64,000 nt of DNA from Macrostomum lignano. Taxonomy: Eukaryota. This document shows, one piece after another, positions 1 through 64,000 of this stretch. The stretch lies in contig NIVC01000104.1 of assembly GCA_002269645.1 (NCBI GenBank), positions 372,001 through 436,000 on the forward strand. The letters run 5' to 3'. The position numbers were made by a program, and so were the translations under genes. How positions within the stretch are numbered: position 1 is the stretch's first letter; every line of letters starts with the position of its first letter. The notes under the pieces were generated by a model, which saw only the letters and a list, made by a program, of their open reading frames with translations, did not search any database and was not told the origin of the DNA.

Positions 1-119
1 TTGATACTATACTTAGTCTAGTCTTAAGATGATACCATACCATGACAATGGCAATATAATAATAATAGGCCTATAGATAATAAGTGATTGTGGTTTCTGA
101 TCATGCCAAAATTGTGTTG

Positions 120-830
120 TCTTATCTCTACCTATAAAAATCAAAACTCTGTCTGTCTATGGACAAATTACTTCGCTATGGACTCCCAAACTGCTCAACC
201 AAATGACACCAAACTTTATACCCACCCTAAACTTACGACAGAGAATGTCTTAGGCTACCTTTAAATTTTTTAGACTCAAGTCTTCCTACCTAAAAGTACA
301 AAAAACTGCTTAAAACACGCGATTTTTTCACTTAATACTCCATAGTGCTGCTCCACTTCTACCAATTCTCTTCAAATTTTACACACATGATCTTCAACTA
401 TTTTGGCACAATTGTGTAAAATTTCAAGTCTCAAAGTGAATCCTGAATGGTGCTGTGCACTTTTAAAGTTAGGCTGCTTTTTTCAGTGAAGCAACCACCC
501 CAACCTCCGCCCGCCTGCCTCTCTTTCCCAATCTTGATCTGGGCCTAGATGGGTAAAATGGGTTTCAAAATTGACTAACTTTCAGCTGCCATAAGTTTGC
601 TCCACGTGAAGCAATTGACTTCAAACTTGACACAATTCTTCATTGACTCATTCTCTATCTAAATGTAAAGTTTCAACTCTGTAACTCAACCGAAAAAGAA
701 ACTGTAAGCATGTGAAGTCTGTCTGCTTTTTCTGTTGTTTGTGCCACTTACTCATTCTCCCAGCCCAGTTGAAGGCTCAGGCCATAGGGCTCAATGTAAA
801 TAGCAAATGTACAGTGTTTTTGGAATAACT
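120..830. mobile_element. Possible non-autonomous Helitron/DNA-transposon remnant
   Basis: Starts TC-TTATCTCTACCTATAAAAATCAAAACTCTGTCTGTCT...ACTCCCAAACTGCTCAACC...AAACTTT, which resembles the 5' end of invertebrate non-autonomous Helitrons. No 3' hairpin or CTAG end was found, so the right boundary is approximate. Confidence 0.3.
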
Positions 831-1329
831 TTTTAATAGCCTCTGTATCCCCACAAGTGGCAGAGGCGTGGAGAGGAGATAGTTTAGACTTTAGCGAGAT
901 TCAAACCATTGTCCTCTGAATAGACAAGTTTGCAGCAGTTAAACAAGGATGGCAAATCAAGGCGATGTGGGATCTTTTGTAAAAATAGCAAAAAATTAAT
1001 GAATAACTGATTACAATACAATCCTACTAAGTTAGCTACACCATGAAAATTTTAACATTAAGATTTGTGCATACTTTAAAATTTAAATGGCCTCCTAGGA
1101 AATGCGTAATTTCTTGGTTGTTAGACTACTGCAGACTGTGGTGGTGGAGCTGGAGATATAGAAATTCCTCTCAGGGCTGCTAATTGACCAGAAAGATGAC
1201 GTGATTAAAGCACGAAAAATGATAACAACCATGATAGTACTGTCCCACAAACTGGCTTTCCAAGCAGGGATTGGCAGATTTTTCTCAAAGGCCATGCAGA
1301 TAAAGAATCCAACTCATGGCTGCTGGTAA

Positions 1330-2760
1330 GATGAGAGCAAAAAGGAGAAGGAAAAGACTATTAGAAAGAGAGGAGGGCGAGAGGGGATAAGAAAAAAGAT
1401 AGACGATAATAAGAGAGACGAGGGGTGAGGAGAGAGCAGAGAATATGGGAGGAAGAAATGAGAGGAAAGGAGAGAGGAGGGAGAGGAAAGAGTAAAGGTG
1501 AGAAGAGGGAGAAAGAAGAGGGGAGAGATGAGAGAGCAGAGAGAAGATGAGAGAGGATCGAGAGGAGAGATTAAAGAGGGTAGAGAAGAGAGGAGTGAGA
1601 AGAGAGTTGAGAAAGAAGAGAGATAAGGGAAGTAAGTGTAAAGGGAAGAGGAGGAGAGATGAAAGAGATGAGATTGTTGAGATATGAGAGATGAAAGGAA
1701 AGATGATTGAGAGAGTAGAGATAAGAGATGAAGGAAGAGAGAGCAGAGTGCAGAGAAACGAGAGAAGAGAATAAGGGGAAAAGAGTATAGAAGAGGGAAG
1801 AGAAGAGAGGAGTCAGAAGAGGGGAAAGAAAAGAGTACACAGTAGAGAGGAGAGTAGAGATAACAGAAGAGATAGGGAAATGAGAGAGCAAAGATGAGAG
1901 TGAACAGATGATATAAGAGAGGAGAGAGAAGAGTGAGAGAGAAGAGAGAAGACAAGAGAGAGAGAGAGTATAGAAGAGAGAAGAGAAGAGACAAGAAGAA
2001 AGAAGAAAGGATCAAGTCCTCTTGAGTCAAAAAAGGGGAAAGAGAGGAGTATAGGGGAGAGAGGTAAGAGAACATATGAGAGTAAAGATGACAGATGAGA
2101 GAGGGGAGATGAGAAAGCAGAAATGAGAGTGAACAGACGAGGGATGGGAGAGTAGAGAGAAAAGAGGAGAGATAAGAAACAAGAGATGAGAGGTGAAGAT
2201 AAGGGAGAGATAAGAAGTGAAAGAAGAGAGAGGAGAGGAAGGGAGAGAATCAAATGGACAGGGGAAATTGGTGAAAAGGATGAGAGAGGAGACTAAAGAG
2301 GGGAGAGATTAGAGAGAAGAGAGATAGGACAGGAGAGAGCAAAGAGATGAGAGGGGAGAGAGAGGGGGGGGAGAGAGCAGAGAGAAATGAGAAAAGATAA
2401 GAGAAAGAGAGAAGATAAAAGAAGAGAAATAAGAGATAAGAGAGCAAAGACGAGAGAGAAAAGAGGTGAGGGAAGAGACAATAGAAGACATGAGAGAGAG
2501 TGGACAGAAGAAAGGAGATAGTTGAGAGAAGAGGAAAAGGGGAGAGTAGAGATAAGGAAAGTGTTGAGAGAGGGTAAGGTAAGTGAGAAGAGAGGTGAAG
2601 GAAGAGAGAGCAGAGAGCAGAGGGAAGAGAGAGTAGAGAGCAGAGAGAAATGATAAGAGATAAAAAAGGATAAAAGAGATATGATAGACCAGAGACCAGA
2701 GAAAAGAGGAGAGAAGAGAGAAAAGAATAGAAGGGAGATGGAAGAGACAAGAGATTTTAT
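1330..2760 (+). repeat. Purine-rich (AG) low-complexity tract, about 1.4 kb
   Basis: Almost only A/G on the + strand. It produces the spurious L/S-rich minus-strand ORFs. Confidence 0.95.
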
Positions 2761-2947
2761 GTTTAACTCTATCCTAACTATTAACAAGTTTTGTTTGAGT
2801 TTGACCTTAGATTTTAGAATATATACAAAAAATTACAAAAATAATTCTGGGGAATGGAGTTCCCTGGGTTCAAAATCCACAGGTTTCAATAGCTTGTTTA
2901 ATATAGTAAAGTAAAGTAAAGTAAAGTAATACTAAAGTATTAATTGT

Positions 2948-3917
2948 GGCATTCTTTTGTTTTATGATCCCCATTCCTAGGCACTTTTGTTATATGATTC
3001 CCATGTAAAAGATGCAATTAAAGAATAGAAACCAGACAAAATGTTATCTATGAGTCAAAGGCATTGCATTAAGGCAGTTTTAATTGATGTCTATTTGAAG
3101 AGGAGTTCAACCAAAACAAGGCAATAAAACAAAGCCACAACAAGATTCTTGGAAAGAGAAAGATATCTCTATATTCACTTTCATTATACGATCATTTAAA
3201 TGGAAGAAATGTATGCAAAGGGATCGGATAACAAAACTTGGGCTTTTCATCAATTTTGTAATACGATCACCCAAGTCAAAAATTTGTTTGCAGGGGATTG
3301 TATATCAAAAATGAAACCAAGGTAACGCACTTATAGATTAAGTAAAGATAGTTCATATATTATCTAATAATATCTAATATCTGTTTAATTCCACACCTGA
3401 TCCCCGCTTACTTTCATTTTACAATCCTCTTACAATAGGCCTACAAACAACATTGTTTCACACTATTGGGATTGTATAATGAAAGTGAGGGAGGTTTAAA
3501 AAAAGAGAATGGAGGGATGCCAAAAAATCATGACTTACTTTTGTGGAATCTCCATCAGGTAGCCTAGACAAAAGGTTAGACAAGGTATACAATCCCTTGC
3601 AAACAAATTTTAAACTTGCGGTATCGTAATACGAAATTGATAAAAAGCCTAAGTTTTGTTATATGATCCCTTTCAGGCTTTCTATACATTTCCTCCATTT
3701 GAATGATCATATAACAAAAGTGAATATAGATAATGTCTCTACTCTTGCCAAGAATTGTGGCTTACGATTAATTAGGGTAATCATGTTTCAAATATACTCT
3801 ACTGATATGCAAACAAGACTTCTATCTTTTACATAAGGGATCATATAATGAAAGTTGAAAGTGCCATGTTCTAGACTATAGGACAAATTTAAGGGGATTG
3901 TAAAATGAAAGAATGCC
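2948..3917. mobile_element. Foldback/long-TIR non-autonomous DNA element
   Basis: Termini GGCATTC...GAATGCC. 3134-3305 aligns with the reverse complement of 3585-3760, and 2948-3010 with that of 3825-3917. Internal subrepeats of type CTTT(C/T)(A/G)TT(A/T)TA(C/T)GATCCC. Flanks TTAATTGT (2940-2947) and TTAATTGC (3918-3925) match at 7 of 8 positions, consistent with a TSD. Confidence 0.75.
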
Positions 3918-5989
3918 TTAATTGCTTCATAACTGTGGCTGTGCTAACTACTATGCCAAAAGGGTAGTTAAAGTTAATTATAAATGTAGGCCCCCCCCCT
4001 ACCAATTGGTAGAGTTTGGCACTGGCATAGGCCTAGTTTAGTTAGCAAAGTTGCAGATTTTGTTAAAGACAATTATTTCCTACTGAGTAGACTAGGCCTA
4101 GGCCACCTAGCTAGTTGAACCCATAATAGACCTAAGGCTAGTAAGGCATAGGCCTAAGCTGCATAGGCCATAGGCTAGGCCCTAGGCCAAATAATATAAA
4201 AAGTAGGGGCAATCTTAAAGGTTAATATTAACAAAGCTGCTACTTTCTCAGCTAGGAAAGGGCTGGGTACACTGGAGAGCTCGAAAATAATCATCTCAGA
4301 GCAAGATAGTTCAGAAATCATTGAAAAAATAATTTAACGAACGAAACTTGAAGATTGCCAAACTAGCCTAGGCTATTAAATAATAAAACTAGGCCTACTA
4401 TACTATACCAGCTAGTGTTCTAGTAATAGATGTGAACTAGCACCTACCCTCCTGGGCTCTAAATATAGGCTGTCTTCTGTCTGTAGACATGGACATGATA
4501 CATTGTAGTAGTAGTAGGCCTAGCTAGGCCTACCTGTAATTGTGTTCAATGACAATTGTCAATGACATATGACAATAGTAGGTCTGAGTCTGAATGATGA
4601 ATTGATAAAATTAAGGAATCTTATTTTTAGGCCTTAGGTGTTAAATAGGCCTAGGCCATGCTATGTTTTAGTTAGTCAGACTTAACATATCTTAAGAAGA
4701 CTATAAAGCACGTGGGAGTCAAATTGTGAAACTGTTGTGGTTAACGTCTTCAAAGACGCGTTGTATTTTTTCTTGTTTTGAGTTAGTCTGTCCAGCTTTA
4801 AAACCTGGCTTTGTTTAGAAAACTGAGTAGAATTGGTTAAACACTAAATAAAATACAAAAAAATTGCAAAACATGTTTTTAACTTTTAAAGCCAGTAATG
4901 CGGTCGATAGTTTTTTGTTTTACTGTTTTACACAACTTATTTTTCATATCAACAGTAATTTTTAAGTTCAAAACCCTTTCCTTACTTTTCTGGCTTACCA
5001 GCATTCAAAAAATCTAATCAAACTATTCATTCGACAATTTATTCTTTCGCATGTCACCCAGAGTTTTATTTATGGGCTCCTAAGCGATAAACTTTTAACT
5101 GATGCCCTTAATTCCTGGCCTTAATTGCTTCGATACTTTAGTTTGACGATTATTGGAGCATACATGTAGTGTAGCTCATTCGAAGTCGATCATTTTTTTA
5201 TTCGTAGGGCAGGGCCTATGGTTATTACTTAATACTAATACTTAGTTTGATTTTATAGAGCCATAAAATCAGAATATGTTTTTTTTGTTTTTAGTATATG
5301 ATATTTAGCATAGGCGGATGTGATGGGAAATTTAAGTTCCTTTTCATTAATGCTGAAAAGGCTAATGCTTAATCCTGACTTACTGATTTAGACTATTTAT
5401 TTTGATTCAGCATTTCCCAAATATTTGAAGACCTGAATAATGGAAAACAGTAGGAATGTCCGATGAACTATTGCTTTTTTTTTGTTAGTTCACCTCCTTG
5501 ATCCAAAAATAGAGCGCTTTACTAAGCTAGGCTATAAGAATAAGTCAATCAATTGAAAAGTGAAACTGAATTCACTCTCCATTTTGCTATATGGCGACTT
5601 TTCAGTATTACTGAGCATATGGGTCATTTAGCTTCTTTGCCTTAATCCAAAAATTGTAGCTATTGCGCTGCTTATAATTATATCCAACATGCATCCAACA
5701 TGGAAGCGTTCAGGTTCAGCAAAAGTAAAAAATACGAAACTTTTTTGACGAAACTTACACACGATACTTTTTTGGTTTATAAATTCCAAAATGATTTTCT
5801 TTGCAACTATCATTTTTATTGAATGCTGACTAGCAGCAGAATAGTTGTCATTTTAGCTCTAATTAAAATCATTTGCGCTAAAAATTAAACATTTTCTTCT
5901 ACTACAATAGAGCTATAGTTGTGTAAAAAATAAGCTAAATAAAAGCTACGGAATGCTTTGGCTAGAAATGTGGTTTGGGGTCCTCTTGA

Positions 5990-6080
5990 TGATTGGGCGG
6001 ATTATTAAACTATAGAGCCGTAGAGCCAACCAATCAGCGAGGCAGGAAGGGTAATGAACTAGCCAATCAGAGAGGAAATG
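5990..6080 (+). promoter_or_regulatory. CCAAT/GC-box/ETS-like promoter cluster upstream of the zinc-finger gene
   Basis: ATTGG overlapping GGGCGG (5992-6000), CCAATCAG (about 6030), AGCCAATCAG (6061-6070), and GGAAGG/GGAAAT motifs, all within 90 bp. Confidence 0.45.
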
Positions 6081-6477
6081 GACAACACAGTAAATTAGGG
6101 TTGGCTGGGGGGTTCAAGTCGAGGCGATGAGGCTAGGTGTGATTGCTAGCGTGAGCTCATTTGGAATGTGCTTATAATATGCATGTCTTCATCTTACGCT
6201 CCAAAGGGTGCAGATGAGATAAGATAAGACGATGGTAATTGACCGCGGCACTTCAAGTTCAATTACAGGCGCGGTTTTTTATTGCTTATTCTTGTCTGAC
6301 ACAAGCCATAAACTTGTATATGTACTTTTTGTAAAATTCTCGAAGGTAATAACGACGAACAGTGAACAAATGACATTACGAATTTCTGCTAGGCTCCGCA
6401 CAATGGCCCAACTGCAGTCGTGTCCTGTGTCATCATCAATCAATAGTTGGCCTGCAGTTTCATGCGCCGCTTTGTTT

Positions 6478-7647
6478 ATGACCGACAGCGAGGATAGCAG
6501 CGATGAAGAGGAAGAGAACAGTGCCAGCTTAGAAGAAGATGGTCGGCCTGAGCAGGTTGACTTGCGCAATTTTATTATCTACTCGCCTGAGATTGAGCAG
6601 CAACAGCAGCAACAGCAACCGAAACAAAAAGCAGCATTATTAAAACAGATGCCAGCGCCTACAGCCGCCCCAAAACTCACTGGTGGCCTTATAAAACCGA
6701 CTGGCCACAGGCCGCCAGGCCGGCCTCCTAGTAAAACTCCAGGCAAGCGAAAGCATCGTGCGGAGCATCTGCGGGAGCATCGGTAAGGACCTACAGGAAC
6801 CATAAACCTGGTGGTAATTTTATCAGTCAAAATATTGGAATGGATTTTAAGTGGATAAAAAAGCTGACAAATTATGGCCATCTCGATTAAGTGCCCAAAA
6901 GCTTATATCAAATTACTTGAAACAAACTTTATTTATTAAAAAAAGGGGTGGCGAACCGGAAGTGCGGGTGCGGCAGGCGGAGGTGGAGTGGGGCAGGGGG
7001 AGGTTGGGTTGGGGCAGGCGGAGGTGATGTAGGGCAGGCGGAGGTGGGGTAGGGCAGACGGAGGTTGGGTAGGGCAGGCGGAGGTGGGGTAGGGCAGACG
7101 GAGGTTGGGTAGGGCAAACGGAGGTTGGGTAGGGCAGGCGGAGGTGGAGTAGGGCAGGCGGAGGTTGGGTAGGGCAGGCGGAGGTTGGGTAGGGCAGGCG
7201 GAGGTGGGGTAGGGCAGGCGGAGGTGGGTAGGGCAGGATAAAGGCAGGCGTCTGGGGTGGCGGTTTTCAATGTTGCTGTGTATAGTACGCATGTGCGCCA
7301 AAAACGGTCGGTCGATATCCGGTCACAGTGCATACGTTGCCCTCTAAGTTAGAATACCCTATGACAATTTACATCACTTCAGTTGCGAATACTGCGGCCG
7401 CACTTTCTCAAGACGTTGGGCACTGAAGGTGCACGCACTTGGCCACACGGGGGACAAGCCGCACAAGTGCAGCGTCTGCGGTCGAGGCTTCTCTCGCCAA
7501 TCCAACTTAGCGACTCATATGCGAGTCCACGCCGGCTCTAAACCGTTCAAATGCAACCTGTGCGGCAAGAAGTTCTCCCAGTCTGGCAGCATGACTAGGC
7601 ACCTCAATCGGACTCACATTCAGTGGCAGCGCAGCACCTCCTATTAG
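6478..7647 (+). CDS. C2H2 zinc-finger transcription factor with 3 fingers; join(6478..6782,7383..7647), about 189 aa
   Basis: Donor CG|gtaagg at 6783 and acceptor cttcag|T at 7382 join in frame: EHR-CEYCGRTFSRRWALKVHALGH-TGDKPH-KCSVCGRGFSRQSNLATHMRVH-AGSKPF-KCNLCGKKFSQSGSMTRHLNRTH. Canonical C2H2 spacing and TGEKP-like linkers. The N-terminus is acidic, polyQ and Pro-rich. The start codon is uncertain (in-frame upstream ATGs at 6232, 6370 and 6403). Confidence 0.85.
6965..7235 (+). repeat. G-rich 20-bp minisatellite (GGGTAGGGCAGGCGGAGGTT/G) in the ZF intron
   Basis: About 12-13 visible units with recurrent G-runs, so G-quadruplex formation is possible. Confidence 0.9.
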
Positions 7648-9363
7648 GGGGGGGGGGGGGGGGGCAGGGGTATGGGTGGTCAACCCCCTACCCCAGCGAA
7701 TTTTTATAGAGTTAGAGCAGCGCCAGCGCATTACGCTAAAATCTCACAAAAACGCATTAGGTGCTCGTACTAAAAACTGCCGACGCTCAATTGCTGGATG
7801 CTTAGACGAGTGAGAAAAACGATTAATGATTAAAGTACAGTGTGTACCTAAATAAAATCCTGCTGAGCTACACTAGTTAGCAACAGCTATTAATTTCATA
7901 CTTGAAAAAGAAGTTAGGCAATGTCGGTGATTATTAATGCACAAACGAACCGGAACTGCCAAATTGCCACCTGTCGTGACATGAGGGACGTATAGCCACG
8001 ATATAAATTCTATTCTATTTGACTGGGCGCCATCCTGAAGTTCAAGAACTCGTCAACTGACATAGCTGAACTTCGCGATTTAAATTAAGGGCAGGTTTAT
8101 CTTTTGCCGAGTTTCGTTTAGTTAATAACTGACTATAAAATATTATTGATTGCAAAAAATTTAAAATTAGCCACCCGTCATAACCCATCGGCCATCAATA
8201 ACATCAAACGTCGCTCCTTCCCGGTTGCGTGTGTGTCCGTGCGTCGGATCGATAAAGTCCCTCACTCCCATGACCACCCGCCCCTCCCCTGACTGCGTAC
8301 ATTTCTCCAGCTAATTGATTTGCAGTCGGTTCTCTTTTCCCCTCGTTCCTTCTCGCTCGCTGATTGGCTAGGTAGCGAGCCTTCCCTCCCTACTCGCGAT
8401 AGTAGGGTAGTACGTAAAGTTAACCAATTGGAGTAAGTTGTAAATGAAAGCTTAGTCATGTCCACGATCTTGTAGATTTCATTACCTTTAATTAATTCGA
8501 ATTCTTTCGATTTATTGCATCTAAAAATCCTCATTAACGGCAACAAAGACTTTTCTTACCATTATATGCATATGAAAATCGCACACCAACTGATCTCATA
8601 CACGCCTCACTCAATGCGTGCATGAGTATTGAAATTTCATATTGTAATTTCATACTGTTTGCTTCTTTCTTACCTTACCGAACATTCATAATTGATTTTC
8701 GCGTGTCAAAATTTATGCCTAATTTTTGCATTAATAATTTCTGTTTTCTTTGATTTTCTTACAGAGGCCACTGTCTTTTGGATGTCTTCAATAAAATGTA
8801 TTCGTATATTAAGAAAGAACCTTTTGTGAACAATTTTTCAGCCCTGCGTAAGATTTAAAATATTTTAGAGTTATTTTTAAACTATACATGTGACATGTAG
8901 TTTTCTGTTTGTCTCTAGTTATAGCAATATTATACGGTCATTTTCTTACCAAAAGTGTCGTATGTATTCAATAGTATGTATAGTTAAAGCATGCGCTAGA
9001 AGCCTTTAAAAATTAAATTATTCGTACTTTTCACTTGGTTACGTAATTTTATATCAGTACTGTATGTACTTTACATACAGATTATATGCAGGATATTCTG
9101 TATGGACATGTCTGTAACGTGCCACCTAAGTCTGTCAGAGCATTTTAAATCTACGATAAAATATCATTAATTTTCCTTGTTGATTTATGAGATAAATGTA
9201 ACACGTCTGTTATTTACATCTAACTGATTTTTAGGGTGCGTTCGAGTAGCTTTAAATGTCCGTAAATGACTTAAAATAACTTTAAATCATTTTTAACTGA
9301 CATTGAAACGTACGAGCCTACTCAGTAACTAAGAATATTGACTCATGATTGACTGGCTGACTG

Positions 9364-10613
9364 ACTAACTGGGATTGAAGCAACTGGGATTAAAGCAACT
9401 GGGATTAAAGCAACTGGGATTAAAGCAACTGGGATTAAAGCAACTGGGATTAAAGCAACTCGGATTAAAGCAACTGGGATTAAAGCAACTGGGATTAAAG
9501 CAACTGGGATTAAAGCAACTGGGATTAAAGCAACTGGGATTAAAGCAACTGGGATTAAAGCAACTGGGATTAAAGCAACTGGGATTAAAGCAACTGGGAT
9601 TAAAGCAACTGGGATTAAAGCAACTGGGATTAAAGCAACTGGGATTAAAGCAACTGGGATTAAAGCAACTGGGATTAAAGCAACTGGGATTAAAGCAACT
9701 GGGATTAAAGCAACTGGGATTAAAGCAACTGGGATTAAAGCAACTGGGATTAAAGCAACTGGGATTAAAGCAACTGGGATTAAAGCAACTGGGATTAAAG
9801 CAACTGGGATTAAAGCAACTGGGATTAAAGCAACTGGGATTAAAGCAACTGGGATTAAAGCAACTGGGATTAAAGCAACTGGGATTAAAGCAACTGGGAT
9901 TAAAGCAACTGGGATTAAAGCAACTGGGATTAAAGCAACTGGGATTAAAGCAACTGGGATTAAAGCAACTGGGATTAAAGCAACTGGGATTAAAGCAACT
10001 GGGATTAAAGCAACTGGGATTAAAGCAACTGGGATTAAAGCAACTGGGATTAAAGCAACTGGGATTAAAGCAACTGGGATTAAAGCAACTGGGATTAAAG
10101 CAACTGGGATTAAATCAACTGGGATTAAAGCAACTGGGATTAAAGCAACTGGGATTAAATCAACTGGGATTAAAGCAACTGGGATTAAAGCAACTGGGAT
10201 TAAAGCAACTGGGATTAAAGCAACTGGGATTAAATCAACTGGGATTAAAGCAACTGAGATTAAAGCAACTCGGATTAAATCAACTGGGATTAAAGCAACT
10301 GGGATTAAAGCAACTGGGATTAAAGCAACTGGGATTAAAGCAACTGGGATTAACGCAACTGGGATTAAAGCAACTGGGATTAAATCAACTGGGATTAAAG
10401 CAACTGGGACTAAAGCAAATGGGATTAAAGCAACTGGGATAAAGCAACTGGGATTAAATCAACTGGGATAAAGCAACTGGGATTAAATCAACTGGGATAA
10501 AGCAACTGGGATTAAATCAACTGGGATTAAAGCAACTGGGATTAAATCAACTGGGATTAAAGCAACTGGGATTAAAGCAACTGGGATTAAATCAACTGGG
10601 ATTAAAGCAACTG
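9364..10613 (+). repeat. 15-bp tandem array (AAGCAACTGGGATTA)n, about 83 units
   Basis: Directly visible. It accounts for the (KQLGL)n ORF. Confidence 0.98.
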
Positions 10614-10629
10614 GAATTTATTCATACCC

Positions 10630-11810
10630 TTCTTAGTTTCGAGTCTAGTCCAGTTTTCACCAGCAGTTCAGCGCACCAGATCGAAGAAACTGCGGATTTC
10701 AGCCTCGGTCATTGTGTCGCTTATGATGGCCACCGCCTACACCGTGCCGTTCAGCATTTTCTAGTTGCCATGTTGAAATCCCAGTCTCAGGCAGGTGCAG
10801 TTGGGAATGCTGGATGCAGATAATGAGCCTATTTGAGTCACCTGCGCTGGCGGCACGAAGCCTCCGTAGGAGAAAAAATTTCGGCTGGAGAGAGACGCCG
10901 ACGTCAGGCCGACTTCCACGAACGAATTCGGGTCAAACGAGTTCGTTTCCTGTGCGGTTTTGTAGGAAGAATAGCTCGAAGCGATCCTGACGGCAAACAG
11001 CCCTTTTAAAGTTGGCAAGCCGTCCCAGAAGGCGGCTCCATAGTTCCTAGTGGTGCAGTCGTAGCTCTCTTGGTGCTTGGTGCTTTGGTGCTTCCTTGAT
11101 CTACCGCTTAAACCTGACCAGCCACGTGAATTCCTGTTGATAGTTTGAGAGCTCCGCGTTCTCCAGCCGCATCTTGGACGACACTCCGTCGAATTTGGCT
11201 CCCTCGCTGCTCCACTCCACACTCTCCGACATCCACTGTTGCGTCTGGCCGCACACCAAGTTGCTCCTGCTGGCGTCCGCATCGTCGCTCATCACCTAGG
11301 CCGCCCTCAGCTTCGAGCCCACACTCAGCATGAGCTTCCTGCTCAAGGTGAGGAACTTGGCGGCTCTGGCATTGGCGAATGCGGCACAGCGGCGGGGCTG
11401 CGAGATCCCTGCGAGCACTGGCGAGTGTCCGAGTGGAACTGGGCCACCTGCAGGCCGCTCGAGCCAGCCTCGTATAGGCACTCGATGGTTCCTCTCAGAT
11501 TCTGAGCAGCCCGCACTGTCAGATTCTCAGGCAGGCACTGCGGGCTGCTCAGGCGGTGCCAGAAGCCCGGCAGGCTAGTGGACCAGCTGGGCCAGGCAGG
11601 CCGCTGCGAGCAGAACGGAGGCTGAAGTAGCAATGAAGCTGGTTGCCATGCTGGCTGCAGTGCGATATTGCGGATGCGATGTTTCGGGAGTGGGGCAGAC
11701 GGAAGAAATCCTGCATGCATTAAAATTTATCCTGCTCCCGTTGTTAAGCTTCATCGCCCCTAGCAACCAGTTGTCCAAGCCGTCAGGATCAGAATACAGC
11801 CCTTCATCCC
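10630..11810 (-). pseudogene. Unidentified GC-rich coding-like segment broken across frames
   Basis: Several protein-like minus-strand ORF pieces (for example RNYGAAFWDGLPTLKGLFAVRIASSYSS, SLPGFWHRLSSPQCLPENL, EGLYSDPDGLDNWLLG) are separated by stops and frame changes. No family was recognised. Confidence 0.3.
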
Positions 11811-13189
11811 TCTGATGCCCAGCGCTGAGTATGAATTATGAAATTTGAGAAATGGGGCGAAGGCGGGTCGTCGTTCCGCATGCTGGTGGCGCAACAACAA
11901 CAACAACAACAGAGTACGCTGCCAGTTCACAAAAACTGGTGGCGCGGATCTGCGAAGCTGTTGGAGTGCGGCTAGCAGTGCTGCGGGCAGGCAGGGGTAA
12001 AATGGCCCCTACCAGCAGCTGGCCAAGCCATCAGCCCCACCTTAGAAATTGTAAAATTTCCCAAATGGGGAAGCCATTGCGCTGCCTCAGCAACTCACCT
12101 GCAGAGCTCTCCGCATGCAGAGATACCTGGAAGCCGTGTGCACAGCACAATCATCTGAGGAAGGCCGACTCAAGTATTTCTGCGACCCGCTTTGAGTCCT
12201 TCAAAGAGCTGCTTGTGTGCACCAAGGAGAGAGGAGGCAGCAACGACCAACAACCCAGTCTTGCGTCCATCTAGTTTCCTTGATGGTATCGGCAGAAATG
12301 AGCTGGTTAGTTTGGTGTCTCAGCAGACTAACACAGGAAACACGAGGTACGTGGCAGGTAAGACTTTTGCCGAAAACAAAGTGCGAGCTCCACTTAGGGC
12401 AACCCGCGCTTATATTTGATATTTAACAGTAAATTGTTACACTAACGATAAATTCAACCGCCAAAAGTCACGTGATTAAAAATACGTTTCATAATACAAT
12501 ATACGAAAAATTTATTAACTGCACTACTTAAAGTAGAGTATTAAGAAAAAGTAAGAAAAGGTTAGTTAGACGAACGGCCCTTTTACGGGCTCCTAGTCAC
12601 GACACAACAGTTAGGCCAATGGAATCTGCGCTTTAATTGCTATTGGTATGAACGTGCCTGGATCTTCGTCACAAGATGTTGTGTGCACCTGCTAGCATTC
12701 GACGTCAACATGAATTTGTGAAAGAGCTGACTATTTAAGCAGAGTCTGCTTCAGGAAGCAACAGGCGCAAGATCGAAAAGAAGCTCTGCAGTTAGTTTAT
12801 CACAGTCTCAGACTGGTTCAACCAAGTCTTTTACGCTTATAGGCTAGGCCTCGCAGTTGGTACGAGCCCACAAAGAGGTTTCTCATCCAGGTGTCGGCGA
12901 GGCCAGAGCGGATCTCCCTAGTAACTGGCCTAGTTGAGTGTTTTTGGACTAACCCTTTATCAGGATAATATATAATCCTAATCGACTCTTGACATGCTGA
13001 TGGAGAAGAATTGGCTGACCAGGCGCATTGCGAGTGAATACTTGCACAGAATTGGCTGACCAAGCGCGTACTACTCGTAGCACAGGCGCAAAGTTGAAGT
13101 TAGAAAATACTAGCAATCCAGCCTGTTCGGGGAGTGCAAAAAGGAAAATGAAAATATTGCTAATATATTAAAGAATAGACCCATGCGAT

Positions 13190-13370
13190 GCTTCCAGTAA
13201 GCCTCGGCATCTCAGCGATTCCACCAGCTGTAAGCCTTGACAATAACATCTTAGCAATGCTCCCAGTAAGCCTTGACATCTCAAAAATCTCACAAGCTTT
13301 GAAATCTTAGAAATTCCCTATAAGCCTTGACATCCCAGCAATTCCCCATAAGCCTTGACATCTTAGCCTT
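13190..13370 (+). repeat. Degenerate tandem repeat with core TAAGCCTTGACATC
   Basis: The core recurs about 5-6 times at roughly 30-bp spacing. Confidence 0.7.
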
Positions 13371-14673
13371 CTCACAATAGGGTTACGTCGAGCTTGACAC
13401 TCTCTGGCCGACAGGGTATGCCGAAGTCCGCGAGGCTGCCGTCAGCAAGTTGAAGACATTTGGTCTTCAGCCGTTCATCAACCGCAGTGCTTCGAACCAA
13501 GAGAGAGGTAGGTCATGGCCGTTGAAGCTTCTGGCCCCACCGTTGTTGCCCGAGGATGACATCGTCATGAGGTGCTGTCGAGGTTCTGGGCTCGGTGTCG
13601 GTCGGCTTGTCAGGAGAAGTGCACAGCTGCTCTCAGCACATCCGCACTCTCTGGCTGCAGATTGGACTTTCATGCACAAGTTTGAGTGGAAACCCTTATT
13701 GAAGCACATGTTGTTGTGCACAGACAGGTTCGATAAAATTGAAAGCCAACGAAAATTTTGAATTTCTGCGCTTCAATGTCCATGTAGACGCGACTACTTC
13801 AGTATATATCAACTATGATTTAAACCGGTATTTGGCATGCTTAAAATGCTTCTTCACCCCATACGATTAGTACTAGCCGAAAATCACAATATACTAAATC
13901 TCTAATAAGTTACTAAAAATCATAATTTTTGTTATTATTTCTCACTTATCGAACTATAAAGTGCCATTTTAATTTGCAGTTAGTATCATATAACTTGTTT
14001 CGCTTTACTGCGTACATTACTGAGTACGTTTTAATGGCACTTGAAAATCATTATTTAAAAAGTTATTTTCAGTGATTCTACTAAGCCACCAGCAGAACGC
14101 ACCAGCAGAACAAAGTCAATATCTAACAAATAAAAAACTCAAAGGGATGCCGCGAAGTTGAGCTCCGTTATTAATTATTTCTGTGACTATGACGTCATTT
14201 CAACATTTTGAAATCTGTACAGTCTCCATGCACCCTTGATGTTATTTAGGTGAATTAAATCGAATTCAAATTCGCTCCAAAACAGATGTCGTTATACAAT
14301 TGCTACGCGTATCAAAACCGTTTTTACAATCATAAACAGCTTAAGAGTAAATAAGTACTTTTGGGATTAATGCAATCATTTTAAGCTGCTTAAAAACTTT
14401 TTGTCGTATTTATTCTTTATTGCTAATGTCTAATTTTTGCGAGCAAAACCCTACAGACATAATAAGCTCATAATTTTCTCATCTCTGAAATATGCCTTTT
14501 TGTCTATTCCTTAACCGTCTAGAGTCCATGTGTGAAAAATCTAATTATTTAAATTTTTCAATGTTCGAATGGAAAGCGTCTATGGCGATAAATGCAATCA
14601 TCCAAGCATTTTATAGAGTTGGCGTACGTGAAAAAATCATCGAACAGCGCAATCCGCGCGCACCAATAAGATA

Positions 14674-15822
14674 ATGGCGCCCATACTCGAACCGCTTGTC
14701 GACTCATCCGTGCTTTACGACTCTCCTGGCCTGGCAATCCTGCTGGCTACAAGCGGCGCAGCTCTACTCGCCTGTATCGCTGGCGGCCTGGCCTTCTACG
14801 CATTCTCCATCGTCGATGCCAAAGCCGACAGCGTCAGCAACATCGAGGACGTCGAGAAGCGTCGTCGAAATACTACAGTTTGGAACAATACGAATTCGAC
14901 CCTTCGTGAGGAGGCGTCTAAAAAGTGCGCGGGCCTCGATCCGGCTGCTGCCGCGCGAGCCATTGAAGAGCTTTGCGGCCTTGGCGAAGTTGGTAGCAAG
15001 GCGACGTCCGAGAAGCAGCTCAAGCGTTACAACGAGCAGCTGTGCCATCGGCTGCGTCGTCAGTTCACCAGCAGGGTTCAGCCAAGCCAGTGGAACTTGC
15101 CGGCCATTCTGGAGCTGGCCGAAGCTGCCAGCTTTGCTGCGACAGCTGCGGACGAGCACGGCAACGACCAACTGAGCGGCAGATCGAGGAAAGCGTCATT
15201 GTTGGTGAGGCAGCCGGGCCGCTTGCGATTTGCGAACTGCGGCGAAAAGTCAGCGAAGATGTTTGTAGCGCAACGTGCTGGAGTGACAAAAGTAAGTTAT
15301 TGTACTATCATATCATAATTGATTTCGCTTTATCAAGTTATCTCCATCTATGATCTGGCGACATGCGTGTACTTTTATCGGCGATGCGGTCGCACCCCAC
15401 CCCTACTCATGTTGGCTTCGCCCCTACTGTGGACACTATATTTGCTCGTACAAGTTTATGTACCAGTACATGATAAACGTCAGCTTCACAACTTCATCTT
15501 TGCTTGATAAAAGGTCTCGGCATCGTTCCGTAAGCGACATTATGCATGTCAAAGTTCTGGGCATGGAAACTGCCGACGTCGCTACCATCAAAAGACGAGG
15601 TTGCACCCGTCGAAGCTGGCCGAGGCTTTAGCCGGCAGTCAGGTTCGTCGGCCGTCGTGGACTCCGGTCACCAGGTCCGCGCAAAACGGGTCGCTGCAGA
15701 CGCCTTCGCCGCTGCCACATCCGCCGACTCCGTTGGCCCAGCAGTCAGCTAGCCAGGAAGATTCGCTGAACAATCAACAGTCGTCGGAGAGCAAGCAGCG
15801 ACGCTTGAAGCTGATGCTGTGA
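14674..15822 (+). CDS. Orphan single-pass membrane protein; proposed join(14674..15291,15514..15822), about 308 aa
   Basis: ATG ORF of 214 aa with a hydrophobic segment (GLAILLATSGAALLACIAGGLAFYAFSIV). Strong donor AAA|gtaagt at 15292 and phase-0 acceptor aaaag|GTC at 15513 continue the frame into VSASFRKRH...QRRLKLML*. No family was recognised. Confidence 0.55.
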
Positions 15823-17284
15823 CTCAGCCAACAACTGGACGGCTCATCTAGCAGCGGTAGAAAAAGCAACACTGCTGGCAGCAATAAAAGCAAGCAGGGC
15901 AAAGAGAAAGACAAAGCTGATCGAGAATCTTCCCCATCGACAACCTGCGGAGTTCTCCAGATGTTCTCCAGCAGTAGCGGCGGCGGCGGCGGAGGCGAAG
16001 TAGCTCAGGGCGATGGCTGCGGAAACAACAGCGTTAAGGGTGTCGGCCAAAGCAGCACTTTGAGCACCGCGTCGGGAGCTCCTTCAGCCTCTGCTGAGTC
16101 CTGATGATTCCCACAATGTCCCAACACAGGGGCGCCTCAGTTTCTCCAATTCATTTTCACCGTTGATGTGTAATACGGTTCCACTACGGTCGATCTGGCA
16201 ACAAAAACAATTTAATGCATCTAAAGCTATTTTACACCTGGCGGGTTATTGGTATAAACGGTACCTTTTGCCGCAAATAACTACTACTTCACCTGTAAAC
16301 ATCTACAATAAAGAATAATATACAATATTTTAAAAAAAACATACAGCTAATATGCAAATAACCTTTTAAATGAAGAAATGAGAAGCTTTCTCTATGTCTT
16401 ACTTTTTAATAATCCAAACACGAAATTTGAATTGAGCGGTGTTCTTACTCAAACAGAGCTCAGCGGATTCGAACCCGGTAATTATTAGATTGTATTTTTA
16501 GTTGGTGCAGTTTTTGTTTAGTGAAAAATTTGTAACTGAACTAAAGGAGAAGAGTTCAAAAATAACAAATATTAATGACCGGTATAGTGAAGCCGCCACT
16601 AGATTTCAATGGCATGGCTACACATCCCGCGGTTTAGATGTACGAGCTACCAAGAATGTTCGTAAGCCTACTGCGCCACATAAACATGAACATTTATTTA
16701 ACGTAGACCAATACGATTGCAGCTCATTCGGTTGTACTTATTGTAGCTCAGTGTCCGACTCTCGAACTGTAAGTGCAGTTCCGTGCTCGACTCAATTCCG
16801 TGCTCGACTCAATTCCGTGCTCGACATCATTAAATTGGGGCTAGTACATGAAAATTGGTCTCCAAGGCGTCCCAGAGCATCCGGAAGGCTATAGCAGCAT
16901 GGAACACAAATAGACTGCACTCTGTACTTCTCAAGCCAATTCTTAAGGAGTAAAGTGTCTAAAGAGTCTAAATATGTGCCTGCTTAGTGCCTTAGCAACT
17001 CGGTTGCACTGAACTGTCATTTAAACTTAACTAAACTTAGACTGTCATTACGCTTTACTATGCAAGCGAACGTCAATCAAAGTCATAAAGAGTCATAAGA
17101 GTCAAATAGACTATTCAGCTATTCACTCTTGCACTGACGAAACTGTTAAACACTCTTTTGATTGCTGAGCTGTCATCGAGCAAACCAATTCTGCCTAATC
17201 TTCACAGACAAGCAAGCCATGCAGTCTCTGCTCCGCCCTTCTCACATGAAGGCTTTCAACTCAACCAACGTCGCCGCTCCGACC

Positions 17285-17320
17285 GGAAACACGTGCCCAA
17301 TCCGATGTGCATAAATTCGC
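17285..17320 (+). promoter_or_regulatory. Putative core promoter of prepropeptide gene 1
   Basis: CACGTG (E-box), CCAAT and a TATA-like CATAAAT lie about 80-105 bp upstream of the ATG. The arrangement is retained in copy 2. Confidence 0.4.
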
Positions 17321-17396
17321 ATCTGCCGACTGCTCAAGATAACAAGCTCAGACTCGACTCAGCTCAAACACTCGAATCGATCCTACTCAAGCAATC

Positions 17397-17585
17397 ATGA
17401 AGTGGCAACTCGCTCTCGGACTTTTGCTGTGCGCAGCCCTGGCTGTCGCCGTGCCCACCCAGGAGGAGAAGGCTGAGGCCATGGCCGTTCTGGAGGCTCT
17501 GTCCAACGTGGACGAGTCCAGCATGTCGGAGGAGGCCGTCGACCACGCCAAGAAGTTTGTCAGGGTCAGGGTTAGGCTTGGTTAA
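17397..17585 (+). CDS. Secreted prepropeptide 1 (62 aa): signal peptide + acidic spacer + KK + FVRVRVRL-G; predicted amidated cationic peptide
   Basis: MKWQLALGLLLCAALAVA is a typical signal peptide ending in an A-X-A site. The spacer has 9 D/E residues. It is followed by dibasic KK and a terminal Gly before the stop. The ORF is intact in a second copy. Confidence 0.8.
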   Translation: MKWQLALGLLLCAALAVAVPTQEEKAEAMAVLEALSNVDESSMSEEAVDHAKKFVRVRVRLG

Positions 17586-18403
17586 ATGCTACCGCAGCCA
17601 CACCTCACATCCAGCTCACTTTACCGAAGCTTGAGACTCGCTGGCACTGACGACAACTCACAAATGACCTTTGAACTTTGAATCCCGACCGCAAAATCAC
17701 GGTTGTATTGACTGATCCGTTTTACAAAATATACCATCGAGAACACAGATTAAGATCTCAACAGCACATTAAGCTTTGTCTTATTGAACATTTTCAATTT
17801 CGCCCAGTCGCCAGTCCAGTCTTTGCGTAGTGAACTGGTACTTGAAATTATTTGAAGATAATCATTGATTGTAACTTGATAGTTACTACTGGAAGGTTTT
17901 GATTTGCTAAATCTCCTTATTAACGGCTACAAAGCATTGGGGAAAAAGTGTAAGGCAGGAAAAATGCGTCGCGGGCAAGTCTCGTGCTCCCGAGCGCAAA
18001 ATGGTGGCATTGCGTAAGGCAGTGGTCGACACCGTCAAGCAGTATTGCGCTAAGACACAGGAAGCTCTGACTAACTCCCTGGAGAACCTACGAGTAGTTG
18101 ACGCATTTCACGCTGAGGTATGGTGCCATACCTGCAAGAACAGGCACGATTCTACGGTTCGTCGACAGCCCGGGCTCTGAGCTTCATTATCTGTATTTTG
18201 TATGGCCGAGAGTTTCCCAGCATGTTTAGGATCCGAGTAAAACCTTTTAGATTGGGGATTGTCAGTTTTGCAATGAACGGAAAGTGACAAGCAGCTTGAT
18301 TTATGAGATAAATATTTTATGAGACGCTTAACACTCCTACCCAGCAGTCCTTGGTACCGTCCAAGAATTCATAATAGTAAAATGTTCTCCAGAAGCGCCG
18401 GAG

Positions 18404-19238
18404 TGTTTCTGTGGATGTATTCGACAGCGCAGCATGTAACATGTCCCTCGGCCCATTTACTGCTGGAGTGTTTCTGCCGATGTAGTCGACTGCGCAGCAT
18501 GTAACATGTCCCTCGGCCCTTTTACTGCCAGAGTGTTTCTGCCGATGTAGCCGACTGCGCAGCATGTAACATGTCCCTCGGCCCTTTTACTGCCAGAGTG
18601 TTTCTGCCGATGTAGTCGACTGCGCAGCATGTAACATGTCCCTCGGCCATTTACTGCTGGAGTGTTTCTGCCGATGTAGTCGACTGCGCAGCATGTAACA
18701 TGTCCCTCGGCCCTTTTACTGCCAGAGTGTTTCTGCCGATGTAGTCGACTGCGCAGCATGTAACATGTCCCTCGGCCCTTTTACTGCCAGAGTGTTTCTG
18801 CCGATGTAGTCGACTGCGCAGCATGTGACATGTCCCTCGGCCCTTTTACTGCCAGAGTGTTTCTGCCGATGTAGTCGACTGCGCAGCATGTAACATGTCC
18901 CTCGGCCCATTTACTGCTGGAGTGTTTCTGCCGATGTAGTCGACTGCGCAGCATGTAACATGTCCCTCGGCCCTTTTACTGCCAGAGTGTTTCTGCCGAT
19001 GTAGTCGACTGCGCAGCATGTGACATGTCCCTCGGCCATTTACTGCTGGAGTGTTTCTGCCGATGTAGTCGACTGCGCAGCATGTAACATGTCCCTCGGC
19101 CCTTTTACTGCCAGAGTGTTTCTGCCGATGTAGTCGACTGCGCAGCATGTAACATGTCCCTCGGCCCTTTTACTGCCAGAGTGTTTCTGCCGATGTAGTC
19201 GACTGCGCAGCATGTAACATGTCCCTCGGCCCATTTAC
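18404..19238 (-). repeat. 65-bp minisatellite, 13 units, derived from integrase CDS
   Basis: Unit TGTTTCTGCCGATGTAGTCGACTGCGCAGCATGTAACATGTCCCTCGGCCCTTTTACTGCCAGAG. The motif GTCCCTCGGCC occurs 13 times. Confidence 0.95.
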
Positions 19239-19811
19239 TTTAGGCGTCAACGAGTAAAAGTAGGTGCTTGTCCCTTGAAAGGTCCAGCGTAGTCTGGGTG
19301 CACTCGACACCACTTCCCGTTCTCTTCCGTCCCTGCCACAGTTCCATTGATTTCACTTCCCATGAGACTGGAATGCTTTGTGATCCTTGTGTCGCGCATC
19401 CAGCTTGCATTGTGGAGCTGTCTTATTGACTAACAAAGTGTCAATCCCTTTCATTTCTCTTTCGCTGCGCGGGACAGCTTCACATGCACTGACCAAACTT
19501 CACCTTCTCCCAAGTGATGTCCTTCAATTTTTCCTTAAGGAGCTTTCTGACAATCTACTTGATGGCCAAGCCAAATACAAACTGGTGGCGGAGCCTATCG
19601 TTCAGGCCTGTCAATTCGAAGCTCTCGACCGCCTGATGAAGCCTTCTGGAGTAAACAGCAGGTGTGTCTTCGCTATCCTCTTGCTTCAGATAGTGAAAGA
19701 CGTACCGATAGACCAGTCCTGACCTTTATCGCCTTTGATTCTTTAGAAGTTCGTTCAGCTCGTCGAAAGTATTGTCTTTTGGTTTGTGAGGGAGTAAGGC
19801 CAGCAGGTTAA

Positions 19812-20638
19812 CCATTTGGAAGCCAAAGGCCTGCACTGCAGGCCATACCGAAACGGCCCAGAAACCCAGAGATTGAAAAATGTCTATGGCATCAAAAACC
19901 ATCTCCCAATCACTAAAGCAAGTGCCCAGTATGGCCTGCTGTGCAGGCCATGACTGATTTAAAGACGTCCATTATGCATTTCCATTGTGTTTTCACTCAA
20001 ATGGGAAATGTTAAAGGGGAATTAAAGCGTGGATGAATTAGCATGGATCTGGACAGAGACCAGGATTTCCGGGACATTGGCTGCAGCAAAATACTGTCTT
20101 CTTAGCTGGAACGTCAGGTTTCAAATTCGGAATCGTTTGCTTGGGCGAGTCTGGGCTTCCGTTGCTGGGAGTCGTTCGTGTACGAGTATATGTGGTATCC
20201 TTCGCCCAGCACTTCGCGACTAAGCTCAGCAACAACTCTCGCTCTCTTCCTCGCCATTTTCTGCACTCTCCTGCTGGAACTCCCTGACTGCCAATCACAT
20301 TCGCTCATTAGTCCATGTGACAAGACTGTGGTGAGAAACTCTTCAGTCAGGATCAATTTCTGGATCCATGCCTTCCGACTCCGTTTCTGACTCAAAAACC
20401 GTCGAGTCATTGCTTGATAAAGCGTCTTCCGAATCGGAATCGAGTCCCAGTCTACGCAAGGCGTCACTTTTAGCTGTCCTATTCGGCCGCGTAAAAGCCA
20501 TTTGTGGGTAGGAAGGTTTGAACAGGAGCTAGCTGAAAAACTATGTGATATAATTTACTTCTGGGCTTCTAGGGTGTGCACTCGATTCAGCAAAAAAGAC
20601 AAATTTGTCTATGGACTGCTCTGCAGGCCTTTGGGCTT
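19812..20638 (-). mobile_element. Degenerate piggyBac-like element inserted at TTAA in the Gypsy gag
   Basis: Left end TTAA|CCATTTGGAAGCCAAAGGCCTGCA. Inverted TGCAGGCCTTTGG at 20622-20634, followed by TTAA at 20639-20642. The internal minus-strand remnant ...DWDSIPIRKTLYQAMTRRF...RVVAELSREVLGEGYHIY resembles piggyBac transposase motifs (MSRNRF; LLGKGYHLYxDN). Confidence 0.55.
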
Positions 20639-21337
20639 TTAAGCCATCTTACAGAACCAAGCTTGGGCGCGCGCTATCCTCTTGCTTCCGACAGTGAAAG
20701 ACGTACCGATAGACCAGCCCGGACTTTGATTCTTTAGAAGTTCGTTCAGCTCGTCGAAAGTCTTGTCTTGTGGTTTGTGAGGGAGTAAGGCCAGCAGGTT
20801 AAAGGCTTTTTTACCGAGCTGATCGATGAATGCGTGTCTTTAGGACTTCCTCCTCCCACTTATTGACTTTCGCGATTGCCTCCAATGGTTGAAGGCATCG
20901 GCTCACTTCAGCCGAGATGTCTATCTCCAGGGTTTGATCACAATCGTCGACAGTGCTGGTTTTCGTTGGAACGGAAGGCAACAAGCAGCTTTATTGGCGA
21001 TGTAGCAAGCAGCTACGAATTAAAGCCTCCTGTTGAGCAGCTCATCAGCTCATCACTGTTACGCTTGTTCGATTTTGAGCCTTGTGGCTCCGCGCACACG
21101 TTTTTGGCAATCGAAGGTCAGGGGAATAACTTAAACAGAGATTTCCTGTAAGCACACAATCTAGATATTCTTACGAGGCGGCTAACAGGGATTATATTGG
21201 CTAGATCTGATATCGAAGTCGCTTCATCGAAGACTGAGGCTGACTGAAACTGACAGCTCGCAGCTGACCGAACTGCGGCTTTTCGTGTAATTCTCGCCAA
21301 TATTTCAAAACGATGAGCACTTCAGAGTCAATAAAGT

Positions 21338-22257
21338 GTCAATCAAAGTCATAAAAAGGTCATAAGAGTCAAATGACTATTCAGCTGCATACACTTGCAC
21401 TGAGAAAACTCTGCTAAACACACTTTTGATTGCTTAGCTGTCATGAAGCAAACAATGATGTCTCATCTTCACAGACAAGCAAGCCATGCAGTCTCTGCTC
21501 CGCCCTTCTCAAATGAAGGCTTTCAACTCAACCAACGTCGCCGCTCCGACCGGAAACACGTGCCAATCCGATGTGCATAAATTCGCATCTGCCGACTGCT
21601 CAAGATAACAAGCTCAGACTCGACTCAGCTCAAACACTCGAATCGATCCTACTCAAGCAATCATGAAGTGGCAACTCGCTCTCGGACTTTTGCTGTGCGC
21701 AGCCCTGGCTGTCGCTGTGCCCACCCAGGAGGAGAAGGCTGAGGCCATGGCCGTTCTGGAGGCTCTGTCCAACGTGGACGAGTCCAGCATGTCGGAGGAG
21801 GCCGTCGACAACGCCAAGAAGTTTGTCAGGGTCAGGGCTAGGATTAGGCTTGGTTAAATGCTACCGCAGCCACACCTGAGATCCAGCTCACTTCATCGGA
21901 GCTTGAGACTCGCTGGCTCTGACGACAACTCACAGACGACCGGACTCTGAACTTTTGACTCCAGACTGATCAGTTTAACGAAATATAACATCGCTTGAAC
22001 GTTTTGTTTTACATCTCATCAGAAATTAAGCTTCTTTTAATTTAAACAATTTTAATTTCATCAATCACTTGGGCTTGTTTGCAGATAATTGATTATTGTA
22101 ACTCATTTTTTAAGCCTAAATTCGATGTGGCATTGCGTCAGGCAGTGGTCGACACCGTCAAGCAGCATAACGCTGAAACACAAGGGAAGCTCTGACAAAC
22201 TCCCTTGAGCACCTACGAGCAGTTTGAGTAGTCCTTGTTGATGCGTTTCACGCTGAG
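21338..22257 (+). repeat. Segmental duplicate, copy 2
   Basis: Homologous to 17072-18117. Near-identical around the promoter and CDS, diverged distally. Confidence 0.95.
21663..21857 (+). CDS. Secreted prepropeptide 2 (64 aa): KK + FVRVRARIRL-G
   Basis: Paralogue of 17397-17585. Differences: one synonymous change (GCC/GCT), H->N in the spacer, and an altered, 2-aa longer mature peptide that keeps the R/hydrophobic alternation and the terminal G. Confidence 0.8.
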   Translation: MKWQLALGLLLCAALAVAVPTQEEKAEAMAVLEALSNVDESSMSEEAVDNAKKFVRVRARIRLG

Positions 22258-22486
22258 AGCCACCTTCAAGATTAAAACGAGCTGGTGGCGACGACTTTTC
22301 CAACAAAGTACCCAAGAAACGTCATTCGTTTTGGGCCAGTGCATTAAAATTTGCCTGTGATATTTGCCGTGTAATTCTCTTCATGGGGACCGAAACCCAA
22401 GTCAGCAAACAAGCTGCAAACAATGAACTCACTAACTCTCAAACAGAACGATACACTTAACCCTCTAGCAACTAAAAACGACTCAA

Positions 22487-24868
22487 TCAATCAATATCGC
22501 TGTCTCCGCTGCCGCTAGCACCGTCGACGCTCTCGTTGCCATAGTAACCAGCCGCCACGCGTCCTCCCTGACAGATTTTCGACGAACAACGCGGATCGCC
22601 GTTTTCATCTCGCAATTCGCCGCCTAAATAAGCGGGCAGCTGGTCGGGCGCGACTCGATCCAGTAGCTCCATCGTAGCCTGCCGCGGGTCGCTGCTGAGC
22701 ACGTGGATTTTGTTGCGCATAGCTGTGGATAGCAAAGGCTGGCAAAGGCGGTACAGTAACGGAAACACCTGTGCGGATTGGGAGTTCATATTTTATTGAT
22801 GCAGTCCAACCGATATCACTAGTGTAGGAACCAACCTAACAAATCTAATCACCAATCTGACTAGTCTAGTCACCAATCTGACTAATCTAGTCACCAATCT
22901 GACTAATCTAGTCACCAATCTGACTAATCTAGTCACTAATCTGACTAATCTAGTCACCAATCTGACTAATCTAGTCACCAATCTGACTAATCTAATCACC
23001 AATCTGACTAATCTAGTCACTAATCTGACTAATCTAGTCACCAATCTGACTAATCTAGTCACTAATCTGACTAATCTAGTCACCAATCTGACTAATCTAG
23101 TCACTAATCTGACTAATCTAATCACCAATCTGACTAATCTAGTCACTAATCTGACTAATCTAGTCACCAATCTGACTAATCTAGTCACCAATCTGACTAA
23201 TCTAGTCACTAATCTGACTAATCTAGTCACCAATCTGACTAATCTAGTCACCAATCTGACTAATCTAATCACCAATCTGACTAATCTAGTCACTAATCTG
23301 ACTAATCTAGTCACCAATCTGACTAATCTAGTCACCAATCTGACTAATCTAGTCACTAATCTGACTAATCTAGTCACCAATCTGACTAGATCCAATTCAA
23401 ACATATCTGTGACTAATCATTCCCAAATCGAGGTTTGCCTACTGTGGGACTATTGACCACCAGCAGCTGGCTGACAAGTTCGGGATAATTATCTTCCAGC
23501 ATTCGGACCAGCCGCAGGTAGGCGGTCACTCCCGGCGGCCATAGAAAACGCGCCGTAGCACCAGCCATGTCGAAAATCACTGTCATACCGATCACCGGCC
23601 GGCCAAGGCGCCGGGTCTGGCGCCGGCAAAGGCGCAGCGCCAATTCGCACTCGCGCAGTTTGGCTCGGCGCAGATGGCGCCATCGACTGGCGCGCAATAG
23701 TCCGGGCAGATCCAGGGCGCCGAATAGTTCGACTCGAACTGGCCGACCCGAGCGATCGAAGCCGACAAAACCGCCGGACAGATGGCGGCGAAGGACCTCC
23801 GGCAGGCGCTGCTCAGCCTGCGGAGTGAGCAGCCGTTCCGGCCGATGACGCAGACGGAAGTCGGCAGCGGTATTGTACATTGCGACCGCCGAATCCAGGT
23901 CCCAGTTGCGGGCGACTAGCCATCTGTTAGATTTGTTTGTACTGCAGCTATGTAAACAGACGACTAGACAGATGAGTAAGGGGGGCCGAATCCTAGTCTA
24001 GTGCGGCACTCTAATGTGCCAGCGGCTCAGATGTGGGGCTAAATTGGAATCCCGGCTTGGCTCTGCTCGTGCAATTAACGGCCTTGAGGACCAACCCCCA
24101 AGGCACAGTGAAGTGTACATGCCTAACGATAAATAAAGTTAGGGCCGCTGTACACTCCTGTGTGAGTGTGTGCCTGTGCGTATGACTGCGTACGTATCTG
24201 TGCGCTTGTGTGCCTGCTCAGGGGAGTCGGCGGAATGGGTTGTGTGGCAGTGTCGCTTAAAGTGCGCCCAGGGTGCACACAGCCCCTACTGTAATAAAAA
24301 ATATATGAGTAGATGAGCAGCTAGTAGCTAGATAAGTAGATAGCTGAGTATGTCAGCATCTAGATGAGTAGATAGCTGAGTACGTCAGCACTTAGATGAG
24401 TAGATGAGCAGCTAGATTAGTAGCTAGATGAGTAGATAGCTGAGTATGTCAGTATCTAGATGAGTAGATAGCTGAGTACGTCAGCACTTAGATGAGTAGA
24501 TAGCTGAGTATGTCAGTATCTAGATGAGTAGATAGCTGAGTACGTCAGCACTTAGATGAGTAGATAGCTGAGTATGTCAGTATCTAGATGAGTAGATAGC
24601 TGAGTACGTCAGCACTTAGATGAATAGATAGCTGAGTAGATCACCTGCGCAGATTGTCATCAGTTTGAGCAAAGCGTCTGGCTGATTCAACTGTCGCATC
24701 GCAGTCCTCTTCATCCGTGTCATTGTCTTGATAGTCCCGCACTCCATGGACCCTGGAATCTTCTGTCGAGGTAATCAGCAGGTGAGTAACAATCTGTTGT
24801 TTAAACTGCTCAAGCAGAATCGTCTCCTGCTGAACATTATCTGAGCTTCCAGCGACATAATGAGCCAT
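22487..24868 (-). CDS. SEC14L2/3/4-like CRAL-TRIO lipid-transfer protein; complement(join(22487..22768,23443..23923,24645..24868)), about 328 aa
   Basis: GT-AG junctions give TDDNLRR|WLVARNWDLDSAVAM (CRAL-TRIO N-terminal region), then GGFVGFDRSGRPVRVE...VIFDM...LEDNYPE...LLVVNSPT|VFPLLYRLCQPLL...PDQLPAYLGG...GDPRCSSKICQGG. These are hallmark SEC14L2-family motifs. Confidence 0.9.
22850..23390 (+). repeat. 21-bp minisatellite (CTAATCTAGTCAC(C/T)AATCTGA)n in SEC14 intron 2
   Basis: About 25 units. It accounts for the (RLVTRLV)n ORF. Confidence 0.97.
23980..24301 (+). mobile_element. tRNA-derived SINE with a partly deleted head, same family as 48273-48638
   Basis: Body (GGCCTTGAG...CAACCCCCAAGG...AAAGTTAGGGCC...GCTCAGGGGAGTCGGCGGAATGGG...CTTAAAGTGCGCC...GGGTGCACAC) matches the reverse complement of the 48.3-48.6 kb copy. 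A-rich tail. Confidence 0.85.
24305..24640 (+). repeat. About 32-bp tandem repeat (GATGAGTAGATAGCTGAGTA(C/T)GTCAG...) in SEC14 intron 1
   Basis: Directly visible. It abuts the exon-1 donor site. Confidence 0.9.
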
Positions 24869-25169
24869 TGATGCAGCTTGATCGTCAACTATAGGGCTAG
24901 TTACTATGGCCAAACAAATCCTTAAATAGATAAAAGTAGGCTAACCTGACCGATTTTGCGTGACCTCAGCGATTTTGATTGATTTTGAAATTCAATCTTT
25001 TTGGTCAGTTCCAGCTCCCATTCCTAGATATTAGGATTCAAAGTATAAAGTCTGCGCGCTTCGTGTAAGGCTTCAGACGCGCGTGTAGTCTATGGGGAGT
25101 GACTTCCCAAGCTCGATTCGTTCGTAATTCGATCGGGCAATTCAAAATCTAAATAATGCCACTGCAGGC

Positions 25170-25370
25170 TTGGCATCTTCACGCAGCGAATGAAGTTGTT
25201 CTACTAAGAGCTGGCTGTAAAAGGAAGTTGATGGCGAACATTCGGAGACGGCAGGCGAAGTTCTCTGGTCATATTGTGAGGAAGGGAGGAATCGAGCAGC
25301 TGTCAGAGACTGGGAAGATTGAAGGAAAAAGAGATGGTGGAAGACAGTAACCTTTCTGAAGAACCTGTCT
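25170..25370 (+). mobile_element. 3' fragment of an RTE-like LINE ORF2
   Basis: RKLMANIRRRQAKFSGHIVRKGGIEQLSETGKIEGKRDGGRQ resembles the C-terminal motif of RTE-clade ORF2 (IRxRQLxFxGHVxR...GKIEGKRxRGRQ). Confidence 0.75.
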
Positions 25371-25409
25371 CAAGGGAGGAACAGAAAGCTTAGACATTTT
25401 GTCCAGTTT

Positions 25410-26130
25410 AAGGGCTTTCACAGTTCTGAAGGTGGGGGCGTGAGCCCTCTAGCTCCTCGTAGTATTGACGCAATTCTGAGCTGTCGCGTTCCTAACCTGC
25501 CTTTTAAACTCATGGATTGCTTCATGATAGGCGGTTTGGTCCACTGGGCTCTTAGTTTTAGTTGCTCTGCGGTGGAGTCGCTTAGATTCCACCACGGCGC
25601 GGATTTTTCCCTTTATAGGCTTTTAAAGGGCAGGATGCCTCAAAGGCGGCGGTTAGCGTTTCTGTCAGCACAGTCGCGCACTCATATGCTTCTTGGCATG
25701 ACGTGATGGTGAATGGTTGGCCGATGGAACTCCTTCAGGGCGAGCCCGAAGGTTTCCCAATCAGTGTTTCTGGCGTTCTGGTCTCCACGTAACACGATTT
25801 GCGCTACGCGCGGCCATCAGGTTGAAGGAAATGAACTTGTGATCGGGGAGTGAGGACGCTGGAAGCACCCGCCACGCCCCAATACTCTAGTAGAGCTTGT
25901 GTGTTGCGAGTGTGGCGTCGATCACCTCCGACCACCGTCCGTTGTCAAATGTAGGGGTGGACCCAGAGTTGCAAAACTCGAGGATCGTAGAGGCAACGTA
26001 GGCTATGAGGTCTTCGCCTCTCTGATTGATGCCAGTGCTGCCCCAGTGAGTATGGTGGGCGTTGAGGTCGCCGGACACCATGAGCTCGTAGTTTTTGGCA
26101 GAGCAGAGACGTCAGTGAACGCAATCCTGA
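25410..26130 (-). mobile_element. Decayed LOA/R1-like fragment (end of APE domain plus linker), related to the element at 32-38 kb
   Basis: GDLNAHHTHWGSTGINQRGEDL...CNSGSTPTFDNGRWSEVIDATL...DHKFISF...SAPWWN closely parallels ORF2 at 34500-35000. Contains stops and frameshifts. Confidence 0.85.
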
Positions 26131-26594
26131 ATTGTTTCGGCATCCTTGGACGCAGCACTTCATTGGCATTTTGATGAAAAAGATTTTGATTCGTTTGTCT
26201 AAAGAATGTTAGTGAAAAGGCTTCAACTGCCATAGCTAAAGCAATCAGACTTTTCTAGAATTTCTACATGTAACTTGAGGGAGAGAGTGCAAGTTAAAGA
26301 AGTCAACTGAAAAATGCCTAGGCATCCTAAAGTACTAGCATTTAGACAATTTCGTTCAATTAGGGCTGAAGTAGCCTTAGGTTGGAGCAAAGCATTGCTC
26401 AGATAGTACTGCTCTACGAAATTTGCCTATCATTTTACTGCCTATGATTTGGGTTAGTAGGGTCTACAGGGCCATGTATGGAGATCAATGATTTAAATCA
26501 ATAAATAAAAGGCCGTCACACTGATGGGTGTCAGTAAAAGTGCATCACACATGCACTCAACTTGATTTATTAAATCCAGTTATCTAGTGACTCT

Positions 26595-26780
26595 TACACC
26601 ACGCGACCCCTGGTTTGATTCCGTGAGCGGCCACATTCATTTGGGGCTTGCAGTGCACGAAAATTGGCCGGTGGGTCGATCGTCGCTGCCCTATTCGCAC
26701 CCATGAGGGCCAACCCCCAAGGTACAGAGAGTGCTACATCCATGACAATTAGAAAGTCAGCTGTCCGAAGATTCCCATAT
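26595..26780 (+). mobile_element. Diverged tRNA-derived SINE fragment
   Basis: B-box-like GGTTTGATTCC, then GCCACATTCATTTGGGGCT and CCATGAGGGCCAACCCCCAAGGTACAG...AAAGTCAG. These are homologous to the central part of the SINEs at 24 and 48 kb. Confidence 0.6.
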
Positions 26781-27219
26781 GACTGGATATGACAATACTC
26801 AATGTTTCTGTGTGAGTGCTCCGGCATCCCCCGTTCTATGGGCCGTATGCAGAAAGCTCTGTCTAGGGTAGTCCGGTCTTGAAAAGCTAGTCTGGACTTG
26901 GATTTGGTATGCAGAAACACAAAGTTAGACCGGTCTACTATAGACAGAACCAAAGGTAGCTAGACCATAGACTATAGACTGAACCCTCCAAGTCCGGACT
27001 AGCTAATCTGGACTTTATACATACGGCTTTATACATACGGCCCTATATTCACTAAGAATCGAACTCTGAGTTCACACCAAATTTAAATTGCATCTCAAAT
27101 ATTGTCTATGGCGTTTCGGTGCGTTTTTTGATTGACGTCTTCTCGGTTTGCGCGAGCGCCACTTAAGAAAAATGCAAATTTTACCAAGTAGAGATTAAAA
27201 AGCTATAGATAGAAAAGCA

Positions 27220-27753
27220 ATGTACGAGATCCTTACGGCTCTTTTGTTCTGCTTGGCAACAGCATCGCTGCTGGCCACTGTGGCTCTGGTGTTCTACATT
27301 CTCCAGCCGATGCGATCGCCGAGGCTTGGTGACGAAGAGAGCTTCAGCTCCATGGCCGTCAAAGAGTCCCGGAAGCTGGGCCTCTGGCCAGATTCCCGCA
27401 TCTCGGGCAGCTCGACATCAACTCTACAGTTGCAGCCGTCGCGTTTTAAAACTAAGAAGGCCAAGAAGAAGAAGACCGAGACGAAGACCGCAGAAGCAGA
27501 CCAGTCGAAAGACATCACATGGGAGCTTCGCATGTTGAAGCACATGGAGATTGTGAAGTGGCGCCAGGATAACAAACGGGTTCTATCGGAGTTGTCGGAC
27601 AGTTTCTTGTCGACTCAGTCGCCACAGACTGCGGTCGAGATGCCGACAACGATCGAAGCGCAAGCCGAAAGTGCAAAGTCGGACAATTCGCCACTGTCCG
27701 ACAAAACCGACACAAGTCAGAGTAACGACGTTGGCAGCGCTGGTAGCGAGTGA
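27220..27753 (+). CDS. Orphan 177-aa single-pass membrane protein
   Basis: GC-rich ATG-to-stop ORF in AT-rich surroundings. N-terminal hydrophobic helix (ILTALLFCLATASLLATVALVFYIL), Lys cluster KTKKAKKKK, and a Ser/Thr/Asp-rich tail. Confidence 0.6.
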   Translation: MYEILTALLFCLATASLLATVALVFYILQPMRSPRLGDEESFSSMAVKESRKLGLWPDSRISGSSTSTLQLQPSRFKTKKAKKKKTETKTAEADQSKDITWELRMLKHMEIVKWRQDNKRVLSELSDSFLSTQSPQTAVEMPTTIEAQAESAKSDNSPLSDKTDTSQSNDVGSAGSE

Positions 27754-28659
27754 CGCCAGACTCCATTCGGCGGCACTGTAAGTTTTGTTTGTTCGATGAG
27801 CAACGCATGCACAAGAAATTCCCGAGCGCTGGCTAACTTTTAGTTACGCACCTTCTAAACTAAGAATCAAGTCGCCAGCCTTCCAGACCGTCGAGATATT
27901 CAACGATTCTGCCAGTAGGTCGGATATTTCCCATATGCTCCAGTGTGTTCAATACAACCTTAAGCGCTAACCAGCACTGCGCATCAGTGTAGCCTTGCCA
28001 AGCCTCCAAACTTCATCAGCACGTCGAGCACATGTGTCTGTATCAGCTCTGACTTTCGTTAGTCACTGACCTTCACCTAGGTGGAGCTTCTGGACCTTCA
28101 GCAGGTGGCACCAGGTGACTATGGACGCAGTTGCGAATTCCTCTGTCTCTAATCAAGCCTCGACAGTGGGCAAGCCTCAACTGCTGGACATCCTCAGCTG
28201 GCCTCCCAAGCATCTTCAATCAATGGCACCAGTTGACTACCGTTGAATACCTCGACGGCCAGAGACCTGGCGACTTGAGTCTAGTTTGAGAAGGTGCACA
28301 ACAAAAAGTTACCTCTAACTTTTTGTGCCTTCCAATTACTTGAATTTTGAATTTCGGTGTGCACCAGCCGTTCTGGCGCAGCCAAATTTGAAACAAATTG
28401 TCAGGGGATGGCTTGGTGTTCCTACTTTCAAGCATTCTAAACACTATGTCAAGTGAGCGTTCGAGTAGCTTAGACCAGCTTATAATTTAAGATATTTGAT
28501 TGAAGAAATCTATTACGATAGCATTCATTTTTGTTATTATTATTGAATGCGCATGCCTGATTTTTATAATTTATAATTTTTGAGACGAACTAGTCTATGA
28601 ATACTAACATATTTTGCGACGTGAGCTTTCAAGACGTTTATGGATAGCAAGTAATAATT

Positions 28660-28957
28660 ATAATTATAATAATATTAACAATAATTGATTACACTTGCCC
28701 CAATGGCCATCTGAGTAACCGACAGCTCGAGTAACAGAAGGCTGCGTACGGCTGTTCAGTCCAAGAACTCAGTCCAAGAGGGTCGCCACACACACCCTCA
28801 ATTACCCCAGCTAATGCTGGCACCCATTTTACAGCTGGGTGAACTGAAGCAATGCAGAGTTAAGTGTCTTGCTCAAAGATACAAATTGTTCCGAGTAGTT
28901 TGAGAATCGAACCCCCGACCTTCGAGTCGTGAGTCCGACGCTCTAACCACTAACCCC
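28660..28957. mobile_element. CORE-type SINE
   Basis: CCCATTTTACAGCTGGGTGAACTGAAGCAATGCAGAGTTAAGTGTCTTGCTCAAAGATAC resembles the MIR/CORE domain. The reverse complement of 28900-28955 gives a tRNA-like head (TTAGTGGTTAGAGCG...GGTTCGATTCTC), implying minus-strand transcription. A (TAA/ATT)-rich tail lies near 28650-28690. Confidence 0.75.
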
Positions 28958-29569
28958 TCGTTAGCTTGTGCACGCCTGGAGAATTCAAAGTTGAAAAATT
29001 ATAAGCCAGTTTAAGCTACTCAAACGCAACGATCTTATTTGAATGTTGTTTAGAATTCATCTGAGCTAATTTAACGATCAACAAAACTTAACACTTGATG
29101 TTGTTTCAAGGTTCCGGCGATTTAGAAGTGAAGTACAAGAATGAAGCCACCAGCAGCTCTCAATCACAGAGTGCTGAAAAACATCATTTTCGATTTCTTT
29201 CTGTCGCGATTACAAATTTTGTATATTTGATTTCTCTTCATCATATCAATAATTCCTTGCGTAGTGATCTGCCCTATTCGTGATATTTACCGAATAAAAC
29301 AAATAATTTGACCTGTAATTTTGTGATTTTATTTGCGTCTGAGTCCCAGGCGGCAAGTGCAAATCAGAGTAGTTGCGAATCCATTTTTTAGAGTTTGGAT
29401 TATCTAAAAATAATATAATGATATTGTTCTTGCCCGTTTTTACGGATATTATTGTCTAAATCATCACAGTTTATTTATGTTTCTTTTAAATGGGTCCTGG
29501 ATTTAATACTTGGCATATCAAACACCGTAAATTCAGCTTTCCGCTCCTATCAGCTCCATATCTACCCCA

Positions 29570-29860
29570 CAGCTCCCCTCCTCTCCCCACAGCTCCCCTC
29601 CTCTCCCCAGCTCCCCTCCCCTCCCCACAGCTCCCCTCCTCTCCCCACAGCTCCCCTCTCTCCCCACAGCTCCCCTCCTCTCCCCACAGCTCCCTCCTCT
29701 CCCCACAGCTCCCTCCTCTCCCCTCTCCCCCACCTCTCCCCTCCTTTCCCCTCCTCTCCCCACAGCTCCCCCACCTCTCCTCTCCTCCCCTCCTCTCCCC
29801 TCGTCTCCCCAACCTCCCCTCCTCTCTACCCCTCCCCCTCTTCTCTACGTTCCCCATCCG
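29570..29860 (+). repeat. C/T-rich low-complexity repeat (CTCCCCACAGCTCCCCTC variants)
   Basis: Directly visible. Confidence 0.9.
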
Positions 29861-29865
29861 GGGGG

Positions 29866-30055
29866 GGGGTTCACAAACTCGAAATTTCACAGCGTCGAAA
29901 GCACCTTCTTTCACAAGATCGATATTTTACAAGGTCTAAACTTTCACAAGGTAGAAATTTCACAACATAGAAAACTACTGCCTAGTTCTTGTTATTTAAG
30001 TTTTCGCCGCTGTGAAATTTCAAGCTTTTGAAATTTCGACCTTGTGAAAGCACCC
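29866..30055. mobile_element. Small MITE-like inverted-repeat element
   Basis: GGGGTTCACAAACTCGAAATTTCACAGCG is inverted relative to CGCTGTGAAATTTC...GAAATTTCGACCTTGTGAAAGCACCC. Internal TTTCACAAGG subrepeats. Confidence 0.55.
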
Positions 30056-31294
30056 TATTTTATATTCATGTACCATGGTAACCAATTTATTTGTTTCATG
30101 CAATTAAAACTAAAAAAATCCGTAACACTACTGATGTATGATTTCCTACTAGCAGTAGTCACATGCTTGCCAGATCAGTGCTGGTTTTTACCATAAAATA
30201 TATTTTACTAGCTCGTAAGAAAGCTTCTCAAAGCAGATTAATTCGTATCTAGATGGAAATATAGTAGCGTGTATAAAGTTCAATGCTCATTGCTGCTAAA
30301 TAAAATAATGCGCATTCGCATGCACTTTACTGCCTTGCCAGTGGTGCAAACACATTCTAATGAAAAAATTGGTTGCCCCAAGCAATAACTAAAACAAAAA
30401 ATGAAGCGGAAAAAACAAAAAATAGCTACTATGGATATGTTTGAAATGTTTGAAATGAGTTTTTCAAATTTGAAATTTCAACGGTCACACGGACCCGCGA
30501 AAGAGAATATCAACAAGCAACTACATGATATAACAAATCGCCGTGTTAAACAAAAAACGCGTTCAAATTTAAAACTGGATTAGCGTAAAAGAAAAACAAA
30601 AATAGTTGAAATTCAGCACCAGTATGTAAAAAATATCTAATAACGCAAAATTTCTTAGCTAATAAACTAATGAGTGTATAAAGACTTTCTTAGAAAAAAG
30701 TAGAAATTAAAAAGACAGATCCCGCTGGTTATTGTTGTCGCTCTGGGAGATTCTCCCCTCAATCGAGCTGTCCAGAGCTGAGTAGAAAGCTATGTACACA
30801 GTAATACCAGCGTCGGTTGGCGGCAGGTCCATCAGGGAAGGTTATCTTTGCTCGTTTCCTGGGGTTAAGCGAAAGCCAAGCAAAGATGCTTTCCCAGCGG
30901 TCCCATGCAGAAGAATGGCTAAAAACGAAATTCTCATTTCATCAGCGCATCGAACAGAATAAAAGCTGCGCGAAATACGAGCAGAAGACAGCGAAAAGAA
31001 AGTTCAATAAGAAAAGGGCTAAAAATTCTGTACGGTTAGCATATTCATGGTTGTCTACTTTAAGTAAGCGCAAATCGCTTTTAAATTCAACTAATAGAAA
31101 TTGTTTAAACTATCAACAAAGGGCTAGTCAGCAGTGCAACAATGGCGTCAATGCGGAAACAAGAAAATGACCAACAAAAAACAAAACAAACAAAAAATGA
31201 ACTAAAATGTCTGAAAACACAAACTTAACCTAGCGATTCCTGTCGCTTAAATAAAAAACAACACTTTCTAACGTAGTTTTCTATTGATCTAAAA

Positions 31295-46976
<15,682 letters not shown>

Positions 46977-48107
46977 ATGACTATAATGGCCGCTAAAGGT
47001 AGAAGAACTATAAAATATTTAAGATTTCCCACAACAGGTTCAGCAGAAGGTATTGCTATTTTGATTTCTAGTACTTAACGTCTTATTTTTTAAATATGGG
47101 GAAATGATATCAATTTCACTAAATTAAATACACGGAGCGTTGACTGCATAGATACAGGTTAAAACAAAATTGCAAACAGTTAAATAAGGCTGGTAGAAAA
47201 AATTACTAAGCTTAATTTAAAAGCGTTTAAAAATACTGTATGTCTTAGAAAAAGAATATAAATTTAGCTTAGTTTCATATAGTCTTTTCCGAACTCGTAA
47301 TTGCTATTTAATTCAAAGCGCTATTTTAAGCTGGCCTAAGTAGTAACGGGTCTGTTGGATAATCAGTCATCGAATAAAATGACTAAGCTCCCTTAGCATG
47401 CTTACTTATGTTGACCCACGCGTATCTCTTTCTTATGCTTATTTTTATTTTAGCATAGCCCCAGTAATCATTCCAAATTACTGTGTTATTTTAACTTTTA
47501 AAATAACGTACATTTCGTAAATTAAATAGGCCTTAAGTTAACGGCTTAAGCATTTTACTTTCAGGCGTTTTTCATTCTGTCTGACTTTCTAAATGAATCG
47601 GACCAGTTAGTAGCCAGCCTATGCATGATATTGATATGATGAAACTGAACTAGACTAGGTGACTAAGTCTACTAGGACTAAAAATCGTGTATGATTTGAC
47701 AATGATAATGTAGTAAACTAGGTAGGCCTGGTCTACCAACAACTGCCTCATGCTTCCATGTAGCTATGGCTTATGTCAGTAGTGTCTAGGCCTAGCCTTA
47801 TAATTGCTTTATGACAGTCTACTACAGCATACTACTAGACCAAGCTAGACCTATGCCATATTGCCATGACTATTGAATTGCTTAGGCTAGGCCTAGCCTT
47901 TCTTAATTTTAAGGTATTGACAATCTTTATTCTCCTTATTTTGAATTAGACTTTGTCTCCTTAGACCTATTCTCCATATTTTCAGGGACTATCTCCTTAC
48001 TTTTTAAGTTATTTATATTTTTAAAGAAGCCTTTTTAATTAATTTGTTGAAGTTGAAATATTTGAAGGTACTTTGTACCTAAGTGTTTTTTTGTAGATTC
48101 CAAGGAC

Positions 48108-48880
48108 CTTTTAAACTTTGTCCAACTCAGAATATTCTGACTGTTATTCCGACTCATAGGCCTAATACAGTTAAATTATGAGTCGGAATAATGGTCAGAA
48201 TATTCCAACTCTTATTCTGACTGATTAGGCCCTATTTTAAAATACATTACAAGAGTCTAAAATCTAAATATCTTTTTTTTTTATTTAGAGGCAGGGGGGT
48301 TGTGTGCACCCTGGCGCACTTTAAGCGACATTGGCACACAACCGGCGAGAGGCATTACTGCCCATTCCGCCGACTCCCCTGAGCAGGCATACAAGCGCGC
48401 GGATACGTTACGCAGGCACACACTCACACAGGAGTGTACAGTGGCCCTAACTTTATCAATTGTTAGGCATGTACACTTCACTGCGCCTTGGGGGGGTTGG
48501 CTCTCAAGGCCGTTAATTGCACAAGCGAGCCAAGCCGAGATTCCAATCCAGCCCCAAATTAATGTGGCTGCACTTGGAATCGAGCCTGGGTCGCGGCACA
48601 CCAGAGCAGCTGCGCTACCGCTGGGCTACGGCCCCCTCAATCTAAATATCATTTAATCATTCCAACGTTTATGGTTTATACCAACTAATTATTAAATATA
48701 GGCAATTGAGTCAGAATTTATCAATTGATATTACTTGTCTTTCTGGCATTTTAAAAATGCCTTGCAATTGTATTTAATAATCAATCTAAATATTCTGACC
48801 ATTATTCCAACTGGTAATTTAACCACATTATGAGTTGGAATAATGGTTAGAATATTCCAAGTCAGACAAAGTTTAAAAAG
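48108..48880. mobile_element. Foldback/MITE element interrupted by a SINE
   Basis: CTTTTAAACTTTGTC...GACAAAGTTTAAAAAG inverted termini. Each arm carries an internal hairpin (AATATTCTGAC..TTATTCC(G/A)ACT / AGT(C/T)GGAATAATGGT(C/T)AGAATATT). Confidence 0.65.
48273..48638 (-). mobile_element. Full-length tRNA-derived SINE with a 12-bp TSD
   Basis: Minus strand: GGGGCCGTAGCCCAGCGG (A box) ...GGCTCGATTCC (B box), and a 3' AATAAAAAAAA tail. TSD AATCTAAATATC at 48261-48272 and 48639-48650. Confidence 0.92.
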
Positions 48881-51593
48881 TATTCCGAGGTCATGAAAAA
48901 TGTCATATTGTCACTAATTTGCTATGTCCATATTAATGTCAATAGCCAAAGAGTTCAAAAGGAATGTGTCAATTTTGGATTAGCTTCTAACACGAAAAAA
49001 TGAAAACTTTTTAGGCTTTCATATAATATCTTGCAAGTTTCTATTAGAAATATACAAAAAGCTGGTTTAGAAATCTTTTCTAGCATAGCCTATTGCCAAG
49101 GCTACTAGTGTAGTCTCTACTTTTATTCCAGAGTCACATAAGGACATGTGATATATACTCCTATTTGCTTGTCAAGTTGCTATCTAATTTTGGCTTAAAC
49201 ATGACAATGCCAATTTTGCTAAGCAACAATATTGCATTATGTATAGTCAATAGTTTAGATCATGTATTAGTATACATTGGGTTTAATGCTAGAAAAAAAT
49301 GACAAGACCTCATTTGTATGCAACACTAGAAAATTCAAAATTGCAACAGATGGTCAGATACCTTTTGTCTACTTATTCCAATAGGGATTTCAAAGAGCTA
49401 TAACATGTTGTTCAGCTCATTTTGACTTTTTTTCATGGCCAAGTTAAAGTAGAAAATGGCTTTTTGATCAATAAAAGCCTTATAGTAAAGAATCTTGCCA
49501 ATCAATGACTTGTTGCCAAATGTGTCTTTTCTCTAAAGCTATTGAACATTCTAGATCAGTTACAGCCATTGAAGTTACCCTGAGAATGTCGCAACATATG
49601 AGAGCTGCCAAATTGTATTGCCTAGAGGCACAAGAATAGCAATGCAAGCTTAAGACCATTGAACTGCCTTTTTGGATAGTTTAGTTTTTTATGTTGGACC
49701 AAGTTTTTTATTGTAATTGAACTGATAGTATGCATATAGCTAGTTATTTTACTTAGTTGTAATCTAGTTAAGTTTGTTAAAAATCCCATAGTTTGGATTG
49801 TATATTAGTATATATATTGGGTCTAACACACTGGATCTAAAAAATGTGTGATTGACACAATGTTTCTATTGTGTTATATATGCTGGGATATATGCTAATT
49901 GCTAATATGTTAAAAATGGCAAGTACCCCTGTATGCTAGGAAATTCTAGTGTAGGCCTACATGTTGTCTAAAGACTACGCTAATGGTGCACTAGCATAGT
50001 CTTACATAGGACCTAGTCTAGTATAGGAAAAGGGGTACTAGGTTTTTGTGCTAGAGACAATGTACAAATTTGTATCTTATACCCAATTTCAAGGCTCAGA
50101 GTGCAAATTCTTTTTTTTCTTATTTTAAGGCATTGCAAATGTGGCTTAAAAAAAGGTTATGAGACATTGTCATTAGTATTTGTTATAGGTTATAAAATAG
50201 GTTTTGCAACAGTATCTACTTTACACTTTCAGGGTATGATTTCAAAATTTAAGGTGCATATATATTTTCTGCATATAAAAACCTAGGCATATATAATATA
50301 TCTTCTAATTAAAATTATTCTTAAATTATTTTTATTTTACAATTGAAGCTTTTAGATTTAAACCTTATCATATCGATATATACTTGATATATATAGTAAA
50401 TGTATATAATAAGCATATATGCTTAGTAGTACAAGCCTATATATTTTTGTTTGCCCTTTACCTTTACCTATTTGTTTTGCTAGGATATACTAGTTAACCA
50501 TATATTAAATAGGTGATATAGAGACTATGCATTGTTCATGTCTAAGAGTTTTATTTAACCTAATGGCTAAATATCTAGAATATATTTTATTTTAAAAAAT
50601 TAATTGCCAGTATATATTTTTGTTAAAAGATTAGATTTCCCTATTTTGTGATCTTTATAAGCAATTATTTTAAACAAAAATTTACTTTATAATAAACCTA
50701 ATAAATATAATGATTTTTAAGTTATTTGAAGGTTTTCTTTGAAAGCCAATACTTGTAAAGATTCAATCCATTTTCTAAACTATTTATTAAAACAAAGAAA
50801 ATTCTAAATAAGCTAAAAAATTTGCCACAACTCTTAACATATCTATTTTGAATTGTAAAAATGCAAAAAAAGTTTGATATGCTTAAGAATGTATACATTG
50901 ATTTTGTAAAATGATTTAAAAGCATTTGCTATTAGCAACTTACTAATAGAATATCATAGATAAAATAATGCAATTTAAAAAACGCAATCTAGGCGAGGCA
51001 TAGAAAAACTTGCACTTTGTACTCCTTCCTCCCTTTTCTCATCTCCCCTCCACTCCTCTCATCTCTTCAGCTCCTTTTCGCTCCTCTCCACTCCTCTCAT
51101 CTCATCTTCTCTTTCCTGTCCTATTCTGTCTCTCCTCTCCCTTATTCCCTCACCTCCATTCTCCTATCTCTCTTCTCTATTCCCTTCGACACTCTCCTCT
51201 CCCCTCTAGCCCGCAGTCATTCGCTAGGTTCTCTATCTGGCCCTTTAGTGTAAAAATTTTGCCAACCCCTTACTTAAGATATGGCTTCTGTACATCAGGT
51301 AGTTGCTTTGAATCAATGGTAAACAATAAAAACTAGTTTATAAAATCTTAAATACAACACTCCTAAAATGGTACAAGATAAATATTAAACGCCACAATAA
51401 TTTTTTGATGCCAAACGTATTGCTCATTGGATACAAACTATTGCATGCATGCTAAGAGCAAATGTTGCTTAAGTGGTCAAAGGGGTGATCGACCATCCCA
51501 TGGCCCTTTAGCCCTTCCCCCTTTTTGGCCCTGGTTTTGTTTCGCCCCCTATTCGAGCAAAATATCGACTTGATAATTCTCAAAAGAATTGAA

Positions 51594-54500
51594 ATGTCCG
51601 AAACGGAGCAAGGCACGGAGCCTGAGGTGGACAGCGGGGACGACTTGCCATTGAGCCACGCCTCATCAATATCCGGCCGTGGCATCGGCGGGCCTCAGGC
51701 TCGTCTGGCCAAATTGAAAATCAAAATCGGGCCGCAGGAGATGCTCCAAACGGACATTGTGGACACCCCGGATCCGTCCGAGGGGCCGGACGAGTCTTAT
51801 AGCGGCAGCACCTGCTCAGATGAGAACAACAGCGAGCCAGTGTCTCCGGCCACCACTGCATCGACAGGCGATTGTCGCGCTGGCAACCTCCTACTCAGCG
51901 GCGCGCATCATCTGAAGCGAGCCGAGTCTGTGGAATCTGAGCTGTCTTCTGTGGATAGGTGAGTGCTAATTGGGGGACTCTGCATCTGGTGATCCACGTG
52001 CTGGGCCACCATCGCTTTCCTTCCCAAATCCCCAATATTTGCGCTTGGCCACACTTGCTGATCTTCAGTTGCTGGGCCAGCCTCCCAGATCCTCAGTTGC
52101 TGGGCCAGCCTCCCAGATCCTCAGTTGCTAGGCGAGCCTCCAAGATCCTTAGTTGCTAGACCAGCCTCCCAGTGTGTCAGTTGCTGGGCCAGCCTCCCAG
52201 AGTGTCAGTTGCTGGGCCAGCCTCCCAGAGTGTCAGTTGCTTGGCCAGCCTCCCAGATCCTCAGCTTCTGGGCTGTCAGTCTTTCCTAGTTGTTTCATTT
52301 AAGTAGCACCTGCTACTATAAGCAAAACAATAATGGAAAGTTTTGTCTCAATATCTCGCCTGTCGCTAATAATTTCTAAATGCTTTAGCTGTCGAACAGG
52401 CTAGTCAAAAAAGACAGAAAAAACAGTTCATATAATGTGGGCCTCTGTTTTCGTTATTTGATATTGGCCTGTAAATTTGCTTTAGAGATAAAATCAATCA
52501 GTATCACCCCCCCTTGCGATTGCAATAATATTTACCTGAATTTGATGCTTTGCTGGCGAAACGAGTGAGTCTGTTTATGAAGGAAGTTAATTAGACAAAA
52601 TTAATCTCATCTCTAATCTGCTACAAAACGGAAATTGATATCCTTGCAATTAGAAACTCACTCGTGTGAAATAAAAATTAATTAGCGAGAGTTGCCTGTC
52701 ACACAAGACCGTTAAAATCTCTGATAGCTTTTAAGAGGCCTGCTCATAAAGTGAGGCTTTCAGACTACTTGATGTATGTGGAATCGCCTTCCAACCTCAA
52801 AGAATTGCCCTCAACCTCGAATCAAAAATCGCCCTCAACCTCCCATCAAGAATCGGCCTCCAACACCATCAAGAATCGCCCTCCAACTCCCATCAAGAAT
52901 CGCCCTCAACCTCTCATCAAGAATCGCCCTCCAACAACATCAAGAATCGCCCTCCAACCCCATCAAGAATCGCCCTCAACCTCTCATCAAGAATCGCCCT
53001 CCAACAACACCAAGAATCGCCCTCCAACCCCATTAAGAATCGCCCTCCAACCCCATCAAGAATCGCCCTCCAACAACATCAAGAATCGCCCTCCAACCCC
53101 ATCAAGAATCGCCCTCAACCTCTCATCAAGAATCGCCCTCCAACAACATCAAGAATCGCCCTCCAACCCCATCAAGAATCGCCCTCAACCTCTCATCAAG
53201 AATCGCCCTCCAACCCCATTAAGAATCGCCCTCCAACCCCATCAAGAATCGCCCTCCAACAACATCAAGAATCGCTTTCAACCTCCCATCAAGAATCGCC
53301 CTCCAACCCCATCAAGAATCGCCCTCCAACAACATCAAGAATCGCCCTCCAACAACATCAAGAATCGCTCTCAACCTCCCATCAAGAATCGCCCTCCAAC
53401 CCCATCAAGAATCGCCCTCCAACCCCATCAAGAATCGCCCTCCAACCCCATCAAGAATCGCCCTTCAACAACATCAAGAATTGCCCTCCAACCCCATCAA
53501 GAATCGCCCTCAACCTCTCATCAAGAATCGCCCTCAACCTCTCATCAAGAATCGCCCTCAACCTCCCATCAAGAATCGCCCTCAACCTCCCATCAAGAAT
53601 CGCCCTCAACCTCCCATCAAGAATCGCCCTCAACCTCCCATCAAGAATCGCCCTCAACCTCCCATCAAGAATCGCCCTCACCAGAGCCCAACCCCCACCA
53701 TCACGCAGCTACTCCGAGCCGAACACCCAACAGCAGCAGCAGCAGCAGCAACAGGCTGTCTGCGCATTCTGCAATCTGCCCGCATCAAACAGCGCATTTG
53801 GCCAAGGCTGCGGCGAGTTAGTCAGCTTCCGTTCCGGCTCTAGCGGCTCCGCTCAACTCAGCGCTCGCCGACCAGCCGGTGGTCGACGACGGCCACCGGC
53901 GACTCCGATGTCGTTGTCGGCGTCCACTAGCGGTGTCTCCACTCTCGACGACGTCGCCGCCTGTTGCCATGACGTTGCTAGGCGAATCCGAGACAGTCGG
54001 GCCTCGCTAGAAAGCCAACGAGCAGCCGGTTTGCCAAGCCCCTGGCTGGACTCGACTGGCCGACCCTACGGTCTTGTGGACGAGCTTGGCCGGATCGGAC
54101 ATGCCGAGGAGCCCGATCTTGTCCAGCTAGTTGACGCCGACCGGAATCTGTGGGCGCACCGGTCCTGTCTAATGTGGACTCCGGGCGCTTCGGCTACGGA
54201 TCCTGTGGCCGCTGAGCGAGCTCTGGTTGCTGCGCTAGGCTTAGCCTGCTCGTTCTGTCGCCAGCTGGGCGCCAGCGTGCCGTGCTCAGCGCCTCGCTGT
54301 CAGCGGCACTATCACGTGGTCTGTGCCGCGGCCGCCGGTTGTCTTCAAGACTGCTCGGACGCGCTCTCTGACGCTGCTATTGGCTCGAGTTCAGCTATCA
54401 GTAGTCAGTTACCCCGACTATGGTGCCTGGATCATCTGGCTATGGGCCGGTCGCCTGTCTGCTGCGTCTGCGACAGGTCCGCTTCTGGCGGCCAAGAAGC

Positions 54501-57500
54501 TGCCGATATGTTGTGCTGTACAGGCTGCGGTCAGCACTATCATCCGACTTGTATGGAGCCGAGAGTGACGCTTAGTCCCACAGTTAGAGTTGGTTGGCAG
54601 TGCCCAGAGTGCAAAGCATGCCAACAGTGCTGCGAGAATAAGAGTCCGGAGTTATTACTAATGTGCGACGTTTGCGACAAGGCCTATCACACTTATTGCC
54701 TTCGGCCGGCTATTGTGCAGGTGCCTCGCAATGGTTGGAAATGCGAACGCTGTCGGGTCTGTTTACAGTGCGGCCGGCGTTTCAGCTCCCGGTGGCACCG
54801 GAACTACACCAGGTGCGGTCGGTGTCGTCAGCGTAGCAGCGGCGGAGCATCCAGACCGGCGTTGCAGTCTGCAGGTGCTAGTCGGGCTTCGATGGCATCG
54901 TCTGGTGCTAGTAGATTATCGTCTGCAGCAACTGGCTCTTCATTGCTGCCGTCGCGGATGACGGCGTCGACGGCAACTGCGACGGGTTCGACCCCAGTCG
55001 CCGCGGTGTCGTCTACGTTGGCAAACGCAACAGCTGCTACGACTCCGGCTGCGTCTGACGAGTACGCCGAGGACAGCGGCCAGGACGACAACTCTGCAGA
55101 TGCCGACTGGGGTCCGCCTGGCGGCAGTGGGAAAGCCGCTGGGAAGCTGCCCCAACAGCAACATCAGCTTCGTCGACAATCGTCATCTTTGTCGGCAACT
55201 TCTTCGCGTCGAGTGCCGCCAGGCGGTCCGGCGGCCGCCGCTTCAAGTGTCGGTAAGAAAGGCTCTCGCAGCGGCGGTGGCGGCGGTCCGCGCTCATCAG
55301 GCGGCACTTCGGCTGGCCCCGCCGCGTCTAGGCGCTCGTCGACTTCGTCTAAATCTGGTCGGAAAGTTGGCGGCGGCGGCGACACTGCTGGTGGTAAAAG
55401 CGGCGCCGCGACCGCTGGCGGTATGGAGGACAAAGACGATCACCAGCTCACTATTGTTGTGTGCCGCGAGGAGGAAGAGCGCTTCTTTAATTCTCAGGTA
55501 AGTTGAGCTTAATACCACTGGTTAATCCCGTTAAATTAATGCTTTTTATTATAAAAAAGTCCATGTAAACTTTTTTAGACTTCTAATCTAAATATACTAA
55601 ATCTCTAATATTTGTTTGTATGTTTGCTTGCTTGTCAAACCTGCTAAATGTTTCGAAGTCCATACTAAATGACATTTACAAATTTTCGAAATGCCAGTAT
55701 ATCATAAACCAAATCGCCCGTTTTTCATAATCGGAATACCATACTTTATGTTGTTATATCTTCTACAAAATGAAATTCTTGTTACTTAGAAAGCAGGAAT
55801 CGACTTCTTAGAAATCTAGGTGCCATTTTCTACTAAATATAATTATTGTTTCTTAGAAATCTGGAATCGATCTCTTAGAATTCTAAGCGCCATTTTCTAC
55901 AAAATGAAATTATTGTTTCTTAGAAATCTAAGCGCCATTTTCTACTAAATGAAATTATTGTTTCTTAGAAATCTAAGCGCCTTTTTCTACTAAATGAAAT
56001 TATTGTTTCTTAGAAATCTAAGCGCCTTTTTCTACTAAATGAAATTCTTGTTTCTTAGAAATCTAAGCGCCTTTTTCTACTAAATGAAATTCTTGTTTCT
56101 TAGAAAGCGGGAATCGATTTCTTAGAAATCTAGGCGCCATCTTCTGCAATAAGAATTTTTTTTCTTAGAAATCGAGAATCGATTTCTAGTAAATCTTCTA
56201 GTAAATTCTAGTTAATCTATGCGCAACTTTCTACAAAATAAAATTCTTGTTTCTTAGAAAGCAGGAATCGATTTTCTAGAAATTTAATTTTTAAGTACTA
56301 TTTCTGTAAATATTGAAATCTGACTCCCTAGATACATGTAATTTGGAAGTTATTCTTAGAAATCAAATCTTAGTACAAGCATCGTTATTTATTAATCAAT
56401 AATCCGCAGGACGTGTGCTTAGCCTGCGGCGCAGTCGGCTACGGCCCCGAACAGAGGCTCATGTGCTGCGTGCAGTGCGGCCAATGCTATCACCCGTTCT
56501 GCGCCGGAGTCACTCGAGTCACGCCTGTTATGATTGAGAAAGGCTGGCGCTGTCTAGACTGTACAGTGTGCGAAGGCTGCGGCGATACCGACAGAGAGAA
56601 TCTATTGCTACTGTGTGACGATTGCGATATCTCGTATCACACATTCTGCTTGGATCCGCCGTTAACCGAGGTGCCAAAAGGCGCTTGGAAATGTCGGCAC
56701 TGCGTCATTTGCGGCCTGTGCGGCAGCCGCAGTCCCGGTTATAACTGCGCCTGGCAAAAGAACTTTACGCGTTGCGGCCCCTGTCAATCGTATTATAATT
56801 GTCCAATTTGCACGGCGCCCTATCGCGACGGCGACTTGCTGATCCACTGCGCCCAATGCGAACGATGGGGTCACGTGCTGTGCGACGGTTTAAAATCCGA
56901 GGCCGAAGCCGAAGCCGTGGCCGACTATGGCTACCTGTGCTATCATTGTCGCGGTCAGGAGCCGCTGCGAACGCCTGCTCTGGCTCGCCTGGCTGCCACC
57001 TCCGCTGCAGCCGCGGGCGGCTCCTCCGGTCTCGACACGACTAGCGGCGTCAACAACGGCGGCTATCAATCAGTATCGGCAGCGTTAGACGCCGTGATTG
57101 GTTGCGCTAGTAGCGGCTTAACTTCGCCTAGCTCCGTTGTCATTGGCAACGCTGCCGCTGGAAGCGTCGCCGGCGCATTAGTAGGTTCACACGGAGCTTC
57201 GGCCGCGTCTAACTCGGCCGCCGATCCGGACACGCCATCCAGACAGTTTTTCATGGACGGCGTAGTGCTGTCCGAGTCTGGTTTAAGCGTCATACGCAGC
57301 GTTATGCTCAAGATGCCAAAGAAAACTGCCGCGGGAGCCGGTAATGGCAAGTCTGGCGGCACCGCCCGTGCTCCGGTGGCTCCGCCGCCTGCGGCTGCTC
57401 AACAGCAACAACAGCAGCAACAGCAGCAACAGCAGCAGCTCAGCCGTCTTCTCGGCCACGGCCCAGCCGATCCGCCCGAGACAGCCGAATGTGAATCTCT

Positions 57501-58065
57501 GCAATCAAATCAAGATCTGCTAATGGAGATCAAATCGCCTAGTTTGCAGTCTGAGGAAGGCGGCGGCTTAGCCGGAGTTGGTGTCGGCGGCGTCAGCGTC
57601 GGTGGCCAGTTGTCTGAGTCCATTGCCAGTTCAACCGATGCTCAAACCGCCGCCTCGTCCGCTAGCAAGACTCAAGCGGCAGTAAAATCCTCTTCTAACA
57701 CCCCGGCCGCTAGTGCCGTTCGAATGCGTAAGCCCACTAATTTAGGCGTTGGCGGATTTCGGCCGCGTCAGCAGCGGATTAAACCGAGGAAGCCGTCCGG
57801 TCAGCAGCAGTCGTCCACCGCAGGCGCTTCGGCAGCCTCCGGCGGCGGCGCCAAGAAGCGTTCAACAAAGCGTCGAGTTGGCGACATTGAAGAGTCCTTC
57901 CCAGACTATCTGATGGAAGCATTCCTGGGCTCCGGGGCTTCCGCAGTTGGCGGCGGTACCGGCGGAACCGGAGGGAGCGGCGCCGGTGCAGCTCCGGCCC
58001 TATCGGACGCCGAGGAAGATTCAGATATGTCAGCCAGTGAGCTGATCATGAGTCCGGTAGCCGGC

Positions 58066-58096
<31 letters not shown>

Positions 58097-61000
58097 CAGT
58101 CTTGGGCTTTGCCGATTCTGCTACCAAACCACCAACGTTCCCTTCTAATAATCAGCAAGTTTTGCAGCAGCAGCAGCAGCAGCAGCAACAGTTTTTGCGC
58201 AATCAGATGCATCCGCAATTGTCTCAATCTGCGCAGCAATTTCAGCAACAGCATCAGCAAAATCATCGACCTCCGCTATTCCTTCCTAATTACCAACCTG
58301 TACCGGGTGCTCCTCAACAGCAACCGTCGCTATCTGGCTCTGCTATGATGCAATCATCTGTGACTACCACTCCAACATCAGTGGTTGCTATGGATGTGAA
58401 ACCGGCTATCCTGGCTTCTTCTGCTGGACCTTCCGGTTCTATAGCTACTGGAGCTGCCGGTGCCGGATCTGCCGCAGCAGCAGCAGCCGCCGCCGCGGTT
58501 CCAGCTGAACCAGACGACGACGACGACATTGGCGACATCATGGACGTCGGCTTCCCGGATGAAGATCTGTTTAACATGCTTGGCGATGAGATCAATTCCG
58601 CTGCCGAACGGCCAATGCCGGAGGACGATTTAGATATTGATAATATTGATCCTAGTCTAGCGCAGCTGTGCGACCAGGGCGCTGCTGAGATGCTCGACAT
58701 GCAACAGCTGGTGCCGAGGAGCGCGTTGCCGCCTGCGCCGCCACCGCCGCCGCCTCCTCCGCCGCCTCCACCGCCGCCGCCGCCTCCGCCGCCGCCTTAC
58801 ATGGGTCAGCATCACGTTGTTCAATCTCAACCATCGACTGTTTCTTATCAGCAACAGCAGCAGCAGCAGCAACAGCATCCAGCATGGGGCTCGCCAACTA
58901 TGACTGTCCCGATGCCGCTGCCGCCACAACAACAACAACAGCAGCAGCAGCAGCAGATTGTGACTCTACAATCATCTTCTACCGTTGGCTCCTCTGTATC
59001 GATTCAGCAGCAACAGCCGTCAGCTTCGCCATTGCCGTCGCCTGCGCCCGGATCTTCAAGCGACCCGTCTGCCGTGGCCGCCGCCGCTGCTGCCGTCGGC
59101 AATAATCGTCGATTCAATCCTAGCCGATGGTTAGAAGACGAAGCTTTAGGCGATAAAGCCACGGTAGCTCCGGTGTTATACGCTAATCAGGTGCAACCGG
59201 CTCTGCGTTTGGAAATCCCCGACCCGATGGAACGATTCAAGACTATTAATAAAACGTGGAGAAAGTTGCCGCCGGAGGAGCGAAATAAATGGGTGGTAAG
59301 TTCTGATATCCAATTCTCACACTAGCTCTCTGTTCAGTGGCTCGGAGTAGATTAATAATCGGTTGCCATGGTAACTATACATGTTTTTTGCTACTTGGTT
59401 ATCCATGGTATATAATAACTATGCTGGTTGATTGCTAAGCCGTAGCCATGGTAACTATGCATATTGGTTGTACGCGGTAGTCATGGTAACTAAGTATATT
59501 GGTTGCTACGCACTAGCCCTGGTAACTATGCATTTTTGTTGCTACGCGGTAGCCATGGTAACTATGCACTTTGGTTGCTGTGCGGTTACTGCACAGTAGC
59601 TGTCTAAACTATTAGCTGGTTGCTAAGTGGTATCCATTTTAGCTATATTGGTAGCTATATTATGCACCAATAAGTTAAGCGTAGTTGGTCGCGGTTAGCT
59701 GTAGTAGAAATATTGCACTTTGCCTACTACCTAGGCCGTTGTTGCCTACCCACTGGGACACCTCTATATTATTAAGGGTCTAAAAAGTGACTGTATATAC
59801 ATTGTGAACATATTTCCGTGAGCTCGAAAAAAAGCTTTGGGAATTATGGTTGCTTATCAGCATCAGCAATTTTACTTTTTTATATCCCTAATTTCCTTTT
59901 TGGATGTTTGGATACAATCCTCAGTTTTTTGTGTAGAAAATTTGCTTCCTAATGTTACATAGCCAAGATAAGGGAAAGGCAAGCTAGGTTTTGCAGCACT
60001 GTATCGCTTTCTCTATTTCTTAATTGTTGCCATCTCTGGTCCCAGCTCTGGCCCTCTCTTACCTGCGCAGAATTGGGTGGGTCGCGTGGGAAAAGTGTTG
60101 CCCTGTCTTCTCTAAATTCTATAGCTGCCTCTGTCTAAAGTAAAAGTAAACATTTCATTCAGTGTGGGGGAAGAACTGCGATAAGATTCTTTATCCTATA
60201 TGTATATATGTGTATACCTGATTATGTATACATAGGGAAGAAGCTATTGTACATTTCTTTGAAGAAAGGAAAAAAGGCTGGCATTTTTTGTGTCGCCTCT
60301 GCTGTGTCCTCCCGCAATTTGTTTGGCGTATCCCTAATTAAATGTACTTTTATTTCTTCCGAAGAAGGAGTGACATTCCGTCTCCCGGGCGTTTTTTAAT
60401 TAGCAAAAGCAACGACGTGGACAGTGTGTTTGCACGCATGTACAGTATTTGTATTGGAGTTATTATTGCACTTTTTTACTTAACAATGAATCGGCGAAAT
60501 ATTCCCTGTCTGATTCTATTGTCTGCGGAGCCTATATTTCAGCTTAGTAACTATTGGCTATATAACTATTCTTTTTTATAGTAATAGTTGGGTTATTAAG
60601 GAGCGGTGCATCACTACCTCTCTTTTTGCGTATGTGGTGTGTGTCTCATCTGTCCTCCTCCATCTGTGCCCTTCCAGCCTCTTTGCCAGTTCATTAGGCG
60701 CTCATCAACGTTGCCATTTATAGCTGTAGAAGAAAGAGTCTTAACTAAATTGGGCCCAAAGGAATATAAAGATGGACAGGGAAATAAGGGTAAGGAGGGA
60801 AGAGCGATGCGTATTATGCACCCTGTATGCTATGTAGTTTTGTAAGGTTAATAAATATATGCTTTTTACTTGTATAGCCCCATAAACTGCCTGTGGAGCT
60901 CCCTATTCGGCTTGAGCATAGATACTGCATATGCATTTCACTCCCTAGCTAGTGCGTTTTCCCCGATTATATAAATCTGTTACTAAAAATAGCCCTTCTA

Positions 61001-63029
61001 CCGCGTGACAAATGCTTTTAGCCGGAGATAGGGATACTAACTGAACCTGTGTGTGTTAGAACAATCTTCATTTCTATTCCTTCTGCTGCTGCTATCAGCT
61101 GCACTGTAGTGAAGCAGAAATGCATCTGTGTCAGATTTCATATTGTATTTAAACTGCCTATCGATTTGACGATTCTCACTTTTCTAGCCGTAAATGTCTA
61201 CGCTCGTAGTATATATCTGCGTTTATGTATTCATTGGTGAGACGGGGTTGATGTCAGTTTCCCTCCATAAACGTTGAAAACCAACTTTCGTCAGGTGAAT
61301 AATCGATTTGCATGCAGGGAATTACAGCGCTAAGGTATCCCTAGCTTATATAGTAGTTGCCTTAACTTTCCTCGATATCTCTCTCCTCTCCTCTCGCTCT
61401 CTCATCTTTCTGGCCAACTGATTTCGGATGGCTAGTATTATCTGCACTAATATTATCAACTTACCTCTATAGTAGGCTATGTATGTTGCATAAGCATAGC
61501 TAGGCTTATTACAGATAGGAGTATTAAACAGGGCTAATGAGCTCTGCAATAAGGCCCCTTCATTCTCCTCCTCTTAGATAGGAGATTTGTCTGCAACTTT
61601 ATCAACTGAATATGAGTTTTTATTTCATACTCCGTCGTTGTATGGCGTTCGCGCCAGTTCAATTAAAACGATGTATTACTTAGTCTCCTACAGAGTGATT
61701 AACAAGGGTAATGGGGATGCAGAGGGTGAGAGTGATACAGAGAGAGGGTGAGAGTGATACAGGGAGAGGGTGAGAGTGATACAGTCAGAGGGTGAGAGTG
61801 ATACAGTGAGGGTGAGAGTGATACAGAGAGAGGGTGAGAGTGATACAGGGAGAGGGTGAGAGTGATACAGAGAGAGGGTGAGAGTGATACAGAGAGAGGG
61901 TGAGAGTGATACAGAGAGAGGGTGAGAGTGATACAGAGAGAGGGTGAGAGTGATACAGAGAGAGGGTGAGAGTGATACAGGGAGAGGGTGAGAGTGATAC
62001 AGAGAGAGGGTGAGAGTGATACAGAGAGAGGGTGAGAGTGATACAGTGAGAGGGTGAGAGTGATACAGGGAGAGGGTGAGAGTGATACAGGGAGAGGGTG
62101 AGAGTGATACAGAGAGAGGGTGAGAGTGATACAGAGAGAGGGTGAGAGTGATACAGTCAGAGGGTGAGAGTGATACAGAGAGAGGGTGAGAGTGATACAG
62201 GGAGAGGGTGAGAGTGATACAGAGAGAGGGTGAGAGTGATACAGGGAGAGGGTAAGAGTGATACAGTGAGAGGGTGAGAGTGATACAGAGATGGGGAGAG
62301 TTTTATATAGCGAAGCTAAGAGCGCTACAGAGGCTGAGAGTAAAACAGATCAAGCAATGCTTCAAGTGATGTAGACAGTGCGAGAAAAGACCCAACAGTA
62401 GAAACAAGTAAAGTTCATATTTTCAGCAAATTCTTAAAGCTCGCATTCAATTTTTCACTCAACAGAACCAGGCTCGCGCTAACAAAGCCGATCAGCGACC
62501 TGCGACAGTTTCTAAGAAAAAATCGTCTTCATCGACGTCTGCTTCGGCGGCGGCTGCCGGCGGCAAGCTGCCGGGCGATCTAGCCACAGGCGCAATGCCG
62601 CCGCCTCCGCCGCCGTCTCTAGGCAGGGTTTACTCTATGGACGAGACCACTACAATGTCCTCACCAGGCAGCGGCTCTATGTTCTCACCTGGCGGCGTCG
62701 GCGCTCACGGCGGCGGCGGAGGTTTCGCGCCGTCTCAGACGCCTCCTTCTCAGCCTGGCACCCCTACTCGAGCCCCGACAACGCCCCAGCAACAGCAGCA
62801 TCATCAGCCTGGCCCCATCTCGCCAGCATTCTGTCCGCCTGGTGCGGCTGCTTCGCCACGTTCCACTCCTGTAGCGCCCCCAGCTGTGCATCTGACCCCG
62901 CCACAGACGCCTCAGCAGCAGCAGCAGCCACAATCTCCTTTGATTGGTCAGCCTCGGCCAGCTTATCATTTGCAGCAGCAACAGCAGCAGCAGCAACCTA
63001 TGCTTCAATCCTCTGATCAGGTAGTTATG
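51594..63029 (+). CDS. KMT2C/D: Histone-lysine N-methyltransferase 2C/2D (MLL3/MLL4, Lpt/Trr-type) homologue, 5' part; join(51594..51958,53685..55497,56410..59295,62466..63029); apparently continues beyond the window
   Basis: Phase-consistent GT-AG junctions. Extended PHD (CAFC...GQG...WAHRSCLMW...[13 protein letters not shown]...YHVVCA), PHD2/3 (YHPTC...WQCPECK...[13 protein letters not shown]...WKC), second PHD cluster (DVCLACG...[12 protein letters not shown]...[14 protein letters not shown]...[17 protein letters not shown]), an LxxLL motif (LSRLL), and an HMG-like motif ([20 protein letters not shown]...WRKLPPEER...QARAN). Confidence 0.92.
52050..52260 (+). repeat. About 28-bp repeat (GGCCAGCCTCCCAGATCCTCAGTTGCT)n
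   Basis: About 7 units in KMT2 intron 1. Confidence 0.85.
52790..53680 (+). repeat. 20/21-bp minisatellite (ATCAAGAATCGCCCTC(C)AAC(C/A)(C/T)C)n
   Basis: About 43 units running up to the acceptor at 53684. Confidence 0.95.
55770..56290 (+). repeat. About 46-bp repeat (TTCTTAGAAATCTAAGCGCC..TTTCTACTAAATGAAATT(A/C)TTGTT)
   Basis: Several clean central units plus degenerate flanking copies in KMT2 intron 2. Confidence 0.85.
59360..59600 (+). repeat. Degenerate repeat with core GGTTGCT...GTAGCCATGGTAACTATG
   Basis: About 6 copies. Confidence 0.7.
61725..62290 (+). repeat. 22-bp minisatellite (GAGGGTGAGAGTGATACAGAGA)n, about 25 units
   Basis: Directly visible. Confidence 0.96.
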
Positions 63030-63397
63030 GTAAGTGGCTAGATAGTAAAATTCGTTTGGTGCACCTTTTTAACACATAGCATTCGTTTTCTATCATTATA
63101 TTGCTGAGTACGCTGATTAGGATAGGTAGGAGTACAGAAGATTATGTATCTTAGATATATACTCCTAAATATTCTTAATGCACTTTTGCTGTATAAAGCT
63201 GCTTTCTCGTTAATGTACGAGTATATTATTATTGGCTATTAATAAACTGGATGCCTTCGGGGCCTGCGCTGCAGTGCTATTTATCTTGCTAAATGCTTGC
63301 TTGAAATGTCTCAACCTCCACCCCCCCCCACCGTCGATTCATCGAAGTGCCAGCAGATGCTGCGCTTGGTTTTGGAAATGAGGTTTAGATAACTCTA

Positions 63398-63399
<2 letters not shown>

Positions 63400-63451
<52 letters not shown>

Positions 63452-63488
63452 GTAGATAGATAGATAGGTAGATAGATAGATAGATAGG

Positions 63489-63523
<35 letters not shown>

Positions 63524-63555
63524 GTAGATAGATAGATAGATAGATAGATAGATAT

Positions 63556-63587
<32 letters not shown>

Positions 63588-63715
63588 GTAGATAGATAGA
63601 TAGATAGGTAGATAGATAGATAGATAGATATATAGATAGATAGATAGATAGATAGGTAGGTAGGTAGATGATAGATACACAGATAGATAATACATACATA
63701 GATAGATAGATGGAT
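63400..63715 (+). repeat. (GATA)n/(GGTA) microsatellite
   Basis: Directly visible. Confidence 0.97.
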
Positions 63716-64000
63716 AAATGCTTTTTGTTTTATTGCCACGCTCAGTTTCTCTTCCCCCTGTCTCTCCCCCCACCCCCTTCTATCTACACATTGTTTTGAT
63801 CTCGTATCTAAAAGTGTTAAACAGGAAATTTAAGTCAGTCAACGGTCGGAACACTGCAAAAATTTGCTGCCGTGCCATGACTGTATAAAGTTTAATTGGA
63901 GTTTTTTAAGTCAGTAGAACAAGCCCCGGGGGAATAAATCAGGTAGTGGGAAGACAAGAAAATCGACATTAAACTAGAATTGTTGTCAAAGAAGAAAGAT

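Follow-up and report, generated by a model that had tools for sequence, protein, structure and literature searches.

Amphibian skin antimicrobial peptide (AMP) precursors of the preprodermaseptin type form a multigene family in which a conserved signal and propiece precede a hypervariable mature domain, and cathelicidins carry C-terminal cationic peptides of unrelated types (Pro/Arg-rich, helical, Cys-containing) on one conserved pro-region. A hypervariable cationic tail behind a conserved prepro region is typical of host-defence peptide families. Among designed peptides, the 8-mer IRIKIRIK is bactericidal (PMC4330034), and PEP8R, a hairpin based on VRVRVRVR, is antibacterial (PMC9582762).

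The stretch of Macrostomum lignano DNA analysed here (64,000 nt, hereafter the window) holds two ORFs that are transcribed, intronless genes encoding secreted prepropeptides of a lineage-specific M. lignano multigene superfamily. Like preprodermaseptin-type precursors, they join a signal, an acidic propiece, a dibasic site and a cationic peptide, with a Gly amide donor that is also frequent in the amphibian proteins, and their superfamily likewise couples a conserved signal and propiece to a hypervariable mature domain. The two groups differ in phylum, in gene structure (the M. lignano genes are intronless), in the dibasic site (KK versus KR) and in the mature peptides, beta-strand-type alternators of 6-10 residues in M. 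lignano as against helices of 10-35 residues in amphibians; searches revealed no sequence homology between them. The resemblance to cathelicidins is one of evolutionary logic, unrelated cationic tails on one conserved pro-region, but the M. lignano pro-region is an acidic stretch of about 33 residues without a cathelin fold or a Pfam match, and its predicted processing involves a dibasic convertase instead of elastase. FVRVRVRL-NH2 comes close to being a natural counterpart of designed peptides of the IK8L (IRIKIRIK-NH2) and PEP8R type, sharing their strict hydrophobic/cationic alternation, 8-residue length and, as predicted, C-terminal amide, and departing from them at the N-terminus, where an aromatic residue precedes another hydrophobic one. 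IK8L and PEP8R are synthetic and have measured activity, whereas the M. lignano peptides are predicted, gene-encoded products.

Precursor layout

The two ORFs, 17397-17585 and 21663-21857, translate as the original prediction described. Copy 1 encodes 62 aa ending in KKFVRVRVRLG and a stop, copy 2 encodes 64 aa ending in KKFVRVRARIRLG and a stop, and the claimed order of signal, acidic propiece, KK, cationic peptide and Gly can be read in both:

17397-17450 (+): signal peptide of copy 1, residues 1-18 (MKWQLALGLLLCAALAVA), cleavage predicted between A-V-A and V-P from the hydrophobic core and the -3/-1 rule
17451-17549 (+): acidic propiece of copy 1, residues 19-51 (V19-A51), 9 D/E and 1 K, conserved across the superfamily
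17550-17555 (+): dibasic KK processing site of copy 1, from residue conservation
17556-17579 (+): predicted mature peptide FVRVRVRL of copy 1, from translation
17559-17576 (+): hexanucleotide run GTC AGG GTC AGG GTT AGG of copy 1
17580-17585 (+): Gly62 (amide donor) and TAA stop of copy 1
21663-21716 (+): signal peptide of copy 2, differing from that of copy 1 by a single synonymous change
21717-21821 (+): acidic propiece of copy 2 (residues 19-51, with H50N when compared with copy 1), followed by KK
21822-21851 (+): predicted mature peptide FVRVRARIRL of copy 2, from translation and alignment
21825-21848 (+): hexanucleotide run GTC AGG GTC AGG GCT AGG ATT AGG of copy 2
21852-21857 (+): Gly64 (amide donor) and TAA stop of copy 2

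The near-identical signal of a relative, BOX15_Mlig024774g1, is SignalP 4.1-positive in PMC10414684 S5. Both lysines of the KK site are invariant in the subfamily; in the superfamily this is true of the second and almost true of the first. The Gly-stop end is kept in 12/13 subfamily variants, the 13th having an internal Gly and the end ...RSG-stop. The proposed beta-strand amphipathic periodicity was borne out by computation, which placed the peak of the hydrophobic moment at 180 degrees; the maximum lies at or near this angle in all 12 amidated subfamily peptides tested (160 degrees for FIHIHF), and their net charge ranges from +3 to +5, except for the all-His FIHIHF (+1).

Transcription and promoter

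RNA-seq transcript assemblies underlie the GenBank BOX15 gene models (PMC5730564), and those of the relatives have an unspliced, single-block CDS, which supports the genes being real and intronless. The original prediction would have been undermined by splicing from a donor inside the GTCAGG run; the transcript-based models run through to the Gly-stop and contradict the ab initio model P0005, the only one in which such splicing occurs. The non-coding elements around the genes are as follows:

17281-17316 (+): promoter block of copy 1, with GACCGGAAACACGTG, CCAAT at 17297-17301 and the TATA-like CATAAAT at 17310-17316; invariant across diverged paralogues
17284-17289 and 17290-17295 (+): ETS-like CGGAAA and E-box CACGTG within this block, putative factor assignments
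17346-17396 (+): 5'UTR of copy 1, minimum extent, at the start of the transcript-derived 5'-open ORF P0002 (AQTRLSSNTRIDPTQAI-MKWQ...)
17728-17733 (+): AATATA of copy 1, which may be a variant poly(A) signal, within a 3'UTR block that is conserved
21548-21582 (+): promoter block of copy 2, with GACCGGAAACACGTG, CCAAT at 21563-21567 and CATAAAT at 21576-21582
21982-21987 (+): AATATA of copy 2, possible poly(A) signal variant

The superfamily form of the promoter block is GACCGGAAA-N-ACGTG ... CATAAAT, and P0002 starts about 30 nt downstream of the TATA-like box. The 15-mer of the block occurs twice in the window (0.01 expected). In the other loci a single copy precedes most family genes, those of the distant branches L013 and L014 among them, and the block is conserved among paralogues where the remaining upstream DNA has diverged. 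AATATA is kept in 7/7 aligned 3'UTRs.

Duplication and divergence

A tblastn search of the window returned exactly two gene copies, and the 27-mer at the ATG that is common to both ORFs occurs twice in the window (0 expected). The pair lies in two duplicated units:

17072-17689 (+): unit of copy 1, comprising promoter, gene and proximal 3'UTR, 92.4% identical to 21338-21966 by self-BLAST
21338-21966 (+): unit of copy 2, from BLAST and alignment with copy 1

Self-BLAST also pairs 18004-18099 with 22127-22224 at 88% identity. Substitutions number 3 over the 385 aligned sites of the pair's core (17200-17585) and 45 over 279 sites of the flanks (Fisher p = 5e-15). The near-identity also spans the non-coding promoter and 5'UTR, and therefore reflects gene conversion or recent duplication. 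The signal and spacer are indeed almost invariant, as was first noticed, but promoter and 5'UTR are equally so, and invariance within the pair is therefore no protein-level signal. Likewise, the conserved prepro region with a variable mature part is seen in the pair, yet there it rests on gene conversion and one indel, the sole difference between the mature peptides being an out-of-phase 6-nt change (CTAGGA) at 17571 that replaces V by A-R-I.

At the family level, divergence increases from signal to propiece to mature peptide. The signal is the most conserved coding region (pN 0.03, pS 0.11, pN/pS 0.29), followed by the propiece (pN 0.17, pS 0.19) and the mature region (pN 0.28, pS 0.43); the pN/pS of the latter, 0.65, is not above 1, and thus does not demonstrate positive selection. 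A (GTY-AGG)n hexanucleotide run, subject to gain and loss of 6-nt units, codes for the alternating tail, and homeologous pairs differ from one another by repeat-unit indels, with 8-mer/10-mer peptides in the window, 10-mer/10-mer in locus L001 and 8-mer/8-mer in L011. Peptide diversity may arise as repeats slip, as R and H interchange by point changes and as tails are replaced, with gene conversion holding promoter, signal and propiece uniform.

A multigene superfamily

Describing the genes as duplicated was correct for the window and understated the case. Database searches returned 15 M. lignano homologues, and enumeration of the family, proposed with the original prediction, yielded, for the subfamily to which the pair belongs, 25 intact paralogous ORFs with 13 different mature ends in the 11 other M. 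lignano loci retrieved, arranged in tandem clusters along with several pseudogenised copies. All 25 keep the frame and the Gly-stop end, which places the pair far beyond chance. No named family had been recognised at the outset, and database and Pfam searches likewise gave no named match. Homologues outside M. lignano were not found, apart from one sequencing run without identified origin.

The wider superfamily has the signal peptide, acidic propiece, dibasic site and promoter block in common, and its cationic tails are very unlike one another: Arg/hydrophobic or His/hydrophobic alternating, Pro/Arg-rich (a 31-mer), or Arg/Trp/Tyr-rich. Distant relatives with the same prepro region bear unrelated tails such as FLRVRLPRVRMPRVRLPRVRLPRLRVRFRWSKK, WRRRRRFRWRKAIRVAGKVAKAVL, WRIKSACKIFRRLLHLARKCYAKKG, GFHVHFHG and FRIRIRWGRVARNVLRLLGK. 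Tails mostly end in G, GK or GKR, and the longest reach 29-37 residues with a charge of +11 to +15. Among the AMP-like peptides of Irvine et al. 2023 (PMC10414684 S5), fAMP-LP 116, 142 and 544 (BOX15_Mlig025063g1/008283g1, Mlig024774g1/g2 and Mlig001477g4) have the signal and propiece of the window genes and are members of the same superfamily. They are listed there as three unrelated groups, binned as "Same genome" or "Ungrouped" and dropped, their common prepro region having gone unrecognised. The window's 8-10-mer branch is absent from the portion of the file examined.

Possible functions

The combination of a hypervariable cationic tail on a conserved prepro region with independent flags from an AMP pipeline best supports the view that the prepropeptides yield host-defence (antimicrobial) peptides, to which we would give about an even chance. 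After signal removal, a PC2-type convertase (a PC2 homologue is present in M. lignano; PMC4490696) would cut after KK, a carboxypeptidase would trim the lysines and the terminal Gly would become an amide, giving the predicted products FVRVRVRL-NH2 (net +4) and FVRVRARIRL-NH2 (net +5), neutralised within the secretory pathway by the anionic propiece. The released peptides may act as antimicrobial effectors, lying as amphipathic beta-strands on anionic microbial membranes, their Val/Ile/Leu/Phe face inserted and their Arg face turned to the head groups of the lipids, as for designed IRIKIRIK-NH2. This would represent a large family of antibiotic-like, short, cationic secreted peptides in a phylum with, to our knowledge, almost no known antimicrobial peptides.

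The pipeline of PMC10414684 (SignalP, ProP and 11 AMP predictors, with a 10-aa cut-off below which the window's 8-mers fall) gave AMP-like scores of 100% for Mlig024774g1/g2, 91% and 73% for Mlig008283g1/025063g1 and 82% for Mlig001477g4, flagging three sister branches that were then discarded as species-specific. Of the original interpretation, the genes, the layout, the beta periodicity and the lack of a matching named family stand, and the antimicrobial function gains from the diverse tails on a common prepro region, the divergence gradient and these flags while still being an inference. AMP predictors have high false-positive rates, 8-10 residues is the short end for natural AMPs, and the salt in the sea-water habitat of M. 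lignano weakens electrostatic binding to membranes. FIHIHF-NH2 and GFHVHFH-NH2 are, moreover, hardly cationic at neutral pH, and the tail AVYKPNYYKD bears no resemblance to an antimicrobial peptide. The literature and supplements searched yielded nothing on where the genes are expressed, on a response to infection, on detection by peptidomics or on measured activity.

Some of these exceptions would suit a material role, in which the peptides form beta-sheet fibrils or coacervates in mucus, rhabdites, adhesive, cement or eggshell; possible coacervation partners are polyanions such as sulfated mucus or the acidic propiece released alongside, or metal ions. Strict alternation with a moment maximum at 180 degrees is the design rule of self-assembling beta-sheet peptides and hydrogels, a number of superfamily tails are rich in Arg, Tyr and His and one reads AVYKPNYYKD, and the salt of sea water would dampen repulsion between Arg residues and promote assembly. 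The predicted His products FIHIHF-NH2, GFHVHFH-NH2 and FHLHLP-NH2 resemble designed Zn-dependent amyloid heptapeptides such as IHIHIQI (PMC8431744); the first two share with the catalytic IHIHIQI and IHIHIYI the hydrophobic/His alternation over 6-7 residues, a likeness of sister paralogues and not of the window's two Arg peptides. We nevertheless consider a material role unlikely: 8-10-mers with +4 to +5 charge are usually soluble, WRRRRRFRWRKAIRVAGKVAKAVL and the Pro/Arg-rich 31-mer are of kinds typical of AMPs that act on membranes or on intracellular targets, not assembling units, and dozens of hypervariable paralogues are rarely required for a structural secretion.

Like reproductive and venom peptides, the family is lineage-specific, expanded in tandem and quick to diverge, and the layout is identical to that of venom linear peptides. 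The products might be aimed at mates or other animals, as seminal-fluid or prostate peptides, or as toxins or allomones used in feeding or against predators, and evolve rapidly through sexual or ecological conflict; many prostate-limited transcripts of M. lignano reportedly lack homologues. This seems fairly improbable given that the supplements searched contained none of the gene identifiers and no positional or prostate data tying the genes to the tail or the glands, and that the peptide chemistry is generic membrane-active rather than receptor-specific.

A neuropeptide role, the alternative named in the original prediction, or a hormone role would have each precursor release one amidated peptide from neurons onto a GPCR or peptide-gated channel. 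Signal, dibasic cleavage and C-terminal Gly are standard neuropeptide processing signals, found in flatworm and spiralian FLP/RFamide, FVRIamide and npp precursors, flatworm neuropeptide genes are often lineage-specific, and some paralogues do have predicted -RFamide (FVRVHVRF-NH2, IFRVHVRF-NH2), -RLamide or -RIamide ends. Yet the predicted bioactive part is highly charged and the least conserved region, changing by repeat slippage and R/H swaps; tails of 29-37 residues and +11 to +15 are unlike any neuropeptide; there are at least 25 near-redundant copies; and no orthologue was found in any other flatworm (5.8 billion proteins or 1.84 billion representatives searched), which together leave this role a slim prospect.

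That the ORFs are chance or decaying passengers of a segmentally duplicated repeat, as a repeat-rich, recently polyploid genome, the pair's identity in non-coding DNA and several pseudogenised copies might suggest, is close to refuted by the 25 copies with the same start, KK and Gly-stop in an intact frame despite up to ~30% protein divergence, the signal pN/pS, the promoter block kept amid diverged upstream DNA and the transcript-based annotation.

Spacing of the pair

The genes lie 4.27 kb apart in the window and ~2.8 kb apart in L001 and L011, and the wider spacing is partly due to a minisatellite between them:

18397-19239 (no strand): 65-bp minisatellite, 13 copies, from repeat analysis

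Two tandem genes and their predicted products

Translation recovers two intact prepropeptide genes at exactly the positions that had been assigned to them, each preceded by a conserved promoter block:

17281-17316, promoter block of copy 1
17397-17585, ORF of copy 1
21548-21582, promoter block of copy 2
21663-21857, ORF of copy 2

Copy 1 encodes MKWQLALGLLLCAALAVAVPTQEEKAEAMAVLEALSNVDESSMSEEAVDHAKKFVRVRVRLG followed by a stop; copy 2 encodes the same protein except for H50N and the tail KKFVRVRARIRLG, again ending in a stop. The 27-mer at the ATG occurs twice in the window against 0 expected. A tblastn search of the window gave no third copy, a motif count gave no orphan promoter block beyond the two genes, and no competing ORF overlaps either of them.

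As read from sequence, both genes have the layout of predicted signal, acidic propiece, dibasic site, cationic peptide and terminal Gly, an order already proposed in the original prediction (with KK as the dibasic site) and borne out by translation together with the family alignment. The hydrophobic core of the signal and its cleavage site, predicted after Ala18 (between A-V-A and V-P), were read from the sequence; the near-identical signal of the relative BOX15_Mlig024774g1 is SignalP 4.1 positive in its entry in supplement S5 of PMC10414684. The propiece comprises 33 residues, with nine D/E and one K. Under established rules of the regulated secretory pathway, the signal would be removed after Ala18, the precursor would be cut after KK, the lysines would be trimmed and the Gly would donate the amide. 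The predicted product of copy 1 is FVRVRVRL-NH2 (M 1042.688, net charge +4) and that of copy 2 FVRVRARIRL-NH2 (M 1283.841, net charge +5). Calculated [M+2H]2+ values are 522.351 and 642.928, respectively; the KK-extended forms would have masses of 1298.878 and 1540.031, and the free propieces masses of 3515.592 and 3492.576. A PC2 homologue is present in M. lignano (PMC4490696).

The hydrophobic moment of the two window peptides is maximal at 180 degrees (1.34 and 1.41), in line with the amphipathic beta-strand alternation first proposed for them. All 12 amidated subfamily peptides tested have their maximum at or near this angle (FIHIHF at 160) and low values at 100 degrees, and on an extended strand Arg/His occupy one face and Val/Ile/Leu/Phe/Ala the other. 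Since the shuffle test of alternation is weak for each of these very short peptides (p = 0.03-0.15 per peptide), the argument rests on consistency across paralogues.

A superfamily with a common prepro region and differing tails

All 15 first-round matches (15/15) were named "hypothetical protein BOX15_Mlig...". Eleven further loci were fetched and searched by tblastn, an enumeration that the original prediction had proposed, which gave 25 intact copies of the subfamily (the window pair and its closest paralogues) together with fragments and pseudogenes. The description of the genes as duplicated thus stands for the pair itself, but the pair belongs to a multigene superfamily and is not a mere duplication. 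The copies lie mostly in tandem clusters, such as the five intact genes within 20 kb at locus L002. Every intact subfamily copy retains its start codon, a KK or KKK site and the C-terminal Gly; together the copies carry 13 distinct mature ends.

Mature ends in the subfamily
F-V/F-I type: FVRVRVRL, FVRVRARIRL, FVRARVRVRL, FIRARVRVRL, FVRVHVRF, FVRLRVRI, FIHIHF
W-L/I-F type: WLRVRARVRI, WLRVRARVRV(GSRRRSRSG), IFRVRVRI, IFRVHVRF, IFRVRVHI, IFRVRARIHI

The extended W-L end belongs to a paralogue at L004 (8725-8913, minus strand) in which the Gly-stop end is lost and the frame continues as WLRVRARVRV-G-SRRRSRSG before its stop (protein models P0005, P0041 and P0042).

More distant relatives came from two profile searches, one exhaustive over 1.84 billion representative proteins and the other over a 5.8-billion collection. 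They combine the common signal M[KR]WQ[LF][AV]LGLLLC... with an acidic propiece and a dibasic site, followed by unrelated tails. In the superfamily alignment the signal is still recognisable and the propiece still acidic, and the tails are not alignable.

Tails of distant superfamily members
FLRVRLPRVRMPRVRLPRVRLPRLRVRFRWSKK, Pro/Arg-rich
WRRRRRFRWRKAIRVAGKVAKAVL
WRIKSACKIFRRLLHLARKCYAKKG, two Cys
FRIRIRWGRVARNVLRLLGK
WLLRRIRIRWRRVLRVASRVYRIYRYLPIGK
LFFRRRRRRHYFVYHSRRRYYRRRYHRRHHVHIVAYHG
GFHVHFHG
FHLHLPGK
AVYKPNYYKD

In most members the tail ends in G, GK or GKR, the classical amidation signals. The longer tails have moment peaks at 80-105 or 150-180 degrees and charges of +7 to +15. Five GFHVHFH genes are clustered on the contig of L002, about 150 kb from that locus. 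Two proteins (P0021 and P0035; BOX15_Mlig020534 and Mlig023778) carry the non-cationic Tyr/Lys/Pro tails AVYKPNYYKD and AVYKPNYNKD, which we take to resemble mussel adhesive-protein decapeptides and which hint that the prepro module also exports peptides unlike AMPs. P0001 (BOX15_Mlig004661g1) contains an internal 24-residue propiece duplication and P0043 (BOX15_Mlig001477g4) two signal-plus-propiece starts in succession; either the duplications are genuine or the gene models have been fused.

With the exception of P0016, every relative found by the profile searches comes from M. lignano. P0016 (locus L012, 541-813) was found on a genomic contig of 929 nt in Logan run SRR31628392; its family prepro region leads into a Pro/Arg-rich tail of 31 residues. 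Its protein identity to any M. lignano member is at most 59% and its promoter is related but not identical, and its source may be another Macrostomum species or line. Apart from this sequence and one spurious hit, phmmer and hmmsearch over the 5.8 billion proteins and 1.84 billion representatives gave no match outside M. lignano. Pfam-A gave only sub-threshold noise for both precursors (Lock_Gag1-like, 16.6 bits vs 27; ATP19, 13.9 vs 27), and these searches agree with the earlier impression that the genes belong to no named family.

Promoter block, transcription and splicing

The string GAC-CGGAAA-CACGTG-CCAAT-N8-CATAAAT is invariant upstream of every subfamily gene, even where DNA farther upstream has diverged, and the block is also present at L013, L014 and most other loci. 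Its 15-mer GACCGGAAANACGTG occurs in the window only at the two genes (0.01 expected) and stands upstream of most family genes in the fetched loci, distant branches included (five genes in L013 and one in L014). At 115-135 nt before the ATG, most superfamily genes checked, among them members of distant branches, carry GACCGGAAA-N-ACGTG and, behind it, a TATA-like box. We offer only as a suggestion that the motif combines an ETS-like site with an E-box. Such sharing suggests that the family may be co-regulated and made by one cell type, for which the 35-bp block would be a ready marker or reporter.

The Mlig_3_7 GenBank annotation rests on a genome-guided RNA-seq transcriptome (StringTie, TACO, TBONE), as opposed to ab initio gene finding (PMC5730564). 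Numerous family models are ORFs labelled "5'-partial" and run from the 5'UTR through the ATG; the model of copy 1 (P0002) reads AQTRLSSNTRIDPTQAI-MKWQ... and begins at 17346, with the TATA-like CATAAAT (17310-17316) about 30 nt before it. The proposal that the ORFs are intronless holds for the CDS, as family CDS are annotated as uninterrupted blocks (240 nt encoding 79 aa and the stop). Splicing from a donor inside the GTCAGG run into a longer protein, named at the outset as an outcome that would overturn the reading, is confined to P0005, which was predicted ab initio on the older ML2 assembly; the transcript-based models of the same locus, P0041 and P0042, read through unspliced to VRVGSRRRSRSG and a stop. 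The name "SERPIN domain-containing protein" attached to P0005 (UniProt A0A1I8G6Q8) comes from this spliced ab initio model, is contradicted by P0041 and P0042, and looks like a mis-annotation. Because the transcript-based models are single-block and read through, we treat the family genes as transcribed and their CDS as unspliced, for the window copies on the strength of transcript-based annotation.

Sequence evolution of the pair and the family

The two genes lie in duplicated DNA (17072-17689 and 21338-21966, 92% identity).

Substitution divergence in the pair alignment
17072-17199: 13.5%
17200-17396 (promoter and 5'UTR): 0.5%
CDS: 1.1%
3'UTR: 7.8%, then 29%

Within the core, 3/385 sites are substituted, against 45/279 in the flanks (Fisher p = 5e-15). 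The signal and spacer had been described as almost invariant, which is true of the pair, yet the non-coding promoter and 5'UTR are equally so (0.5% vs 1.1% for the CDS). Since the homogenised block takes in non-coding DNA, the near-identity of the pair points to probable gene conversion or a very recent duplication of the core, and not to protein-level selection visible in the pair.

Within the block the promoter differs by one substitution and a 1-nt indel, and the only differences in the CDS are one synonymous change, H50N and a 6-nt insertion. The mature region of copy 1 is a hexanucleotide run, GTC AGG GTC AGG GTT AGG, and the insertion (CTAGGA at 17571) turns GTT into GCT-AGG-ATT and V into A-R-I. 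The tandem pair encodes an 8-mer and a 10-mer in the window, FVRARVRVRL and a 10-mer in L001 (a collinear homeologue or allele, ~96% identity), and two 8-mers in L011 (another segmental copy). Across these three versions, 6-nt units have been gained and lost repeatedly, with the remaining CDS fixed. The locus may illustrate a mechanism in which slippage of a coding hexanucleotide would generate peptide-length variants and gene conversion would hold the secretion and processing module constant.

A conserved front and a variable tail, as originally proposed, are found at the family level, where divergence climbs from 5' to 3' among 11 distinct subfamily CDS.

Nei-Gojobori counts summed over pairs of 11 distinct subfamily CDS (pairs not independent)
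Signal: pS 0.11, pN 0.03, ratio 0.29
Propiece: pS 0.19, pN 0.17, ratio 0.87
Mature: pS 0.43, pN 0.28, ratio 0.65

With a pN/pS of 0.65, not above 1, the mature region gives no indication of positive selection across these 11 CDS.

A possible host-defence role and alternative functions

That the genes encode a secreted, processed, cationic peptide family is highly probable, and a host-defence or antimicrobial function of these candidate peptides stands at about even chances; both ratings draw on the family pattern, independent AMP prediction and synthetic-peptide chemistry. The features of the host-defence class found here are a secretory signal peptide (from sequence reading), a cationic amphipathic mature peptide (+4 and +5; moment at 180 degrees) and, across a multigene set, a hypervariable mature domain behind a prepro region that is conserved. 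By analogy, a conserved signal and anionic propiece joined to hypervariable cationic C-terminal peptides in many genes is the signature of host-defence families. Amphibian preprodermaseptins and, with a different pro-domain, cathelicidins are families of this kind. Precursors of the preprodermaseptin type share with the present ones the order of signal, acidic propiece, dibasic site and cationic peptide (then Gly), but no homologous signal or propiece was found among the 5.8 billion proteins and 1.84 billion representatives.

Independent scores exist for three branches of this superfamily. In the S5 entries of Irvine et al. 2023, whose pipeline combined SignalP 4.1, ProP and 11 AMP predictors (PMC10414684), AMP-like calls came from 100% of predictors for BOX15_Mlig024774g1/g2, 91% and 73% for Mlig008283g1/025063g1, and 82% for Mlig001477g4. 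These branches were binned as "Same genome" or "Ungrouped" and then dropped because the pipeline removed species-specific groups, and the 8-mers of the window are absent from the S5 entries because predicted peptides <10 aa were removed (PMC10414684). Among synthetic peptides, IRIKIRIK, a designed 8-mer, has broad bactericidal activity and is protective in mice (PMC4330034), and PEP8R, a hairpin based on VRVRVRVR, forms antibacterial gels (PMC9582762). Searches of 8.3 million full texts for the peptide strings gave no relevant match and no activity assay, and those for Macrostomum with antimicrobial peptide or neuropeptide gave nothing on this family. The gene identifiers, sought in full texts and supplements of M. 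lignano papers, returned no match and no expression or peptidomic record; the sole identifier match was an unrelated gene with the same transcription-unit number.

The alternation of Arg or His with hydrophobic residues is also the rule by which beta-sheet assemblies are designed. Among the paralogues, those with His look like the Zn-dependent heptapeptides that form catalytic amyloids, for example IHIHIQI (PMC8431744), and several tails are rich in Tyr, Arg and His. Material-forming, self-assembling secretions have a small probability. Reproductive or toxin-like secreted peptides likewise form lineage-specific, fast-evolving tandem families, and a role of this kind carries a similarly small probability. 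It is intriguing to hypothesize that host defence and assembly coincide, in the first gene-encoded AMP superfamily of a free-living flatworm, with diversity arising partly by slippage of a coding microsatellite, (GTY-AGG)n = (Val-Arg)n, and gene conversion freezing promoter, signal and propiece. FVRVRVRL-NH2, FIHIHF-NH2 and GFHVHFH-NH2 would then be the equivalents in nature of designed self-assembling beta-sheet antimicrobials and of catalytic amyloids that depend on Zn, acting as functional amyloid-like assemblies on microbes or in mucus and not as simple soluble peptides; taken whole, this composite is rather improbable.

Neuropeptides, for which the dibasic site, the C-terminal Gly amide donor and a few paralogues that would end in -RFamide could speak, are quite improbable here: no bioactive core is conserved, the mature region being the most divergent, variable in length and unalignable among superfamily tails; tails reach 37 residues and +15; there are at least 25 copies; and no orthologue in other flatworms was found among the 5.8 billion proteins and 1.84 billion representatives. 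The range of tails (Pro/Arg-rich, Arg/Trp-rich, Cys-containing, alternating strands) fits host-defence and not neuropeptide families. Non-functional ORFs are extremely improbable, since the frame and the promoter are conserved, pN/pS in the signal is 0.29 and the annotation is transcript-based.

On the host-defence reading, a gene-encoded family of cationic secreted peptides with a conserved prepro module is already known in kind. New are an unnamed family, by sequence comparison lacking detectable homology to any described one, and predicted natural strict Arg/hydrophobic and His/hydrophobic alternators of 6-10 residues; the data also point to a putative coupling, likewise new, of coding-microsatellite-driven diversification with gene conversion of the constant module. 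The three sister branches were previously present in the S5 supplementary table, whose entries do not recognise them as one family (PMC10414684). Flatworms are a phylum without a described AMP repertoire, and a clustered, co-regulated superfamily of cationic secreted peptides would help to fill this gap. The predicted Cys-free amidated alternators of 8-10 residues would rank among the shortest natural host-defence peptides, and their close likeness to sequences devised by chemists from first principles makes them inexpensive to make and assay; M. lignano itself is convenient for tests, as transgenesis, RNAi and a single-nucleus atlas exist.

Other features of the window

18004-18099 and 22127-22224, second conserved block, 88% identity
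18397-19239, minisatellite between the two genes, 65 bp, 13 copies, 95% matches
22830-23388, minisatellite adjoining the CRAL-TRIO exon, 21 bp, 26.6 copies
23413-23880, minus strand, CRAL-TRIO domain exon
32474-37816, non-LTR retrotransposon, with endonuclease, RT and RNase H domains at 34396-37569
52845-53560, minisatellite preceding the multi-PHD-finger gene, 23-24 bp
53908-59325, multi-PHD-finger, Gln-rich gene, two long exons
9217-10442, 39252-40800, 43236-43700, 44107-44790 and 61633-62400, long homogeneous minisatellites with periods of 15, 29, 8, 19 and 22 bp, respectively

Apart from the peptide genes, the content of the window is consistent with animal DNA. The peptide genes are spaced 4.27 kb apart in the window and ~2.8 kb apart in L001 and L011, so the length of the intervening minisatellite array varies among copies of the locus. 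The second conserved block lies ~420 nt (copy 1) or 270 nt (copy 2) downstream of its gene, past a stretch without similarity, and at copy 1 overlaps a 59-aa ORF (18001-18180); it could be distal 3'UTR, an enhancer or a repeat fragment. The gene with the CRAL-TRIO exon is likewise next to the peptide pair in L001.

The retrotransposon has a 520-aa ORF1-like frame without a Pfam match and an ORF2 of 1057 aa that contains the domains; the C-terminal part of ORF2 runs on in a second, overlapping frame at 37013-37816, suggestive of a frameshift. The multi-PHD-finger gene is presumably a chromatin regulator of the KMT2C/D (trr/LPT) type. Long homogeneous minisatellites are unusually many in the window, the 15-bp array reaching ~80 copies at 99% identity, and the first 4 kb are of low complexity with a strong purine skew.
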